Positions 1 to 64,000 of a stretch of 64,000 nucleotides of DNA are shown piece by piece. How positions within the stretch are numbered: the first letter of the stretch is position 1; the number at the start of each line of letters is the position of its first letter. Origin of the DNA: Sandaracinaceae bacterium (lineage in GTDB: Bacteria > Myxococcota_A > Polyangia > Polyangiales > Houyiibacteriaceae); the NCBI GenBank assembly GCA_016706685.1, contig JADJJE010000051.1:49667-113666 (forward strand), given 5' to 3'. The notes under the pieces are model-generated. The model worked only from the letters and a program-made list of their open reading frames with translations. It was not told where the DNA came from and searched no databases. Made by a program: the position numbers and the translations under genes.

Positions 1-1146
1 GAGGCCCGTGCCGCCGAACTCGCGCGTGCTCGAGGAGTCGCCCTGTTGGAATGCGTCGAAGATGTGCGGGAGCGCCGCTGGGTCGATGCCGATGCCCGTG
101 TCCTCCACGGTGACCTGCAGCGCGCCGTGCGCGTCGGCATAGCCCACGCGGACGTCCACGCGGCCATCGCGCGTGAACTTCACCGCGTTGCCCACCAGGT
201 TCATGAGCGTCTGCTGGAAGCGCGTGGTGTCCAGCAGCAGGGCCTCCGGCACGCTGTCGTCGAAGCTCACGCGCAGCGCCACGCCGCGCGCGCTGGCCAT
301 GGCCTCGAACACCCGCAGCGTCTCGTGCACGGCGCGGCGCACCCGCGTGCGGGACGGGCGCAGCTCCATGCGGCCCGCCTCGATCTTGGAGAAGTCGAGG
401 ATGCTGTCCACCAGCCCGCGCAGCACGCGCGCGCTCGACTCCACGATGCCCAGCGTCTCGCGTTGCGTGGTGCTCAGCTCGCTGCGCGCCAGCACCTCCA
501 CCGGCCCGATCAGCCCGTTCAGCGGGGTGCGCAGCTCGTGCGTCATCGTGGCCAGGAACTCGCTCTTGGCGCGCGAGGCGGCCTCGGCCACGTCGCGCGC
601 GCTGCTGAGCTCCACGCTCTGCGCGCGGATGATGGCCTCGCGCTCACGCACCTTGGCGAGCGCGGCGTCGGTGCCGCGGCGCGTGGCGATGGCGGCCCCG
701 AGCGCCATCAGGACGAGCGTCAGTTGCGAGAACAAACGCTCGAACGCGTCGACCTCGAACTCTGGGGTCAGCGGCAGCACGGTCTCGAGCGCATGCGTCC
801 CCAGGATCCCCGTGACGCCGATGGCGGTCCAGCCCAGCGCTACGCGGTGGTCGCCCAGCAGCCCTCCCACGAAGGGCACGAGCGGCAGGTACCAGAGCGG
901 CATGCTCGCGCCCTGCCCGGCAACCTGAGCCGCGGCGATCAGCGCGATGGTCGCCGACCCGAGGCCGATGTGCACCGAGAGCCGCGTGCGCTCGCGCGAG
1001 TGGGCTCCGCGCAGCACCTGCACTGCAGCAAGACACGAGAGCGCGGCGAACGTGTTGATCAGCGCGACCCGCGGACGCCCGAGGATGAAGGAAGAGACCG
1101 CAAAGAAGGCCCACGCGGCGGCGCACAGCCAGGCAATGCGCAGCAT
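1..1146 (-). CDS. sensor histidine kinase (partial; 3' end runs off the window)
   Basis: Absent from the ORF track because there is no stop in the window. Hand translation of the reverse strand gives SEFLATMTHELRTPLNGLIG (H-box), TLMNLVGNAVKFT (N-box), EDTGIGI and FDAFQQGDSSSTREFGGTGL (G2 box) reading down to nt 1. The N-terminal ~130 aa are hydrophobic. ATG at 1146; in-frame alternative GTG at 1227. Confidence 0.85.
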   Translation of the reverse strand, partial: MLRIAWLCAAAWAFFAVSSFILGRPRVALINTFAALSCLAAVQVLRGAHSRERTRLSVHIGLGSATIALIAAAQVAGQGASMPLWYLPLVPFVGGLLGDHRVALGWTAIGVTGILGTHALETVLPLTPEFEVDAFERLFSQLTLVLMALGAAIATRRGTDAALAKVREREAIIRAQSVELSSARDVAEAASRAKSEFLATMTHELRTPLNGLIGPVEVLARSELSTTQRETLGIVESSARVLRGLVDSILDFSKIEAGRMELRPSRTRVRRAVHETLRVFEAMASARGVALRVSFDDSVPEALLLDTTRFQQTLMNLVGNAVKFTRDGRVDVRVGYADAHGALQVTVEDTGIGIDPAALPHIFDAFQQGDSSSTREFGGTGL

Positions 1147-1258
1147 GCGCTCACGAGCCGCCACCGCCTCGACGCTGGTCGCGGCCGTGCTCTGCGTCGC
1201 GGCATCCTGTTCGGGGGCGTGACTCACCCCGCGAGGGTACACGAGCCGCGACCCGAGG

Positions 1259-3028
1259 TTACATGCGCTCGACCACGTCGATGCCCAGCAGCGTGAGGCC
1301 GCGGCCCAGCTGGCGCGAGACCAGCGCGGTGAGGCGCAGGCGGCTCGCGCGCGCGTCGGCGTCGTCGGCGTTCAGCACCGGGCACACCTCGTAGAAGCGG
1401 CTGAAGGCCTTCGACAGCTCGAAGAGGTGCTCGCACAGGTAGTTGGGCTGGCTGGTCTCGGCCGCCTGGTGCACCACGTCGCCGAAGCGCGCGATGAGCC
1501 GCGCGAGGGCCTGCTCCTCTTCGGTGACCAGCGTGACGGCGCCGGCGAGCTGGTCTGGATCGACCTCGCCCTTCCGGAAGATGCTGCGGCAGCGCACGTA
1601 GGCGTTCTGCATGTAGGGCCCGGCGTTCCCCTGGAACGAGATCATCTTGTCCCAGTCGAACACGTAGTCGCTCACCCGGTTCTGGCGCAGGTCGGCGTAC
1701 TTCACGGCGCCGATGCCCAGCTTGGTGGCGGTGTCGTCGAGGTCGGCCGGGTCGATCTTGAGTCGCCCCTCGTCCATGCCCTCTTGGATGCGGGCGCGGG
1801 CGCGCTCCACGGCCTCGCTCAGCAAGCCCTGCAGCGTGACCTCCACGCCGTCGCGCGACCGGATGGGCTTCTGGTCCTCGCCCAGCACCGAGCCGAAGGC
1901 GATGTGCTCCATGCGCGTGGTCACGCCCAGCAGCTGGCTCAGCCCGAAGACCTGCTTGAAGTGCAGCGCCTGCGGCGTGCCCACCACGTCGAGCACGCGG
2001 TCGGCCTTCATGACGTCGCGCCGGTAGAGCACGGCCGCCATGTCCGTGGTGCTGTACAGGAAGGCCCCGTCGCGCTTGCGCACGATGAACGGCTCCTTCT
2101 GTTTCTCGAGCCCCTTGGACGGCGTGGGCAGCTCGTTCCAGAACACGCACAGCGCGCCCTCGTCCTCGCGGGCGAGGCCCTTCTCTTGCAGCAGGTCCAC
2201 CACCCCCTGCAGACGGTCGTGATAGAAGCTCTCGCCCAGCCACTCGTCGAAGGTCACGCCCAGCTGGCCGTACACCACGTCCAGCGTCTTGCGCGTGGCC
2301 GCCACGAAGCGCTTCCAGAGCGCGGTGTTCTCGGGGTCCCCGTTCTGCAGCTTGGCGAGCTCTGCGCGCGCGCTCTCGGCGAAGGCCTCGTCGGTCTTGC
2401 TGCGGGCGCTGGCCAGCGCATACACGCGCCCCAGCTCCACGATGGCGTCCTGGTCGAGCGCGTCCTGGCTGCCCCACTCGCGCATGCCCACTATCAGGAG
2501 CCCGAACTGCGTGCCCCAGTCACCCAGGTGGTTCACGCTGGTCACGCGGTGGCCCACGAAGCGCAGCAGCTTCACCAGCGCGTGGCCGATGATGGTGGAG
2601 CGCAGGTGCCCCACGTGCATCTGCTTCGCGATGTTGGGGCTCGAGTAGTCCACCACCACGTGCTCGGCGGTGTCCACGGTGTCCACGCCGTCGCGCTCGC
2701 GGTCGGCGTACATGGCGTCGAGGGCCCGCCCGAGCCACGCCGCCGAGATGCGCAGGTTGATGAAGCCGGGGCCCGCCACCTCGGCGGCCTCCACGGCCTC
2801 GTGTTCCAGCAGCTTCGCCGCGATGGGCTCCGCCAAGTCGCGCGGCTTCTTGCCCAGCTGCTTGGCCAGCGCCATGGCGCCGTTCACCTGGTAGTCGCCG
2901 AACTTCGCGTCCTGCGTGGGGCGCAGCAGCGCGGCCGGGGCTTCGGGCAGGTCGAGGGCGGACTGCATCGCCTCGCTGGCGATGAGGTTCAGGGTGCGTT
3001 CGAGCAGCATGGGCCGGGAGGGATACAC
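1259..3028 (-). CDS. argS: arginine--tRNA ligase
   Basis: 589-aa ORF of typical ArgRS length. It has the N-terminal additional domain (DAKFGDYQVNGAMALAK), the class-I HIGH-type motif (QMHVGHLRSTIIG) and a C-terminal anticodon-binding region ending in ...LLGIDVVERM. Confidence 0.97.
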   Translation of the reverse strand: MYPSRPMLLERTLNLIASEAMQSALDLPEAPAALLRPTQDAKFGDYQVNGAMALAKQLGKKPRDLAEPIAAKLLEHEAVEAAEVAGPGFINLRISAAWLGRALDAMYADRERDGVDTVDTAEHVVVDYSSPNIAKQMHVGHLRSTIIGHALVKLLRFVGHRVTSVNHLGDWGTQFGLLIVGMREWGSQDALDQDAIVELGRVYALASARSKTDEAFAESARAELAKLQNGDPENTALWKRFVAATRKTLDVVYGQLGVTFDEWLGESFYHDRLQGVVDLLQEKGLAREDEGALCVFWNELPTPSKGLEKQKEPFIVRKRDGAFLYSTTDMAAVLYRRDVMKADRVLDVVGTPQALHFKQVFGLSQLLGVTTRMEHIAFGSVLGEDQKPIRSRDGVEVTLQGLLSEAVERARARIQEGMDEGRLKIDPADLDDTATKLGIGAVKYADLRQNRVSDYVFDWDKMISFQGNAGPYMQNAYVRCRSIFRKGEVDPDQLAGAVTLVTEEEQALARLIARFGDVVHQAAETSQPNYLCEHLFELSKAFSRFYEVCPVLNADDADARASRLRLTALVSRQLGRGLTLLGIDVVERM

Positions 3029-3391
3029 CGGATGGGGCCGCGGCGCATCTGGGGGGTGGCCCGGAAGAAGTCCACCCCCCGGCGCTTCGCGGTGACTTGC
3101 TCAGCGTGGGCGCACTGGCGTCTGGGTTCCCGTCGATGATGACCGTAAAATCGAATGGGATACCAAGGTCGCTCGGTACGCCGGAGTCGTCCAGCGACGG
3201 CGCACAAGGCCGCCGAGCGCGTCGCTCACCGGGCCCATAGTCCCCACGAACCTTCTCCGACGCGTCTACCAAGAGTTTACAGATAGCGAATCTGCGCAAT
3301 ACGCTGTCGGTCAGCGATTGGCCGAGGCCGACGCCGTCGCGCGATTCGTGCCGCCCGACGCGACGACACGAACAGACGACACGATGGAGAC

Positions 3392-4486
3392 ATGACGATG
3401 AATCGATGGACAGTCACGGGTGCGATTCTGGCGGCGATGTTCGCGATCGGCTGCGGGGACAGCATCGAGCCGTTCGTCGGAAGCGCAAATCGAGTGGCTG
3501 TTGGCGCCGGGCCGGTCGTGGTCGTCTCGGGGCACACGTCGCCAAACATACCGGTGGAGATCGGAGCCCTGGGTCCGGGGGACACTCCCGCGGGCGCATG
3601 GACGAGAAGGTCGGATGCCCAAGGCGAGGTCTACCTCAGTGTGCCCGACACGGGTGCGTACGTGGCCTTTGTGGTGACCCCCGGTGGAGACACCACGGGG
3701 ACCCAGCGATTGGAGATTGAGGGCACTCGCGTCTCGCCCGGCCTCGAGGTGGGGATCAATGGCGAGTCTCGGTGCACCGGCGGTCCCAGCTGCATGCTCA
3801 GGTTTCGTGGTGATATCGCCGCCATCTCCGTCGTGACCGCAGACCCCGGGACACTGGTCTCCTCGGGCTCTCTGCCGCCACAGACGTTTGCTGCGGGCGG
3901 CGTCAACGTGCCCGCGGAGGTGCCGAGTATGGGCGCACTCCCCTTGCGCCGCCTCTTCGACAGCCGCGATCGCACGCCGGTGGTGCAGGTCCCGGTCCGC
4001 TTGCAGTTTCCAGACGGTGCCGTCGTCGACTCACGGGTCGACCTCCAAGCGGACGACGCACGCACCTTGCTCGCCAAGCAGCTCGAGGGTGTCACGCGTG
4101 GCGCTGTACCGCTGACGCCCGAGGGCACCGGGGCGGGCGTCGTCGCGATGTACGCTCGCGGAGCGTTCTTTGCGCTCGAGAGCGTTCGTGACGCACCGAC
4201 GGTCGGCGACATCGCACTCGTTGCGATGGTCTCCGAGCGCTGGGTGAGGGCTGGCTCGTGCGGCACCTATGGTAATGGCAGCCAGACGGTGCACGTCGAG
4301 CGGGGTCGCACCGACGCGACGGTCACGTTCTACGATCGCCGCACGGGCGTGGTTCGAAGCACCTCGACGATGCAAGGGCCGAGCATCGCGTGCCCGGCGG
4401 TCCTCAGCCGCGCCGCCACGACGGTCTCGGAGCAGCTCTCGCAGCAGGCCATCCGAACGTGGATCGCCGAGCACATCCCTGAGTGA
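3392..4486 (+). CDS. hypothetical lipoprotein
   Basis: 364-aa ORF with a signal peptide and lipobox (AAMFAIG-C). GGAGA lies upstream of a second ATG at 3398. No domain recognised. Confidence 0.6.
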   Translation: MTMNRWTVTGAILAAMFAIGCGDSIEPFVGSANRVAVGAGPVVVVSGHTSPNIPVEIGALGPGDTPAGAWTRRSDAQGEVYLSVPDTGAYVAFVVTPGGDTTGTQRLEIEGTRVSPGLEVGINGESRCTGGPSCMLRFRGDIAAISVVTADPGTLVSSGSLPPQTFAAGGVNVPAEVPSMGALPLRRLFDSRDRTPVVQVPVRLQFPDGAVVDSRVDLQADDARTLLAKQLEGVTRGAVPLTPEGTGAGVVAMYARGAFFALESVRDAPTVGDIALVAMVSERWVRAGSCGTYGNGSQTVHVERGRTDATVTFYDRRTGVVRSTSTMQGPSIACPAVLSRAATTVSEQLSQQAIRTWIAEHIPE

Positions 4487-4499
4487 GCCAAGGATCGAT

Positions 4500-4885
4500 G
4501 GGCGCTCGCTGAAGCCTACAGTCCGCATGAACCTTCTCTGATGTGTGCCGCGAAGAGAGCGCGTCTTCAGGGTCAGCTCCACACCATCGTGGCGGAGTCT
4601 CAGTCGTGTTTCTTTCAGGGGTGGCCGCAAGATGTAGCGAACAAGGTGCTCCATCTCTTCGCGGGGACCAGCCGCCACGCTCACGTGGGCGTCGAGGTCA
4701 AAGCCGACTTCGTGCGCCATTCTGCGGACGAAGGTGCTTGGGCCGCGAGCGGTGCCGTGGCGCAGGCGCTGGGCGCCCTTGTTGAAGACGCCCTCCGCGC
4801 ACAGCTCGCCCATGTCCAGGGTGAGCTGGTCGAGCCTGGCGCTGGCGGACCGCCGGACTTCCACCGGCGGCCGCCTGTGGTCCAC
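4500..4885 (-). pseudogene. IS91-family (Y2 / rolling-circle) transposase, C-terminal fragment only
   Basis: The minus-strand translation ...VGFDLDAHVSVAAGPREEMEHLVRYILRPPLKETRLRLRHDGVELTLKTRSLRGTH... follows the conserved IS91/ISCR C-terminal pattern (GFSLHAGV...LERLCRYxxRPxxxxxRLxxxxxGxVxxxLKTPxRDGTTH). The N-terminal catalytic part is absent and the tail degenerates. This is a local GC dip. The rest of the 4031-4885 ORF overlaps the 3392-4486 gene and is not credible. Confidence 0.5.
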
Positions 4886-4889
4886 GCTC

Positions 4890-5693
4890 CTAGCGCGCCC
4901 GCGGGTCCAGCCGGTCGCGCAGGGCGTCGCCGCTCAGGTGGAACGCCAGCACCGTGGTGGCGATGCACGCGCCGCTGATGAGGGCCACGTGCGGAAAGCG
5001 CAGCAGCACGCTGCTGCCTTGGTCGAGCAGGGCGCCCCATGAGACGGACACGCCGGGGCCGAGGCCCAGGAAGGACAGCGTGGACTCGGCCAGGATGACG
5101 CCGCCGAGGCCTGCTGTGGCCTGGATGACGATGGGGCCCGCGAGGTTGGGGAGGATGTGGCGCAGCAGCACGCGCAGGTCCGAGGCGCCGAGCGCGCGCG
5201 CGGCTTCCACGTAGGCCAGCTGGCGGATGGAGAGCGTGGCGGCGCGCGCGACGCGGGCGTAGATGACCCAGCCCGACACGCTCAGCGCGAAGATCAGGTG
5301 CAGCAGGCCCGGCTGCACCACCACGGCCAGGATGGCGATGTTGAGGATGATGCCCGGGAACGCCTGGAACACGTCGGTGAGGGCCGAGAGCGCGTGGTCG
5401 GCGGCGCCACCGAAGTAGCCCGCGGCGGCGCCCAGCAGGGTGCCCACCACCACGGACACCAGCACCACGCTGAGCGACACCAGCGCGGCCAAGCGGGCGC
5501 CGTGCAGCAGCGCGCTCAGGAGGTCCACGCCGTTGTCGGCGGTGCCCAGCACGTGCGCGGCGGAGGGCGCTTCAAACTGGTGGTCGAGGTCGATGGCGGC
5601 CGGGTCGTGCGGCGCGAGCCAGGGGCCCACCACGCCCAGCGTGAAGAACAGCAAGGCCAGCACCAGGCCTACACGCGCGAAGAGCTTCTTCAT
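4890..5693 (-). CDS. ABC peptide/nickel-type transporter permease (DppC/OppC family)
   Basis: 267 aa. N-terminal pattern ...GPWLAPHDPAAIDL...HVLGTADNGVDLLSALLHG..., six hydrophobic segments, and the BPD_transp_1 region ...EAARALGASDLRVLLRHILPNLAGP... Confidence 0.9.
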   Translation of the reverse strand: MKKLFARVGLVLALLFFTLGVVGPWLAPHDPAAIDLDHQFEAPSAAHVLGTADNGVDLLSALLHGARLAALVSLSVVLVSVVVGTLLGAAAGYFGGAADHALSALTDVFQAFPGIILNIAILAVVVQPGLLHLIFALSVSGWVIYARVARAATLSIRQLAYVEAARALGASDLRVLLRHILPNLAGPIVIQATAGLGGVILAESTLSFLGLGPGVSVSWGALLDQGSSVLLRFPHVALISGACIATTVLAFHLSGDALRDRLDPRAR

Positions 5694-5706
5694 GCGATCA
5701 CCCCGC

Positions 5707-6636
5707 TCACGCGAGCCTCACGCGCGGGTCGACCACCACGTAGAGCAGGTCGACCGCGATGTTGAGCGCCACGTAGGTGACGGCCACCACCAACACGCAG
5801 CCCTGCACCACCGGCATGTCGCGCGCGAAGAACGCGTCCAGGAAGAGCTGCCCGAGCCCCGCGCGCTCGAAGACCTTCTCGGTGACCACGGCGCCCGACA
5901 GCAGCGCGCCCAGCTGCGCCGCGCCGATGGTGAGCACCGGCAGGAGCGCGTTGCGCAGCACGTGCTTGATGGCCACCACCGGCTCGCTCAGGCCGCGGGC
6001 GCGCGCCGCCAGCACGTATTGCTCGTCATAGACCTCCAGCATGGAGGCGCGCGTCTGGCGCGTGAGGATGGCCGCGAGCGCGGTGCCCAGCGTGACGGCG
6101 GGCAGCAAGAGGCCCACCACGCCGCTCGCGTCGTCACCTGGCAGCGGCAGCCAGCGTAGCTCGACCGCGAACGCCAGGATGAGCAGCGGGCCCAGCCAGA
6201 TGTTGGGGATGGCCAGCCCCAGCACGGCCACCGTGGAAGCGAGCGCGTCCACGCCGGTCCCGCGCCGCGCCGCCGCCAGCACGCCGAGCGGCAGCGCGAT
6301 GCCGAACGCCAACGCCAGCGCCGCGAGCGACAGGGCCACCGTGGCCGGAAGCACCTCGGCGATGAGCGACCCCACCGTGCGCGCGGGGCTGCGGAACGAG
6401 TGCCCGAGCGAGCCGTCCAGCACGTCGCCCACGAAGTGCCCGTACTGAACCGGCAGCGACGCGTCGAGGTGCAGCGTCTGCCGCAGCGCCGCGCGCTCCT
6501 CGGGGCTGGCCTGGTCCCCCAGGATGGCGTCCACCGGGTCGCCGGGCACCAGCCGCACCAGCAGGAAGACGAGCGTCACCACGCCCACGACCGTCGCCGC
6601 CGCGCGCAGGGACCTCTGTGCCAGATAGCGCCACAC
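5707..6636 (-). CDS. ABC peptide/nickel-type transporter permease (DppB/OppB family)
   Basis: 309 aa. Starts MWRYLAQRSLRAAATVVGVVTLVFLLVRLVPGDPVDAILG (typical DppB N-terminus). Contains ...YVLAARARGLSEPVVAIKHVLRNALLPVLT... Lies 13 nt upstream of the DppC-like gene. Confidence 0.9.
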   Translation of the reverse strand: MWRYLAQRSLRAAATVVGVVTLVFLLVRLVPGDPVDAILGDQASPEERAALRQTLHLDASLPVQYGHFVGDVLDGSLGHSFRSPARTVGSLIAEVLPATVALSLAALALAFGIALPLGVLAAARRGTGVDALASTVAVLGLAIPNIWLGPLLILAFAVELRWLPLPGDDASGVVGLLLPAVTLGTALAAILTRQTRASMLEVYDEQYVLAARARGLSEPVVAIKHVLRNALLPVLTIGAAQLGALLSGAVVTEKVFERAGLGQLFLDAFFARDMPVVQGCVLVVAVTYVALNIAVDLLYVVVDPRVRLA

Positions 6637-6750
6637 GCGCGCACGCTACGCGGCACGGGCGGATGTGTCGATCCCCCGGTGGCACACCGCAAGTGTCGAT
6701 GCACGCGCACGCGACGCAACTCGCGCGGGGTCGGGCCGAGAAGCCGGGCC

Positions 6751-7236
6751 ATGAGCAAGCATCACCCGAGGTTCCAGATCCCGAGCATCCACCGACTACC
6801 CACGCGCCACGCGTCTCTCGAAGAGCTGCGTCGGCGCGCGGCGCCCTTACGCACGGCCATCGCGCACGAACGGGACCTGGCGCGCGTGGTGCACCGCTTC
6901 TTCGACGCCTTCTCAGAAGAAGAGCGCCTCTTCGAGACCTCCGTGCGCAGTGACGAGCCGAGGCTGCACGCCGTCCTCGGGAGTGTCCGCGCGCGCTTCC
7001 CGGGCGAGGCGTTCGAGACGAACCTCTTCTTCTCGGAGGCGCTGGGGCTCTACCACGGCGGCCTCTGCTCGGCGCGGCGCGTGGGCTGCGTGTTCCAGTT
7101 CGCAGAGGACAATCAGGGGGTGATCGCCCTCTCACCGATCTTCCCTGGCCCCAACTCGGACTTCTTCCGCTACACGATGGTGCTCGCCGAGCGCCCGCTC
7201 GCCACCACGGTGCGCTGCCGCGGCGGGAGCGCGTGA
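6751..7236 (+). CDS. hypothetical protein
   Basis: Internal ATG of the 6400-7236 ORF, placed after the divergent dppB start. 161 aa, no recognisable domain. The upstream part of the ORF is antisense to dppB. Confidence 0.4.
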   Translation: MSKHHPRFQIPSIHRLPTRHASLEELRRRAAPLRTAIAHERDLARVVHRFFDAFSEEERLFETSVRSDEPRLHAVLGSVRARFPGEAFETNLFFSEALGLYHGGLCSARRVGCVFQFAEDNQGVIALSPIFPGPNSDFFRYTMVLAERPLATTVRCRGGSA

Positions 7237-7289
7237 TGCGCCGGAGGCACACGAGCACATGCGCGCCGGGGATGTGATACGCCTATGGG

Positions 7290-7922
7290 GTGCCGGACAG
7301 GGACACGGAAATCGATGGGGAGTCTGAATCGGGTCCCACGGGCGCGGCGACCCGACTCAAAGCGGCCGGCAGCTCTGTGCTGGTCGCGGCTGGATGCCTG
7401 CTCGCGTTGTCGGGGTGTCGGCTGCGCTACGAGGTGGTGGCTCCACCCCATCCCCCGGTCTTTCGATGGGTCTTCGAGAGCGACGAGGCCGAAGTCATCG
7501 CCTGCCTAGACCGCGTCCACCGGGTAGGGCCATGGAATGAAGTGATCGCTCGCACGTCGCCGCTGCCTGGTCAGGGAGTGCCTCAGGGCGACTACCTCTT
7601 CGAAGCCCAGTGGAGGTATCACTCGCCGATCTATAGGTCCGGAAGTTGCCCCTTGAAGCTCTACGGAAAGTGGATCGTCCACGCCGAGCGGGTCGATGGC
7701 GGAGTGGAAGTCGGAGTCTGGCCGTTCGGCGAAACGTCCCTCCACAACTATCGCTGCGGACGATTCCGCGCCCACCCGTGGGGCTGCGCCACGCCCGTGG
7801 ACTCGACGAACCTGGAGGCCCACATGCTGCTCGCCTCCGTGGGTGACTGTCTCGGCGAGACCGTGCCGCCGCCCCCGATTCCAGACACCACGGGTCTCGA
7901 CCCCCAGACGTGCCGTGAGTGA
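7290..7922 (+). CDS. hypothetical lipoprotein (paralog 1 of a tandem pair)
   Basis: 210 aa with lipobox LLALSG-C. The C-terminal half aligns with the next gene (..CP.KL...W.V......G..V.V.P....H.LL..G.CLGE.VPPP..PDT....C.E). Confidence 0.6.
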   Translation: MPDRDTEIDGESESGPTGAATRLKAAGSSVLVAAGCLLALSGCRLRYEVVAPPHPPVFRWVFESDEAEVIACLDRVHRVGPWNEVIARTSPLPGQGVPQGDYLFEAQWRYHSPIYRSGSCPLKLYGKWIVHAERVDGGVEVGVWPFGETSLHNYRCGRFRAHPWGCATPVDSTNLEAHMLLASVGDCLGETVPPPPIPDTTGLDPQTCRE

Positions 7923-8511
7923 CCGTGAACCCAACAGCGGAGACACTCCGAGCCGCCGTGCCGTGGCCTTCCACGTCGGGTGGATCGTGAGCACCGGTCT
8001 GCTGCTGGTCTCGACGGCGTGCGTGCCGGTCGAGTCACGAGTGGCGCCGCCAGCATCCATCTCGACTTGGACGTTTGATGCACCGTTCGCCGAGGTCTTT
8101 GCCTGCGTTGGTGCGGGGCGCTTTCTTGCGCTGCCCTGGAACGGCCGCATTCGCGTCGCGGAGATGCCACGGTCCATGGGTCAGACCGCGCACTTCGAGC
8201 TGGAGACGTCTCGCTACTGGACCCCCTTCTACTACCGGAACGTGTGTCCGAAGCTCCTCTTCGCCACCTGGACCGTGGACATGGAGCAGACCCCCGCAGG
8301 GACTCGGGTCTCCGTGCTCCCCGTCCGCTACGAGGTTCAGGGGCCGCCCACGCGTCCCCGTCATCAGTGGGGCGCGGCCATCGCGGTCCACCCGAACTTC
8401 TTCGAGTCACACCTGGTGCTCCTCGGGATTGGCGAGTGCCTTGGCGAAGAGAGCGTGCCTCCGGTGGACATGCCCGACACTCACGCCGCGCCAGCGTCGT
8501 GCTTCGAGTAG
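7915..8511 (+). CDS. hypothetical lipoprotein (paralog 2 of a tandem pair)
   Basis: An in-frame GTG at 7915 overlaps the upstream stop by 8 nt. Signal and lipobox ...WIVSTGLLLVSTA-C. Shares the conserved Cys positions and the C-terminal ...GECLGEESVPPVDMPDT...C.E with 7290-7922. The 5' part of ORF 7696-8511 is a frame artefact. Confidence 0.6.
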   Translation: MSDREPNSGDTPSRRAVAFHVGWIVSTGLLLVSTACVPVESRVAPPASISTWTFDAPFAEVFACVGAGRFLALPWNGRIRVAEMPRSMGQTAHFELETSRYWTPFYYRNVCPKLLFATWTVDMEQTPAGTRVSVLPVRYEVQGPPTRPRHQWGAAIAVHPNFFESHLVLLGIGECLGEESVPPVDMPDTHAAPASCFE

Positions 8512-8552
8512 GCTCGACGTAGCCCGGGTACGTACGACAAGCTGAACGACCC

Positions 8553-8921
8553 ATGACCACAGAGTTGAGAATCTTGAATGTGTCATCACCGGATGTTGAA
8601 TGCGGTATCCGTCACATTGAGCATGCCCCTGAAGTGTGTTTCCTGCTCGACCTGGCGATTGGGATGAGGGGCGACGAGCGATCGGATCTGTTTGGCGTGG
8701 TCGTTTGCACGCCGCTGGGAGTCAGGCTGCTCCCATCCTCGGAGAACGGGACCGTTTCTCTGCGTGGTCTGTTCGTCTTCGCGAATTTCAGTTGGAACCT
8801 CCTGTGGAAGACGCTCGATGGGGTGCTCTTGGAATGTAGCGCTGAAAATTGGGTGACATCTGTCGAGCTGCTTCAGCGGTACTTTCGATGGGAGTATGAG
8901 GCGATGGCTCAGCAGCGTTGA
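8553..8921 (+). CDS. Imm8-like immunity protein (polymorphic-toxin immunity family)
   Basis: 122 aa in a clear low-GC pocket. It follows the Imm8 pattern as I remember it: L..L.V.SPD...(P)E.CFLLDLAIG.RGDE.SDLF.VVVCTP...LRGLFVF..F.W..L...L...L..C...NW...V..L.RYFRWEYE. Confidence 0.6.
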   Translation: MTTELRILNVSSPDVECGIRHIEHAPEVCFLLDLAIGMRGDERSDLFGVVVCTPLGVRLLPSSENGTVSLRGLFVFANFSWNLLWKTLDGVLLECSAENWVTSVELLQRYFRWEYEAMAQQR

Positions 8922-8958
8922 CGCGCCACCGCGCCGTGCCTGATCCTGCCAGGCACAC

Positions 8959-10470
8959 ATGAGCGACTGGGTAGCCCCGACGGTTGGACAGCTGCGCGAT
9001 CTCGAGGTGCTCGTGAACGCGCACCACCCGCTGTGGGTGGTGGAGACCGTGGAGGAAGACCGCGTGCGCGTGATGCTGGCGCACCTGGCGGACCGCGTGG
9101 GGCTGCCGTTGTTCGTGTGGCACCCGGTCACGGGGCTGGCGCGGGTGGATGCTGCGCCGGGGCCCGGGGCCAGCGGCACGGACACCGCAAAGGGCTGCCT
9201 CGCGTTCATCGAGCAGGCCAACATGGAGGCGCTGTTCTTCCTGCCCAGCTTCCCGCTCGACGCCGAGGACGCGGCGCAGGGCGCGCGCATCAAGGAGATC
9301 TACCGGCGCTACTTCAAGCACCGCGGCGCGCTGGTGCTCACCACGCCGCAGCTGGAGCTGCCGAAGGGGCTCGACCCGCTGTTCACGCACGTGGAGCTGC
9401 ACACGCCCACGGCCGAGACGTACCACCGCTTCATCACACAGGTGATCCGCGACATCAGCGCGCGCCGCGCCGTGAAGGTGGACATGACCCCCGAGGACGT
9501 GAGCGAGCTGCTGGGCGCGCTGCACGGGCTCACGTTCTTCGAGGTGCAAAAGATCATCACGCAGGCCGTGGTGGAGGACGGCATGCTCACGCGCGAGGAC
9601 CTCGGCCGCGTGATGGACGCGAAGCGCCGCATCGTGGAGCGCTCGGGCGTGCTCGAGTACTTCCCGCACGACCACAACCTGAGCGAGGTGGCGGGCCTCG
9701 GAAACCTCAAGCGCTGGCTGCGCAAGCGGCGCGCCGCGTTCACCGAGCCGGCGCGCGCGAAGGAGTTCGGCCTGACGGCGCCGCGCGGGCTGCTGCTGCT
9801 GGGCGTGCAGGGCTGCGGCAAGAGCCTGTGCGCCAAGGCGGTGGCCAGCGAGTGGGGCCTGCCGCTGCTGCGCCTCGACCCTTCGAACCTCTACACCAAG
9901 TACTTCGGTGAGTCCGAGCGCAACCTGAAGCGCGCCATCCAGACGGCCGAGTCCATGGCGCCGGTGGTGCTGTGGCTCGACGAGATCGAGAAGGCCCTCG
10001 GCCAGGGCGACCAAGACGGCGGCACCAGCCAGCGCGTGTTCGGGACGTTCCTCGCGTGGATGCAGGAGAAGAAGGAGAGCGTCTTCGTCATCGCCACTGC
10101 GAACGACATCTCGAAGCTGCCCCCCGAGCTGCTGCGCAAGGGTCGCTTCGACGAGATCTTCTTCGTGGACCTGCCCGACGCGGCCACGCGCGCCGAGATC
10201 CTGGCGGTGCACCTGAAGAAGCGCGGCCGCGATCCGGAGCGCTTCGACCTCGTGGCGCTCGGCGAGCAGGCGGAGGGCTTCAGCGGCGCGGAGCTCGAGC
10301 AGGTGGTGGTGTCCGGGCTGTTCACCGCGTTCGCCGAGGGCGTGGACGTGAGCGACGACGTGCTGGAGGCCGAGATCGACGGGACGCGGCCGCTGTCGGT
10401 GACCATGTCGGAGAAGATCACGGCGCTGCGCGAGTGGGCGCGCGAGCGGGCGGTGCGGGCGGACGACTGA
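8959..10470 (+). CDS. AAA+ ATPase, Ycf46-like / CDC48-subfamily single AAA domain
   Basis: 503 aa. The C-terminal AAA module has Walker A GVQGCGKS, Walker B VVLWLDEIEK, and sensor / arginine-finger region ATANDISKLPPELLRKGRFDEIFFVDLP. The ~260-aa N-terminal domain is of unknown function. Confidence 0.9.
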   Translation: MSDWVAPTVGQLRDLEVLVNAHHPLWVVETVEEDRVRVMLAHLADRVGLPLFVWHPVTGLARVDAAPGPGASGTDTAKGCLAFIEQANMEALFFLPSFPLDAEDAAQGARIKEIYRRYFKHRGALVLTTPQLELPKGLDPLFTHVELHTPTAETYHRFITQVIRDISARRAVKVDMTPEDVSELLGALHGLTFFEVQKIITQAVVEDGMLTREDLGRVMDAKRRIVERSGVLEYFPHDHNLSEVAGLGNLKRWLRKRRAAFTEPARAKEFGLTAPRGLLLLGVQGCGKSLCAKAVASEWGLPLLRLDPSNLYTKYFGESERNLKRAIQTAESMAPVVLWLDEIEKALGQGDQDGGTSQRVFGTFLAWMQEKKESVFVIATANDISKLPPELLRKGRFDEIFFVDLPDAATRAEILAVHLKKRGRDPERFDLVALGEQAEGFSGAELEQVVVSGLFTAFAEGVDVSDDVLEAEIDGTRPLSVTMSEKITALREWARERAVRADD

Positions 10471-10530
10471 GGGACGGGCGGGCAGGTGCAGGTCTCTTGG
10501 TGACCGTTCGGACCTCAAAAACAAGGACAA

Positions 10531-10562
10531 TTGGCACCCCGGGTTGAAACCCGGGGTGCCAA
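10531..10562 (+). terminator. GC-rich hairpin, candidate intrinsic terminator after the AAA+ gene
   Basis: Perfect 13-bp stem ttggcaccccggg / cccggggtgccaa with loop ttgaaa, 60 nt after the stop. It is followed by tgtgtcttg, which is only weakly T-rich. Confidence 0.45.
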
Positions 10563-10681
10563 TGTGTCTTGAATCAAGAGCAAGCGTGGCTCTCCGAGAG
10601 TCGACCAAGCACCGACCGAGAGTCGACCGAGCATCGGCGAGAAGGCGACTTGCCCACCGTCCCAGGCGACCCGCAGCTCAC

Positions 10682-10710
10682 TTGACGGCCCCGCCCCGGC
10701 CTCCAATGAT
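10682..10710 (+). promoter_or_regulatory. candidate sigma70-type promoter for the aminotransferase gene
   Basis: TTGACG (10682-10687), a 17-nt spacer, then AATGAT (10705-10710), 12 nt before the ATG at 10723. This would give a very short leader. Confidence 0.3.
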
Positions 10711-10722
10711 CCGCCTCCCGCC

Positions 10723-11955
10723 ATGAACGCCCCCGAGCTCAAAGCCTCCCGCCACCTGGCCGACGTCAAGTACGAGATCCGCGGAGCGCTGGCCCGGCGA
10801 GCTGACGAGCTCGAGCGCGACGGCTACGACATCGTGAAGCTGAACATCGGTAACCCGGGGGCCTTTGGCTTCCGCATGCCGGACACCATGCGCGTGGCCA
10901 TGGTGCAGAACCTGCACCAGGCGGACCCGTACTCGCACCAGAAGGGCATCTTTCCGGCGCGCGAGGCGGTGGTGATGCAGCAGCAGGACCGCGGGGTGCC
11001 CGACGCGTCGGCCGACGACGTGTTCATCGGCAACGGCGTGTCCGAGCTGATCATGATGACCATGCGGGCGCTGCTCAACCCCGAGGACGAGGTGCTGGTC
11101 CCGAGCCCGGACTATCCGCTCTGGACCGCGTCCATCGTGATCCACGGCGCGAAGGCGGTGCACTACCCCTGCCGCCCCGAGAACGGCTTCGTGCCGGACC
11201 CGGCCGAGCTGGCGAAGTTGGTCACGCCGCGCACACGCGCCATCGTGGTGATCAACCCCAACAACCCCACCGGCGCGGTGTATCCCCGCAAGGTGCTCGA
11301 GGGCATCGCGGCCATCGCCGAGAAGCACCACCTGGTGCTCTTCGCGGACGAGATCTACGACACCATGCTCTACGACGGGGCGGAGTACGTGCCCGTCGCC
11401 ACGCTCACGGACAAGACGCTGGTGGCCACCTTCGGGGGCCTCAGCAAGATCTACCGCGCGTGCGGTCTGCGGGTGGGCTGGGTGTCGTTCTCGGGCGAGA
11501 AGGGGCGCGCGCGCGAGTACCTGCGCGGCCTCGAGCTGCTGGCCAGCCTGCGCCTGTGCGCCAACGTGCCCGGGCAGTTCGCGGTGCAGACGGCGCTCGG
11601 CGGGCGGCAGTCCATCGAAGACCTGGTGCGTCCTGGCGGGCGCCTCTACGAGACGCGCCGCGCCATCATCGAGTCCGTGGCGAAGAGCCGCTTCATGGAG
11701 GTGGTGGCCCCCTCTGGCGCGCTCTACGCCTTCATCCGCGTGAAGAGCGAGGCGTTCGCTTCGGGCTTCGACGACGAGGCGTTCGCGCTCACACTGCTCG
11801 AGGAGAAGCACATCCTCATCGCGCCGGGCACGAGCTTCAACGTGCCCTACAAGAACCACTTCCGCGTCACGCTGCTGCCGCAGCCGGACCAGATGCGCGC
11901 GGTGATGGGGCAGATCGACGAGCTGCTCGGGGACCTGGCCGAGGCCAGCGCGTAG
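10723..11955 (+). CDS. alaA: glutamate-pyruvate (alanine) aminotransferase, PLP-dependent class I
   Basis: 410 aa, collinear with E. coli AlaA as I recall it: KYEIRG..., LNIGNPGAFGF, IGNGVSELI, LVPSPDYPLWTA, INPNNPTGAVY, FADEIYD, GLSKIYRACGLRVGW (PLP lysine) and SLRLCANVPGQFAVQTALGG. Confidence 0.9.
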   Translation: MNAPELKASRHLADVKYEIRGALARRADELERDGYDIVKLNIGNPGAFGFRMPDTMRVAMVQNLHQADPYSHQKGIFPAREAVVMQQQDRGVPDASADDVFIGNGVSELIMMTMRALLNPEDEVLVPSPDYPLWTASIVIHGAKAVHYPCRPENGFVPDPAELAKLVTPRTRAIVVINPNNPTGAVYPRKVLEGIAAIAEKHHLVLFADEIYDTMLYDGAEYVPVATLTDKTLVATFGGLSKIYRACGLRVGWVSFSGEKGRAREYLRGLELLASLRLCANVPGQFAVQTALGGRQSIEDLVRPGGRLYETRRAIIESVAKSRFMEVVAPSGALYAFIRVKSEAFASGFDDEAFALTLLEEKHILIAPGTSFNVPYKNHFRVTLLPQPDQMRAVMGQIDELLGDLAEASA

Positions 11956-12016
11956 CCTGCGCGGCCCCGCAGCGCCAGCCCATGCGGGGCCGTGGCTCCT
12001 CCCGCGCCTCGACGCT

Positions 12017-12706
12017 CTAGGCGCCCGGCTCCGTGGGCACATCGGGTGCGAGCGTCAGGGTGAACCAGCCACCCGCGATGTGCTTGTGCGTCCAGACGCC
12101 GAGCAGCACGCGCTCGCCATCCGCGTCGGAGAGGAGCTTGAAGTAGTCCTTCCAGGGCTGGTGGTCGTAGTTCATCGTTGCGGTCGGGACGCCGCGCCAG
12201 CGGATGTCGGTCATGCCGACGTTCCCCCAAATGGGAACGGGCGCGTAGACGCTGTCGCGAAACCGGAACAGCAGCGGGTCTCCCTTGTGGATGTTCCTGT
12301 AGCGCTTGCCCCACTTGACCCCGAGGAGCTCGAGGGGTCGGATGATGAACCACTCCGCCAGGTCGAGGACCGAGGCGTTCGTCCGCAGGATGCGACCGTT
12401 CCAGGAGTGCCCCACCAGGTCTTCGGTGGCACTCACGGGGGGCAGGGAGTCGTAGAGACGCACGAGGTCACCTTCGTCGTAGGCGACGTCACGTCCGGCC
12501 AGGATGTCGCTCGCGATGGACTCGAGCGCTCTGCCCGTTCCAGGCACTGGCTTCGAGGCGAAGTCCGCCTCCCCCCACACGGACTTCTTGGGCTGCAGGT
12601 GGCAGGCCGCCCCAATCGCGTAATTCAGCGGGAACATCACAGATTGCATGAAATCATAGACGAAAGACGGGTAGTAGAGGACCGTCGGACGGTTCTTGGC
12701 GGGCAT
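12017..12706 (-). CDS. GXWXG / DUF4334 domain protein
   Basis: I prefer the ATG at 12706 because AGGAGG lies 6 nt upstream (the track ORF starts at 12781). GXWXG motif (GHSWNG) followed by a DUF4334-like C-terminus (...YDHQPWKDYFKLL...LLGVW...). Confidence 0.7.
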   Translation of the reverse strand: MPAKNRPTVLYYPSFVYDFMQSVMFPLNYAIGAACHLQPKKSVWGEADFASKPVPGTGRALESIASDILAGRDVAYDEGDLVRLYDSLPPVSATEDLVGHSWNGRILRTNASVLDLAEWFIIRPLELLGVKWGKRYRNIHKGDPLLFRFRDSVYAPVPIWGNVGMTDIRWRGVPTATMNYDHQPWKDYFKLLSDADGERVLLGVWTHKHIAGGWFTLTLAPDVPTEPGA

Positions 12707-12814
12707 GGGTGGCCTCCTGTCGAGATGGGAATGATACGTCATTCCGCGACACACCCTGCCTGTTGACCCCCATCGCGTCAAGCCAGATGGCGCCGGTGGC
12801 GCGGCCTGCGCGGG

Positions 12815-15800
12815 TTAGAACAGCCCGATGCTGAAGTGGAACGACCCGATGCGCTCGCCGAGCTCGCGGCGGCGCGCGAGCAAGAAGCCGTAGTCGAAGG
12901 CCACCGGGCCCACGGGTGTGGCGAAGCGCAGACCGAGGCCGGCGGTGGGGCGCAGCTCGAGGGGGTTCAGGTTGCCGGCGCGGGCCCACAGGTTGCCGAA
13001 GTCGGTGAAGGCGCCGCCGTAGACCATGCCGCGGATGGGGAAGCGCAGCTCGGCGCGGGCCACCATGAACACGTCGCCGCCCTGGCTGATCTGCGAAGAC
13101 GAGAGGCCCTCGTCGGCGAGGTCTTGTGGCACCAGCGAGTCCTGCAGGTAGCCGCGCACGGTGTCCACGCCGCCCAGGAAGAACTGCCGGTTGGGGTAGG
13201 TCTTCGAGCGGTCCTCGAGGTGGAACACGCGCCCCACGCGGCCCTGCAGCGCGAGCGTGAAGGGGCCGAGCGGCACATAGCCGCTGACCGTGAGCTCGGC
13301 GCGTACGTGGTGGCTGAAGAAGCGCTCGGCCATGCCGGCCACCTCCACCAACTCGGCCGCCAGGGTGCGCGCCCACTCGGCTTTGACCGAGGCGTAGAAG
13401 CCCTGCGTCGGCGTGAAGGGGTTGTCGCGCAGGTCGAGCGTGGCGCCCACCTCACCGCTCACCAGCGTGGAGCGCCCTTGGGGAACGCGCAGCAGCGCGC
13501 GCAGCCCGGGGGGCGCGTCCATCAGCAGCTGTTGGTAGGTCCGATCGTCCACCAGCAGGTCGACATCGTTGTTCTCGAGGCCACCCGAGATGGTCAGGAA
13601 GAACTGGCGCGCCGGCCGCACCGTGAACGTGAGGTCGATGTTGTTGGAGTCCAGGCCGAACGCGCGCTGGTTGTCGCGCAGGTGCGAGACGCTCAGCGAC
13701 ACGCGCGTGTTGGGCAGGCGCGGCAGGTAGGGCAGGAGCACGCCCAGCGTGATGCGCCGCTCCAAGCGGTCCGCCAGCGACAGCGCGCTGATGCGATCGG
13801 CCAGCACGTTGTCGAAGAACAAGAACTGGTTGGCCAGCTGTACGCGCAGGGTGAGCCCGATGCCCTTGCCGAACAGGTTGCGGTAGCCGTACTCGAAGCC
13901 ACCGCGGATGCCCTCGGCGGTGGACACGCCGGCACGGAAGTCCAGCATCTGCGAGCGCCGCTCGCTCACCGAGATGAGCACCGGCTTCACGCGCGCCGGC
14001 AGGTCGGGCTCGGCCGGCCCCGCGGTCACGCTCGAGAAGATGCCCAGCTCCATCAGGCGGTCTTGGGTGCGCCGCACCTGGCTCGGACGGAAGCGCTCGC
14101 CGGAACGCAGCGCCACCAAGCCGCGGATCACGGCGTGCTCGGTGCGGTCGGCGCCCATGATGATGACCTCGCCCACGCTCACCGGGTAGACCTCGGTGAT
14201 GGTCAGCGAGACCACCGCGCGCGTGCGGTCGCCGCTGAAGCGCACGCTCGGCTCCACCCGCGCGTAGAGGTAGCCCTCCTCCTGGTAGAGCAGCTCCACG
14301 CGCTGGCGCGCCTCGTCCAAGAGCGCGTGGCTGAAGGGCTGCCCGCGCTCGAAGGCCAGGGCGTCCAGCACCTCGCGGTCCGACAGGTCGTGGTTGCCCG
14401 TCAGCGTGAGCTCGTAGAGGTACGAGCGTGGCCCCTCCTCGATGGGGATGCGCACCTCCACGTGGTCGTCCGGGCCCTGGGCGAAGGTCTGGTGCGTGAT
14501 CGGACCCACCACCACGCTCAGGAAGCCCTCGCGTTCGTAGAGGTGCTGGATGTGCTCGATGGCCTCGTCGTACGCCGGCTCGTAGAAGATCTCGGCGGGC
14601 ATCATGGGGCGCGGCACGCTGCGCCGCTCACCCGCTCGCGACGTCCGGTCGCTGCTCACCAAGAGCTCCGCCGTGCGCGTGTCCACCGGGTCGGCCAGGC
14701 CGCCGAGGTCCACCGCGTCGATCACGAAACCGCTCAGCTGCTCCCGCAGATGGTCCTGGGTGAAGTGCTGCGCGCCCGGGAAGCGCACTTGCGTGACGCG
14801 CTGCGGGCGACCAGCGGTCACGTGCACCACCAGCCGGGCCTCACCCGCAAAGCGGCCCGGGACGCGCCGCACCTCCACCTCGGTGGCCGGGTAGCCGCGC
14901 CGCGCATAGAGGTCCTCCACGCGCTGCTCGAGCGCCTCGGCGGCCCCGCGCGAGAGCCGCTCGCTGGTGAGCTCGAGCGCGTCCGCCACGGTCTCGCGGC
15001 TGAGCGGATGCGGGTCGCGGATGAGCAGCTCGTAGCGCGGCCCGATCACGCTCTCGATCACCAGCACCACGTCCTGGTCTTCCCGCGTGACACGCGCGAG
15101 GCCGAGCTGTGCGCCGTACCAGCGCCGCTCGCGCAGCGTCTGCGTGGCTTCGCGCAGGGCCTCGTCCACCTCGCGCCGGTCGAAGATGTCGCCTTCGTCG
15201 AGGCCCAGCGCGCGCGCTATGCCGGCCTCCTCCGGCGGCTGCTCGCCCTCGAACACGATGCGCGCGATGCGCGTGGGCGTGCCCTCGTAGATGCGCACCA
15301 CCAGCGCCTTGCGCGACGGGTCGTCGGTGTCGCGCAGCTCGAACCCGGCGCTCACGCGCTCGTAGCCTCGCTCGCGGTAGATGCGCCCGAGGCGCCCCCG
15401 CAAGAGCGCGAGGCCCGCGTCGGTCTGCGTGAGCGCGCGGTCCATCTCTTCGCCCTCGTGCAGGTCGAGCGCGCGCAGGATCTCGGTGTCGTCCAGCACG
15501 TCGTTGCCGGTCACGGTGACGCGCGCCAACAGGAAGCGGGCCGCCAGCTCCACGTAGAGCACCACGCCGCCCTGCTCGACGGCCACGTCCAGCTGCACGT
15601 CGGCCCACCGTCCGGTGGCCAAGAGCCGCTCCACCGTGGCTCTCAGGTAGGCGCGCTCCAGCGTGGCTCCCGGCTCGAGCCCCAGCTCGGCCGGCAGCAC
15701 CAGCCCGGCGGCCTCGCCACGCACCTCGATGCGCACGATGCGCCGCCCCAGCAGCTCTTGCGGCACCCACGCGCTGACCGGCGACGCGAGCCCCAGCCCG

Positions 15801-15874
15801 AGCCCGGCCGCGAGCGCGAAGCCCAGCAGCCCACGCCAAAGCGAGACCGCCCGTGCTGGGTGCGCGCGCGTCAC
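12815..15874 (-). CDS. Omp85-family outer membrane protein assembly factor (BamA/TamA-like, multi-POTRA)
   Basis: 1019 aa with a signal peptide (...ASPVSA-W). Repeated POTRA-like units (e.g. ARVTVTGNDVLDDTEILRALDLHEGEEMD) and a C-terminal surface-antigen barrel ending ...GSFHFSIGLF. The start overlaps the tamB stop (ATGA). Confidence 0.9.
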   Translation of the reverse strand: MTRAHPARAVSLWRGLLGFALAAGLGLGLASPVSAWVPQELLGRRIVRIEVRGEAAGLVLPAELGLEPGATLERAYLRATVERLLATGRWADVQLDVAVEQGGVVLYVELAARFLLARVTVTGNDVLDDTEILRALDLHEGEEMDRALTQTDAGLALLRGRLGRIYRERGYERVSAGFELRDTDDPSRKALVVRIYEGTPTRIARIVFEGEQPPEEAGIARALGLDEGDIFDRREVDEALREATQTLRERRWYGAQLGLARVTREDQDVVLVIESVIGPRYELLIRDPHPLSRETVADALELTSERLSRGAAEALEQRVEDLYARRGYPATEVEVRRVPGRFAGEARLVVHVTAGRPQRVTQVRFPGAQHFTQDHLREQLSGFVIDAVDLGGLADPVDTRTAELLVSSDRTSRAGERRSVPRPMMPAEIFYEPAYDEAIEHIQHLYEREGFLSVVVGPITHQTFAQGPDDHVEVRIPIEEGPRSYLYELTLTGNHDLSDREVLDALAFERGQPFSHALLDEARQRVELLYQEEGYLYARVEPSVRFSGDRTRAVVSLTITEVYPVSVGEVIIMGADRTEHAVIRGLVALRSGERFRPSQVRRTQDRLMELGIFSSVTAGPAEPDLPARVKPVLISVSERRSQMLDFRAGVSTAEGIRGGFEYGYRNLFGKGIGLTLRVQLANQFLFFDNVLADRISALSLADRLERRITLGVLLPYLPRLPNTRVSLSVSHLRDNQRAFGLDSNNIDLTFTVRPARQFFLTISGGLENNDVDLLVDDRTYQQLLMDAPPGLRALLRVPQGRSTLVSGEVGATLDLRDNPFTPTQGFYASVKAEWARTLAAELVEVAGMAERFFSHHVRAELTVSGYVPLGPFTLALQGRVGRVFHLEDRSKTYPNRQFFLGGVDTVRGYLQDSLVPQDLADEGLSSSQISQGGDVFMVARAELRFPIRGMVYGGAFTDFGNLWARAGNLNPLELRPTAGLGLRFATPVGPVAFDYGFLLARRRELGERIGSFHFSIGLF

Positions 15875-18800
15875 TCGAACTCGATGCGCCAGTGGAAGTC
15901 GACGCCCACGTTGCCGAACGACTGGGTCTCGCGGTTCACGTTGTCGTAGCCGGCCTGGATGCTGGTCTGGTCACCGAGCTGCCACTCCACGCCGGCGCGG
16001 ATCTCGCGGGTGTCGCCCGTGAGGCTCGTCGACGCGGTGAGCCGTACTCGCTCGGCGATGCGCTTTCCGATGGTCACTTGCGGCTCCGGCCGGTTGGTGC
16101 GCGTACTGTACATGGTGGTGATCGCGAAGTCGTCAATCACCTGCAGGGCCTCGCTGACCTCGTCGTTCACGCCCGACAGGCTGGACACGGCCTCGAGCGC
16201 CGCGCCCCCGAGATCGGCCGCCTGGAGCGACTGCGCCTGCGCCGTGGTCAGCCCGATGGTGAGCAGCAGCAGGATGTCCTGCTCGCTGGCCGACGGGTCC
16301 GAGCGCGCCTCGAGCCGGAAGGCGTCCATGTTGCCGTAGGCGTGCAGCGAGATGCGCCAGTCGTTGCGGTCGAGGTCGCGCGTGCGGATGTCGGTCTCGG
16401 CCGTCACGTCGAAGGACGGGTTGATGCGCGTGGCGTCGTCGAAGCGGATGTCGCCGTTGCGCATCTCCAGCACGGCGTTGCGGAAGCGCACGCTGCCCCG
16501 CTGCACGGCCAGCTGTCCCAGCACGCCGAGGCGCTGGTCGGTGCCCACGATCTGGAAGGGGCGGTCGTGGTCGGCGATGGCGATGTCCACCGTGAGGAGG
16601 TTGTTGCGCACGCGGATGGGGCGGCCCGTGATGGTCAGCTCCACGTCCAGGTTGTCGTTGGCCGGGTCGTACTCGCCCAGGCCCTCGAGCTCGGGGCGGT
16701 TGAGCTCGCCCAGCGTGGGCGAGAGGCTGGTGGTGCGCGAGTAGACCAGGCGCTCCAGCTGGACCTGCCCGCGGAGCATGGGCAGCCGCATGCTGGGCTC
16801 CCAGTACAGGCGGGCCTGTGCGTCGAAGCCGAGGTCCACGCCGGCCATGGGTCGCAGCGCCGCGTCGCGCACGCCCACGTCGAAGGTGTAGTCGCGCAGG
16901 CCGCCGTCGGCGATGGTGGCGACGCCGGCCACGTCCACCCAGCCGCTGCCGAGGCGCGCGTGGATGTCCTCGAAGATGAGCCGGTGCGAGCTGAAGGTGA
17001 CGTGCCCGTTGAGCTCCTCGAGGGGCACCGGGAAGCCCGCGAAGCGGAACGCGCCGTCGACCACGCGCGCCTCACCGAAGACCGACGGGTCGGAGGCGTC
17101 GCCCGAGATGCGCACGCCCAGCTCGAGGCGCCCGCGCGCGTCGGTCACGGTGGGGCTGGTGGTGGCCAAGAGCCCGAGGTCCACCACGCCGTCCACGCGC
17201 GTGCGGAGGCCCGTGCGCAGCGAGGCTCGCCCGCTGACGCTGAGCTGCGTGCCGGGGCCCACCAGGGCCATGCGCTGCACGCGCCCTTCGCCGCGCACGA
17301 AGCGCACGTCGATGGGGCCGTCGTTGCGGATGGGGATGCCCGCCACCTCCACCTCGAGCGTGTCCAGGTGCAGGTCGCCGCCGTAGGTGTCGTTGCTGAG
17401 CGCGCCGTCGTCGAAGCGCATCTCGCCGTTCAGCACGCCGGTCGCCTCGGCGCCGGGCAGCGCGCCGGCCAGCAGCGGCGCGAGGTCCATGCGGTTGAAG
17501 CGCACGCGGCCACGCATGGGCAGGTCCGACGTCCAGCCGAGCGCCATGTCCACCAGCACCTGTCCCTCGAGCGCCTCGCCACACAGCAAGAACGCCATGG
17601 GACGGTCGAGGCTCTGCACCGGGCCGCTGGGTGTCTGCAGCGGTGGGTCGGCTGGCCAGCGCCCGTGCGCCAGGCCCGCGCGCGCGTTGTAGCAGGGCTC
17701 GTCCTCGGGCAGCGCGGCCGGGTCCCAGCTGGCGGCCTCGGCCACCCACGGGTCCGTGCGGTCGGTCAGGCGCACGTAGAGGCGGCCGTCGCCCAGCGGC
17801 TCACCCGCCCACGCCAGCTGGTGCATGCCCAGGTCCGCGTGCAGGTGCGGCACGCTGCTGGTGCCGTCGATCTGCCCCAGCAGCGACCACGTGCCGCCCA
17901 GCTCCGGCATCTCCTCGAAGCCCTCGGTGGCGGAGAAGGGAATGTTGTCGGCCGAGACGCTGAGCTGCAGCACGCCGCCGAGGCCCATGGTGCCCGCGAT
18001 GGCCACCGTGCCGCCGGCCTTGTGCAGCGCCAGGTGGGTGACGTCCAGCTCGGCGCCATCCACGCCGCGCGCGTAGTCGATCCAGCGCCACTCGGCCTCG
18101 AGCGCCCCCGCGTCGAAGGCGAAGCCCGCAAAGTGCGCGCTGGAAAAGCCGATGTCCACCGTGGCGCGCAGCGTGCCGGCCGGCAGGTCGTCCGGGAAGC
18201 CCGTGCTGTAGCGCACGCGCGTGGTGCCGTGGGCCACGCCCTGGAACGGCGTGAAGCGCTCATCCGTCTCGAGCCGGAACACGTGATAGAGGTCGGCCAG
18301 CACCATGCGCTGCGCGTGCACCAGCGCGGTGACCTCGAAGCGGTTGTCGCGGAAGTCCACCAGCAGGTCTTCCACCGTGTAGCGGCTCTCGTTCTTCACG
18401 GCCGTGATCAGCGGGAAGCGCACCGACATGCTCTCGTTCTCGAGCACGAAGTCCGACTCGATGTTGCCCGCGCGGAACGTGTCGAACTCGAACCCGTTCA
18501 TCTGCACGTGGCCTTCCACGGCGGGCGACCCATAGGGGCCGCGCACGCTCGCGCGCCAGCTGCCGCGCCCACCCAAGTGCAGCGTGGTGAGCGGCGTCAC
18601 GTCGGCCAGGTCCATCTGCGTGCTGTGGCCCGTGACCTCGATGTAATCCTCGAAGCCCAGCAGCAGGTCCACGTGCGCGGTGGAGTTGGGCATGGTCACG
18701 TCCAGATCGCGAAACCCGAGGCCCTCGGGCGTGACCGTCACGCGCCCCTCCACGCGCCCGCGCGGGATGCCCATGATGCGGGTGGCCGGGCGCTGATGCC

Positions 18801-20085
18801 ACGCGTCGGCGGTGACCAGGAAGTCTTGCGTGCGCAGCCGCACGGGACCGCCCAGGTCGAGCGGACTCAGCGTGCCGGCGAGGTCGATGCGGCCGGCCAG
18901 CGTCCACTGCGCGATGGCGTCGGGCGTGACGTCCAGCTGCTTCAAGAGCTTGGCCAGCTGGAGCGCGTCGATGTCGAGCGTGGCGGTGAGCGGCAGGTCG
19001 GCCGTGAAGCCCACCTCGGCGTGGCCCGTCACCACGCCGCCGCCCTCGATGACCTGGAAGCGCATCTCGGTGACACGTGCGCGCGTGGCGTCGAAGTCGA
19101 AGTCCAGCTCCACGGTCTCGCCCAGGCCGTAGATGTCGATGGCGCCGTCACGCAGGCGCACTTGTCCGTGGCCCTCGGGGCTGCCGTCACGCATGCCGAT
19201 GGTGGCGTCCACCTCGGCCATGCCGCGCAAGGGTGGCAGCTCGAGCCCCAGCGGGAGGTCCGCGAGGTGCGCGAGGTCGGCGCGCACCTGCACGTTGCCT
19301 TGGAAGCGCGACTCGAAGGGCAGCGGGATGTGCGCGTCGCTGGCCCCCACCGAGAAGTGCTCGCTTCCGATGGCCAGCTCCGAGATGTCCACGCCGGTGT
19401 CCGGGTCGAGGCTGACCGCGGCGCGCAGCGACTGGATGTCCAGGCGCTGGTCGCCGTGACGCACGTGGCCCTCACCCCCCGTGACGCGCAGGTGCAGGAT
19501 GGTGCCGCCTTCGACGCGCAGGTCCACCTCGAGGCCAGCCAGCTGCAGCGCGCCGTCGGGGCTGGCGTCCACGTGCACCGTGGCGTCGGTCAGCGTCAGG
19601 CGCGAGAACGGCAGGCGCGTGGGGCTGTTGGGGTCCGGCTCCGCGCGCGGCCGCGGCAGGTTGCGCACCTCGCCCTCGCGCACGATCAGGTTGACCACGG
19701 CGCCGTCGATCAGGATCTCGTCGAGGTCCAGCTCACCCCGCAGCAGCGCGCCCACGCTGGGCGAGATGACCAGCCGGCGGGCCTTCACCAGCCGGCCATA
19801 GACGGGGTCCACCAGGGCGATCTCGCTGGCCACCACCTCGATACGCGGCGGCAGGAGGCCGAGATCCACACGCAGCTCACCGAAGCTGGCGTCGAGGCCC
19901 AGCTCGTCGCGGATGACGGTGACGGTCAGCTCGCGGATGCGCGCGCGCCCCCAGCTGGTCTGCGTGAGCCCGATGGCCAGCGAAAGCGTGGCCAGGATCG
20001 CGAGCACGACGTTTCGTGCCCAGCGCAACCAGCCGGCTTTGCGTGGGGGTTCATCGGACACGGCAGCTCTCGGGATCCATAGCAC
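15871..20085 (-). CDS. tamB: translocation and assembly module protein TamB-like (DUF490)
   Basis: 1404 aa with an N-terminal membrane anchor (WARNVVLAILATLSLAIGL), a long beta-rich repetitive body, and a DUF490-type C-terminus (...IGKRIAERVRLTASTSLTGDTREIRAGVEWQLGDQTSIQAGYDN...). The start is GTG at 20085; an alternative GTG lies ~27 nt downstream. Confidence 0.85.
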   Translation of the reverse strand: MLWIPRAAVSDEPPRKAGWLRWARNVVLAILATLSLAIGLTQTSWGRARIRELTVTVIRDELGLDASFGELRVDLGLLPPRIEVVASEIALVDPVYGRLVKARRLVISPSVGALLRGELDLDEILIDGAVVNLIVREGEVRNLPRPRAEPDPNSPTRLPFSRLTLTDATVHVDASPDGALQLAGLEVDLRVEGGTILHLRVTGGEGHVRHGDQRLDIQSLRAAVSLDPDTGVDISELAIGSEHFSVGASDAHIPLPFESRFQGNVQVRADLAHLADLPLGLELPPLRGMAEVDATIGMRDGSPEGHGQVRLRDGAIDIYGLGETVELDFDFDATRARVTEMRFQVIEGGGVVTGHAEVGFTADLPLTATLDIDALQLAKLLKQLDVTPDAIAQWTLAGRIDLAGTLSPLDLGGPVRLRTQDFLVTADAWHQRPATRIMGIPRGRVEGRVTVTPEGLGFRDLDVTMPNSTAHVDLLLGFEDYIEVTGHSTQMDLADVTPLTTLHLGGRGSWRASVRGPYGSPAVEGHVQMNGFEFDTFRAGNIESDFVLENESMSVRFPLITAVKNESRYTVEDLLVDFRDNRFEVTALVHAQRMVLADLYHVFRLETDERFTPFQGVAHGTTRVRYSTGFPDDLPAGTLRATVDIGFSSAHFAGFAFDAGALEAEWRWIDYARGVDGAELDVTHLALHKAGGTVAIAGTMGLGGVLQLSVSADNIPFSATEGFEEMPELGGTWSLLGQIDGTSSVPHLHADLGMHQLAWAGEPLGDGRLYVRLTDRTDPWVAEAASWDPAALPEDEPCYNARAGLAHGRWPADPPLQTPSGPVQSLDRPMAFLLCGEALEGQVLVDMALGWTSDLPMRGRVRFNRMDLAPLLAGALPGAEATGVLNGEMRFDDGALSNDTYGGDLHLDTLEVEVAGIPIRNDGPIDVRFVRGEGRVQRMALVGPGTQLSVSGRASLRTGLRTRVDGVVDLGLLATTSPTVTDARGRLELGVRISGDASDPSVFGEARVVDGAFRFAGFPVPLEELNGHVTFSSHRLIFEDIHARLGSGWVDVAGVATIADGGLRDYTFDVGVRDAALRPMAGVDLGFDAQARLYWEPSMRLPMLRGQVQLERLVYSRTTSLSPTLGELNRPELEGLGEYDPANDNLDVELTITGRPIRVRNNLLTVDIAIADHDRPFQIVGTDQRLGVLGQLAVQRGSVRFRNAVLEMRNGDIRFDDATRINPSFDVTAETDIRTRDLDRNDWRISLHAYGNMDAFRLEARSDPSASEQDILLLLTIGLTTAQAQSLQAADLGGAALEAVSSLSGVNDEVSEALQVIDDFAITTMYSTRTNRPEPQVTIGKRIAERVRLTASTSLTGDTREIRAGVEWQLGDQTSIQAGYDNVNRETQSFGNVGVDFHWRIEFE

Positions 20086-20203
20086 GCGACCCCTTCGGAC
20101 CGCCTGCTTTCAGCGGGCCGTGTGGGGCCTGGTAGGTGTACGCGCAGGGCTCGGGAATCTGCTCTCCGTCGGTCCGCCTGTTCGAACGCGGGCGTGGTGG
20201 CGA

Positions 20204-20370
20204 GGAGGGCGACGGGCACCCTGCTCTGCGGGGGCGGGCGCGCTGGCGCGCCCTCTGGTTGACCTCCCCCATTTCGGCGCGTCCGGAGGACGCTTGAAAT
20301 AGGGCCCCCCCAAGCCCCGCTGCCGCAGGGCGCCCGTCGCCCTCCATGGTGGCGTCTCGGGTGCGCGGGG
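20204..20370 (-). repeat. copy A of a ~156-nt intergenic repeat (candidate structured RNA/leader or MITE)
   Basis: The reverse complement of 20204-20359 aligns to 33146-33300 with 146 of 156 columns identical (hand alignment: 9 substitutions, 1 indel). Weaker similarity extends to ~20370. Contains an internal long-range inverted repeat. Confidence 0.85.
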
Positions 20371-20592
20371 TGGTCCCGCCGGAGAGCCGATGAACGGGGG
20401 TGCGCGTGAGCTTGCGGGGCGCGACTGGGCTCGTGGGGTCGCGGGGCGGTCCTCATGCGCGTGTGGGGGGCGCGCCGAGTCGGACGTGGGCTCGGATGAG
20501 CGCGGATGGGTCGGGAGTGACGCGCGCACGCTCTCGGCCGGCGTTCTGCGGGTGACGGAGGGGGCGTGTTACGTTCTGTGGATGGAGGTCCG

Positions 20593-21900
20593 ATGCTGAC
20601 TCGCCGGATGCTGGGTGCGCTGTGCTGGGCCGTTGCCGTTGGAGGATGCGGGACTCCCGAGCTGCCTCCCGTGGTGGCTTCGGCGCCGGGGATCACCATT
20701 CGGTCCAGCGTCCCGATGGATGAGTGCACGGCCTCGCTCTCGATTGGCTACTACCGCACGTTGAGCGATCTGTTGGGGGTCGATCAGGCGATCGAGGTCG
20801 TGAGGGTGGACGACCTCGATGCGTGGTGCCGGGACGGCGTCGATGGCTGCGAGTATGGGAGCAGGGCCTACACGGTGCTCGACTTTCATCCGCACGAGAT
20901 CACCCATGCCGTGTTCGCGAGCGCGGGGCGCTCCCTGCCGTTCCTCGAGGAGGGGGTCGCGGAGCTCGGCGAGTGCGCGCTGGGGATGCCGGCGTACGTG
21001 ACGCCGACGAGCCTGCCGCTGACCGAGTCACTCGTGTTCCGGGACTCGTTCTCCGGGGTGGTGGGGGACGAGCGGACGACCGCGACGCAGTTCGTGTCCT
21101 ACGCTGTTTCGGAGCTCGGCTGGCGGGGCTTCTTGGCGCTGTACGACAGCGTGTCTCTCCAGCAGGGCGACGATCAGAACGCCCAGCGGATCGCGGCGGC
21201 GATGGGGAGACCTTGGAGTCAGGTGCTCTCGGACTTCGAAGCAGTGGGGCGGCTGAGTATGAGCGAGGTGTGCGCGGCACACGCGCAGAGTCTCGGCGTC
21301 GGCATGCTCGCTGACGGGGAAGTTCGATGCCTGCCGCTGTTCACGGGCGACATCGTCTTCGGGGTACGTGGGGCGAGTGAGAGCGCGTCGCCACGCTTGG
21401 TTCGTGCCGAGATGTCGAGCCCCGCCCGGCTGTACACGCGGTTCGTCCAGATGGCAGCGCCCTTTGATCAGACCATCTGGGACTTGGGAGTGGGGGGGCG
21501 AACGCTGGCCTTGGCCACGCTCGGCGCGGGTGCGATCGAGAGCGAGATCTGGACCGAGACCGAAGCGTCGGGTGAGGGCGTGTGGGTGTCGGTGGAGGCG
21601 GTGCCCACTTGCCCGAGCGCAGCAGAAGACCTCGCGGACTTCGATCGCATCGGGCTGGCGGTCATCGGCGACGTAGATGCCGCGTCCGTCGTGGTGCACA
21701 GCGCGGCGGGTGCCCGCTTGGTGCCGTCGGGTGGGGAGAACGCCGAACTCGCGATCTGCACCGATTGCGACTTCTCAGAGGGCTGCCTCTCAGCGGTGGG
21801 TGGCTACCAGCTCGTGGCGGGGGTGACGTACCACGTGGAGCTGCGCCGCGCGGAGCCCATGCTCCCGTCTGCGACCACGACCTTGGGCGTGCTTCGCTAG
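20593..21900 (+). CDS. hypothetical lipoprotein with an HExxH motif
   Basis: I prefer the ATG at 20593 (GGAGG 4 nt upstream). Lipobox AVAVGG-C. Single HEITH motif (FHPHEITHAVF). No other family features recognised. Confidence 0.6.
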   Translation: MLTRRMLGALCWAVAVGGCGTPELPPVVASAPGITIRSSVPMDECTASLSIGYYRTLSDLLGVDQAIEVVRVDDLDAWCRDGVDGCEYGSRAYTVLDFHPHEITHAVFASAGRSLPFLEEGVAELGECALGMPAYVTPTSLPLTESLVFRDSFSGVVGDERTTATQFVSYAVSELGWRGFLALYDSVSLQQGDDQNAQRIAAAMGRPWSQVLSDFEAVGRLSMSEVCAAHAQSLGVGMLADGEVRCLPLFTGDIVFGVRGASESASPRLVRAEMSSPARLYTRFVQMAAPFDQTIWDLGVGGRTLALATLGAGAIESEIWTETEASGEGVWVSVEAVPTCPSAAEDLADFDRIGLAVIGDVDAASVVVHSAAGARLVPSGGENAELAICTDCDFSEGCLSAVGGYQLVAGVTYHVELRRAEPMLPSATTTLGVLR

Positions 21901-21949
21901 GTTTCGCCCCGCGGCGGCGTTCGTGGCGTGGGCGCGCTAGGGTTTGGGG

Positions 21950-22450
21950 ATGGACCTCGACAATCTGCTCACGGGTGATGCTCCTCAAGGTAGGACGCGG
22001 GAGACGGACATTCGCAGGGATGCGGGGCGGCGGTGGTGGAAGGGGGAGGAGCGGATCGATCATCCGAACTTGGTGCGGAGCTTCGATGGGTGGATCGACC
22101 GGGCGGAGGATGGTCGGTTTTGTCTGCGCAACGACATCAACTGGGCGTACATCGGGCTCGAGGGGCCGGCGTATTTCGTGGAGAGTGTGCGGGTGCATGC
22201 GGCGGGGGTGACGCTGATGTTGAGTGGGGCGCGGGAGGAGGAGCTGGTGGCGGGGACGCTGCGGCAGGACGAGCACGGGGCGCTTTGGTGTGACGTGCGG
22301 GAGGGGCGCTGTCCGGCGCGGTTCGAGAACCACGCGTCGAGCGCGCTGGCGGCGCTGTTGGACGAGGACGAGGCGGGCGTGCTGCTGCGGGTGGGGGGGC
22401 GGGTGTGCCGGCCGCCGCTGGTCGCGGATGGCGCCGCGCCGCTTCCGTGA
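21950..22450 (+). CDS. DUF1285-like protein
   Basis: The pattern RWWKGEERIDHPNLVRSFDGWIDRAEDGRFCLRNDINWAYIGLEGPAYFVESV resembles DUF1285 proteins. ATG at 21950; the track ORF begins at TTG 21944. Confidence 0.5.
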   Translation: MDLDNLLTGDAPQGRTRETDIRRDAGRRWWKGEERIDHPNLVRSFDGWIDRAEDGRFCLRNDINWAYIGLEGPAYFVESVRVHAAGVTLMLSGAREEELVAGTLRQDEHGALWCDVREGRCPARFENHASSALAALLDEDEAGVLLRVGGRVCRPPLVADGAAPLP

Positions 22451-22465
22451 TAGTGGACTGCCGCT

Positions 22466-23074
22466 ATGAAGAGGCGTGAGCAGCTCGCAGCGTTGATGGC
22501 GTTCTTGGTCGGTGCGCCGCTGGTGGCGGTGTTCGCCAGCGCGTTCATGGATGGCGAGACCCGGCGTGGCGAGACGGTGTTCCGCTCCGTGCTGGGCAAC
22601 GACCGCTTCGAGGCGCTGATGGCCGGCGAGGGTGGCTTCCCCCACTACCTGGGCAGCAACCGCCTCGCGCCGGACTTCGAGCTCACCGACCGGCACGGGC
22701 AGCCGTGGCGGCTCGCGGACCACCGCGGCAAGGTGGTGGTGCTGAACTTCTGGAGCATCACCTGCCCGCCGTGCCTCGAAGAGCTGCCCAGCCTCGAGCA
22801 CCTGGGGCACCTGGCGCAGCAGTGGGGTGATGTGGAGGTCGTGGCGGTCAGCGCCGATGAAGGCTGGTCGGCCGTCACCAGCGTGGTGCCCGAGGACACG
22901 CGCCTCACGCACGTCTTCGACCCCACGCGCGAGGTCATCTCCGGGCAGTTCGGCACGCGCCTGTTCCCGGAGACGTGGATCATCGACCGCGAGGGCCGCG
23001 TGCGCTTCCGCTACGACGGGGCGCTCGACTGGGGCAACCCCATCGTGGTGGAGCTGGTCGAAGCGTACCGCTGA
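22466..23074 (+). CDS. TlpA/ResA-like thiol-disulfide oxidoreductase (thioredoxin fold)
   Basis: 202 aa with an N-terminal membrane anchor, then ...GKVVVLNFWSITCPPCLEELPSLEHL (CxxC active site) in an AhpC/TSA-redoxin-like layout. Confidence 0.85.
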   Translation: MKRREQLAALMAFLVGAPLVAVFASAFMDGETRRGETVFRSVLGNDRFEALMAGEGGFPHYLGSNRLAPDFELTDRHGQPWRLADHRGKVVVLNFWSITCPPCLEELPSLEHLGHLAQQWGDVEVVAVSADEGWSAVTSVVPEDTRLTHVFDPTREVISGQFGTRLFPETWIIDREGRVRFRYDGALDWGNPIVVELVEAYR

Positions 23075-23097
23075 GCGGGCTCGGGCCCGGAGGGCCC

Positions 23098-24207
23098 TCA
23101 GGGAGCGGGCGCGACCGCCGGGCCCACCGCGGGCTGGGGGTGGTAGGTCGAGCCGTCGTCCAGCGCCGTGTAGCTGTCGCGGCGCGCGGCGTGCTGCTCG
23201 AAGATGGTGCTGCACGCCTCGATGAAGCGGCGGGACTCCTCGTCGGCGGGGGACCAACGCAGCACCGCGTCCGTGCTCTCGACCGTGAACGCCAGCGCCT
23301 GGGCGGCTTCGCCGATGGCGGCGGCCTCGCGCATCAGCTCGGGGACGAGCTGCACTCGCGTGCTCTCGGACAGGTCACGAACCTCGGCCGCGGCGGCTTC
23401 CGTGATGGTGTGCACGCGGCCCACAATTTCGAGCCCCGCGCTGCCCTGCGTGACGCTCAGCGCGGCCCAGCGAAGGTCGCCGTGGATGGCGCGCATCTCG
23501 CGCTCGCGCTGCAGCTCGCGGCGGAGCTCACCCTGCGGCACGCCCAGCATGGCGAAGTACGAGTGGTAGGCGCCCACGGAGTGGACCGCGTTCAGCAGCG
23601 GCTGCGTCTGCGGCGCGGGGTCTTCGAGTCCGTCGATGCGATCCAGCACCGCCTCCACGGAGTCGCGCTCGGCGAGGATCAGGTAGCGACCGCTTGCCAC
23701 CACGCCCACGTTCTCGCCACGCCGATGGATGACGTGCTGGCGACGCGTCCCCTGAATTTCGGCGCGCACCACCCCGAGGTCGCGGTCCGTGAAGCTCCCT
23801 TGGGCCACCATCACGAAGCCGCCGCTGCCGCTGACACCGATGGCCACCACCTGCGTGCGGGCCACGGCCTCGAGCACCTCCTCGACATGCTCACGCGGGA
23901 ACTCGGCGCGCATGAAGAAGCCGAACGCGCGCTCCACCAAGGGGCCAAACGTGCTCTGACGAATGGCGGCCAGGTCGGCGCGCATCAGGAACACGACGTC
24001 TCCACCGACGAGGGTCAGCGGGTCGCCGGCCAACCCTGCCGGGCCGCTCTCGCCGCTACCGCGACAGCCCGTGCTGGGCGTGACGCTCACCGCGTCGGCG
24101 GGGGTGGGACACGTGCCGGCGCAGGCAGGCGTCACGAGGGCGACGGCGAGCGCGAGCACGAGGCTCGGGGCGAGGCGGCCGAGAGGGCGTGGGGTGAGCG
24201 CTGGCAT
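23098..24207 (-). CDS. hypothetical lipoprotein (distant relative of 48484-49452 and 49504-50463)
   Basis: I chose the ATG at 24207 (MPALTPRPLGRLAPSLVLALAVALVTPA-C lipobox). It shares LDRIDGL.., AQGSF.., HRRG landmarks with the tandem pair at 48.5-50.5 kb. Confidence 0.6.
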   Translation of the reverse strand: MPALTPRPLGRLAPSLVLALAVALVTPACAGTCPTPADAVSVTPSTGCRGSGESGPAGLAGDPLTLVGGDVVFLMRADLAAIRQSTFGPLVERAFGFFMRAEFPREHVEEVLEAVARTQVVAIGVSGSGGFVMVAQGSFTDRDLGVVRAEIQGTRRQHVIHRRGENVGVVASGRYLILAERDSVEAVLDRIDGLEDPAPQTQPLLNAVHSVGAYHSYFAMLGVPQGELRRELQREREMRAIHGDLRWAALSVTQGSAGLEIVGRVHTITEAAAAEVRDLSESTRVQLVPELMREAAAIGEAAQALAFTVESTDAVLRWSPADEESRRFIEACSTIFEQHAARRDSYTALDDGSTYHPQPAVGPAVAPAP

Positions 24208-24262
24208 CCCTCCGGTATACCGCAAGCGCGCCTCCGGGTGTTCGGCGTGGTACAGAGGCGCC

Positions 24263-25192
24263 ATGGCCCTCTCGCTCCAACACCGCATCTTGCTGGCCGG
24301 GCTCCGGACCGTGTTCTTGCCTCTCGCCGACCGCCTGCACTCGGTGGCCTCCCAGAGGAAGATGGTCGACCGCATCGCGCGTGTCGTCCGCATGCCCAGG
24401 GGCTTTGCGCTCAGCGAAGCCACCTTGGGTGGCCGCCCGGCGCGGCACATCAAGCCCGAGGTGGGCCACGCCGACGGACACGTGCTGTACCTGCACGGCG
24501 GCGCCTATGTGGCGGGAGGGCTCACCAGCCACACACCCATCGCCGCGCTGGTGGCGCAGGCCGCAGGCACCGAGGCGTGGCTGCTGGATTACCGCTTGGC
24601 GCCCGAGCACCCCTACCCGGCCGCGCGCGAAGACGCTCTCACGGCCTACAAGGAAATGCTGGACTGGGGCATCGAGCCCTCGCAGATCATCATTGCGGGG
24701 GACTCGGCGGGCGGCGGGCTCACGCTGTCCACGGCGCTCGGCATCCGCGACGCGGGCTGGCCCATGCCGGCCGCGCTGGTGCTGCTGTCGCCCTGGACGG
24801 ACATGTCGCTGTCGTCGCCCAGCTTTCAGCACAACAAGAAGCGCGAGGCCATGCTGACCAAGGGCTTCCTGTCGCGCGCGGCGGGGCACTACTGCAACGA
24901 GACCAACCGCGGGCGGCCCGTGCGGCGGCAGGACTCGGGGGTCTCGCCCATCTTCGCGGACCTGGCGGGCCTGCCACCCATCCTGGCGCACGTGGGCGGC
25001 GACGAGATCCTGCTGGACGACGCTCGCCTCGTGGTGGAGCGCGCCGACGCGGCCGGCGGTGAGGCCACGCTGCACGTGTTCGACGAGCTGTGGCACGTCT
25101 TTCAAGCCAGCTCCGGAATGATCCCCGAGGCCGACGAGTCGCTGCGCGAGATTGGCGCCTTCTGCCGCGCTCAGCTGGCGCGGCGGTCGTAG
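24263..25192 (+). CDS. alpha/beta hydrolase, hormone-sensitive-lipase-like esterase
   Basis: I chose the ATG at 24263 (the upstream part of the ORF is antisense to the neighbour). Motifs: HGGAY oxyanion motif, GDSAGG nucleophile elbow, and a C-terminal D...H region (GGDEILLDD...ELWHVF). Confidence 0.85.
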   Translation: MALSLQHRILLAGLRTVFLPLADRLHSVASQRKMVDRIARVVRMPRGFALSEATLGGRPARHIKPEVGHADGHVLYLHGGAYVAGGLTSHTPIAALVAQAAGTEAWLLDYRLAPEHPYPAAREDALTAYKEMLDWGIEPSQIIIAGDSAGGGLTLSTALGIRDAGWPMPAALVLLSPWTDMSLSSPSFQHNKKREAMLTKGFLSRAAGHYCNETNRGRPVRRQDSGVSPIFADLAGLPPILAHVGGDEILLDDARLVVERADAAGGEATLHVFDELWHVFQASSGMIPEADESLREIGAFCRAQLARRS

Positions 25193-25815
25193 AGCTCGCG
25201 CAGCACGCGTGTGGCCCACGTGATGCGGGCCGCCTCGATCTCGGGGTTGGGCTTCACCGTGACGGTGAGCGCCTCGGAGTCGAACATGTGCATGATGGAC
25301 AGCACGATGGTGACGGTCTCGAGCGTCTGCTCGCGCGTGCCCGGGAGCCCCAGCTCCACCATGCGGATGATGGCGGCCTCGAAGCGCCCCACGGCGGCAC
25401 CCACGGCCTCGGCCAAGTCGGGGTGGATGCGCGCGGCGGCCACCACCTCGCGCCATGCGGCGTGCGTGGCGGAGCGGCTCACGTCGCGCAGCACGCGCAC
25501 GAAGTCGTCCAGGCGGTCCAGGGTCCACGCGGCCTCGGTGATGCCGGCGGCGCGGATGAAGGACTCGATGTTGCGCGTGCCGATGGCGTCCACCACGTGC
25601 ACCAAGAGCTCGAGGCGCGTCTCGAAGTGGCGGAAGAGCGCGCCCTGCGACACGCCCGCGCGGTCGCAGATGGCCTTCACCGAAGCGCCCGCGTACCCGG
25701 ACTCGGCCAGCACCGCGATGCTGGCGTCCACCAGGCGCTCGATGGTGGCGGCGCGGCGCTCGGCCTGGGTGCGCCGGCTCTGGGCGGGCTCTTCTTGCGG
25801 GGTGGCGCCGCTCAT
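25171..25815 (-). CDS. TetR/AcrR family transcriptional regulator
   Basis: 214 aa with N-terminal HTH ...IERLVDASIAVLAESGYAGASVKAICDRAGVSQGALFRHFETRLELL. The start overlaps the stop of the upstream amidohydrolase (ATGA). Confidence 0.9.
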   Translation of the reverse strand: MSGATPQEEPAQSRRTQAERRAATIERLVDASIAVLAESGYAGASVKAICDRAGVSQGALFRHFETRLELLVHVVDAIGTRNIESFIRAAGITEAAWTLDRLDDFVRVLRDVSRSATHAAWREVVAAARIHPDLAEAVGAAVGRFEAAIIRMVELGLPGTREQTLETVTIVLSIMHMFDSEALTVTVKPNPEIEAARITWATRVLRELYDRRAS

Positions 25816-27650
25816 GACGCGGCGCGCGCCTCGGCCGGCGTGGTGACCAGCTCGCCGCTCTCGCGCGCGTTCATGCCCTCGGTGCCGTGCTCGCGCGCGC
25901 TCACCCGCTCGCCGCGGCGCAGGAAGCGGCCGAAGCCGCGCGCCGTGCCGAAGCCCTCGGTGAAGCCCGCCGCCGTGTAAGCCAGTTGGCCGCCGATGAC
26001 GGTGGCGCTGACCGCCTCGTCGTTGCGGCGCACCATGCGCTGCACGCCCCCGAACACCTCGATGGGCGCCTCGTGGTATGCCGCCACGTCGTCATTGAGG
26101 CCGGCCGGGTTCACCACCACCACGTCGGCGCGGTCACCCACGCGCAGGTGTCCGGCGTCCACGCCCAGCCAGTCGGCGATCTCGCCGGTCACGCGATGCA
26201 CCGCGCGCTCGAGGCTCATGATGGGCTTCCCCGCCTCGGCCGCGCGCTTCACGCTGCGCAGGAAGTAGAGCGGGAAGTTGTAGAACGCCATGTTGCGGAT
26301 GTGCGCGCCCGAGTCGGCGAAGCCCACTTGCACGGTGGGGTGCGCCACGATCTGGTCGAGCGTCTCGTCGCGGTGGTTGGCGATGGTGGTGCGCCAGCGC
26401 AGCGCCGTGCCGTGCGCCATGACGAGGTCCAAGAACGTGTCCACCGGGTGCTCGCCGCGCTCGTCGGCCACCTCGCCGAAGCTGCGGCCCGCCAGGCTCG
26501 CGTCCGGCGCCGACACGATGTGCGCGTCGTGCAGGTCGCGGTGCCACACGCGCGGACCGAAGCGCTTGTCGTACTCCTTGCGGAAGCGGCGCCGGTAGGC
26601 CGGGTCGGCGAAGAGCTGGTTGCGCTGCACCTGCTCGGTGAGGTGCAGGGCCTCTTCGCCCGCGCCGAATTCCTCGAACACCACCAGGTCGATGCCGTCG
26701 GCGTAGACCTCGAAGGGCATGGGCACGCTCTGCCAGCGCACGTCGGCGTTCAGGAAGCGGTTGAACGCGCTGGTGCCCGCCATGACGGCCGACGCCAGCA
26801 TGGGGTTCGACTTGGTGTCGGCCACGGTGATGAGCGTGGTCTTGAGCGGCGCGCGCGCCCCGAAGCCAGCGCTGTCCCAGAGATAGAGCAGCGCGTTGTA
26901 CTTGGTGGTGATGTTGGGCGCGGACTGCAAGATGGCGCCACGCTCACGCAGGATGCGGTGGAAGCGGCGGTACTCGGCCCACGACGCGAAGGTGGACGGC
27001 AGCGGACGCGAGCGCACCCGGTCGCCGCCGATCTTGTCCCACGGGTTGGTCATGCACGAGAGCCCCAGGAAGCCCCGGTCGATGGCGTCGTTGAGCGCGG
27101 CCTCCATGCGCGCCTGCTCGTCCTTGGTGGGCTTGCGCTTGCTGTCCGTGGCGGCCTCGAGCCCCATCACGGACACGCGCAGGTCCGAGTGCCCGATGAA
27201 CGACATGACGTTGGGACCGAGCGGCAGCGCGTCCACATGCTGCTGGTAGCCCTTCGCGTCGCTCCAGGTCTTGTGCGTCTCGAGTGCATCCAGCACGTAC
27301 TCGCGTGGCAGCGCCTCCACGCGCGAGAAGATGTCCGCGCAGTCTTCGGGGGTGGCGTAGATGGTGCTCAGCGAGCACGAGCCGATGCACACCGTGGTCA
27401 CGCCGTGGCGCACCGACTCGGGCAGGCCCGGCGCCAGCAGCAGCTCGGCGTCGTAGTGCGTGTGCGCGTCCAGGAAGCCGGGCATCACCCACTGGCCTGT
27501 GGCGTCCACGACGTGGTCGGCGAGCGCCGGGTCGATGGTGGCCTCGATGGCGGCGATCTGACCATTGCGGATGCCCACGTCGGCGATCTTCCCGGGGGCG
27601 CCCGTGCCGTCGAAGACCGTGCCGGACTGGATGAGGATGTCGTAGCGCAT
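25812..27650 (-). CDS. N-acyl-D-amino-acid deacylase family amidohydrolase
   Basis: I chose the ATG at 27650: MRYDILIQSGTVFDGTGAPGKIADVGIRNGQIAAI...ATGQWVMPGFLDAHTHYD (HxH metal site). Length and C-terminal D-aminoacylase-like insert are typical. The upstream 67 codons of the track ORF lie in the AT-rich promoter region. Confidence 0.85.
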   Translation of the reverse strand: MRYDILIQSGTVFDGTGAPGKIADVGIRNGQIAAIEATIDPALADHVVDATGQWVMPGFLDAHTHYDAELLLAPGLPESVRHGVTTVCIGSCSLSTIYATPEDCADIFSRVEALPREYVLDALETHKTWSDAKGYQQHVDALPLGPNVMSFIGHSDLRVSVMGLEAATDSKRKPTKDEQARMEAALNDAIDRGFLGLSCMTNPWDKIGGDRVRSRPLPSTFASWAEYRRFHRILRERGAILQSAPNITTKYNALLYLWDSAGFGARAPLKTTLITVADTKSNPMLASAVMAGTSAFNRFLNADVRWQSVPMPFEVYADGIDLVVFEEFGAGEEALHLTEQVQRNQLFADPAYRRRFRKEYDKRFGPRVWHRDLHDAHIVSAPDASLAGRSFGEVADERGEHPVDTFLDLVMAHGTALRWRTTIANHRDETLDQIVAHPTVQVGFADSGAHIRNMAFYNFPLYFLRSVKRAAEAGKPIMSLERAVHRVTGEIADWLGVDAGHLRVGDRADVVVVNPAGLNDDVAAYHEAPIEVFGGVQRMVRRNDEAVSATVIGGQLAYTAAGFTEGFGTARGFGRFLRRGERVSAREHGTEGMNARESGELVTTPAEARAAS

Positions 27651-27690
27651 GGAAGATAGATAGCGTTCACTCTCTATCTTTGTCAAGCAC
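27651..27690 (-). promoter_or_regulatory. AT-rich promoter plus palindromic operator (probable TetR site) for the amidohydrolase-tetR operon
   Basis: The minus strand reads gtgcTTGACAaagatagagagtgaacgcTATCTAtcttccATG. This gives a perfect -35 and a candidate -10 after 18 nt, ending 6 nt before the ATG. The 8-bp inverted arms aagataga / tctatctt (27653-27660, 27673-27680) span the spacer and -10. Confidence 0.45.
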
Positions 27691-27706
27691 GTCTCCGCAA
27701 GGCCCA

Positions 27707-28009
27707 CTACGACGGCCGACGGGCCATCCAATAACCAGGACGCCGCTTGGCGTGAGCGACCGCCCAGACGACCACCCGATCGACCTCGATCTCGAAGAAA
27801 ACCACGTAGGGGAAGCGCTGGAGCAGCGCCCGTCGCCAAGGCTGTTTCCACACGGAGTACAGCTCTGGGTTGTCTCCGATATCGAGGAGCACACGACCGA
27901 CGGCGGCGACGTACTCCAGGCCGAGTCCAGGACGTTGCTCCTCGTACCAGAGCGCCGCTTCCTCGACCTCGATGTCCGCGTCGTCGTGGATGACGACGGG
28001 CAGACTCAC
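27707..28009 (-). CDS. parE: type II toxin, ParE/RelE family
   Basis: GTG at 28009 overlaps the antitoxin stop (GTGA). 100 aa: VSLPVVIHDDADIEVEEAALWYEEQRPGLGLEYVAAV...FPYVVFFEIEVDRVVVWAVAHAKRRPGYW, a typical plasmid-stabilisation toxin pattern. Confidence 0.8.
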   Translation of the reverse strand: MSLPVVIHDDADIEVEEAALWYEEQRPGLGLEYVAAVGRVLLDIGDNPELYSVWKQPWRRALLQRFPYVVFFEIEVDRVVVWAVAHAKRRPGYWMARRPS

Positions 28010-28233
28010 GTCTTGCTCAGCCTCAACAAGATGCGCGTCCGCACTTCGCTCCACGGCTTGGTGTTCTCGGCGCCACCAGTCCGGCGACGGTCGAGTTCCT
28101 CCAGCCAAGCCCGCTCCCACTCGGGGTCGCTGTGTCCTTCCACGCTGTTGATCAACTCGGTAGCGAGCGCGAGCCGGTCCTCCTCGGGAAGGTCGAGGGC
28201 ACGGGCGACGAGGTCACGGGCGGTCCGGCTCAT
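28006..28233 (-). CDS. type II antitoxin (putative addiction module component)
   Basis: 75 aa: ...LDLPEEDRLALATELINSVEG..DPEWERAWLEELDRR matches the 'addiction module component' antitoxin pattern. It sits immediately upstream of, and overlaps, the toxin. Confidence 0.7.
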   Translation of the reverse strand: MSRTARDLVARALDLPEEDRLALATELINSVEGHSDPEWERAWLEELDRRRTGGAENTKPWSEVRTRILLRLSKT

Positions 28234-28386
28234 GCCTTCATCCTAACTGGTAGACGGCTTCGAGTCAGCAGTAGCTCCCCTTCGAACACGCGGGTTGAAC
28301 CGTGACCTCCCCTCGGTCGAGTCATGGAACCGCACGACCGCAGGGTTGAGTGCGCGTTGCCTCCGCCGTTCGTCTACCCTGCTCCC

Positions 28387-28839
28387 ATGCGCACCGGCTT
28401 TCGGATCCTGCTGTGTTCCACGTTGCTCGGGTGCGGTGCCGGGGCGTCGCCCTCTGCCGAGGCCGCGCCAGCTGCCGAAGGTGCGGAGCAGGCCGTTCCC
28501 CCGGAGGCCGACGAGACGCTCGCTGCTACGGAGGCGCCGCCCGAGCCTGAGCCTGCGCAGGGAACCAGCACGCCAACCCCGGCGCCTCGGCGGCTGGTGG
28601 CCATCCGCGGCCGAGCGCGCGTGGAGCTCGAAGAAGGCGGCGGCATCCTGGTCGACTCGAACGCGCCGCCGCCTCCGCCGGGTTCGACCCCGCCGCGTCA
28701 CCCCACGCTGCACGGCAGCTGTGGTGGCGACCCGCTGGCCTGCTCGGAGGCGGGCACCGTGGTGCGCCGTGCGACGACGCTCGACGAGGTGCGCGCGGGG
28801 CTCGAGCCCCTGGGCTTCACGGTGACCATCGCTCCCTGA
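28387..28839 (+). CDS. hypothetical Pro/Ala-rich lipoprotein
   Basis: ATG at 28387 gives MRTGFRILLCSTLLG-C (lipobox), followed by a low-complexity linker and a small C-terminal domain. Confidence 0.5.
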   Translation: MRTGFRILLCSTLLGCGAGASPSAEAAPAAEGAEQAVPPEADETLAATEAPPEPEPAQGTSTPTPAPRRLVAIRGRARVELEEGGGILVDSNAPPPPPGSTPPRHPTLHGSCGGDPLACSEAGTVVRRATTLDEVRAGLEPLGFTVTIAP

Positions 28840-28848
28840 GCGCCGCGG

Positions 28849-29596
<748 letters not shown>

Positions 29597-29604
<8 letters not shown>

Positions 29605-30823
29605 GGCGAATGGCCACCGCGGGGTCGAGGCGCGCGGCGCGCAAGGCGGGCATGGCCGCGGCCAGCACGCCGGTCAGGATGGCCAGCCCGGCGGCGCCGC
29701 CGAACACCCACAGCTCATAGCGGATACGGAACGTGGGGCCGGCCGGAACGCGGCTCATGGCCTCTTGGAACGCGGCCAACAGCAGCACTCCCAGGCCCGA
29801 GCCGAGCAGCGCGCCCAGCACGCCGAGCAGCGCGCCCTGCAGCAGGAAGATGCGCAGAATGGCGGAGCGCGAGGTGCCGATGGCCCGCAGGATGCCGATC
29901 TGCCCCTGCTTCTGCACCACCGACACCACCAGCACCGACGCGATGCCCATGGCCACGGCGATGAGCACGAACACGCGAATGAGCGTGGTGCTCATGGACT
30001 GCGAGCGCAGCGCCGACAGCAGCTGCGCGTTCTTGGCCATCCAGCTCTCGGCGGTGAGCCCCGTGCGGCGGTGCAGGCGCGTGGCCACCTCCTCGGCCGC
30101 GAACACGTCGTCCACCTTCACGTCCAGGTGCGTGACGCCACCGGGGATCAGGAAGAGCGTCTGTGCGCTGCGCAGGGCCACCAAGATCCACTGCGAGTCC
30201 GAGGCGGGCCCGCCCAGGCTGAACATGCCGCGCACGATGAAGCGCGCCTCGCTGCCGTCGCCCGCCGTCACGCGCACGGTGTCGCCCAGGCTCACGCCCA
30301 GCTCGGCCGCCAGGTCGTCTCCCAAGATGGCGTCCTGCCCGCCCACGCGGTACTCGCCCGCCACCATGTTCTCGGCGATGGGCACCACGCGCGCGTACTC
30401 CTCGGGGCGCACGCCCTGCACCAGCACCGTGGCTGTCACGCTGCCGCGCCGCGCCAGCGCAGGGCCCGCCGCGCGCGGTGACACCACGGTCACGCCGCGC
30501 AGCTCACGGGCCCGCTCGGCCGTGGCCGGCCACTCGTCGATGGAGCGCAGCCGCTGGCTGGGCCGCTGGATGTCACGCCCCAGGAACACCCCTGCCGCAG
30601 GGTCACCGTGCTGCAGGGGGCGGGCCACCTCTTCGGGCGGCTCGAGCGTCACGTGGGCCAGGCTGCCCAGCGTCTTGTCGATCAGGTCTTCCTGCAGGCC
30701 GGCGATGAGCGCCGTGATGAACACCTGCACGGCCACGCCCACCGCTACGCCCACCACGATGAGCGCGGTCTGCGAACGCCCGTCGCGAAAGAAGCGCAGC
30801 GCCAGGAACCAGGTAAACGGCAC
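29597..30823 (-). CDS. ABC transporter permease, FtsX/MacB-LolCE family
   Basis: 408 aa with N-terminal TM (MPFTWFLALRFFRDG...), a periplasmic domain, and a C-terminal FtsX domain (...LRAIGTSRSAILRIFLLQGALLG...). Overlaps the ATPase gene by 8 nt. Confidence 0.9.
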
Positions 30824-32089
30824 TCAGCGCGCTCCCGACGCGGCGGCGTCTTCGGCGTCGGTCACCTTCACGCGGGTGCCGTCTTCGAGGGCAGGCAGGG
30901 CCACGCCCGTGGCCGCCAGCACCACGCGGTCACCGGGCTCGAGGCCGCGGGTCACCTCGTAGAGCTCACCGGCGCGCAGCCCCACGGTGATGGCCCTGCG
31001 GGTCACGCGCCCGTCGGCCACCACCAGCACGCTGGGGGCCGCGCCGCTCGCGTCCTCGATGGCCTCGGCGGGGCAGATGACCACGTCGGGCAGGCGCGCG
31101 AGCTCGATCTCCACCGAGGCGGTCATGCCCGGCAGCAAGAACTCGGGCACTGGCGCGCTGATGCTCAGCTCCACCTTCACGGTGCCGCGCGCGGCGTCCA
31201 CCGCGGGCGCGATGCGCAGCACGGTGGCGGGGAAGGTCAGCTCGGGCCGCGCCTCCACCGAAGCGAGGGCCGGCTGCCCCACGCGGATGAACGCCAGGTG
31301 GCTCTCGTCGGGGTGCACCTCGAGGCGCGGCGCGCCGTCGGCCACGAACTCGAAGAGCGACTGTCCGGCCTGCACCACCTCGCCCTGCTCCACGGTGCGG
31401 CGCAGCACGCTGCCGGCCGCGGGCGCGCGCAGCGTGGTCTGCTCGAGGCGCCGCTCGGCGCTGCGCAGGGCGGCCTGGGTGCGCCGCAGGGCTGCCACCG
31501 TGAGGCGCACGTCCCCGCCACCCGCGCTGGCGCTCTCGGCCTCGGCCTCGGCCAGCCGCAGCTGCGCGGCCGACGTGTCGCGCGCGCGCCGGGCGTCATC
31601 CAGCTGCTCCGACGGAAGCACGCCGCGGGTCACCAGCCCCTCGGTGCGCGCGAAGCGCAGCTCGGCCTGCTCGGCGTCAGCCTGGGCGCGCGCCTCCGTG
31701 GCCAGCGCCACGCGCACGCCGGTGTTGCGCAACCGCGAGAGGCGCACTTGGGCCTCCGCCACGGCCGCCTGCGCCTCGTCCATGGCGGCGCGTGCGTTCG
31801 CGTCGTCCAGCTGCAGCAGCACCTCGCCTTCCGCCACGTGCTGCCCTTCCTCCACGCTCACGCTCACCACGCGCCCGCCCACCTCGGGCCCCAGCGTGGT
31901 GCGCCGCGGCGCCTCCACCTGACCCGACGTGACCACGGTGCGCACCAGCGTGCCGCGCTGCACCTCGGCGGTCTCCACGGGCGTGGCGCGCCCGAACTTC
32001 CACCACGCGAAGACGCCGCCACCGGACAAGAGCACGACCAAGGTGATCACCAGCGCGGGCGAGAGCCGGCGCGCAGAAGGGGGAGGCAT
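30824..32089 (-). CDS. HlyD/MFP-family periplasmic adaptor
   Basis: ATG at 32089 (MPPPSARRLSPALVITLVVLLSGG... anchor). It has a lipoyl-like hairpin (GGRVVSVSVEEGQHVAEGEVLLQLDD), coiled-coil Ala/Arg/Gln repeats and a beta-barrel C-terminus. It abuts the permease start. Confidence 0.85.
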   Translation of the reverse strand: MPPPSARRLSPALVITLVVLLSGGGVFAWWKFGRATPVETAEVQRGTLVRTVVTSGQVEAPRRTTLGPEVGGRVVSVSVEEGQHVAEGEVLLQLDDANARAAMDEAQAAVAEAQVRLSRLRNTGVRVALATEARAQADAEQAELRFARTEGLVTRGVLPSEQLDDARRARDTSAAQLRLAEAEAESASAGGGDVRLTVAALRRTQAALRSAERRLEQTTLRAPAAGSVLRRTVEQGEVVQAGQSLFEFVADGAPRLEVHPDESHLAFIRVGQPALASVEARPELTFPATVLRIAPAVDAARGTVKVELSISAPVPEFLLPGMTASVEIELARLPDVVICPAEAIEDASGAAPSVLVVADGRVTRRAITVGLRAGELYEVTRGLEPGDRVVLAATGVALPALEDGTRVKVTDAEDAAASGAR

Positions 32090-32185
32090 GCCTGCACCGT
32101 ACCCCCGCTGGCGCGCGAGACAACGCGCGAGGTCTCGACAGCGTACGGCGATCATGATCTACGCTCTGTGTGGAGCCGTTCATCG

Positions 32186-32773
32186 ATGTACTCTTCTGAA
32201 GTGACCACCCATGCCTCCCGCAGCCATCTCGCCGCGGCCCTCGCGCTCACCTGCCTGAGCGCCCTCACGGCGCAGCCCGCGCGGGCCGACCGCGTCATCG
32301 GGCCCGGACAAGAGGACCATGTCCTCTCTCTGTTCGCGCCTGCGGGCCTCGGGGACGAAGTGGTGACGGGCTATCGCCTGATGGACGTCTCGATTCGCTC
32401 GCGCGAGATCCTCCTGCGCCTCGATCCCACGAGCGTGCCCGGTGCCGCCCCGCGTCCGCTGCAGGTGCGGCTCGTAGCCCTCGATGAACCCCTCGACGGG
32501 GCCGTCGCCTTCGCCGACTCGGAGAGCTTCGCCCTGGTGACCGACGCGCAGCCCAGCGATTCGGAGCGCGCCGCGCTCGAGCAGCTGGTCACGCGCGTGC
32601 GCGAGAACGACGATGGGAGCTTCTGGGTCGAGGTCGCCACGGAGAACGGTGCGTCCGAGGGCATGGGCAGCGCAGCCCTGCCGTACCTCGCGGCGCTCGC
32701 GGCCGTCGTGGCCGTGGTGGTGGTCACGGTCGTCGTGCGCCGCAAGCGCAAGCGCTCCAGCGCCGTCGAGTGA
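32186..32773 (+). CDS. hypothetical secreted protein with a C-terminal membrane anchor
   Basis: ATG at 32186. Signal peptide ...LTCLSALTAQPARA-D. C-terminal TM LPYLAALAAVVAVVVVTVVV followed by RRKRKR. The upstream part of the 30608-32773 ORF is antisense to the efflux genes. Confidence 0.55.
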   Translation: MYSSEVTTHASRSHLAAALALTCLSALTAQPARADRVIGPGQEDHVLSLFAPAGLGDEVVTGYRLMDVSIRSREILLRLDPTSVPGAAPRPLQVRLVALDEPLDGAVAFADSESFALVTDAQPSDSERAALEQLVTRVRENDDGSFWVEVATENGASEGMGSAALPYLAALAAVVAVVVVTVVVRRKRKRSSAVE

Positions 32774-32847
32774 GACCATGGCGGACGCGCAGGCCGCGGC
32801 GTGACGCTGCGACCCACGTGCTAGGCCTGCGCGCAAAGGAGAGCTGC

Positions 32848-32997
32848 ATGCGCGGATTTGCACTGGGTCCGGATGGCCGGATTGCTCGTGCGTTCGTCGC
32901 GTCGTCTGTTCTGGCAGCCCAACCCGTTCTCCAAGCGACCCAGAACGCCAGTCTGATGAATGCGTTCGAGTTCCCCCTCTGCGAGTACGTCCAGTAG
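32848..32997 (+). CDS. possible small ORF (49 aa), function unknown
   Basis: AAGGAGA lies 5 nt upstream of the ATG at 32848, in a low-GC pocket. Peptide: MRGFALGPDGRIARAFVASSVLAAQPVLQATQNASLMNAFEFPLCEYVQ. No homology recognised. Confidence 0.2.
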   Translation: MRGFALGPDGRIARAFVASSVLAAQPVLQATQNASLMNAFEFPLCEYVQ

Positions 32998-33130
32998 AGC
33001 GGCCCACGTTAGCGCCACGTCGCCTGACTTCCTGTGCCATCCGCGTCCCAGGAGCAGGAGCACTCTGGCGAGCCCAGCTGAGCCCATCAGGGGCCCCCTT
33101 CAGATCCCAGGCGCGTTCCCCCGCCGCGTC

Positions 33131-33300
33131 CCCCGCGTGCTCTCTCGAGACGCCACCGTGGAGGGGGACGGGCGCCCTGGGCAGCGGGGCTTGGGGGGGC
33201 CCTATTTCAAGCGTCCGCAGGACGCGCCGAAATGGGGGAGGTCAACCAGAGGGAGCGCCTGCGCGACCGCCCCCGCAGACCAGGGTGCCCGTCGCACTCC
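33131..33300 (+). repeat. copy B of the ~156-nt intergenic repeat
   Basis: 33146-33300 matches the reverse complement of 20204-20359 (146 of 156 columns). The 14-bp long-range helix is 33167-33180 with 33280-33293. It ends ~55 nt upstream of the GTG at 33354. Confidence 0.85.
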
Positions 33301-33353
33301 CATCGATCACGCCCCCAGAGACGCCCGCCACCCGCGTGTGGTAAGCAACTCCT

Positions 33354-33523
33354 GTGATCCCCGCCCCGCCCGGTACCGACTCGATTCGGAACGACCTCGC
33401 CCGCCTCGTCGCCGGCGGCAAAGCGTCTAGCTCGGACCCCGACCGCGTGGCCTACGCCCGCGACCTCTGGCCGCGCCACCAGATCGCCACCCGCGCCGGC
33501 AACCCTGCCGTGGCGCCCCCGCG
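33354..33523 (+). pseudogene. N-terminal segment of the FAD-linked oxidase, in a different frame from the body of the gene
   Basis: The frame from GTG 33354 reads ...DPDRVAYARDLWPRHQIATRAGNPAVAPP, the expected N-terminus of AGPS/GlcD-type oxidases. The sense continues only in the frame that opens at 33524 (VIVWPSNTEELSSVIAYAAARSIPVVPYGAGSG). Confidence 0.65.
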
Positions 33524-33595
33524 GTCATTGTCTGGCCCAGCAACACCGAAGAGCTCTCGTCCGTCATCGCCTACGCAGCGGCCCGCAGCATCCCG

Positions 33596-34933
33596 GTGGT
33601 CCCCTATGGCGCCGGCAGCGGTGTATGCGGCGGCGTGCTGCCCACCACCGACACCGTGCTCATCGACATGAAGATGATGCGCTCCCTAAAGACCATCGAC
33701 CGCGCGCGCCTCACCTGCGACGCGGACGCGGGCATGATCGGCCAGCACCTCGAGGACGACCTCGGCGCGGCCGGCTTCACACTCGGGCACTTCCCCAGCA
33801 GCATCTACTGCTCCACGCTGGGCGGCTGGGTGGCGGGACGCTCCGCCGGGCAGTGCTCGGGGCGCTACGGCAAGATCGAGGACATGGTGCTGGGCCTCAC
33901 CGTGGTGGACGGCACCGGCCGCGTGCTGCGCGCCGAGCGCGGCGGCGACAACAGCGCGCTCCTGCCGCTGTTCATCGGCAGCGAGGGCATCCTGGGCGTG
34001 GTCACCGAGGCGCGTCTGCGCATCGCCCCGGCGCCTCCCTGCCGGCGCTTCGCGAGCTACCTCTTCCCCAGCACCGAGACCGGCCTCGATGCCATCCGGC
34101 GCATCTACCAGGCGGGCCTGCGACCGGCCGTGGCGCGCTTGTACGACCCGTTCGACTCCATGATTGCCCGGCGCGGTGGCCTGCGCACCGAGCACGAAGC
34201 CGAGCCCAAGCCCAAGCGCACGGAGGCCAAGCCGGGCCTCGGCCTGCGCGCGCTGGTGCAGGCGCTGCGGGCGCCCGGCATGCTGAACGAGCTCATCGAC
34301 CGCGTGCCCGACAAGACCATGGGCGGCGCCAAGCTCATCTTGGTGTGGGAGGCCGACCCGCTCATCGCCGACGCGGAGCTGCGCGAGGCGCGCGCCATCT
34401 GCAGCCGGTACGACGCGCAGGACACGGGCGAGGGGCCCGCCAAGCACTGGCTCGGGCACCGCCACAGCGTGAGCTACCGCCAGTCGCCCCTGTTCACGGC
34501 CGGCGCCTTCATTGACACCATGGAGGTGGCCGCCACCTGGTCGCGCTTGCTGCCCATGTACCACGCGGTGCGCTCCGCCCTCTCACCGCACGTGTTCGTC
34601 ATGGCGCACTTCAGCCACGCGTACCCGGATGGCGCCTCCATCTACTTCACCTTCGCTGGCGCGGCGCGTGACGACCACGCCTGCGAGCTGGCCTACGACC
34701 GCGCTTGGAAGGCTGCGCTGAAGGCGGTGGTCGCGGCGGGCGGCACGCTCAGCCACCACCACGGCGTGGGCCGCAGCAAGGCGCCCGCCATGCGCAGCGA
34801 GCAGGGCAACGCCATCGACGTGGTGCGCGAGCTCAAGCGCGTGATGGACCCGAAGGGCATCTTCAACCGCGGGGCGTTGATCCCCGACCTGGACGAGCAC
34901 ACCCCGCTCGGTCCCGTGGCGGAGGCCGAGTGA
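33596..34933 (+). CDS. FAD-linked oxidase, alkyl-dihydroxyacetonephosphate-synthase-like (GlcD/PCMH family); the ORF as called lacks its N-terminus
   Basis: 445-aa track ORF from GTG 33596. VVPYGAGSGVCGG (FAD_binding_4), GHFPSSIYCSTLGGWVAGRSAGQCSGRYGKIEDMVLGLTVV (AGPS-like) and a C-terminal FAD-oxidase_C region (...GGTLSHHHGVGRSK). The homologous sense extends upstream to 33524 and then to 33354 in another frame. Confidence 0.85.
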   Translation: MVPYGAGSGVCGGVLPTTDTVLIDMKMMRSLKTIDRARLTCDADAGMIGQHLEDDLGAAGFTLGHFPSSIYCSTLGGWVAGRSAGQCSGRYGKIEDMVLGLTVVDGTGRVLRAERGGDNSALLPLFIGSEGILGVVTEARLRIAPAPPCRRFASYLFPSTETGLDAIRRIYQAGLRPAVARLYDPFDSMIARRGGLRTEHEAEPKPKRTEAKPGLGLRALVQALRAPGMLNELIDRVPDKTMGGAKLILVWEADPLIADAELREARAICSRYDAQDTGEGPAKHWLGHRHSVSYRQSPLFTAGAFIDTMEVAATWSRLLPMYHAVRSALSPHVFVMAHFSHAYPDGASIYFTFAGAARDDHACELAYDRAWKAALKAVVAAGGTLSHHHGVGRSKAPAMRSEQGNAIDVVRELKRVMDPKGIFNRGALIPDLDEHTPLGPVAEAE

Positions 34934-35835
34934 TGAGCACCGACCTGCGAGCCGACTTCCTGCGCGCCGTGCGGCGTGACCTCCCGGGCGCGCTGCAAGA
35001 AGCCGATGGCGGCGCCGTGATCCTGCCGGGCAGCCGCGACCAAGTGGCCCTCGCTCTCCAGCTGGCGCACCAGTACCGCCAGCCGCTGCGCACGCCCGGG
35101 CAGCCGGCGCGCGCGGGGGCCATCGTGGTGGACCTGCTGCGCATGATGGACGTCATCAAGTTCGACGAGCCCAGCCGCATCGCGCACGTGCAGGCCGGCA
35201 TGCGCGTGCACGCGCTCGAAGACGAGCTGCGGCGGCGCGGGCTCTCGCTGGGCGCGCACTCGTCGGCGCGCGACTACGGCGTGGGCGAGTGGCTGGCCAT
35301 CGGTGCCCCGGGCGCGCGCGACAACGCGGACGACCCGGTGGACCAGATCGTGGCGGGCCTCGAGGTGGTGCTGCCCGACGGCCGCGAGGTACAGATTCGC
35401 CCGGCGCCGCGGCGCGCGGTGGGTCCCGACCTGGTGGCGGCCTTCATCGGTGCGCGCGGGCGGTTGGGCGTCATCGTGGGCGCCCACGTGGTGGCGCGGC
35501 TGCGCGTGGAGAGCACCGCGGTGGGCTACCTGTTCCCCACGCGGCAGGGCGCCGAGCAGGCGCTGGCGTGGATCCGCGGCAAGGGCGTGCGGCCCATCCG
35601 GGCCTACGTGCAAGACGTGGCCGAGGGCTCGGCGCTGCGCCTCAAGCTGGCCACCGGTGATGGCGTGGCGGCCGCCTGCCGCGAGGTGGCGCGCGTCACG
35701 GCCCAAGAGCTGGGCGGCGTGCTGATCGACGAGAAGATGGAGCTGCCCAAGGCGCGTGCTCCGCTGGGCGTGCCCCCGTCGGCCATCGTCGCCGAGCTGG
35801 CGGCGCGCCTCGACCCGCGCGGGGTCCTGGGCTGA
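34933..35835 (+). CDS. FAD-binding PCMH-type domain protein (GlcE-like, short)
   Basis: The ATG overlaps the upstream TGA (TGATG). 300 aa. The pattern ...AVILPGSRDQVALALQLA...VVDLLRMMDVIKFDEPSRIAHVQAGMRVHALEDELRRRGLSLG...GEWLA...RDNADDPVDQIVAGLEVVLPDGREV is typical of the FAD_binding_4 fold. Confidence 0.75.
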   Translation: MSTDLRADFLRAVRRDLPGALQEADGGAVILPGSRDQVALALQLAHQYRQPLRTPGQPARAGAIVVDLLRMMDVIKFDEPSRIAHVQAGMRVHALEDELRRRGLSLGAHSSARDYGVGEWLAIGAPGARDNADDPVDQIVAGLEVVLPDGREVQIRPAPRRAVGPDLVAAFIGARGRLGVIVGAHVVARLRVESTAVGYLFPTRQGAEQALAWIRGKGVRPIRAYVQDVAEGSALRLKLATGDGVAAACREVARVTAQELGGVLIDEKMELPKARAPLGVPPSAIVAELAARLDPRGVLG

Positions 35836-35837
35836 CC

Positions 35838-38800
35838 ATGCGGAGGTCCTCTGCGCTGCCCCGGCTGCTGCTCGTGTTGCTGAGCGCGCTGGGCACGGCG
35901 AACCTGCAGGCGTGCGCCGAGACGCCGCCCATCAACCGCGTGGGCACCAACGTGGTGGACAAGGGCGTGTTCGAGGGCAGCTGGTACTTCTCCCGCACCG
36001 TGGTGGGCGTGGACTACGAGGGCGGCGGGCTCGGCACGTTCCCGGGCGACAGCGCCATCGACTACGCGGGCAGCGACCTGGCGGCCATGCCGCGCATCCG
36101 CTGGGTGATCGACGAGAGTCTGCTGGTGGCCTACCGCGACTACGAGCTGCTCGAGGGCGGCAACCCCGTGGGCGGCCCCAGCGCGGAGGCCGACTTCGGG
36201 CAGCCCGTGGCGGCGTATCGGATCGAGAAGCACTTCGACATCCGGCGGGCCTACAACCCGTCCACGGGCGAAGAGCAGAACGTCATCGAAGAGAACGACA
36301 CCGACCGTCCGTGGTCCGAGCGCCAGTACATGCGCGTGGACTGGTCCAAGAACCTGCTCACGGGGTACTACGCGCAGAGCGCCAGCCTGGCCGAGCTGCT
36401 GGGCCTCTTCGAGCGGCAGTCGGCCGACCTCTTCGTGCAGGCGGGGAGCCGCTTCCCGGACGCGTTCCTGCCGCGTTTCTCGGTCATGGCGTGTGACGGC
36501 CGCGACGACGACGACCCGGCCTGCACCGCCGAGCACCGCCCGCACGCGGACGACTACCCGCGCGACCAGCTCTACCACTTCTCGTTCGTCACGCAGGACT
36601 TGATGTCGCCGGGGGACGTGGAGGACCTGTTCACCGATGCGACGGTCAACTGGTGTACCTCGGCCTACGTGGACGCGCCCACATGCACCACCACCGCGGT
36701 CTACGTGCGCAACGCCTTCCTGCGCGTGAGCGACACGCGCCAGTACGAGCCGCAGCAGTGGTCGGACCGGCGCTTCGAGCGGGCCGGCTTCTTTCGGCTC
36801 GAGCGCCCCACGCTGGACCGCAGCACCGCGCCCGACGACCCCGCGCTGGGTGAGTCGGACTTCCGCAACCACAACATCAACCGCCTGAACCTGTGGCGTC
36901 GGACACGCGACGCCGACGGCCGGCTGCTGCCCTATGCGCAGCGCGAGGTCCGCCCGGTGGTCTATCACACCAGCCCCGAGCTGCCGGCGCACCTGGTGGA
37001 GCCCAGCTTCGAGCTGGTGGGCCGCTGGAACGAGAGCTTCATGGGCATGGTGCGGCACCTGCGCGAGGAGCCCGAGGCGCTGTACCCCGAGGTGTCTTGC
37101 CAGCGGCTGGACCCCGACGTGTACTGCTACTGCGTGACCGACCCGGAGGACGCCACGCTGCTCAACCCCACCTGCCCGGGGCGCTACGACCCGTTCGAGA
37201 CGCCGGCCCAGGCACGCGCGCGCGGCGCGGTGAACCCCTACGACTGCCACGTGGAGCTCCCGCCGCGGGTGCAGCCCAACCTGGACGACCCGTCGCTCGG
37301 CAACGCCGACTTCTTCGGCTGGTTCGGCGCGCGCCAGGTGGGCAGCGAGTGCGTGCTGCAGCTCGAGGTCAACACCTGCAACGAGCGCAGCATCGCGGAG
37401 AACGGCGGCACCACCGAGGGCCTCGCCTGCCAGGAGCGCGGCGACATGCGCTACCGCTTCCTGAGCTACGTGGACCAGCCCGGCACGCCCTTCCTGGGCA
37501 TCGCCACGCTGCGCGGCGACCCGGTCACGGGCGAGCTCTTGGTGGGCGACGCCAACGTGGGCGGCCCGGCGCTGGACCTCTACCGCACCACGGCGCTCCA
37601 GACGGTGGACCTGGTCACGGGCAACATCACCGACGCGCGCTTCACACAGGGCGAGGACGTGCGCCAGTACCTCGAGAACCTGGGCAACGTGGAGCTTCCG
37701 GCGCGCCCGCGCGTCGACTTCAGCGTGGCGGCGGCCGCGGGGACTGCGGCGCCGGCCGACCTCGCCGCAGTGGACAACGTGATGGCACGCTTCGCCGACC
37801 GCGCCGCGCAGCTGGCCGGGCCCGGAGGGCGCAGCCAGACGTTCGTGGACCGCCGGGCGGACCTCGTGGGCGGCGAGTCCGAGGCCCTGCTCACGCGCAA
37901 CCTCGAGGTGCTCATGATGAGCGGCGCGGACGTGCTGCCGCCGGGCGTCACCCCCGAAGACCTGAGCGAGGCGCAGCTGGACCGCGTGTCGCCGCTGCGC
38001 TCGACCGCGCACGAGCAGCTCCGGCGGCACCGCGAACTCGAGAACGCGGCGTCGAGCCACAACGTGATGCTGCCCAACAGCTACGTGGACACGTCGGTCA
38101 CGGAGTTTGCGTTGCGCCACCGCAACTGGCCGCGCGCGCGCCTCGAGATCGCGGTGAACCGGCTGCTTTACTACCAGACCATGTTGCACGAGCTGGGGCA
38201 CTGCCTGGGGCTGCGGCACGACTTCGGGGCCAGCGCCGACACGGGCAACTACGACGACGCCTACTACCAGATCGCGGCGCGCACCCCGCTGCCCTCGCCC
38301 GAGGCGTTCGACCTCGACGGCACGCTGGGCCTCGCGCCGAACGAGCAGCTGGCGTTCGAGAACGCGCTCGACCTGGTGATGTCGCGGCGCGAGCTGGCCG
38401 GCATCGACCGCTTCATGGACTCGTCGGTCATGGAGTACACGGCGCAGTGGTACGAGCGCACCGACACCACCATCGGTCGCTACGACCACGCGGCGCTGCA
38501 CCTGGGCTACGGCGACCTGGTGGAGATCTACGCCAACGACGCCGGGCGCCCGGTGACCAGCCTGACCCCCGTGAACACCGCGCGGGTGTGGGCGCAGTGG
38601 TACGAGGGCGGCGAGCCCTGCGAGAGCGACGCGGACTGCCCCTACTCCACCACGGGGGAGTCGGCGGCGCTGCTGCGCGACGTGAACCGCGCGAGCGGCG
38701 CCACCCAGCGCTGCGTGGCGCACCCCAACGGCGAGGCCGCCTTCGGGCGCATCTGCAGCGCGTTCGAGGACGACCTGCTGGACGCCACCCTCGCGGCGGG

Positions 38801-40166
38801 GCCCACGGCGCCCTTCGCCCCCGTGGACTACCGCTTCTGCTCCGACGAGCGCGTGGGCACGCTGGGCTGGTGTCACCGCTTCGACGAAGGCGACAGCTAC
38901 CGCGCCGTGGTGCGCAACGTGGCCGAGCAGTACGAGCGCGAGTACCTCTTCACCAACTTCCGCCGCTACCGCGCCGACTTCCGCGTGGGCAGCTACGTCT
39001 TCGATCGCCTGGTGGGCCGGCACTTCACCATCCTCCAGGACGTCTTCCAGAACCTGCTGTACCGCTACACCAGCGAGCCCGAGTTCCGCAGCGAGCAGGG
39101 CGCCTTCGGCTTCTACGACCAGTTCATGGCCACGGCCGACTCGCTCAACTTCTATGCGCGCGTGCTGTCCCAGCCCGACATCGGCAGCTACGAGTTCGAG
39201 GACACCACGTTGAGCTACCGGCGCGTGAGCGCGAACCCCAACGTTGCGGGCGCCGACCTGCGGGTGGACCTGGGCCTCGGCCGCCACCTGAGCTCCAGCT
39301 ACCAGCGGGGCCTCACGGGCATCACGCGGCTCGAGCGCATCGGGAGCTTCTACGACAAGTGGTACGCGATGCAGATGCTCACGCAGCGCGGCTGGACCGC
39401 GGGCTACGGCACCGACGTGCCCTTCTGGACCAACTGGTACGACTTGTTCCCGCTGGAGATGCAGCAGATCCTGCAAGGGCTCATCCAGGACCAGCCGGGC
39501 ACGCTGGCCCCGCGCCTGGCCTGCACCAGCCAGAACGGGCGCCAGTGCAACGGCCCACGCATGCTGTACATGGACCTCTACCGCGGGGACTGCAGCAGCG
39601 CCGCCACCTGCCGGCCCGACCCGGTGAGCGAGACCTACGACGGCTTCGCCTACGTGAACGGCGGCAGCTCGATCACGCTGCAATTCCTGGCGGCGGTCTT
39701 CGCGCTCACCGACCTGCCGGTGTTCTTCGACACCAGCTTCCTCAGCCAGATGTTCCTGTGCGTGGAGGGCCAGGGCGACTGCACCACGCCGAGCCCCGCG
39801 GCCGTCGAGGGCACCGACTACGCGCGCTACACCTCGCTACGGCTCAACAAGTCGTTCCTCGCGTTCCAGGTGTCGCCCGGCAGCACGGTCATCAACCAGA
39901 CCAGCATCGCGTTCTCCATGGTGTCCGAGGCGCGCGACGCCAGCATCGTGCTCGAGCTGCTGAACAAGCTCGCGGACGGGGACACACTCACCATCGCCGA
40001 GCTGCAGCTGCTGGCCGACCTCGAGTACCTGCCGCCCACCACGGTGGCGGCGCTCAACACCGAGATCGCGCGCTTCGAGGGGCGCCTGGCCGACCTCGAG
40101 TCCTTCTTCTTCCAGCTGATCCAGCTCGAGCGCGAGCTGGGCGTCAGCAGCTACCCGGGGTTCTGA
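35838..40166 (+). CDS. giant metzincin-type zinc metalloprotease lipoprotein (DUF4953-like catalytic motif)
   Basis: 1442 aa with lipobox (LGTANLQA-C). HELGHCLGLRH at nt 38187-38219 is HExxHxxGxxH, followed by DFGAS as in 'Met-zincin' DUF4953 proteins. Collinear paralog of the next gene. Confidence 0.85.
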   Translation: MRRSSALPRLLLVLLSALGTANLQACAETPPINRVGTNVVDKGVFEGSWYFSRTVVGVDYEGGGLGTFPGDSAIDYAGSDLAAMPRIRWVIDESLLVAYRDYELLEGGNPVGGPSAEADFGQPVAAYRIEKHFDIRRAYNPSTGEEQNVIEENDTDRPWSERQYMRVDWSKNLLTGYYAQSASLAELLGLFERQSADLFVQAGSRFPDAFLPRFSVMACDGRDDDDPACTAEHRPHADDYPRDQLYHFSFVTQDLMSPGDVEDLFTDATVNWCTSAYVDAPTCTTTAVYVRNAFLRVSDTRQYEPQQWSDRRFERAGFFRLERPTLDRSTAPDDPALGESDFRNHNINRLNLWRRTRDADGRLLPYAQREVRPVVYHTSPELPAHLVEPSFELVGRWNESFMGMVRHLREEPEALYPEVSCQRLDPDVYCYCVTDPEDATLLNPTCPGRYDPFETPAQARARGAVNPYDCHVELPPRVQPNLDDPSLGNADFFGWFGARQVGSECVLQLEVNTCNERSIAENGGTTEGLACQERGDMRYRFLSYVDQPGTPFLGIATLRGDPVTGELLVGDANVGGPALDLYRTTALQTVDLVTGNITDARFTQGEDVRQYLENLGNVELPARPRVDFSVAAAAGTAAPADLAAVDNVMARFADRAAQLAGPGGRSQTFVDRRADLVGGESEALLTRNLEVLMMSGADVLPPGVTPEDLSEAQLDRVSPLRSTAHEQLRRHRELENAASSHNVMLPNSYVDTSVTEFALRHRNWPRARLEIAVNRLLYYQTMLHELGHCLGLRHDFGASADTGNYDDAYYQIAARTPLPSPEAFDLDGTLGLAPNEQLAFENALDLVMSRRELAGIDRFMDSSVMEYTAQWYERTDTTIGRYDHAALHLGYGDLVEIYANDAGRPVTSLTPVNTARVWAQWYEGGEPCESDADCPYSTTGESAALLRDVNRASGATQRCVAHPNGEAAFGRICSAFEDDLLDATLAAGPTAPFAPVDYRFCSDERVGTLGWCHRFDEGDSYRAVVRNVAEQYEREYLFTNFRRYRADFRVGSYVFDRLVGRHFTILQDVFQNLLYRYTSEPEFRSEQGAFGFYDQFMATADSLNFYARVLSQPDIGSYEFEDTTLSYRRVSANPNVAGADLRVDLGLGRHLSSSYQRGLTGITRLERIGSFYDKWYAMQMLTQRGWTAGYGTDVPFWTNWYDLFPLEMQQILQGLIQDQPGTLAPRLACTSQNGRQCNGPRMLYMDLYRGDCSSAATCRPDPVSETYDGFAYVNGGSSITLQFLAAVFALTDLPVFFDTSFLSQMFLCVEGQGDCTTPSPAAVEGTDYARYTSLRLNKSFLAFQVSPGSTVINQTSIAFSMVSEARDASIVLELLNKLADGDTLTIAELQLLADLEYLPPTTVAALNTEIARFEGRLADLESFFFQLIQLERELGVSSYPGF

Positions 40167-43100
40167 GTGGACCGTCGCCGCTTCGCACACACCGCGCTCG
40201 TGTTGGCCGCTCTGCTGAGTGCGCTGGCCCTCGTGGGCTGCGGCCGCCCTGACACGGTGAACCGCGTGCAGCCCAACTTCGTGGACAAGGGCCTGTTCGA
40301 GGGCGAGTGGTGGATGACCCAGACCGCCATCGACGTGGGCGCCGACGTGGGTGGCGTGACGTGGTCGGGGGACTCGGGCTTCGCGGACCTGGGGCTCGAC
40401 GCGGGTGAGTCTCCGTCGCTCGCGCGCATCCGCTGGGTCATCGACGAGGACACGCTCTTCGCGTTCCGCGCCTACGAGCTGGTGCGCGGCAGCAACACGG
40501 GCGGCGACGCCGACGACTACCGCGGGCAGCCCATCGCGGCCTACCGCATCGAGTCGCACTTCGACATCCGGCGCGAGTACAACTCCGTCACGGGGGAGCC
40601 GCTCAACGTGATCGTGGAGAACACGGACGACCAGCGCTGGTTCGACCAGCCGTACATGCGCGTGGACTGGTCGCGGAACCTGATCCGCTCGTTCTACTTC
40701 GCGAGCGAGCAGCCCGCCTTCGGCACGCACACGCTCGAGAGCGCCGGCATCGACGTGCAGGACGGCAGCGAGGGCTTCCCGCGCAGCTATGCACCGCAGT
40801 TCGTGACGGTGGGCAGCGACCCGGGCTACCGCTTCGCGCACGAGTGGCCCGCCGGGAGCGAGGACGTCACGCACTACTTCAGCTTCGTGACGGTCATGAA
40901 CCTGACGCCCGGGAGCGCCTGCCTCGACAGCAACAACGTGCCCTGCAGCGTGCTGCGCGTGCCCTACCGCACCGCGTTCCTGCGCGTGCCGCCGCAACAC
41001 GAGTACGCCGTGGCGGCGCAGGCCCACCCCGAGTTCGACCGCTTCGGGACCTTCCGCTCCATGCAGCGCACGTATGCGCGCGGCAGCCTCCCGCGCGAGA
41101 CGCTGGGTGACTTCTGCGCCAGCAACGCGGACTGCGGCGCCGGGGGCTTCTGCGACACGGAGGCGCAGGTGTGCACCGGCGGCATCACCCCGGCCTACGG
41201 CGAGACCGACTTCCTCACGTTCTACCGCCCACGCCACAACTTCTACCGCGACCCGCTGGGCGACCAGGAGTGCGTGGCCGACTGGCAGTGCGACGGCCGC
41301 TACCCGAGCGCCCCCGGCGTGCCCGGCAGCGTGTGTGACCGCGCCGCGCGGCGCTGCTCGCGGCCCGTGGTGGAGCGCGAGACCCAGCAGGTGACCTACC
41401 ACCTGAACGCGGGCTTCCCGAAGCACCTGGTGGGCGCGGCCTTCGAGGTGGTGGGCAACTGGAACGAAGCGCTGATGCGCGGGCAGCGCACTGCCGTGAG
41501 CGCGGCCTTGCCCGACTACGCCGCCGTGGACGAGGCCTGTCAGGAGAGCGACCCCACGCGCTACTGCTTCTGCGGGTCGGCCGAGGAGCGCGACGGAACG
41601 TGCCCGGGGCGCTACGACCCGTTCGTGAGCCCCGACGCCTACGCGGCGCGCGGCGTGAGCGACCCGTACCGCTGCCACGTGGAGAACGCGGAGTGGACCG
41701 AGCCGAGCGCGCCCACGAGCTACGACGCGTACCCGCTGCCCGAGGCCTACCGCTTCCGCTTCGTGGGCGACGAGTGCCTCTTGGTGCTGGCCACCAACGG
41801 CTGCGACTGGGAGCGCACCGACGCGCGCGTGGCTTGTGAAGACGTGCTGGACGCGGAGGGCGAGCCCGTGCCGTGGCAGCCCCTCGGCGACCTGCGCTAC
41901 CAGTTCTTCAACTACGTGGACCAGGTGAACACGCCATTTGGCGGCGTGGCGGCGCCGCTCGCAGACCCCACCACGGGCGAGCTGATCAGCGCCAACGCGA
42001 GCTTCTCGGCCGCGGGGGTGGAGGCGGCCGCCACCACCGCCATCGAGCTGTTCCCGGCGCTGCGCTGCGCCGCGCCCGCGGGCTGCGAGCCGGGCGAAGA
42101 GGGCGCCGAGGAGCGCTACCTCACCGGCGAGAACCTGCGCGGCTACTTCGCGCGCCTGGGCCGCATCCGTCATCCCGTGAGCGTGGCCTCGTCGGCGGGC
42201 GACGGCTTCACGGTGGACGACCCGTCACGCCCCGCGCTGCCGTGGGCGGGCCTCCCGGTGGACGCGCTGGCCGCCGTGCAGGGCGCCGTCGCGCGCGTGG
42301 AGCAGCGCGTGGACCGCCTGCGCGGCACCGATGGACGCACGCAGGTGCGCAGCGACCGCCTGCGCTCGCTGGCCGGCACGCGCTTCGAGAGCGGCATCCT
42401 CGGGGCTCTCGGCAGCAGCGGCGTGGACGCGCTCCAGCGCGCCTTCGACCTGGGCACGCTGTCGCCCACGGGCACCACGGGCCCCACCGACGCCACGCCA
42501 GCCGACGTGCTGGACCCCGCCGTGCTGAACGCGCTGAGCCCGTTCCGGGGCCACGGGCCCGATGTCTTCGCGCCCGAAGAGGCCTATCTGCGGCAGCTGG
42601 AGCGGCACCACATGTGCCCCGTGAACGCCGCGCTCTTGCGCTCGCGCTACTGGGAGTACTGGGCCGAGGCCTTCCGGGGGCGCAGCACCGCCGAGGCGTC
42701 CATCCGCATGCAGCAGCTCTACGCGCGCATGGTGCAGCACCACGAGCTGGGCCACAGCCTGGGCCTGCGGCACAACTTCGCGGCCAGCCTCGACCGCGAC
42801 CACTACGGCGACGGCTGGTTCCGGGTGGCCTTCGGCGACGACGCCACCAGCGGCGACGAGCTCTTGCTGCCGCGCTACGCGGACTTCGACGCCACCGGCA
42901 ACGGCGGCGACGGAGACGGCTTCGTAGGCCCGGGCGAAGTGGAGCGCTACCTCGCCGAGCTGCGCCGCGTGCGCAACGAGCGAGCGGCACGCGGGGCCCA
43001 CAACCACAGCAGCAGCTCCACCATGGACTACAGCGGCGACACGGGTGACGCGCAGGGCCTCGGGCGCTACGACGTGGCGGCCGTGGTGTGGAACTACTTC

Positions 43101-44792
43101 GACATGGTGGAGGGCTTCGTGGGCGACGCCGAGGTGTCGGCGAACGACTCGTCCGACCGCTTGCGGCGCAGCGACGTGACCCCGCGCGTGTGGTTCCGCA
43201 GCTACGCCGGCGGCGACGCCTGCCGCGTGGACGGAGACTGCCCCGCGTCGGCCGAGAGCAGCGCGCTGGGCGACCAGCCCATCACGCAGCGCTGCGTGCG
43301 CAACACCCGCGAGGTGCCGCTGCAGCTGCCGTGCGCCGGCGCCACGGCCTGCGTGTGCTCGAGCTTCGACGCCGACTTCCAGGACTACGTGGACGGTGCA
43401 GCGTACGACTCGGACGAAGACGGAGACGGCGAGCCCGACTTCACGCCGGTGCGCTACCTGTTCTGCGCCGACGAGCGCACCGACGACATCAGCTGGTGCA
43501 CGCGCTACGACGCGGGCGAGTCGTTCCAGGAGAGCATCGACCACGCGCGGCGCAGCTGGCTCGAGAGCTACGGGCCCACCTACTACCGTCGCTTCCGGCG
43601 CGGGGGAGCGCGCTCCGGAGGCGCCACCGGCGCCATCATCGACGCCGCCAAGATCTACCAGCACCTCTTCTTCCGCCTCAACTTCGAGCCGGGCTTCCGC
43701 AGCAACAGCGGACCGCTGGGCCTCGAGGACCAGTTCTACGCGTCGGTGGACGCCATGAACTGGTTCACCGAGCTGGTGAACTTGCCGGACGTGGGCAGCT
43801 ACGCGCTCGACCCGGACACACAGACCTACGCGCGCATCGCGAGCGAGCCGGACGCGCCGGGCGCCGACTTCAGCCTGCTGCCCGGCCAGGGCTTCGGCGT
43901 CTACACCGAGTTCCAAGAAGGCTACTTCGGCTTCTTCCGGCCGGAGCGCGCCGGGGTGCTGGTGGACAAGTTCGTGGCGCTCGAGGCGCTGGCGCAGCGC
44001 GACTGGGGCCTGAGCTTCGACCCCGACGAGCGCTACTTCATCAACTTCTTCGACCTGTTCCCGGTGGAGATGACCGAGCTCTTCGGCGGCCTGGTCATCG
44101 ACGACCCGCGCTGGTTCGCGCCGCGCGTGAGCTTCGACGCCGGCGAGCCCGTGATCGAGAACCTGAGCTGGTACCGCGGGACGGTGCTGGGGGACTGCAG
44201 CCCGTCCACGGGCACCGCGTTGCTGTGCCGAGCCAGCCAAGAGGTCACCTACCCCACGCCGCCGCTCGAGGGCACCAGCAACCTCTTGCTGCGCAGCTGG
44301 GCGGCCATCCTCGCGCTCTCGCAGTTCCCGGTGTTCTTCGACACCACCTTCGAGCAGCGCCTGCAGATCTTCCGCGTGGGCAGCGGCGTGGGCTTCACCA
44401 TCCCGAACGTGCAGCAGGACAGCAGCACCACCTGCGCGCTGGGTGCCGCCGTGCCGGGCTCCGCCCACGTGGTGGTGGACGCCGTGCCCATGGACGGCTG
44501 CGACACGCCCGAGGACGCCGACTACGTCATCTTCGACTCGCGCCGGCTGCGTGTGCGCTACGTGGCGGTCAAGGTCCGTCCGCTCACGTCCTACAACCTC
44601 GAGGAGGAGCAGCTGGGCTTCCAGTTGCTGCTGCGCGCCATCGAAGCCCAGGAGCGGGTCATCGCGCTCGAGGCCATGGGTCCCAGCACGGAGCTCACGC
44701 GGGCGCGCCAGGCGCTCGAGGCCGAGGAGAGCTTCCTCCAGTATCTGATCGACCTGCAGGGGCGCTATGGCATCAGCAACACCTTCTTCTGA
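40167..44792 (+). CDS. giant metzincin-type zinc metalloprotease lipoprotein, paralog
   Basis: GTG immediately follows the upstream TGA. 1541 aa with lipobox (LALVG-C). HELGHSLGLRH at nt 42741-42773. The N-terminus is collinear with the previous protein (NRV..N.VDKG.FEG.W......RIRWVIDE..L.A.R.YEL..G....QP.AAYRIE.HFDIRR.YN..TGE..NVI.EN..D). Confidence 0.85.
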   Translation: MDRRRFAHTALVLAALLSALALVGCGRPDTVNRVQPNFVDKGLFEGEWWMTQTAIDVGADVGGVTWSGDSGFADLGLDAGESPSLARIRWVIDEDTLFAFRAYELVRGSNTGGDADDYRGQPIAAYRIESHFDIRREYNSVTGEPLNVIVENTDDQRWFDQPYMRVDWSRNLIRSFYFASEQPAFGTHTLESAGIDVQDGSEGFPRSYAPQFVTVGSDPGYRFAHEWPAGSEDVTHYFSFVTVMNLTPGSACLDSNNVPCSVLRVPYRTAFLRVPPQHEYAVAAQAHPEFDRFGTFRSMQRTYARGSLPRETLGDFCASNADCGAGGFCDTEAQVCTGGITPAYGETDFLTFYRPRHNFYRDPLGDQECVADWQCDGRYPSAPGVPGSVCDRAARRCSRPVVERETQQVTYHLNAGFPKHLVGAAFEVVGNWNEALMRGQRTAVSAALPDYAAVDEACQESDPTRYCFCGSAEERDGTCPGRYDPFVSPDAYAARGVSDPYRCHVENAEWTEPSAPTSYDAYPLPEAYRFRFVGDECLLVLATNGCDWERTDARVACEDVLDAEGEPVPWQPLGDLRYQFFNYVDQVNTPFGGVAAPLADPTTGELISANASFSAAGVEAAATTAIELFPALRCAAPAGCEPGEEGAEERYLTGENLRGYFARLGRIRHPVSVASSAGDGFTVDDPSRPALPWAGLPVDALAAVQGAVARVEQRVDRLRGTDGRTQVRSDRLRSLAGTRFESGILGALGSSGVDALQRAFDLGTLSPTGTTGPTDATPADVLDPAVLNALSPFRGHGPDVFAPEEAYLRQLERHHMCPVNAALLRSRYWEYWAEAFRGRSTAEASIRMQQLYARMVQHHELGHSLGLRHNFAASLDRDHYGDGWFRVAFGDDATSGDELLLPRYADFDATGNGGDGDGFVGPGEVERYLAELRRVRNERAARGAHNHSSSSTMDYSGDTGDAQGLGRYDVAAVVWNYFDMVEGFVGDAEVSANDSSDRLRRSDVTPRVWFRSYAGGDACRVDGDCPASAESSALGDQPITQRCVRNTREVPLQLPCAGATACVCSSFDADFQDYVDGAAYDSDEDGDGEPDFTPVRYLFCADERTDDISWCTRYDAGESFQESIDHARRSWLESYGPTYYRRFRRGGARSGGATGAIIDAAKIYQHLFFRLNFEPGFRSNSGPLGLEDQFYASVDAMNWFTELVNLPDVGSYALDPDTQTYARIASEPDAPGADFSLLPGQGFGVYTEFQEGYFGFFRPERAGVLVDKFVALEALAQRDWGLSFDPDERYFINFFDLFPVEMTELFGGLVIDDPRWFAPRVSFDAGEPVIENLSWYRGTVLGDCSPSTGTALLCRASQEVTYPTPPLEGTSNLLLRSWAAILALSQFPVFFDTTFEQRLQIFRVGSGVGFTIPNVQQDSSTTCALGAAVPGSAHVVVDAVPMDGCDTPEDADYVIFDSRRLRVRYVAVKVRPLTSYNLEEEQLGFQLLLRAIEAQERVIALEAMGPSTELTRARQALEAEESFLQYLIDLQGRYGISNTFF

Positions 44793-45915
44793 CGCGCGCT
44801 ACGACGTGTGGCTGCTGCGGGTCGACGACCCGGCCGGCGCGATGGACGCGCTCAGCGTGGCGCTGGCAGACCGGGTGCGCGCGCGCGAGGCGGTGATGTC
44901 CACACCCGCCATGCTGGTGCATGGCGCCACCGCCTCCGAGGTGGAGGCGCTGCGCGCGCAGCTCGCGCCGCACGGGGTCATGCTGGACGGGCGGCCTTCG
45001 CGGCGGGCGGCGGTGGCGGCCAACGTTCCCAGCAGCTCCGCGTCGCTAGCCTCCGGGGCTACCGCCTTGCCGTTCGCCACCGCCGGTGCAGCCCTCGCGA
45101 GCGACGCCGAGCTCGGCGTGGCCAAGGTGTCCTACCACGCGGCGCTCGTGGCCGCGCCCGCCTACGTGCTGCAGCCCACGGCGCTCTTGGCCATCGCGGT
45201 GCTCACGGTGCTCACGGTGGCGTCGTCGTTCGGCGCGCTGACCGGGTCCATCATGGTGGCGCTCGGCGCGCCGCTCGCGGTCTCCGGCCTGCGCTTCAGC
45301 GTGTTCGCGCTGATCGTGCGGCGCAGCCGAGCCGGGCAGACCGACCTGCGCCTCGGGGACGACGAGCAAGACCCCTTCGGGCTGCTGTTCGCGGGCGTGC
45401 GCTTCGTCTTCGTGACGCTCGCGGCGTTCGCGCCCTTCCTGCTGGTCAGCTGGTCGGCCATGCCCCAGGTGGTGGGCTACCTGCTGCCCTACGAGACGGG
45501 CGTGACCACCGCCGACTTCGTGCTGTCGGCGCTGCTGCTGTCGCTCACGTTCCTCTTCCCGCTGGTGGCGCTGCCCGGCGCCTACGCCGCCACGGCGCTC
45601 GGCACGGGTTGCTCGGGCGTGAACCCCATCGTCGGCTTGATCGTGGCGCGGCGCATCCCCGGGCCCTACTTCCTGACGCTGGGCTACCTGACGGCCTTCT
45701 GGTTCGCGAGCGCCGCGCTCATGAGCGGCGGCATGCTGGCCGTCTTCTCGAGCGCCGCCGCCTCGGCCGCGGGCAAGGACGGGGTCGCCGGCGCGCTCGT
45801 GTCGCTGGTGCTGGTCACGGGGGTCATGACGGTGATGGACGTGACCTCCACGCTCATCTCGGCGCGCGTGCTGGGCCTCTTGACGTTCCACTACCGCGAG
45901 GAGCTCGGGCTGTGA
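44767..45915 (+). CDS. polytopic membrane protein with a soluble N-terminal domain
   Basis: 382 aa. The first ~80 aa are soluble (YDVWLLRVDDPAGAMDALSVALADRV...ASEVEALRAQLAPHGVMLDG), followed by about 7 hydrophobic segments. Overlaps the upstream gene by 26 nt if this ATG is used. Confidence 0.65.
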   Translation: MASATPSSDARYDVWLLRVDDPAGAMDALSVALADRVRAREAVMSTPAMLVHGATASEVEALRAQLAPHGVMLDGRPSRRAAVAANVPSSSASLASGATALPFATAGAALASDAELGVAKVSYHAALVAAPAYVLQPTALLAIAVLTVLTVASSFGALTGSIMVALGAPLAVSGLRFSVFALIVRRSRAGQTDLRLGDDEQDPFGLLFAGVRFVFVTLAAFAPFLLVSWSAMPQVVGYLLPYETGVTTADFVLSALLLSLTFLFPLVALPGAYAATALGTGCSGVNPIVGLIVARRIPGPYFLTLGYLTAFWFASAALMSGGMLAVFSSAAASAAGKDGVAGALVSLVLVTGVMTVMDVTSTLISARVLGLLTFHYREELGL

Positions 45916-46547
45916 GCGATCCCTTCGACTACCGGGACCCAGCCGGGCTCGAGCTGGAGCTGGATCTCCCGGCCACACCCAGCCCGCGAGCCGCCGCCCG
46001 CCCTGCGCCACGGCCAGATGAGCTCCCCGGGTTGCCCGACGAATTCATGGAGCTGCCGGACGAGCTCACCGCGCCCTTTCCGGAGCCTGCCCCGGGACCG
46101 GTGGCCACCGAGGCGTGGTCGCTCGAGCTCGAGGACATCGCCCCGCCCCCCGCGACGCCCTCCATCGCCACTTCGCCCCGCGCTGCACCCGCGGCTCGCG
46201 CGGCGGCCACGCTGGCCCTGCCGCAGCCCCCGCGGCCACTCGAACCGCCGCCCGCGCGCACGCTCGAGCTGCGCATCGCCCAGTCGGTGGACCGCATGTC
46301 TCCCTTCGCGCGCGGGGGCCTGCTGGCGTTCACCATCGCCGCGATGCTGCTGCTCGCCACCACGGTGCTGATGGCCGGGGTGCGCAGCGCGCTCAGCACC
46401 ATGGAGGAGCTGCGCCAGGCGGGCGCGGCCGCGGCCCCGGTCCCCGCTCCGGCTGCTGCGGGCGAGCGCCGCGACCCCTACGAGGCCTACCGCGTGGACG
46501 ACGTGCTGGAGGTGGACGACGACGGGCGACACGTGCCGCCGCGCTGA
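45912..46547 (+). CDS. Pro/Ala-rich single-pass membrane protein
   Basis: GTG overlaps the upstream stop (GTGA). 211 aa with an acidic/Pro-rich N-terminal half and one TM (GGLLAFTIAAMLLLATTVLMAGV). No family recognised. Confidence 0.5.
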   Translation: MSDPFDYRDPAGLELELDLPATPSPRAAARPAPRPDELPGLPDEFMELPDELTAPFPEPAPGPVATEAWSLELEDIAPPPATPSIATSPRAAPAARAAATLALPQPPRPLEPPPARTLELRIAQSVDRMSPFARGGLLAFTIAAMLLLATTVLMAGVRSALSTMEELRQAGAAAAPVPAPAAAGERRDPYEAYRVDDVLEVDDDGRHVPPR

Positions 46548-46577
46548 TCGAGCCGAGCGGCAGGCCCAGCCCGCGGC

Positions 46578-48047
46578 TCAGTACCACATGCCCGCGCCGA
46601 TGCTGTAGCTCACGTAGTTGCGGGCGCCGTCGAACGTGAACGACAAGCGGAAGTCGAACGGGTCCATCAGCCCGAAGGCGTCCCAGCGAAAGAGCCGCAC
46701 GTCGCACCCGAACGTGGCGTGCAGGCGCGGCGCGAGCTCGTCGCTGCGGGCGGGCTCGAGATACAAGCCGCCGCGCACCTTGAGGCGGTTGGGCCACGGC
46801 TCGAGCTCGGTGCCCAGGCGGAACATGAACGACGCCGACTGCCGGCGGGTGCGGTGCTCTTGGTCGAAGAACGCGTCGAGCCCGATGGAGTCCGGCTTCG
46901 CTCTGCCGAGGAAGATGACGCTGGCCGTGAGCAGGTAGCGCTCGCGCGGCTCGTGGTCGGCCAGCCCGTGCAGGTGCCGCTCGAACGCGTCCTCGAGCTC
47001 GTCGATGCGGTCTTCGGCGGCGTCCAGCTCGGCCTCGCGGCGCTCGCGCTCGGCGGCACGGAATTCGGGGTCGCGCGCGCGCACGCGGAGACGCGGGCAG
47101 GAGAGGCCGCGCTCGGGCTCGGGCTGTTCGGCCGCGGCCAGCTCGCGGCGCACCTGCTCGAGCTCTCGCTCGCACTGCATCATCCGCAGCTCGCGCAGGA
47201 TGGGGCCCTCCACGTCCTTCACTTCGAAGTTGCGCGCGTTCAGCCGGCGGGGCCCGAACTGATAGGCCGCCCCCAGGCGCAGCTCGAAGGGGTTGTGGAA
47301 CCCACTCGGGCGAGGCACCTGCGGCTGCGTGCCGCCCATGGACGATGCGTCGGCGTCCACCCGCGAGTGCACCGGGGTGGCGATGGCCGCGCCCACGCGA
47401 TACGGCCGGTCGGCGGGCATGTAGATGGCGCCCACCTCCACGCCGAAGCCCACGAACGAGAAGAGGTCCAGCGTCAGCGTGTCGCCCATCTCCGTGGACG
47501 CGGAGAGCGTGGCCTGCAGCGTTCGGAGGCCTGCGCCCACCACCAGCTCTCCGTTCCTGAGCGACCACCCGCCGCCCACGTGCGAGCGCGTGGCCAACAC
47601 CGAGACCGAACGCCCGTCGATCTGGGCGTTGTACGTCTCGAGGTGGATGTAGCCGCCGATGCCCACCGGGCCGAACTGCAAGCGCAGGCCCACGTCGAGC
47701 GACAGCTGGCTGCTGACGGCCAGGCCCCCCTGGCCGCTGTTGAAGACGTCGTTGTCGCTGGTGCCGAACGAGATGCTGGGCGACAGCTCCCACTCGAAGA
47801 AGTGGTGCTCGCGCGCGTTGCGCACCGCGTACGCCGCGGGGTTGAAGGGCACGCCGTCGATGCCCTCGGCGAGAGCCACGAAGGCGCCGCCCATGCTGAC
47901 CACGCGGCCCGAGCCGAGCACCGGGATCTCCACGAGGTCCAGCGAGTAGCCCTCGTCCACCAGCTGCGCGCGCGCCGCGGGCGGTGCCACGAGCGCGCCG
48001 AAGAGGCACAGGCCGGCGATCAGTCGCGTCGTCTTCTGCAACGGCAT
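46578..48047 (-). CDS. outer-membrane beta-barrel protein with an internal charged insert
   Basis: 489 aa with signal peptide MPLQKTTRLIAGLCLFGALVAPPAARA-Q. Alternating beta-strand-like segments and a C-terminal aromatic end (...YSIGAGMWY). Residues ~270-370 are a highly charged helical-looking insert. Confidence 0.7.
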   Translation of the reverse strand: MPLQKTTRLIAGLCLFGALVAPPAARAQLVDEGYSLDLVEIPVLGSGRVVSMGGAFVALAEGIDGVPFNPAAYAVRNAREHHFFEWELSPSISFGTSDNDVFNSGQGGLAVSSQLSLDVGLRLQFGPVGIGGYIHLETYNAQIDGRSVSVLATRSHVGGGWSLRNGELVVGAGLRTLQATLSASTEMGDTLTLDLFSFVGFGVEVGAIYMPADRPYRVGAAIATPVHSRVDADASSMGGTQPQVPRPSGFHNPFELRLGAAYQFGPRRLNARNFEVKDVEGPILRELRMMQCERELEQVRRELAAAEQPEPERGLSCPRLRVRARDPEFRAAERERREAELDAAEDRIDELEDAFERHLHGLADHEPRERYLLTASVIFLGRAKPDSIGLDAFFDQEHRTRRQSASFMFRLGTELEPWPNRLKVRGGLYLEPARSDELAPRLHATFGCDVRLFRWDAFGLMDPFDFRLSFTFDGARNYVSYSIGAGMWY

Positions 48048-48078
48048 GGAACGGGGGCCAGGCTACCCGAAGTTGCGC

Positions 48079-48429
48079 TCAGTGCAGCTCACATTGGTGA
48101 CCCGGCACCACCTCACGCGCGGGCGAGCCGATGCGCGTGACCACGCTTCCGGTCTCCCCGGCAGGCACCACCAGGCGATGCCGCGGCGTGGGGTCGGCCG
48201 TGGTCCACACCTCGCAGCGCGCCTCGCGCCGGCAGCCGTTCACGACGATCACCGCGTGGGCATAGCCATAGGCCTGCATGCGCGCCTCGCCGCGGACCGT
48301 CAGGCAGTCGGCACCCTCGGGGGCCTCGGCCACGGCGCGCTGGCTGCCGCCTAGGGAGGCCCCCGCGATGAGCCCCGCGACCGCCAGGATGCCAGCGCCG
48401 ATGGTGCGGCCGTGCCTCGAGTTGTGCAT
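48079..48429 (-). CDS. small secreted Cys-containing hypothetical protein
   Basis: 116 aa with a signal-like segment (GAGILAVAGLIAGASLGG) and four Cys in the mature part. Lies 31 nt downstream of the barrel gene on the same strand. Confidence 0.45.
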   Translation of the reverse strand: MHNSRHGRTIGAGILAVAGLIAGASLGGSQRAVAEAPEGADCLTVRGEARMQAYGYAHAVIVVNGCRREARCEVWTTADPTPRHRLVVPAGETGSVVTRIGSPAREVVPGHQCELH

Positions 48430-48483
48430 GGGGACAGCATGTCCTGAATGGACACCCGCAGCCAGCCTGGTAGCGTAGCCGCC

Positions 48484-49452
48484 ATGTCACGCCCGCTGCG
48501 CATCCTCTCGGTCCTCTCCCTGTCGCTCCTGCTCACCGGACTCGCCTCGTGCGGTGGCGGTGGCGGTGGAAGCACCGTGGGGGCCGAGGGCTCGGTGCCG
48601 GTCCTGCAGCTGGTGCATCCCAACACGCCCATGGCGTTGCACGTGAACATGGATGGGCTGCGGCGCTCGCCCTACTACCAGGAGCTGCGGGACATGGACA
48701 GCGCGCTGTCCGAGCGCGAGCGACAGAACGTGGGCAAGCTGTTCCAGCTGCTGGACCGCTCGGACCACTTCGTGGTGGGCTTCGATCCCTTCGGCTCCGG
48801 TCCGGATGACACGCTCATCGCGCTGCGGGGGGCTTTCGAGTCGAGCCACCTCGATGTGCTCGACGAGTTCGACGAGCTGGCAACGCACCGCGAGCACGCG
48901 CTCCGCGGCCGCGGCAGCGAATGGACCGTGATCCCCAACGCGGACACGCTCCTGTTCGGGCAGCTGGAGCAGGTGCACGACGGGCTCGACCGGCTGGACG
49001 GCATCTATCCCGCGTCGGGCCCCACCCGCCCCGGCTTTGCCGAAGCGGCCGCGCTCTGCGAGCTGGGCCAGCACGACGTCGGTGCCGTGTGGGTCTTTAC
49101 CGACGAGATGCGGGCAGGTCTCGGCGAGGGTCACGTGGAGCACGTGCTGCATGAGAACGGCGTGAGCGCGGGCATGTCGGTCGACCTGCGAGACGGCGTG
49201 CACTTCCGGGGCTTCGTGACCACCAACGACACAGCCGCCGTCCCCGTGCTCGCGCACGCCCTGCAAGAGGCCCTGGGCGAGCTGCCGAGCGAGCCGGTGA
49301 TGGTGGCGCTGGGCCTGACCGCCATCCTGGAACAGGTGCAGATCACCGAGGAAGGCACCACTCTCCGCGTGGAGCTGCGCGCCACGGACGACCAGGTGCG
49401 AGGGGTGATCTCCAATTTCCAGCAGTTCCTGCAGTCCAGCCCCCAGAACTGA
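48484..49452 (+). CDS. hypothetical lipoprotein (tandem paralog 1)
   Basis: ATG at 48484: MSRPLRILSVLSLSLLLTGLAS-CGGGGGGS (lipobox plus Gly linker). Aligns over its full length with 49504-50463. Confidence 0.7.
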   Translation: MSRPLRILSVLSLSLLLTGLASCGGGGGGSTVGAEGSVPVLQLVHPNTPMALHVNMDGLRRSPYYQELRDMDSALSERERQNVGKLFQLLDRSDHFVVGFDPFGSGPDDTLIALRGAFESSHLDVLDEFDELATHREHALRGRGSEWTVIPNADTLLFGQLEQVHDGLDRLDGIYPASGPTRPGFAEAAALCELGQHDVGAVWVFTDEMRAGLGEGHVEHVLHENGVSAGMSVDLRDGVHFRGFVTTNDTAAVPVLAHALQEALGELPSEPVMVALGLTAILEQVQITEEGTTLRVELRATDDQVRGVISNFQQFLQSSPQN

Positions 49453-49503
49453 AGGGCCAACTCCCCCATGCAGGGGCCGGGTGGGGCTGATATCTTCCCG
49501 GCC

Positions 49504-50463
49504 ATGTCACCTCGCCTTCGAACGCTCGCGCTGCTCTCGCTCTCCCTCCTGGTCGCCTCGGTCGCCTCTTGCGGCGGCGGCGGAGGGGGTGGCCAAGCCG
49601 AGGCCGGCCCCGTCTCCCTGGTCCACCTGCTGGACGCCGACACGCCCATCGTGGCGCACGTGGACATGGACGGGCTGCGCCAGTCGCCCTACTACGCGCT
49701 GGTTCGCGACGCGATCATGGCCACGCTGGGTGAGAGCGACCGGGCCGAGCTCACCAACGTGCTCCAGCTGCTGGACCGCACGGACCACATCGTGGTGGGC
49801 GCCAACCCCACCCAGGAGCAGGGCGTCATCCTGCTCCGCGGCGCGTTCGAGCCCAGCCACATCGAGCTGGTGCAGCCGCCCGATGGTCACTTCACGCACC
49901 GTCAGCACGCGCTGCGCGGCAACGCGGACTCGCGCGGCGTGGTCACGGCGGACACCATGATCCTGGGGGCCACCGAGCCCGTTCTCCGCGCCCTCGACCG
50001 CTTGGACGGTCTGCTCCCCGCGACCGGCCCCACGCTCGCGGGGTTCCCGGAAGCGGCGGGGCGTGCCCACCTGGGCGAGCGCGACGTGAGCGTGGTGGTG
50101 CTGCTGACCGAGGAAATCCGCCGCGGCTTCGGCCAGGGCGACGTGGAGCAGCAGCTCCAGCAGAGCGGCCTCAGCGCGGGTGCCTCGCTGGACGCGCGCA
50201 ACGGCATCCGCCTGAGCGGCTTCTTCACGGCCAGCACCGAGGGCGCCGTGCAGGTGCTCGCGGGCCAGCTGCGCGAGGCGCTCAGCGAGGCGCAGGGCGA
50301 CATGACGCTGGCCATGCTGGGCCTGAGCGTCCTGCTCCAGCAGATCGAGATCACCGAGCGCGGGACCGACCTGCTGGTGGAGTTCCGCCTGGACGACCAG
50401 CAGGTGCGCGACGTGCTCGAGCGTTTCGGGCCGCTGCTGCAGGCGTTCCTGACCGCGCTCTGA
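49504..50463 (+). CDS. hypothetical lipoprotein (tandem paralog 2)
   Basis: ATG at 49504: MSPRLRTLALLSLSLLVASVAS-CGGGGGGG. Shares HV.MDGLR.SPYY, LQLLDR.DH.VVG, LRGAFE.SH, HALRG, LDRLDG..PA.GPT..GF.EAA, SAG.S.D.R.G and L.Q..ITE.GT.L.VE.R..D.QVR.V with its neighbour. Confidence 0.7.
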   Translation: MSPRLRTLALLSLSLLVASVASCGGGGGGGQAEAGPVSLVHLLDADTPIVAHVDMDGLRQSPYYALVRDAIMATLGESDRAELTNVLQLLDRTDHIVVGANPTQEQGVILLRGAFEPSHIELVQPPDGHFTHRQHALRGNADSRGVVTADTMILGATEPVLRALDRLDGLLPATGPTLAGFPEAAGRAHLGERDVSVVVLLTEEIRRGFGQGDVEQQLQQSGLSAGASLDARNGIRLSGFFTASTEGAVQVLAGQLREALSEAQGDMTLAMLGLSVLLQQIEITERGTDLLVEFRLDDQQVRDVLERFGPLLQAFLTAL

Positions 50464-50541
50464 GCTCGGCCGAGGCGAGGCCAGCGGCGTGATCGTCACG
50501 AGCGCTGGCCCGCGCCGCTCGCGCGCGCCATATACCCGCCG

Positions 50542-51256
50542 ATGGCCACCCGAAAGTCCCCCCCCAGCAAGGCCGCGCCCGTCGTTCGACGGTCGAGAGA
50601 CGACCGCAAGCGGCTGCCCGCCGACCTCGAGGCGTTCGCGCGTGGCGATGAGGGGCGCTACCGGCCGGAGCGGCCCGACCGCCCTCGCCTGCAGGACCCT
50701 CGCCCCAGCGCCACCATCGCGGGCGTGCGCAACCTGGACGCACGCGACTTCCACGACCGGCGCGTGGAGACCATGGAGGCGCTGCTGCCCTCGCTCTCGG
50801 ACGAGAGCGCCTCGGCGGCCGACGACCGTGACCACCTCGGCCGCTTGTTGGCCGAGGCCATCCTGACCGGGCAACACCGGGGGCGCAGCTTCGTGAGCTT
50901 CGATGCCTTCGTGGACGTGGCGCTCGGCATCGCGCCCGCCCGTGCCCGTGAGCTGGCCAAGCGCGGGGTGGTGCAGCTGGGTCTCGGCGTGGATCAGCTC
51001 CGCCAGCTCTCCGACGAGACCGTGGCGGTGTTCGTGCGCTGCGAGACGGCGCTCACCGACAAGGAGCTGCCTGGCAAGGTCAGCATCGTCATCGACGGCA
51101 ACGGCACCGAGCGCATCCGCGTGGAGGTGGACAGTAACCGCGCGGCGCAGGTGCTCTACGCCGTGGGCGGGCGCCTCAGCCAGCTGGCCGCCGACCAGGA
51201 CAACAAGGGCGGCGGCCCGCCCAAGGACTACAAGGACAAGGGCGGCGCGCCCAGCC

Positions 51257-51282
<26 letters not shown>
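50542..51282 (+). CDS. hypothetical protein (basic N-terminus)
   Basis: 246-aa ORF with no domain recognised. The 3' end overlaps the convergent gene by 26 nt. Confidence 0.4.
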
Positions 51283-52420
<1,138 letters not shown>

Positions 52421-52466
52421 GGGCCGCGAACGTAGCACGCGGCGGGGCAACGCCGCAGTGTCAGCG

Positions 52467-53444
52467 TCAGTGTGTGGCGAAGACGTCGGCGAGTTCGGTG
52501 GCGAGCATCACGCGCTGCGCCAGCCGCTGCAGCTCCCGCACCTCGGCGGCCTCGATGCGCGCGTGGTACGAGGCATCGAGCTCCCCGAAGCGCTGCGCGA
52601 GCAAGACGCGCAGCGTGTCGCGCAGCGCGCCGAGGCCTTCTTGACGGCCTTGCTGTAGACCTTGCTGTAGGCCTTCTTGCCGGAGTTGATCTGCGATGGT
52701 TGCCAAAGGAGCCTCCGCGGCGGGGATGTGTTCGAGGATGGCCTGGCGGACCGCTTCGTATGAGTGTGGGCCCACCGTGAGGAGAATGTAGCGCACAAAG
52801 ACGCGTGCTTCATCGGGGAAGTCCACGAGCACGCGCGCGAAGACGGCGCGCCACGCAACGATGCGGGCCAGCAGGGCAGTGAGGTCTCGGCCGTCCCGCA
52901 GCAGCCACAACGCCACCTGCGGTACCGGGGCGAGCGGCCGCGCGAACAGGTCCTGGTCCGACACGAAGACCAGGTCCTCGATGCGAAGCTCGAGGTTGGG
53001 AACGAACGGGCGCAGCTCGGGGAACTGGTCGAGGCCCTCGACCATCTCGTGGAGGCTGCGGGGTGCGGTCCAGCCGGACGGCCCGTGGTGCACGACCAGG
53101 GTCATCACGGGTGGAAGGGTCTTTCGGTCGGGCTGCTCGCGGAGGATCGAGGCCCACACGAGCTGTGTGTACTCGAGCACGCGCAGGGGCATGAGCGGGT
53201 GCGGCCAGCTCTGGTGCTCGATGATGATGTGCAGGTAGATCAGCTTGTCGCCGAGCGGTACCCGGAAGAGCAGGTCGCTGTGGCGGTGCGCCATGCTGGG
53301 GCTGACGAAGCTGCCAGGAATGAGCTCGAGCCGGGTCAGGTCGAGCGCCGCCACCAGGGCCGCCGGCAGGACGCTGCGGAGCATGTCGGCGGCGTGTGTG
53401 GGCACCCCGAAGATGCGCTTGAAGAGGCCGTCGTGGTCACCCAT
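52467..53444 (-). CDS. Rpn-family recombination-promoting nuclease / putative transposase (PD-(D/E)XK) with a DUF4351-like tail
   Basis: ATG at 53444; 325 aa. MGDHDGLFKRIFG.P.HAADMLRSVLP..., ...HRHSDLLFRV..GDKLIYLHIIIEHQS..., and a C-terminal ...GRQEGLGALRDTLRVLLAQRFGELD...RI..A....L.....RV..A..L..VF. The rest of the 52467-55625 ORF is antisense to addB. Confidence 0.8.
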   Translation of the reverse strand: MGDHDGLFKRIFGVPTHAADMLRSVLPAALVAALDLTRLELIPGSFVSPSMAHRHSDLLFRVPLGDKLIYLHIIIEHQSWPHPLMPLRVLEYTQLVWASILREQPDRKTLPPVMTLVVHHGPSGWTAPRSLHEMVEGLDQFPELRPFVPNLELRIEDLVFVSDQDLFARPLAPVPQVALWLLRDGRDLTALLARIVAWRAVFARVLVDFPDEARVFVRYILLTVGPHSYEAVRQAILEHIPAAEAPLATIADQLRQEGLQQGLQQGRQEGLGALRDTLRVLLAQRFGELDASYHARIEAAEVRELQRLAQRVMLATELADVFATH

Positions 53445-53562
53445 GGGGACGCTCGCGGGGGTCGGTGGTGTGGAGGGGGTGGTGTGGCATCGGGGCTCCG
53501 TTCGGCAGCCGTTGTCGGACGGGTGCACCACGGGTTGCTTCGATGTGCGATAGTCGCCGCGC

Positions 53563-56500
53563 ATGGTGTGGCACCACCCGTCGGCCTCGGCGCGTCGCAG
53601 TGAGGCGATCCGCTGGGTGCAGCAGCTCCCCCCCGGGTCGGAGGGCATCGTCGTGACCAGCTCGCTGCACGCGGCCAACGCGCTGCTGCGCGACGCGCTG
53701 GGTGACCGTGAGGCGGCCTTCGGCTGGCATCGGCTCACGCTGGGGCAGCTGGCCGCGCAGCTGGGGCTGCCGCAGTTGGCGCTTCTGGGCCGCACGCCGG
53801 CGTCGCCGTTGGCCATGGAGGCGCTGGCGGCGCGCGTGGTGTTCGAGCTGGGGCAGGCGGGGCAGTTGGGGCGCTTCCAGCCGGTGGCCCATCGGCCGGG
53901 GCTGCCACGTGCGCTGGTGCGCACGCTGCGCGAGCTCTCGCTCGCCGAGGTGTCTCTGGACTCGTTGCCCGACACCGACGCGGCGCGTGACCTGCGGCGG
54001 GTGGGCCACGCGCTCGCGAGCGCCTGTGCGGCGTACGGTGTCGCGACACGCGCAGAGCTGCTGGTGGCTGCTGCGAGTGCCGCTACACAGGCCACACACC
54101 CGCTGATCGGGCTCCCGCTGCTGAGTCTGGACGTGCCGCTGCGCTCGCCGCTCGAGGCGCGCTTGCTCGCCGTGCTGCTGCGGGGGCACACCGCGTCCGC
54201 TGTGCTGGTGCCCAGCGGTGACGAGAGTGCGCGGCGCTGGCTGCAGCACGCGGGGTTGCCGGAGGCGCGTGAGCTTGCTGCTGCGAAGGCATCCCCTGCC
54301 AAGCCGCCTACCGCGCTGACTCGGCTGCAGGCACAGCTCTTTGCGCCCGACTCGGCGTCCGTGGATGAGGCGGTGTCCGCTCCCCGCGGCGACACCAGCG
54401 TGCAGCTCATGAGCGCCCCCGGTGAGAGCCGCGAGTGCGTGGAGCTCGCGCGGCGCGTGCTGGCCCATGCCCAGGAAGGCGTGCCCTTCGAGCGCATGGC
54501 GGTGCTCTTGCGCAGCCCCGAGGCGTACCATGCGCACCTGCGCGAGGCGCTCGGGCGGGCCAGCATCCCGGCGCACTTCACGCACGGCGCCAAGCGCCCC
54601 GAGCCGGGCGGGCGCGCGCTGCTGGCGCTGCTCGACTGCGTCATCGAGGGGCTGTCGGCGCGAGCGCTGGGCGAGTACCTCTCGCTGGGCGTGCTGCCGC
54701 GCAGCGAGGACGGCGCGCCACCGCCGGCCGTGTCGAGCGCCGACGCGTTCGTGCCACCCGACGAGGAATACCTGCCTGGTGCCGTGTCCCGCGCGCTCGA
54801 TGAAGGCGCGGATGTGGCTGCTGGGGGGATGGACGACCCCGACGAACTCGACGAGCTCGCCGCGAGCGACACCGCGACGGCCAGCGCCGGCGGGAGCGGC
54901 GGGACGGGTGAGGTGCACCTCGCGACGCGCCGGCTGCGCGCCCCCCGCACCTGGGAGGCGCTGCTCATCGAGAGCCGCGCTGTGGGAGGGCGGGAGCGCT
55001 GGACCGCGCGCTTGGCTGGACTGCGCGCCGAGCTCGAGCTGCGCGCCAGCGAGGTGGCCGCCGAGGCGCCAGACTCCCCGCGCGCCCGCGCGCTCGCCCA
55101 CCGGCTGGCCAGCCTGGACGAGCTGCAGGCGTTTCTCCTCCCGTTGCTGGACGAGCTCACCGCCCTGCCCAGCAGCACCAGCTGGGGTCGCTGGGTGCAG
55201 GCCCTCACGCGCGTGGCCACGCGCGCGCTGCGCGAGCCTGCGCCGGTGCTGCGCGCGCTGGCCGAGCTGGCCCCCATGGGCGAGGTGGGCCCGGTTTCGC
55301 TGACCGAGGTGCGCCTGGTGCTGGCCGAGCGCCTGGGGGAGCTGCGCGACCCGCCCAGCACGCAGCTGGCCGGCAAGCTCTTCGTGGGCTCCCCGGACGA
55401 GGCTCGGGGCCACAGCTTCGCGGTGGTCTTCGTTCCCGGCTTGGCGGAGAAGCTCTTCCCGAAGAAGGTGCTGGAAGACCCCATCCTGCTGGATGCCGCG
55501 CGCACCGCCATCTCGCCGGCGCTCGCCACCCTGACCGAGCGCGTGGCGGAAGAGCGCCTCTTGCTGCGCCTCGCGGTCGGCGCGGCCGAGCGCGCGGTGG
55601 TGCTGAGCTGGCCGCGCGTGGACACCGAGCGCGGGCGCCCGCGTGTGCCTTCGTTCTACGGCCTCGAGGTGGTGCGCGCCGCGGAGGGCACGCTGCCCGA
55701 CTTCCACGCGCTCGAAGCGCGGGCGCTGCACGGCGCCGCGAGCCGGCTGGGCTGGCCGGCCCCCGAGGTGCCCACGGACGCCATCGACGAGGCCGAGTAC
55801 GACCTCGCGACCCTGGCGCAGGCGCTCGGCAACGGCGCGGGGAGCGCTGCGGTCACGGGAGCCGCGCGCTACCTCTTGGACGCCAACCCCCACCTCGGCC
55901 GAGCGCTACGGGCGCGCGCGCGTCGCCACGGGGTGGCCCGCTTCCTGCCGGAAGATGGGCTGGTGCTGCCCAGCCAGCGCGCCGCCGAAGCCCTCGCGAA
56001 GCACCGTCTCTCGGCTCGGCCCTACAGCGCCACCGCGCTCGAGCGCTATGCCCGCTGCCCGTATCAGTTCTACCTGCACTCCATTGCCCGCCTCGCCCCG
56101 CGCGAGGTGCCCGAGCGCGTGGAGGGCCTCGACCCGCTCACGCGTGGCAGCTTCATCCACGAGGCGCAGTTCCGAATCCTGCGGGCGCTGCGCGACCAAG
56201 GTGCGCTTCCGCTCTCGGGCGACGCGAGCCTCACGCTGGCCCGGGCCGAGGTGAACCGGGCCTTCGCCGACGTGGAGCGCGAGTACCGCGAGCGGCTGGC
56301 GCCGGCCATCGAGGACGTCTTCCGCAGCCACGTCGAAGCCATCCATGCCGACTTGCTCGAGTGGGTGGCGCGCCTCGCCGAGCCCGAGGCCCCGGGGGCC
56401 GCGTTCGTGCCCACGCACTTCGAGCTGGCGTTCGGGCTGCCCACGCGCGAGGGACACGACGAGGCCTCGCGGCGGGAACCCCTGCCGCTCGCGGCCGGTG

Positions 56501-57006
56501 TCACCCTGCGCGGCTCCATCGACCTGGTGGAGCGCCGTGGCCGAGGCCTGCGGGCCACCGACTACAAGACGGGCCGCAACGTGACGCCTCCGCGCCTGCG
56601 CCTGGGCGGAGGCCAGACCCTGCAGCCGGCGCTCTACGCCATGGCGCTCGAGGCGCTGTTCCCGGACGCCGAGGTGAGCGGCGGGCGGCTCTACTTCTGC
56701 ACTACCCGCGGTGACTGGAGCGCGCGCGAGGTGCCGCTCGACGACATCACGCGGGGCGGCGTGGCGGACGTGCTGTCCGCCATCGACGGCGCGTTGACCG
56801 ATGGCTTCCTCCCGCCCGTGCCGCTCGAGGATCGCACGCGCAGCGAGTGCACGCGCTGTGACTACGTGGGGGTCTGCGGGCACGGAGAGGGACGCCGCGT
56901 GTCCAGCAAGGTCTCGCGCGCCACGACCAAGTCGCGCGGCACCGGCGACGAGGCCGACCACGGAAAGCGCTTGATCCAACTCGACTTGCTGCGGAGGCGC
57001 GAGTGA
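53563..57006 (+). CDS. addB: AddB-type helicase-nuclease subunit (PD-(D/E)XK nuclease with Cys cluster)
   Basis: 1147 aa. The C-terminal Cas4/AddB-like nuclease has YARCPYQFYL, GSIDLVE...ATDYKTG and ECTRCDYVGVCG (Fe-S-type Cys motif). The N-terminal region is a degenerate helicase-like fold. The stop overlaps the addA start (GTGA). Confidence 0.8.
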   Translation: MVWHHPSASARRSEAIRWVQQLPPGSEGIVVTSSLHAANALLRDALGDREAAFGWHRLTLGQLAAQLGLPQLALLGRTPASPLAMEALAARVVFELGQAGQLGRFQPVAHRPGLPRALVRTLRELSLAEVSLDSLPDTDAARDLRRVGHALASACAAYGVATRAELLVAAASAATQATHPLIGLPLLSLDVPLRSPLEARLLAVLLRGHTASAVLVPSGDESARRWLQHAGLPEARELAAAKASPAKPPTALTRLQAQLFAPDSASVDEAVSAPRGDTSVQLMSAPGESRECVELARRVLAHAQEGVPFERMAVLLRSPEAYHAHLREALGRASIPAHFTHGAKRPEPGGRALLALLDCVIEGLSARALGEYLSLGVLPRSEDGAPPPAVSSADAFVPPDEEYLPGAVSRALDEGADVAAGGMDDPDELDELAASDTATASAGGSGGTGEVHLATRRLRAPRTWEALLIESRAVGGRERWTARLAGLRAELELRASEVAAEAPDSPRARALAHRLASLDELQAFLLPLLDELTALPSSTSWGRWVQALTRVATRALREPAPVLRALAELAPMGEVGPVSLTEVRLVLAERLGELRDPPSTQLAGKLFVGSPDEARGHSFAVVFVPGLAEKLFPKKVLEDPILLDAARTAISPALATLTERVAEERLLLRLAVGAAERAVVLSWPRVDTERGRPRVPSFYGLEVVRAAEGTLPDFHALEARALHGAASRLGWPAPEVPTDAIDEAEYDLATLAQALGNGAGSAAVTGAARYLLDANPHLGRALRARARRHGVARFLPEDGLVLPSQRAAEALAKHRLSARPYSATALERYARCPYQFYLHSIARLAPREVPERVEGLDPLTRGSFIHEAQFRILRALRDQGALPLSGDASLTLARAEVNRAFADVEREYRERLAPAIEDVFRSHVEAIHADLLEWVARLAEPEAPGAAFVPTHFELAFGLPTREGHDEASRREPLPLAAGVTLRGSIDLVERRGRGLRATDYKTGRNVTPPRLRLGGGQTLQPALYAMALEALFPDAEVSGGRLYFCTTRGDWSAREVPLDDITRGGVADVLSAIDGALTDGFLPPVPLEDRTRSECTRCDYVGVCGHGEGRRVSSKVSRATTKSRGTGDEADHGKRLIQLDLLRRRE

Positions 57007-60000
57007 CCGCACCCCTCGGTGACTCTGCGGCGCGCGATGCCATCCGCTCCGACCTCGACACCACCCTGGTGGTGGAGGCCGCGGCCGGCACCGGCAAGAC
57101 CACCGAGCTGGTGCACCGCATCGTCGCGCTGGTGGCGCGCGGCGAGCGCCTGGGCCGCATGGCGGCCGTGACGTTCACGGACAAAGCCGCAGGCGAGATG
57201 AAGCTGCGGCTGCGGCGCGCGCTCGAGGAAGCACGGCAACACGCGCTCGCGGCTCGCATGGCGGGTGAGGCTGGAGCCCAACCGCGCGCGCTGCACCTGG
57301 AACAAGCGCTGGCCGAGCTCGAGGTGGCGCGCATCGGGACCATCCACGCGTTCTGCGCGGATCTCCTGCGCGAGCGCCCCATCGAGGCCAACGTGGACCC
57401 GTCGTTCGAGATGGCCAGCGAAGACCAAGTGGCCGCGCTGCTCGAGCGCGCCTTCGACGACTGGTTCACGCGTATCCTCGTTGCTCCGCCGGCCGCGCTC
57501 ACGCGGCTCCTGCGGCGCGGCGGCTTCGACAGCGACCAGGGTGCGAGTGGCCTGCTGCGCTCGGCAGCGATGGCGCTCGTGGACGACCGCGACTTCGACG
57601 CGCCCTGGCCGCCGCCGCCCAGCTTCGACCGCGAGCGCGCCATCGACGAGCTGGTGGACGCGCTGCTCACGCTCGACGCGCTGGCCAGCGCAGGCAGCCC
57701 GAGCAGCAAGCTGGTCGGGTCGTTGCACCTTCTCGCCACCCCTGCCGTCGAGGCTGCGGCACGCGAGCGTCGCGTGGGCCTCGGTCGCGACTACGACGGC
57801 CTCGAGGCGCAGCTCTGCGCGCTGCCCACCAAGTGGGACGCGTGGCGGTACGACGGCTACCCACGCGAATTCCCCGCGGGGATGCGAGACGAAGTGCTGC
57901 AGCGCCGCGCCCGCTTCAAGGAGGACCTCACGCGCTTCGCCGAGCACGTGGAGGCCGAGCTGGCCTCGGCGCTGCGCGAGCTGCTGCGCGACGTGGTGCA
58001 CGACTACGAGGCGCTCAAGGCGCGCGCCGGCTGGCTGGACTTCACGGACCTGCTCGTGCGCACGCGCGAGCTGCTGGTGCGCGACGCGACCGTGCGCACG
58101 GCCTGGCAGCGCAGCTTCAGCCACCTCTTCGTGGACGAGTTCCAGGACACCGACCCGCTCCAGGCGGACATCCTGCTGCTGCTGGCCAGCGACCCCGACG
58201 CCTCGCTGCCCGGGCTCGCCCAGCAACGCGAGGCCTGGCGCCTTTCGCGCGTGGTCCCCGGCAAGCTCTTCGTGGTGGGCGACCCGAAGCAGAGCATCTA
58301 CCGCTTCCGGCGCGCCGACGTGCGCATCTACGAAGGCGTGAAGCGGCACCTCGCGGCGGGCGGTGCCGCGGTGCTCTACCTGAGCACCAGCTTTCGCTCG
58401 CTGCCGGGCATCCAGGCGCTGGTGAACGCAGCCTTCGCGCCCACCATGCTGCCCACCGAAGACGGCACGCAGGCGCGCTACGTCCCGCTCGAGCCCTTCC
58501 GCGCGGCGGGCAGCACACAGCCAGCCGTGATCGCGCTGCCGGCCCCGCGCGCGCGCCTGTGGCGCGAGGGTCCCGTGAAGGGCTCCGTGGAAGAGTCGCT
58601 GCCCGACGCGGTGGGCGCCTTCATCGCCTGGCTGGTGAGCGCCTCCGGTTGGACCGTGGAAGAAGCGGGCAAGCGCGTCCCCGTGGCCCCACGCCACGTG
58701 TGCCTGCTCTTCAAGAGCCTGCACTCCACCTTCAAAGAAGACCCGGTGCGCGGCTACGTGGACGCGCTCGAGCGCCGGCAGGTGCCGCATGTGCTCATGG
58801 GCGGGCGCACCTTCCACGACCGTGAGGAGGTGGGTGCGCTGCGCCAGGCGCTGGCCGCGCTCGAGTGGCCCGACGACGAGCTGGCGGTCTACGCCACGCT
58901 GCACGGGCCGTTCTTCGCGCTCAACGACGACGCGCTGCTGGCCTACAAGGACACGCTCGGGCACCTCTCGCCGGTGCGCCGGGTGGAGCCCGAGGCGCTG
59001 CTGGGAGACGAGCAGCTCGAGGCCGTGCAGGCGGCGCTCGACGTGCTGCGGCGCCTGCACGCACGCCGCAATCGGCGGGCCATCGCCGAGACGCTGGGTG
59101 ACCTGCTCGCGGAGACGCGCGCGCACGCCTCGCTCGCGTTCTGGCCCTCGGGCGAGCAGGCCCTCGCCAACATCTTGCGCGTGGTGGACCACGGCCGGCG
59201 CTTCGACGCGCGCGGCACCACCTCGTTTCGCGCCTTCGTGACGTGGCTCGAGGGCGCGGCGGACACCGAACGCGGCGGCGGCAACGCGCCCATCGTGGAA
59301 GAGGGCGCCGAGGGCGTGCGCGTCATGACGGTGCACAAGGCCAAGGGCCTCGAGTTCCCCGTGGTCGTCCTGTGCTCGCCCACCGAGAACGCTGCGTGGA
59401 GCCGGCCCTCGCGATTCGTGGATCCAGAGCAGGGCCTCGCGGTGCGTTCGCTGGCGGGCTGCCTCCCCATCACCTTGCGCGAGCGCGCCGAAGAAGTGCT
59501 GGCGGCCGACCGCGCCGAGGCGCTGCGCCTGCTCTACGTGGCCAGCACGCGCGCGCAGGACCTCTTGGTGGTGCCCACCACGGGCTTTGGCGAAGGCGCG
59601 AGCTGGTGGCTGACGCCGCTGTCTGCCGCGCTCCACCCGCCCGCCACGCTGAAGCGCGCGAGCACGGCTGCGCCCCTCTGCCCGCCCTTCGGCGAGAGCA
59701 GCGTGCTCGACGCCGAGCGCCCCGACGAGACCGTTCGTCCTGGCCTGCACGAGGAGCTTGCTGGAGGTGTGAGCGTGGTCTGGTGGGACCCTGAGCGCCT
59801 CTCGCCCGTGGATGACCCCGGTGGCAGCCGCAACGCCGCGCTGCTGGTGGAAGACGCAGCCGGCCAGGCCGTGGCTGGCGCCGCGGTGTATCGCGCCTGG
59901 CGTGACGCGCGCGCTGCGCTGCGCGAGACCGCGGCGGAGCGACAGCACCGCGCGCAGCCCGTCACGGCGGCCTCGAAGGACCCGGAGACGCCGCGCTGGG

Positions 60001-60485
60001 TGCGCGGTGGCCAGCACGTGGAGTTCGAGCGCACCAGCGCTTCGGGCAGTGAGCGGCCGCGCGGTCCGCGCTTCGGCACGCTGGTTCACGCGCTGCTGGC
60101 CGAGCTGCCGCTCGACACCGACACACGCGCCTGTGAAGACCTGGCCCACGCGCACGGCCGCCTGCTGGGCGCTACGGAAGACGAGGTGCAGGCCGCTCAG
60201 GTGGCCGCGCTGGCCGCCTTCGCCCACCCGCTCATGCAGCGCGCCCGCGCCGCCGATGCCCTGCGCCGCGAGACGCCCATGCTGTTGCGCACGCCGGACG
60301 GCGGCCTGATCGAGGGCATCGTGGACCTCGCCTTCCGCGAGGGCGAGCGCTGGACCGTGGTCGACTTCAAGACCGACCTCGGCGACGCTCCGCTGCCGCA
60401 CTACCTCGTGCAGGTGCGCCTCTACGCCGACGCCATCACGCGCGCCACGGGCCAGCCCGCCCAGGCGCTTCTCTTCGGCGTGTGA
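57003..60485 (+). CDS. addA: AddA-type UvrD/Rep-family helicase-nuclease subunit
   Basis: 1160 aa. Walker A AAAGTGKTT, FTDKAAGEMK, VDEFQDTDPLQ (motif II), GDPKQSIYRFRRAD, TVHKAKGLEFPVV, VASTRA, and a C-terminal nuclease GIVDLAF...WTVVDFKTD. Confidence 0.9.
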   Translation: MTAPLGDSAARDAIRSDLDTTLVVEAAAGTGKTTELVHRIVALVARGERLGRMAAVTFTDKAAGEMKLRLRRALEEARQHALAARMAGEAGAQPRALHLEQALAELEVARIGTIHAFCADLLRERPIEANVDPSFEMASEDQVAALLERAFDDWFTRILVAPPAALTRLLRRGGFDSDQGASGLLRSAAMALVDDRDFDAPWPPPPSFDRERAIDELVDALLTLDALASAGSPSSKLVGSLHLLATPAVEAAARERRVGLGRDYDGLEAQLCALPTKWDAWRYDGYPREFPAGMRDEVLQRRARFKEDLTRFAEHVEAELASALRELLRDVVHDYEALKARAGWLDFTDLLVRTRELLVRDATVRTAWQRSFSHLFVDEFQDTDPLQADILLLLASDPDASLPGLAQQREAWRLSRVVPGKLFVVGDPKQSIYRFRRADVRIYEGVKRHLAAGGAAVLYLSTSFRSLPGIQALVNAAFAPTMLPTEDGTQARYVPLEPFRAAGSTQPAVIALPAPRARLWREGPVKGSVEESLPDAVGAFIAWLVSASGWTVEEAGKRVPVAPRHVCLLFKSLHSTFKEDPVRGYVDALERRQVPHVLMGGRTFHDREEVGALRQALAALEWPDDELAVYATLHGPFFALNDDALLAYKDTLGHLSPVRRVEPEALLGDEQLEAVQAALDVLRRLHARRNRRAIAETLGDLLAETRAHASLAFWPSGEQALANILRVVDHGRRFDARGTTSFRAFVTWLEGAADTERGGGNAPIVEEGAEGVRVMTVHKAKGLEFPVVVLCSPTENAAWSRPSRFVDPEQGLAVRSLAGCLPITLRERAEEVLAADRAEALRLLYVASTRAQDLLVVPTTGFGEGASWWLTPLSAALHPPATLKRASTAAPLCPPFGESSVLDAERPDETVRPGLHEELAGGVSVVWWDPERLSPVDDPGGSRNAALLVEDAAGQAVAGAAVYRAWRDARAALRETAAERQHRAQPVTAASKDPETPRWVRGGQHVEFERTSASGSERPRGPRFGTLVHALLAELPLDTDTRACEDLAHAHGRLLGATEDEVQAAQVAALAAFAHPLMQRARAADALRRETPMLLRTPDGGLIEGIVDLAFREGERWTVVDFKTDLGDAPLPHYLVQVRLYADAITRATGQPAQALLFGV

Positions 60486-60518
60486 CACCGGCATCCTCTC
60501 GGCCCAGGAACCCATCCC

Positions 60519-61532
60519 ATGACCACCTTCAAGCTCGACGCTCCGCTGCTGGCCCCGAACCTCGCCTCCGTGCCACAGCGCGCGCGTGACATCGCCGAGC
60601 GCGGCTTCGACGGAACCTTCACCTTCGAGGGGCCGCACGAGCCCTTCATGCCGCTGTTGCTGGCGGCCGAACACACCTCGCTCGAGATCGCCACGGGCGT
60701 GGCCATCGCCTTCGCGCGCACCCCCATGACCGCGGCCAACCTGGCGTGGGACCTCCAGCACTTCAGCCAGGGGCGCTTCACGCTGGGCCTCGGCTCGCAG
60801 ATCCGCCCGCACGTGGAGGCGCGCTACAGCATGCCCTGGGGCAAGCCCGTGTCGCGCATGCGGGAGTTCGTGCAGGCCTACCACGCCATCTTCGACTGCT
60901 GGATGAACGGCACCAAGCTCGCGTTCCGCGGCGAGTACTACACGCACACGCTCATGCCCCCCATGTTCCACCCGGGCAAGCTCGGGGCCGTGCGCCCCAA
61001 GATCACGCTCGGCGGCGTGGGCAACAACATGGTGGAGTGCGCGGGCGAGGTGGCGGACGGACACCTGGTGCACCCCTTCCACACGCTCACCACGCTGCGC
61101 GACACCACGCTCCCGGCCCTCGAGCGCGGCCTCGCGCGCAGCGGGCGCACGCGCAGCCAGCTCGAGCTGTCGGCGCAGGTGCTGGTGGTCAGTGGCCGCG
61201 ACGACAAGGAGCTGAAGGGCGTGCGCGAGGCCGCCCGCGCACAGATCGCCTTCTATGGCTCCACGCCAGCCTACCGCCACGTGCTCGAGGCCGAGGGCTA
61301 CCCCGAGCTCCATGGCGAGCTCCACGCGCTCTCGAAGCAAGGCAAGTGGATGGACATGGCGGCGCGCATCGACGACGGCCTGCTGGCCAAGGTGGCCTGC
61401 GTGGGCACCCCCGACGAGGTCGCCCGGGAGCTGACGGCCCGCTACGAGGGCGTCGCCCAGCGCGTGGCCATCGCTACGCCGGTGGCCCTGAGCGCCGAGT
61501 GCGAGACGGCCCTGGTGCGAGCGCTGCGGTAG
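60519..61532 (+). CDS. LLM-class (luciferase-like) oxidoreductase, resembling the F420-dependent TIGR03617 group
   Basis: 337 aa. FEGPHEPFMPLLLAAEHTSLEIATGVAIAFARTPMTAANLAWDLQHFSQGRFTLGLGSQIRPHVEARYSMPWGKPVSRMREFV...LAFRGEYYTHTLMPPMF matches my recollection of that family's pattern. Confidence 0.8.
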   Translation: MTTFKLDAPLLAPNLASVPQRARDIAERGFDGTFTFEGPHEPFMPLLLAAEHTSLEIATGVAIAFARTPMTAANLAWDLQHFSQGRFTLGLGSQIRPHVEARYSMPWGKPVSRMREFVQAYHAIFDCWMNGTKLAFRGEYYTHTLMPPMFHPGKLGAVRPKITLGGVGNNMVECAGEVADGHLVHPFHTLTTLRDTTLPALERGLARSGRTRSQLELSAQVLVVSGRDDKELKGVREAARAQIAFYGSTPAYRHVLEAEGYPELHGELHALSKQGKWMDMAARIDDGLLAKVACVGTPDEVARELTARYEGVAQRVAIATPVALSAECETALVRALR

Positions 61533-61540
61533 GCTGCGGC

Positions 61541-62122
61541 ATGTCCGAGCCCGAGCACGTCGAGTCCCTGCTGACGACCCCGGCCTTTCGCCTCGAGCGC
61601 ATCGTCTCGCGCGGGCACGCGTCTCCGCCGGGCTTCTGGTACGACCAGGACGAGCACGAGTGGGTGTGCCTCGTGTCGGGGGCGGCCACGCTCGAGATCG
61701 AGGGCAGCGACACCGTGGCGCTACGTGCGGGGAGCACGCACCTGCTCCCTGCGCGGACGCGCCACCGCGTGGCCTGGACGAGCCCCACCGAGACCACCGT
61801 CTGGCTCGCGCTCTTCTTCCGCGACGCTCCGCTCCCCATGCTGGCCGCGGAGCACATCGCCCGCATCGTGGGCCACATGAACGACGACCACGGCGACTCG
61901 CTGCTGGACTACGCACGCCACCTGGCAGGCGTCCCTGGCGCCACGTCCGCGCGCATGACGCAGGTGGACGCCGCAGGGTTCGGGCTCGCCGCCGAGACTC
62001 CGGAAGGACCCCGTCAGCTGCGGCTGCCGTTCGACGCCCCGATCCGCGACACGGGCGAGGCGCGCAGCGCCCTCGTGGCCATGGCCAAGCGCGCCCGGCA
62101 GGCCGATCACCCCCAGGAGTGA
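61541..62122 (+). CDS. cupin domain fused to a DUF2470-like domain
   Basis: ATG at 61541; 193 aa. The N-terminal cupin reads FRLERIVS.GH.SP.GFWYDQ.EHEWV.L..G.A.LE..........G....LPA..RHRV.WTS. The C-terminal part reads IVGHMNDDHGDSLLDYARHLAG...A.M...D..GF.L (DUF2470 pattern). Confidence 0.65.
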   Translation: MSEPEHVESLLTTPAFRLERIVSRGHASPPGFWYDQDEHEWVCLVSGAATLEIEGSDTVALRAGSTHLLPARTRHRVAWTSPTETTVWLALFFRDAPLPMLAAEHIARIVGHMNDDHGDSLLDYARHLAGVPGATSARMTQVDAAGFGLAAETPEGPRQLRLPFDAPIRDTGEARSALVAMAKRARQADHPQE

Positions 62123-62174
62123 TCTCCGCACGCGACCTGTGTTAGCCTCATCGCTCACAGTCACGACGGGGGTC

Positions 62175-64000
<1,826 letters not shown>

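Follow-up and report, generated by a model that had tools for sequence, protein, structure and literature searches.

A 64,000-nt stretch of DNA, referred to here as a whole as the window, contains the same short sequence twice, on opposite strands. What is this repeat, and does it serve the genes that it precedes? An initial annotation had offered three answers, namely a shared 5' leader of two envelope operons, a small RNA gene and a MITE. In our analysis the small RNA gene and the MITE still lead, while the shared leader does not. We find that the two copies belong to a small, undescribed family of intergenic elements of about 150-170 nt that is restricted to Sandaracinaceae. The best explanation of the element, to which we give a probability of roughly 0.45, is a low-copy, MITE-like structured repeat of the bcr1, ERIC or Correia kind.

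Results

The repeat pair and its gene neighbours

The window represents chromosomal DNA from an uncultured member of the Sandaracinaceae. Its TamB is 100% identical to the protein of an NCBI MAG, and its FAD-oxidase locus is 99.3-99.5% identical to GCA_016704065.1, GCA_016714965.1 and GCA_964269115.1. Alignment of copy A (20204-20359, minus strand) with copy B (33146-33300, plus strand) by MAFFT reproduces the 9 substitutions and the single 1-nt indel that had first been counted by hand. The aligned stretch runs from CGAGACGCCACC... to ...CGTCGC(C/A)CTCC, and BLASTN matches the copies over 170 nt with 91.2% identity (E = 1e-64). They form the longest inverted repeat that a repeat search finds in the window, and a 20-mer of the core occurs exactly twice there against 0.00 expected from shuffles. 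When the 64 kb were searched with a covariance model and filters off, the match following the two copies (Table 1) scored 19 bits, and neither this search nor BLASTN at word size 7 found a third copy in the window. The weak additional similarity suspected on the 5' side is real. It runs for about 15 nt (CGAGACGCCACC[A/G]T) beyond the closing helix described below, and about 10-15 nt are shared beyond that helix on the 3' side. Further out the flanks are unrelated, as had been proposed (local alignment p = 0.54 upstream and 0.74 downstream), with the sole exception of a short motif 70-90 nt upstream. Our analysis also confirms that both copies are intergenic and oriented toward the next gene. 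The unit carries no coding frame: because of their 1-nt indel A and B cannot share a reading frame, more indels occur in the relatives L020 and L034, and a coding unit was rejected on these grounds.

The element had not been recognised as a named RNA family, and Rfam 15 (4227 models) likewise gives nothing at the gathering score across the window. Around copy A a single chance-level match appears at E<=10 (SNORA76, E = 5.2) and lies outside the element, and at E<=1 nothing relevant appears in L003, L014, L020 and L034. Literature searches found no published description of the element. Collections of plasmids, phages and viruses contain no match to it, and an origin from any of these was rejected.

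Copy A lies between the tamB-omp85 operon on the minus strand and a divergent operon for a 444-aa HExxH lipoprotein, a 169-aa protein and a redoxin. Copy B follows a gene for a 195-aa membrane-anchored protein and precedes an operon that encodes an AGPS-like FAD oxidase, a FAD_binding_4 protein and two DUF4953 metzincins. The inverted copies do not bound an island or composite transposon, since the interior of these 12.8 kb is syntenic with relatives (169-aa gene, redoxin, TetR, amidohydrolase). Four other assemblies of the same species cover copy B together with its upstream flank, and none of them shows an inversion. The window ORFs that were scanned encode neither a transposase, an integrase or a reverse transcriptase nor a TnpB or Ro-like protein.

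Several features of these neighbours are recorded as separate observations. The predicted 444-aa lipoprotein (20566-21900, plus strand) has a HEITH zinc-protease motif without a Pfam match, and the GC3 of its gene (0.83) is below that of its neighbours. The gene is missing here in the closest tamB loci, L016 and L017, and thus appears to have been inserted beside copy A. The FAD-oxidase gene (33354-34933) is frameshifted in the window, with C5 near 33515-33520 against C6 in L024, L025, L026 and L028, which encode an intact 526-aa FAD oxidase (P0145). The frameshift is probably a homopolymer assembly error in the source of the window and not a pseudogene. A ParE-toxin/antitoxin pair at 27.7-28.3 kb (L024 4357-4883), within the 12.8 kb between the copies, is flanked by an amidohydrolase gene and MacB-type ABC exporter genes. 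Elsewhere in the window, a gene with at least 8 MopE-type Cu-binding repeats (61959-63998 and 62684-63948) appears as a tandem DNA periodicity of about 200 nt (repeat family D1).

Table 1. Coordinates of the two copies, their parts and nearby sequences in the window
Feature	Position	Strand	Evidence
Copy A, all sequence homologous to B (5' tail, structured core, 3' tail)	20190..20362	-	BLASTN 20190-20359
Copy A, match to covariance model R1	20199-20350	-	158 bits
Copy A, P1 5' arm GGAGGGCGACGGGCGCCCTGC	20325..20345	-	MFE fold z = -4.75; consensus structure
Copy A, P1 3' arm GCAGGGTGCCCGTCGCCCTCC, doubling as terminal inverted repeat	20204..20224	-	Fold, pair counts
Copy A, interior helices P2, P3a, P3, P3b, P4	20225..20324	-	Fold and compensatory pairs
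Copy B, whole homologous stretch	33143..33314	+	Alignment, BLASTN
Copy B, match to covariance model R1	33155-33305	+	154 bits
Copy B, P1 5' arm	33160..33180	+	Fold, pair counts
Copy B, P1 3' arm	33280..33300	+	Fold, pair counts
Copy B, interior helices P2, P3a, P3, P3b, P4	33181..33279	+	Centroid fold, pair counts
Upstream motif GAGCCCAGTCGCGCCC, about 72 nt 5' of copy A P1	20417..20432	-	Pattern match
Upstream motif GAGCCCAGCTGAGCCC, about 75 nt 5' of copy B P1	33070..33085	+	Pattern match
Copy A, left direct repeat CGCCACCA, 1 nt before P1	20347..20354	-	Read from sequence; p = 0.09
Copy A, right direct repeat CGCCACCA, 1 nt after P1	20195..20202	-	Read from sequence; p = 0.09
Context outside the element: tamB extended -10-like box TGCTATGGA	20076..20084	-	Kept in element-less relatives
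Context: extended -10-like box TGGTAAGCA, 7 nt before GTG 33354	33339..33347	+	Kept in L030

Distribution among relatives

When 185,579 species genomes were scanned for an exact 21-nt pattern from the core, one real contig was returned, L003, from a Sandaracinaceae MAG. The scan did not return the window's own copies, so the window genome must be absent from that collection or masked in it, and because the large collections were scanned with exact patterns, diverged members are under-sampled. A metagenome scan added L014 and L015, the latter a 99.5% twin of copy A; three further metagenome contigs (L011, L012, L013) were discarded as chance matches that share just the 19-20-nt seed. Homologues of the neighbouring proteins led to L020, to two truncated copies (L021 and L022) and to the strongly diverged L034, and copy B is 100% identical in five other same-species assemblies. 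No copy occurs in some 210 kb of further DNA from Sandaracinaceae and Polyangiales that had been retrieved for other purposes, and a broader covariance model (R2) finds no diverged member in 267 kb.

The copies in relatives reveal a third locus. In L003, L014, L020 and L034 the element lies about 110 nt upstream of a MaoC dehydratase/ketoreductase/thiolase operon and is oriented with its genes; this downstream operon is shared, whereas the upstream genes are all different. Presence varies at each of the three loci. At tamB the element occurs in the window and L015 and is absent from L016-L018; at MaoC it occurs in L003, L014, L020-L022 and L034 and is absent from L023, L031 and L035; at the FAD-oxidase locus it is mostly deleted in L030. 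Comparison of L023 with the filled MaoC loci, where synteny breaks, recovers no clean empty site with exact boundaries.

Two side observations come from these contigs. Those of L019, L021, L022 and L027 begin or finish inside the element, suggesting that its inverted arms break assemblies. About 120 nt upstream of the L034 copy there is a separate nested palindromic unit (L034 380-817) without an Rfam match, in which 21-nt inverted repeats (380-400/797-817) surround two inner arm pairs, one of 19 nt and perfect (476-494/733-751) and one of 50 nt (485-534/684-733). This unit may be another MITE-like or structured RNA element.

A six-helix fold with covariation

The element folds into a closing helix P1 of 21 bp (GGAGGGCGACGGGCGCCCUG / CAGGGUGCCCGUCGCCCUCC) around five inner helices. 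P1 encloses P2 (GCGGGG/CCCCGC) and a junction with P4 (GGGNGCGC/GCGCGNCC in each copy) and with an arm of P3a (UUGG/CCAG), P3 (CCCUAUUUC/GAAAUGGGG) and the capping hairpin P3b (GCGUCC-loop-GGACGC); in copy A the same P3 is accompanied by GCGUCC-UCC-GGACGC as P3b and GGGCGCGC/GCGCGCCC as P4. Nothing outside the P1 arms, which are 20-22 nt long, is conserved as part of the unit, and they bound it as terminal inverted repeats. Copy A matches its own inverse over 31 nt at 87% by BLASTN. On the sense strand the fold z-scores are -4.75 for A, -2.6 for B and -6.0 for L020, compared with -1.8 for the antisense strand of A.

Covariation was counted in six distinct, related copies, with the L034 row aligned by the model. 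Compensatory double changes occur in 15 of 54 pairs and in all six helices, one-sided variation is seen at 2 pairs only, and 95.3% of the cells are paired. None of 500 column shuffles matches the observed compensating pairs, percentage paired or covariation score, and at most 3 compensating pairs remain when partners are slid by 1-3 columns as a control. An alignment of five sequences by MAFFT agrees with this result. The distal half of P3 has been fully rewritten in L034, from AUUUC/GAAAU to GGAAGC/GCUUCC, with pairing kept. Sense-strand G-U pairs are kept at four positions in five or all six copies, while a fifth varies; only one cell is C-A, the equivalent of G-U on the opposite strand. Four copies from two lineages share invariant 33-nt blocks, and internal-loop nucleotides (AA/GCC, G-runs) are conserved in four copies. 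The covariation and the G-U pattern favour RNA, or at least a single-stranded fold of the sense strand, and in this respect the initial annotation, which had considered RNA elements, was probably right.

Compensatory changes of this kind could also arise if the element were a quasi-palindrome, cruciform or protein site acting at the DNA level, where intrastrand template switching rather than selection on RNA would restore the pairs. The long inverted arms would suit such a site, as would the greater divergence of the palindrome than of its flanks, which fits hairpin-associated mutation, the deletion between short direct repeats in L030, and the contig breaks inside the element in L019, L021, L022 and L027. 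However, template switching would tend to erase the four one-strand G-U positions that are kept in at least five of six copies, and G-U pairs bring no gain to duplex DNA. Four small internal helices are kept as well as the long arms, and folding is stronger on the sense strand than on the antisense strand. We consider an explanation at the DNA level highly improbable.

The element and the genes downstream

Could the element be a cis-acting 5' leader, riboswitch-like and co-transcribed with the downstream operon, perhaps in lipid or envelope metabolism? The position of the copies invites this question, since at the three intact loci the element is co-oriented with the next gene and lies 53-195 nt before its start. 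Its complex fold, with several helices and conserved nucleotides at the junction, is of a kind typical for aptamers, and TamB, the AGPS-like FAD oxidase and the MaoC/ketoreductase/thiolase proteins might be loosely linked through lipids. Co-orientation at 3/3 intact loci is not significant alone (p = 0.125, with one strand-specific expectation). The distance at tamB also had to be revised. The start assigned to GTG 20085 is probably wrong: the NCBI protein has 1378 aa, which places the start near 20007, and 20076-20084 is a conserved promoter-like box. With this start copy A ends about 175-195 nt upstream, not about 120 nt.

Comparison of orthologous loci argues against a leader. The tamB orthologues L016-L018 (83-84% identity) have a 117-nt upstream region without the element and keep the proximal 100 nt or so (window ~20030-20143), including the TGCTATGGA box at 20084-20076. 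The box, which in the window follows copy A at a distance of about 120 nt, reads TGCTATGCA in L016, TGCTATGGA in L017 and TGCTATGAA in L019, loci that lack the element or hold a relic of it. Its retention in element-less relatives places copy A upstream of the likely tamB promoter. L019, whose TamB is 76% identical, carries upstream of tamB a relic of the 3' half in reversed orientation (BLAST E = 5e-5; positions 8-61, minus strand, at the contig edge) that comprises P4, the 3' strand of P2, the P1 3' arm and the CGCCACC tail. Every MaoC locus, whether or not it carries the element, has a TGGTAGACA/TGGTAGGGA-type box; the orthologous loci L023, L031 and L035 have no element, yet they keep the box as TGGTAG(A/G)(C/G)A (L031: TGGTACGCA). 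As a separate observation, a TGGTAG(A/G)(C/G)A-AAC box related to TGGTAAGCA stands upstream of maoC in most lineages examined.

At the FAD-oxidase locus, the closely related strain L030 has the same operon and has lost 133 nt of copy B by a deletion between CCCCCGC direct repeats (L030 300-360 vs window 33130-33340), while the TGGTAAGCA box is retained. Its downstream DNA is 98-99% identical to that of the window, and its remnant tail resembles the L003-type tail CACGTCTCC. The TGGTAAGCA box, immediately upstream of GTG 33354 and with no Shine-Dalgarno sequence, suggests a leaderless FAD-oxidase mRNA. Judging from their conservation and position, the extended -10-like boxes are putative promoters, and one of them lies between P1 and the start codon at each of the three loci and persists where the element is missing. 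No terminator or Shine-Dalgarno-sequestering site that could act as an expression platform follows either copy, and Rfam gives no riboswitch match. The downstream genes (TamB, FAD oxidase, MaoC dehydratase) are not homologous, their orthologous operons work without the element, and thus a consistent 5' UTR position before homologous or linked genes was not found. The proposal of a shared 5' leader of envelope operons is therefore not supported, since orthologues often lack the element and the third locus, that of the MaoC operon, is not an envelope locus. We regard a cis-acting leader as very unlikely.

Sequences flanking the element

The short motif that the otherwise unrelated flanks share consists of tandem 10-bp CCCAGYYGAG-like units 70-90 nt upstream of P1. 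The pattern GAGCCCAGYYGMGCCC matches the window only at the two sites of Table 1 (0.16 expected); the motif also occurs in L014, L015 and L020 and, with one mismatch, in L003. Support from this pattern is moderate because it was derived from those same sequences. Tests of upstream alignments give p = 0.005 for A-L014 and p < 0.005 for B-L003. Closer in, parts of the 5' tail reappear in every copy as short direct repeats 2-21 nt beyond P1, which are individually weak. In copy A CGCCACCA stands 1 nt away from P1 on both sides, and copy B has an imperfect repeat, GAGACGCC, at -13 and +17; the repeats CACGTCACCGT/CACGTCTCCGT of L003 match at 10/11 positions (p = 0.007), and those of B, L014, L020 and L034 are weak (p = 0.12-0.62). 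The direct repeats overlap sequence that is conserved among the copies and are thus not clean target-site duplications.

These flanks bear on the possibility that the element is a host small-RNA gene family, in which an independent structured RNA of about 150 nt, trans-acting or protein-binding and present as two paralogues, would be transcribed from a promoter or regulator site close to the GAGCCCAG-N2-GAGCCC motif that lies upstream. The tandem-unit motif does resemble a transcription-factor site, and copy B occupies a space of its own between the terminator-like hairpin of the gene upstream (32888-32902) and the next promoter-like box. Strong covariation in six helices with almost no one-sided changes, the invariant 33-nt blocks and conserved loop nucleotides, the sense-strand G-U asymmetry, the low copy number and the retention of the element at the MaoC locus in four lineages all agree with such a gene. 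However, sigma-70 and intrinsic-terminator scans find no signal beside either copy, a result to be read with the caution that consensus scans are ill-suited to a myxobacterium of 71% G+C, and reading by eye finds no sigma-54 (GG-N10-GC) or ECF-type box. A and B show no conservation in the stretch where a promoter would be expected, 16-70 nt upstream of P1. Close relatives and one strain lack the element or can dispense with it, and its core evolves faster than adjacent intergenic DNA. On balance a small-RNA gene family seems to us possible but rather doubtful.

Divergence, gain and loss

The core diverges faster than its flanks (73-88% vs 95-99% identity) with its structure kept. Between L014 and L020 the flanks are 99% identical downstream and 95% upstream, while the core is 88% identical; between L034 and L014, at the same locus, the proximal flank is 95% and the core 73-74% identical. 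The upstream intergenic DNA of L030 is 96% identical to that of the window, compared with about 81%, counted by eye, for the remnant tail. L003 and L014, which represent a different locus in another lineage, match copy B at 90-91% identity. Since B is closer to these copies than L034 is to L014 at one and the same locus, the tree of the element disagrees with locus and host. Such discord fits movement, exchange between paralogues, or recombination between copies that reshuffles upstream flanks, and does not fit simple vertical descent of a leader. Synteny also breaks at the upstream edge of the element, at the 444-aa gene beside copy A and in L003, L014, L020 and L034.

Turnover of this kind, with the element sequence changing several times faster than the surrounding intergenic DNA while the six-helix fold is kept, could alternatively mark a new Sandaracinaceae-specific class of structured ncRNA in which genetic conflict or site-specific insertion is at work, as opposed to an inert MITE or a regulatory small RNA of the ordinary type. 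In the insertion variant, a small RNA-guided or RNA-structured mobile module may insert next to CGCCACC/CGTCACC-like sites. We consider this reading unlikely.

Discussion

Our results are best accommodated by a MITE-like element. This reading draws on a discrete, non-coding unit with unrelated flanks and a size below the limit of about 400 bp for MITEs, on inverted arms of 20-22 bp and on occurrence at three unrelated loci. Presence or absence at orthologous sites, decay in L030 and L019, the synteny breaks and the discordant tree point the same way, as do a sense-strand structure with covariation and short direct repeats beside P1. Against it stand the very low copy number (2 in 64 kb and none in about 210 kb), the individual weakness of the direct repeats (p = 0.007-0.6) together with the want of a clean empty site, and window ORFs without transposase, integrase or reverse transcriptase; we also know of no parent insertion sequence. 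The invariant 33-nt blocks and the motif outside the arms would fit a host gene with a regulatory site as well. Because of the low copy number, the ambiguous duplications, the want of a known parent insertion sequence, the elaborate fold and the outside motif, the small-RNA gene family stays a serious rival.

If the element is MITE-like, the repeat would have been duplicated or moved between intergenic sites, spreading by mobility or recombination. Among close relatives it would have been gained, lost, truncated and exchanged, and would mark synteny breakpoints. Any function would lie in the folded transcript and not in control of the tamB or FAD-oxidase operon. The transcript could be a stable RNA module that is processed, binds protein or affects the read-through or stability of its neighbours.

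The ncRNA of Sandaracinaceae myxobacteria is almost unexplored, and the element is a well-supported candidate for a structured RNA without an Rfam counterpart. It also offers a compact case for the spread and upkeep of structured repeats in very GC-rich genomes and bears on whether such repeats are selfish, domesticated or both. For genome comparison it flags synteny breakpoints and assembly breaks in Sandaracinaceae MAGs. A regulatory link between the TAM (TamB/Omp85) operon and the metalloprotease operon, which the position of the copies had seemed to offer, is removed as unsupported. The element would be of greater interest if its fast, structure-preserving turnover reflected selection and not gene conversion.

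Among known systems, several can be set aside. A retron msr/msd was rejected because no reverse-transcriptase domain is found in the window ORFs scanned and the genes downstream are tamB, FAD oxidase and maoC. For integron attC sites, Y RNA and 6S RNA, the partner integrase or Ro protein is not found among the window ORFs scanned or the defining motifs are missing, and the same holds for the IS110 recombinase or TnpB partners or defining motifs of bridge RNA and omega-RNA. The element resembles riboswitches and other structured leaders in its multi-helix junction closed by a long P1 and in its co-oriented position upstream of genes. Unlike riboswitches, it has no conserved gene association or expression platform, is followed by promoter-like boxes and is dispensable in orthologues. 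Pxr of Myxococcus and other Cystobacterineae is likewise described as a lineage-restricted myxobacterial structured small RNA with paralogues (PMC5568312). However, Pxr has a different fold and sits at a conserved syntenic locus, whereas our element is patchy.

MITEs offer the closer comparison. The enterobacterial, neisserial and pneumococcal elements ERIC, Correia (CREE) and RUP are imperfect palindromes of 100-160 bp that lie between genes, close to plastic regions of the genome; they form hairpins, can be transcribed together with their neighbours and can affect mRNA stability (PMC3184786). In contrast to our element, they usually number tens to hundreds of copies, and have TA or other defined target duplications and IHF sites or outward promoters, none of which were found here. 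The bcr1 repeat of the Bacillus cereus group, about 155 bp long, has a non-conserved distribution, flanking direct repeats, transcription and compensatory base-pair changes that preserve an RNA hairpin (PMC3184786). It is abundant and transcribed and has clear 5-bp direct repeats, whereas the Sandaracinaceae element, known from sequence alone, has 1-2 copies per genome sample and ambiguous repeats; there is no sequence similarity between the two, and the simple cruciform of bcr1 differs from the multi-helix junction described here. Despite these differences, our element is like bcr1 in its size, in its patchy distribution between relatives and in compensatory changes at the RNA level.

Follow-up and report, generated by a model that had tools for sequence, protein, structure and literature searches.

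A probable clade-specific six-gene operon in a Sandaracinaceae bacterium and its conserved pair of metzincin-like lipoproteins

Results and Discussion

Six adjacent genes of a Sandaracinaceae bacterium, called O1 to O6 here, are probably one operon in their own clade, with the same gene order in two other loci (L001 and L071), and comparison across genomes indicates that their architecture is a young juxtaposition and not a conserved system. The reading that we favour, and consider rather probable, is that of a clade-specific operon made of three independent two-gene units, in which O3 and O4 would be an active envelope protease pair. O1-O2 would be a cytoplasmic AGPS-like flavoenzyme with a subunit whose sole domain is FAD-binding, O1 being either broken or mis-sequenced; O3-O4 would be an anciently duplicated pair of giant zinc-metallopeptidase-like lipoproteins; and O5-O6 would be fast-evolving membrane proteins restricted to the clade. 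The notable part of the cluster is the conserved metzincin pair, which belongs to a large uncharacterised family of envelope proteins. The first-pass annotation of this DNA knew of no described system with such an architecture; nothing published on it was found, but the word system does not suit a juxtaposition of this kind.

Organization of the gene cluster

The window, i.e. the whole stretch of DNA analysed, comprises 64,000 nt of contig JADJJE010000051.1 (assembly GCA_016706685.1, positions 49,667-113,666); its G+C content is about 71% and the closest homologs of its genes are found in Sandaracinaceae (Myxococcota). All six genes lie on the forward strand. O1, encoding an AGPS-like FAD-linked oxidase, consists of an N-terminal fragment (33354..33520) and a main body (33521..34933), and is followed by O2 (34933..35835; 300 aa), O3 (35838..40166; 1442 aa), O4 (40167..44792; 1541 aa), O5 (44767..45915; 382 aa) and O6 (45912..46547; 211 aa). 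O1 and O2 overlap by 1 nt (TGATG at 34931-34935), a gap of 2 nt precedes the ATG of O3 at 35838, the TGA of O3 is followed with no gap by the GTG of O4 at 40167, the ATG of O5 at 44767 overlaps the end of O4 (stop at 44792) by 26 nt, and O5 and O6 share GTGA at 45912. These five junctions are as previously annotated, and in L071 they are kept the same (1-nt overlap, 2-nt gap, 3, 3 and 4-nt overlap). Tight spacing, a common trait of operons, is weak evidence when taken alone; here it is compatible with a single transcript. A scan for sigma-70 promoters and terminators inside the cluster found none, and such a scan is uninformative at 71% G+C.

Conservation across genomes

A total of 185,579 species genomes were scanned for the O3-O4 pair, which gave 51 full loci besides that of the window; all the fetched pair loci are Myxococcota-type MAGs. 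The two genes are in tandem and in the same order in 51 of 51, often overlapping, with intergenic distances that are often -4, -1 or 0. Of the two copies, the upstream one shares 45-60% identity with O3 and about 30% with O4, and the pattern is reversed in the downstream one, which is closer to O4 than to O3. O3 and O4, full-length paralogs with 31% identity, appear to be the products of an ancient duplication.

Concerning the other genes, 43 loci offered 2.6 kb or more of upstream sequence and 47 offered 1.9 kb or more downstream. O1/O2 were found upstream of the pair in one of the 43 (L071) and O5/O6 downstream in two of the 47 (L001 and L071), and these two carriers are the nearest relatives, with 82-85% identity in O3. 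Homologs of the six genes are therefore not co-localized outside the closest relatives, which is the outcome that the first-pass annotation had itself named as refuting its module, and the module is not supported. O3-O4 appears to be the only conserved system within the cluster across myxobacteria.

The metzincin-like lipoproteins O3 and O4

Both proteins begin with a signal peptide and a lipobox, ...GTANLQAC in O3 (Cys C26, with a non-canonical Q at -2) and ...ALALVGC in O4 (Cys C25). In an alignment of 18 sequences (A1) every ortholog (18/18) keeps the lipobox Cys, the consensus being GCG, and about 25 further Cys are also invariant; the totals are 26 Cys in O3 and 34 in O4. Among the copies of paralogs A (O3) and B (O4), a lipobox regular expression matches 35 of 54 and 41 of 54, respectively, even though the start calls are approximate. 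By their lipobox Cys, O3 and O4 are predicted to be lipidated bacterial lipoproteins.

The zinc motif is HELGHCLGLRH in O3 (residues 784-794, nt 38187-38219) and HELGHSLGLRH in O4 (residues 859-869, nt 42741-42773), and is followed by the Met-turns SSVMEY (residues 862-867, nt 38421-38438) and SSTMDY (residues 950-955, nt 43014-43031). At the sequence level both proteins thus have two metzincin traits, HExxHxxGxxH and a downstream Met-turn. The zinc motif is kept in 53/54 A copies and 54/54 B copies, residues H784, E785, H788, H794, S863, M865 and Y867 (O3 numbering) are invariant in alignment A1, and the residues of the zinc site and of the Met-turn are kept also in distant relatives at 20-36% identity. 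The earlier description of two giant lipoproteins with HExxHxxGxxH agrees with the zinc motif, signal peptide and early Cys observed here, and the assignment of O3 and O4 to envelope lipoprotein-type metzincin-like proteins is supported by these sequence features.

Pfam family PF16313 (DUF4953, Met-zincin), which we take to be seeded on the EcxA toxin subunit, matches O3 and O4 with 28.2 and 31.9 bits (gathering threshold 24.2), in a short alignment of 23-25 residues at the zinc site, about positions 11-37 of 316. The same family was matched by 32 of 34 distant relatives, and some homologs are named 'zinc-dependent metalloprotease' by NCBI. PF16313 and O3/O4 have in common a HExxHxxGLRHNF-type zinc site, then a SS(V/I/T)M(D/E)Y Met-turn, but the O3/O4 family differs in its length (1250-1600 aa), its roughly 25 conserved Cys, its tandem paralogs and its C5 partner (see below), and its presumed N-terminal catalytic subdomain (VVYHTSPELPAHLV...WNESF, about residues 372-402) lies about 380 residues before HExxH. 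No paper was found under the identifiers DUF4953, DUF5117 and PF16313, and a PDB profile search with O3/O4 gave no match at all. The metzincin fold has a five-stranded sheet with a backing helix, an active-site helix and a C-terminal helix after the Met-turn; in the AF2 models the zinc-site helix, the Met-turn segment and the following helix come in metzincin-like order. Foldseek comparison of both half-models with the PDB returned nothing at E<=1e-3, the split at about 700-720 having probably cut the catalytic domain.

Membership in TIGR03952 (metzin_BF0631), a family of Bacteroides zinc-dependent metalloproteinase lipoproteins with a metzincin motif, was considered and rejected: O3 matches weakly (E 4.6e-4; 19 bits, where the cut-off is 208), O4 gave no match, and with about 350 aa the members of this family are far smaller than O3/O4. 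The SslE/YghJ-type metalloproteases of Proteobacteria are likewise giant lipoproteins, of about 1500 aa, and have their HExxH site in the C-terminal half. SslE is, however, an M60-like gluzincin exported by the type II secretion system, while the motif of O3/O4 is of the metzincin type, with a third His and a Met-turn; no match to the M60 Pfam domain was returned for O3/O4. The O3/O4 family is large, with hundreds of relatives, and we found no characterised member.

C5, a recurrent partner of the pair

In 19 of 43 genome loci a gene that we call C5, encoding a putative barrel of the outer membrane, lies directly upstream of the pair. It is also upstream in nine metagenome loci and, with a 4-nt overlap, upstream of the metzincin in L077, a distant Myxococcales MAG (HMM E 7e-21). 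Many members have a signal peptide and most a C-terminal Phe; Pfam and PDB searches gave no support besides a weak DUF3187 match, and C5 is a putative beta-barrel. It was not found within the 64-kb window, and since it is missing from the position directly upstream in roughly half of the loci with the pair, that of the window among them, C5 is not obligatory in cis. Outer-membrane systems that combine a barrel with a lipoprotein include Slam with its surface lipoproteins, SusC/SusD and LptD/LptE, and for barrel-dependent surface lipoproteins, as in Slam and SusC/SusD, translational coupling to a barrel gene is seen. C5 resembles them in being a putative barrel gene upstream of lipoprotein genes, often translationally coupled, but it matches none of these families in Pfam or PDB. 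In L077 an AGPS-like gene with the HHH motif, 30% identical to O1, lies upstream of the C5-metzincin genes.

From these data we propose that O3 and O4 would be exported, acquire their lipid at the invariant Cys, fold as disulfide-rich extracytoplasmic proteins and be anchored to the outer membrane. The two would work together on protein substrates in the envelope or outside the cell, probably as active metzincin-type proteases joined in a heteromer. In most other lineages the putative barrel C5 would anchor or expose the pair, whereas in the clade of the window O5/O6 would adjoin the pair in its place.

Two other readings of the pair have to be weighed. O3 and O4 might face the periplasm as housekeeping proteases or chaperone-like factors, e.g. 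in the quality control of outer-membrane proteins or lipoproteins, instead of being surface-exposed or secreted degradative enzymes, with C5 as a substrate or neighbour and no translocon. We regard this as unlikely, although the pair is stable and vertically inherited across the fetched loci, has housekeeping genes as conserved syntenic neighbours (gltX, a pair of M16 peptidases, 2-oxoacid dehydrogenase E1a/E1b/E2 and a GlcD-like gene), and its orthologs, 45-60% identical over about 1450 aa, evolve slowly for a surface protein. It should be noted, however, that nothing in the data fixes the topology of O3/O4, that the many conserved disulfide Cys and the very large size also suit extracellular proteins, and that translational coupling to a barrel gene would follow the pattern of barrel-dependent surface lipoproteins. 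It is scarcely credible, on the other hand, that O3 and O4 are no enzymes at all but structural or adhesive lipoproteins with a leftover zinc-binding motif. Such a role would fit a family match limited to about 25 residues, more than 1200 residues outside any recognisable catalytic core, and half-models with no structural neighbour in the PDB (the split probably cut the catalytic domain), but the Glu, the three His, the Gly and the Ser/Met/Tyr of the Met-turn are essentially invariant (107/108 copies), even the distant relatives keep these residues, and the conserved catalytic Glu counts against a degenerate site, because such sites are not expected to keep it.

The AGPS-like flavoenzyme pair O1-O2

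O1 had been annotated as a single ORF at 33354-34933, but this span of 1580 nt is no multiple of 3, and that annotation had read through a frameshift. The region contains two ORFs in different frames, 33354-33671, where the first frame meets its stop, and 33596-34933; the longest intact ORF starts with GTG at 33596 and encodes 445 aa. Taking the intact 497-aa ortholog in L071 as reference, the DNA alignment reveals a 1-nt deletion at about 33516-33520 (GCGCC-CCCGCGG, compared with GCCCCGCCCGCC in L071), which is either a sequencing error or the mark of a pseudogene.

Pfam domains PF01565 (FAD_binding_4, 9e-37) and PF02913 (FAD-oxidase_C, 1.5e-35) were found in O1, and its top PDB matches are the AGPS entries 2uuu (1e-54) and 4bby (9e-45), while glycolate oxidase and D-lactate dehydrogenase reach only about 1e-30. 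AGPS-type motifs are ARLYDP (nt 34133), SHAYPDG (nt 34613) and HHHGVG (nt 34754); when AGPS segments were aligned with O1, the Arg (ARLYDP), the Tyr (SHAYPDGASIYF) and the HHH (LSHHHGVG) were all kept, and we assume for these residues and the His-His-His loop the catalytic roles known from AGPS structures. The nearest structures and the kept residues thus agree with the alkyl-DHAP-synthase-like character given to O1 before. For O2, annotated as a second FAD-binding PCMH protein, FAD_binding_4 was recovered (1.2e-19) and no domain besides it; we consider it a putative partner subunit of O1. By inspection neither protein has a signal peptide, and both are therefore presumably cytoplasmic, unlike O3 and O4, which would be exported. 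Elsewhere, in other Myxococcota (L073-L075), O1-O2 form an independent overlapping two-gene unit among MerR, ribA, prfA and L31 genes.

AGPS (2uuu, 4bby and MXAN_1676 of M. xanthus) and O1 have the same two-domain PCMH architecture. Eukaryotic AGPS has an N-terminal extension that the O1 family, of about 500 aa, does not have, and the pairing of O1 with a FAD_binding_4-only subunit recalls GlcD/GlcE and differs from AGPS. The validated AGPS of M. xanthus is found in the MXAN_1675-1676 arrangement with FAR/GNPAT (bioRxiv 10.1101/2025.10.10.681575), whereas O1 has no such partner genes nearby: FAR/GNPAT domains were absent from the cluster genes and the immediate neighbours scanned. The AGPS-like activity of O1 is a candidate assignment.

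The membrane proteins O5 and O6

The N-terminal part of O5 is a conserved soluble domain of about 75 aa. A low-complexity linker joins it to the C-terminal domain, in which a hydropathy scan shows several hydrophobic segments, roughly six in number, and the start of O5 at 44767 is backed by an N-terminus (MASATPSSDARYD...) conserved in the three-way alignment with L001 and L071. Pfam and NCBIfam searches gave no match, and among 5.8e9 clusters only 14 homologs were found, all from close relatives and with at least 42% identity; by these searches O5 is a clade-restricted orphan. O6 contains 17% Pro and one TM segment, and among the fetched loci its homologs occur in L001 and L071 only. A polytopic and a Pro-rich single-pass protein had been reported at these positions, in accordance with our results.

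Could the six genes nevertheless be one functional module, with cytoplasmic AGPS-like lipid chemistry linked via O5/O6 to the metzincins, for example in ether-type lipid or lipoprotein remodelling? Next to no space separates the genes at the five junctions, the gene order is common to L001 and L071, and an unrelated AGPS-like gene (HHH) lies on the same strand immediately upstream of the C5-metzincin genes in L077; these observations speak for it. We consider it very improbable, given that O1/O2 are absent from 42/43 and O5/O6 from 45/47 informative loci, that no FAD oxidase occurs in the other metagenome loci examined, not even where C5 is present and the upstream flank extends over several kb, and that O1-O2 elsewhere form a unit of their own with different, conserved neighbours. 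FAD oxidases do recur in other loci 3-5 kb downstream, but these are GlcD-like (EHG), encoded on the opposite strand and located beyond a 2-oxoacid dehydrogenase operon. O1 is frameshifted in the window, and the FAR/GNPAT partners of M. xanthus AGPS are missing from the cluster (bioRxiv 10.1101/2025.10.10.681575). A broader version, in which O3/O4, C5 and an AGPS-like flavoenzyme (in at least two independent lineages) form parts of an as yet undescribed Myxococcota envelope machine, has in our opinion a very small chance of being right. If it were, cytoplasmic ether-type lipid chemistry would be tied to a heteromeric outer-membrane protease and the six-gene operon would be one real variant of the machine, no chance juxtaposition. 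As a second, independent AGPS/metzincin adjacency, L077 counts against the three-unit reading that we favour, which treats it as a coincidence.

Elements flanking the cluster

Directly upstream of O1 lies a dispersed, structured intergenic repeat of about 165-175 nt (33139..33314, no strand assigned), so that a repeat element is indeed present at the 5' end of the operon, as annotated before. The sequence at 20190-20366 recurs in it in inverted orientation (135 nt at 91% in the repeat search; about 93% over the core in the alignment of the two copies), with a predicted RNA fold of -90 kcal/mol (z -2.9), and an Rfam search with it gave no match. At the other end, outside the operon, a gene on the reverse strand (46578..48047) encodes a putative outer-membrane protein of 489 aa with a signal peptide and the C-terminus ...GAGMWY. 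Of the convergent beta-barrel gene annotated here the orientation is confirmed, while the barrel is only plausible, the PorV/PorQ match being below threshold (E 1.2e-3; 18 bits, where the cut-off is 90) and the PDB sequence search giving no match. The same gene adjoins the cluster in L001, and in L071 three inserted genes lie between them.

A tandem pair of giant metzincin-like lipoproteins

The conserved, uncharacterised entity at this locus is a tandem pair of giant metzincin-like lipoproteins, O3 (35838-40166, 1442 aa) and O4 (40167-44792, 1541 aa), encoded by the third and fourth genes of a plus-strand cluster of six (O1-O6, 33354-46547). The two are paralogs with 31% identity, alignable end to end. 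Each has an N-terminal signal peptide, an early Cys and the zinc motif HExxHxxGxxH, in line with the first-pass annotation, which had listed two lipoproteins of these sizes with that motif; SS(V/T)M(E/D)Y follows the zinc motif about 70-80 residues on. The Cys total 26 in O3 and 34 in O4. The sole Pfam match of either protein, above threshold, is PF16313 (DUF4953, 'Met-zincin'), which covers 23-25 residues at the zinc site; we group the pair with the PF16313-type zinc metalloproteases.

A profile of O3 orthologs was run against 185,579 genomes (one per species), 70 loci were fetched with 10-kb flanks and two more were added by exact-protein look-up; genes in these loci were called by means of a window-trained codon model, their products were clustered and the gene orders read. 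In all 51 other loci holding both paralogs in full, a copy of O3 type (A) is followed by an adjacent copy of O4 type (B) on the same strand, and every one of these loci is from a MAG of Myxococcota type (Polyangiales, Sandaracinaceae and unclassified 'delta proteobacteria'). The A-B gap is -4, -1 or 0 in 10 of the 54 pairs scored, and at most 17 nt in about half. Upstream copies share 45-60% identity with O3 and about 30% with O4, and for downstream copies the figures are reversed, which argues that the duplication predates the sampled radiation. The zinc and catalytic motif is complete and nearly invariant across both paralogs (107 of 108 copies), export and lipobox signals are present in both, and about 25 Cys are conserved in the ortholog alignment. 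At about 1450-1550 aa each, the paralogs are zinc-protease lipoproteins that look catalytically active.

Searching 1.84 billion representatives with O3 residues 600-1100 (phmmer) gave 890 clusters at E<=1e-3, of which 318 reached E<=1e-10 and 57 reached E<=1e-30. A length of 1250-1600 aa is common among these clusters, and the wider family comprises at least 890 clusters at 50% identity. Distant members have in common an N-terminal lipobox, RIRWxIxE, HFDxxRxYN...DRPW, a PIVYY...WNxAF block, GDLRYN...GPLGYGPS and HEVGHTxGLRHNF...YSSIMDYG, and PF16313 is the only Pfam match in 32 of 34 of them. Names are attached to few members, all of them proteins from Myxococcales MAGs annotated as 'hypothetical' or 'zinc-dependent metalloprotease'. 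Tandem copies were also seen among distant members, in the metagenome loci L080, L092, L094, L100 and L104, so that the pairing is either very old or recurrent. In the literature we found no paper mentioning DUF4953, DUF5117 or PF16313, and nothing relevant on metzincin lipoproteins of myxobacteria.

Concerning structure, the O3 family profile had no match among PDB sequences at E<=1. AF2 models were made of O3 residues 700-1442 (pLDDT 78, pTM 0.78) and 26-720 (pLDDT 65); Foldseek found no PDB neighbour of either part at E<=1e-3, the split having probably cut the catalytic domain. The modelled order of secondary structure runs from a strand VVYHT (about 374-378) through a long helix (about 384-408) and several strands to an active-site helix with HExxH (about 766-789), a Met-turn (about 862-867) and a further helix, an order compatible with a metzincin domain that contains a very large insert. 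A full structure of the O3/O4 type might reveal the metzincin fold in a new, elaborated form.

Organization and conservation of the six-gene cluster

The G+C content of the window is 66-75% throughout, and its large proteins have their closest homologs in MAGs of the Sandaracinaceae and Polyangiales, identifying it as myxobacterial chromosome. The ORF list and direct reading bore out the five gene junctions described in the first-pass annotation: TGATG at 34931-34935 between O1 and O2 (34933-35835), a 2-nt gap before the O3 ATG at 35838, the O3 TGA followed directly by the O4 GTG at 40167, a 26-nt overlap between the O5 ATG at 44767 and the O4 stop at 44792, and a GTGA overlap of O5 and O6 at 45912. 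The O5 start at 44767 is supported by the conservation of the O5 N-terminus (MASATPSSDARYDVW...) in the two closest relatives. Five of the six proposed frames also stood, but the first did not: 33354-34933 measures 1580 nt, which is no multiple of three, and is covered by two ORFs, 33354-33671 and 33596-34933, whose frames differ. Aligned with its 497-aa ortholog in L071 (GCA_020633055.1, the nearest long contig), which is intact, the sequence lacks one base in GCGCC-CCCGCGG, at about 33516-33520, and this deletion is either an assembly error or the mark of a pseudogene. The earlier observation was thus largely right, with one frameshift unnoticed.

Since the tight spacing is likewise kept in L071, the six genes are probably co-transcribed in the window. 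A scan for sigma-70 promoters and terminators, of little power at 71% G+C, returned none within the cluster. As for the proposal that they form a module, it holds for a clade-specific operon and fails for a conserved system outside that clade. O1/O2 lie upstream of the pair in only one of the 43 loci with enough flank (L071) and O5/O6 downstream in only two of 47 (L071 and L001), these being the nearest relatives, with 82-85% O3 identity. By the criterion set in the first-pass annotation, co-localisation of homologs in other genomes, the module is refuted beyond the clade, since homologs of O1/O2 and O5/O6 do not accompany the pair elsewhere. The favoured reading is that three two-gene units joined recently to form the cluster, and the six-gene architecture is young, clade-specific and says little about function. 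It should be noted that close gene spacing by itself is no predictor of a conserved module here.

The O1-O2 pair, a probable flavoenzyme

O1 has FAD_binding_4 and FAD-oxidase_C domains (Pfam). The best PDB matches of its intact ortholog are alkyl-DHAP synthase (AGPS) structures, 2uuu at 1e-54 and 4bby at 9e-45, whereas glycolate oxidase and D-lactate dehydrogenase score about 1e-30, and in the alignment O1 keeps the segments that bear the Arg (ARLYDP), the Tyr (SHAYPDGASIYF) and the His-His-His loop (LSHHHGVG) of AGPS; the label 'AGPS-like' that it had been given is therefore correct. O1 is shorter than eukaryotic AGPS and, unlike the validated M. xanthus AGPS (bioRxiv 10.1101/2025.10.10.681575), has no FAR/GNPAT gene partners. 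O2 (300 aa), previously noted as a second FAD-binding protein, does carry FAD_binding_4, as its only Pfam domain. Followed through O2 homologs, O1-O2 pairs recur elsewhere in Myxococcota as overlapping genes among MerR, ribA, prfA and rpmE, with no metzincin near them; overlapping two-gene units of an AGPS-like and a FAD_binding_4-only gene are found at L073:6671-8900, L074:6404-8885 and L075:6494-8876. Such units suggest a two-subunit AGPS-like enzyme comparable to GlcD/GlcE, and O1-O2 would be a separate cytoplasmic flavoenzyme with AGPS-like chemistry.

A different reading is that AGPS is functionally linked to the metzincin family. At a distant locus in the Myxococcales MAG GCA_030696265.1 (L077:981-7747) an AGPS-like gene (522 aa, HHH motif in ITHHHAVG, 30% identity to O1) stands on the same strand as, and directly upstream of, a C5 homolog (C5 being a putative outer-membrane barrel family) and one 1275-aa metzincin, and two independent adjacencies, in the window clade and in L077, are above our chance expectation. 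However, the AGPS-like neighbour is absent from 40-odd other genome loci and from all other metagenome loci, even where C5 is present and the upstream flank is long, so that a general adjacency was rejected, and we consider the functional link very unlikely. The FAD oxidase downstream of the pair in other loci was also rejected as an O1 ortholog: it has about 25% identity, lies on the opposite strand beyond 2-oxoacid dehydrogenase genes, and shows the GlcD-type EHG motif in 20 of 20 copies and not the HHH of the three window-clade copies.

C5 and the conserved neighbourhood

The commonest gene order around the pair is gltX, CPBP-like membrane protein and GT2 genes on the minus strand, two M16 peptidases, C5, A, B, 2-oxoacid dehydrogenase E1alpha/E1beta/E2 and a GlcD-like FAD oxidase (opposite strand), most of which looks like housekeeping synteny. 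Members of the unannotated C5 family measure 340-520 aa and have an acidic low-complexity stretch; many start with a signal peptide, and a C-terminal Phe is found in most. The only family match of C5, a weak one, is DUF3187, and its profile retrieved nothing meaningful from PDB sequences. C5 is directly upstream of A in 19 of 43 loci, the most divergent ones included, and upstream in nine metagenome loci; it also precedes single-copy distant relatives, as in L077 (4-nt overlap with the 1275-aa homolog, HMM E 7e-21). C5 and giant metzincin genes are often coupled, in many Myxococcota (for example L056:8379-9827, L051:8782-9894 and L077:2628-3923, plus about 35 other loci). No C5 occurs anywhere in the 64-kb window, and the convergent gene 3' of O6, tried as a counterpart, has no detectable kinship with it (hhalign probability 0.6%).

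O5, O6 and the genes downstream

O5 (44767-45915) starts with a soluble domain of about 75 aa that is conserved, followed by a linker and, towards the C-terminus, several (roughly six) hydrophobic segments, while O6 (45912-46547) has 17% proline and one TM helix, in agreement with their description as polytopic and Pro-rich single-pass proteins. Neither matched a family in Pfam or NCBIfam, and O5 has only 14 homologs among 5.8 billion clusters, all of the same clade. They would be clade-specific membrane proteins that, judged from position alone, may have replaced or supplemented C5.

The convergent gene reported at the 3' end is present as a 489-aa ORF (46578-48047, minus strand), and its identity as an outer-membrane barrel is plausible from a signal peptide, the C-terminus ...GAGMWY and a PorV/PorQ match below threshold; PDB sequences gave nothing meaningful. 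In the 82%-identity relative, alpha/beta hydrolase, GST and SpoIIAA-like genes (L071:20968-23007) have been inserted after O6, separating it from the barrel-like gene, which is therefore not fixed to the operon. Further on lie two tandem paralogous genes, 48484-49452 (322 aa) and 49468-50463 (331 aa), which correspond to the DNA repeats D4 and D6 (75-84%) and match nothing in Pfam or NCBIfam; they are also seen downstream in L001.

Possible role of the pair

O3 and O4 would be lipid-anchored, disulfide-rich extracytoplasmic zinc endopeptidases acting together, probably as a heteromer, and may be either housekeeping proteases on the periplasmic side or degradative enzymes exposed to the outside. 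By analogy with barrel-plus-lipoprotein systems, the putative C5 barrel may ancestrally have been an anchor or exposure device for the A/B pair. Extracellular and contact-dependent proteolysis is a way of life for myxobacteria, and their envelopes are elaborate; a conserved, presumably outer-membrane protease pair is for these reasons a reasonable target with regard to envelope biogenesis, predation and surface remodelling.

Repeats and other features

The repeat placed at the 5' end of the operon is real: 33139-33314, upstream of O1, is an inverted copy of 20190-20366, both of them intergenic (about 165-175 nt, of which 135 nt at 91%), with nested hairpins (CCCTATTTC...GAAATGGGG around GCGTCC..GGACGC) and a predicted fold of -90 kcal/mol (z -2.9). 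It has no Rfam match and could be a MITE-like or REP-like element, or a small RNA. Upstream of the cluster and divergent from it, a MacB-type permease (MacB_PCD and FtsX) and an HlyD-family adaptor are encoded at 29597-32050 (minus strand), and a 195-aa ORF (32186-32773, plus strand) separates them from the repeat. At 62684-63948, running towards the window end, a coding repeat is present seven times, about every 200 nt; TGC (Cys) and GAC (Asp) codons recur in its DNA, and its core is TGCGACGGC.TCGACAACGACTGCGAC.
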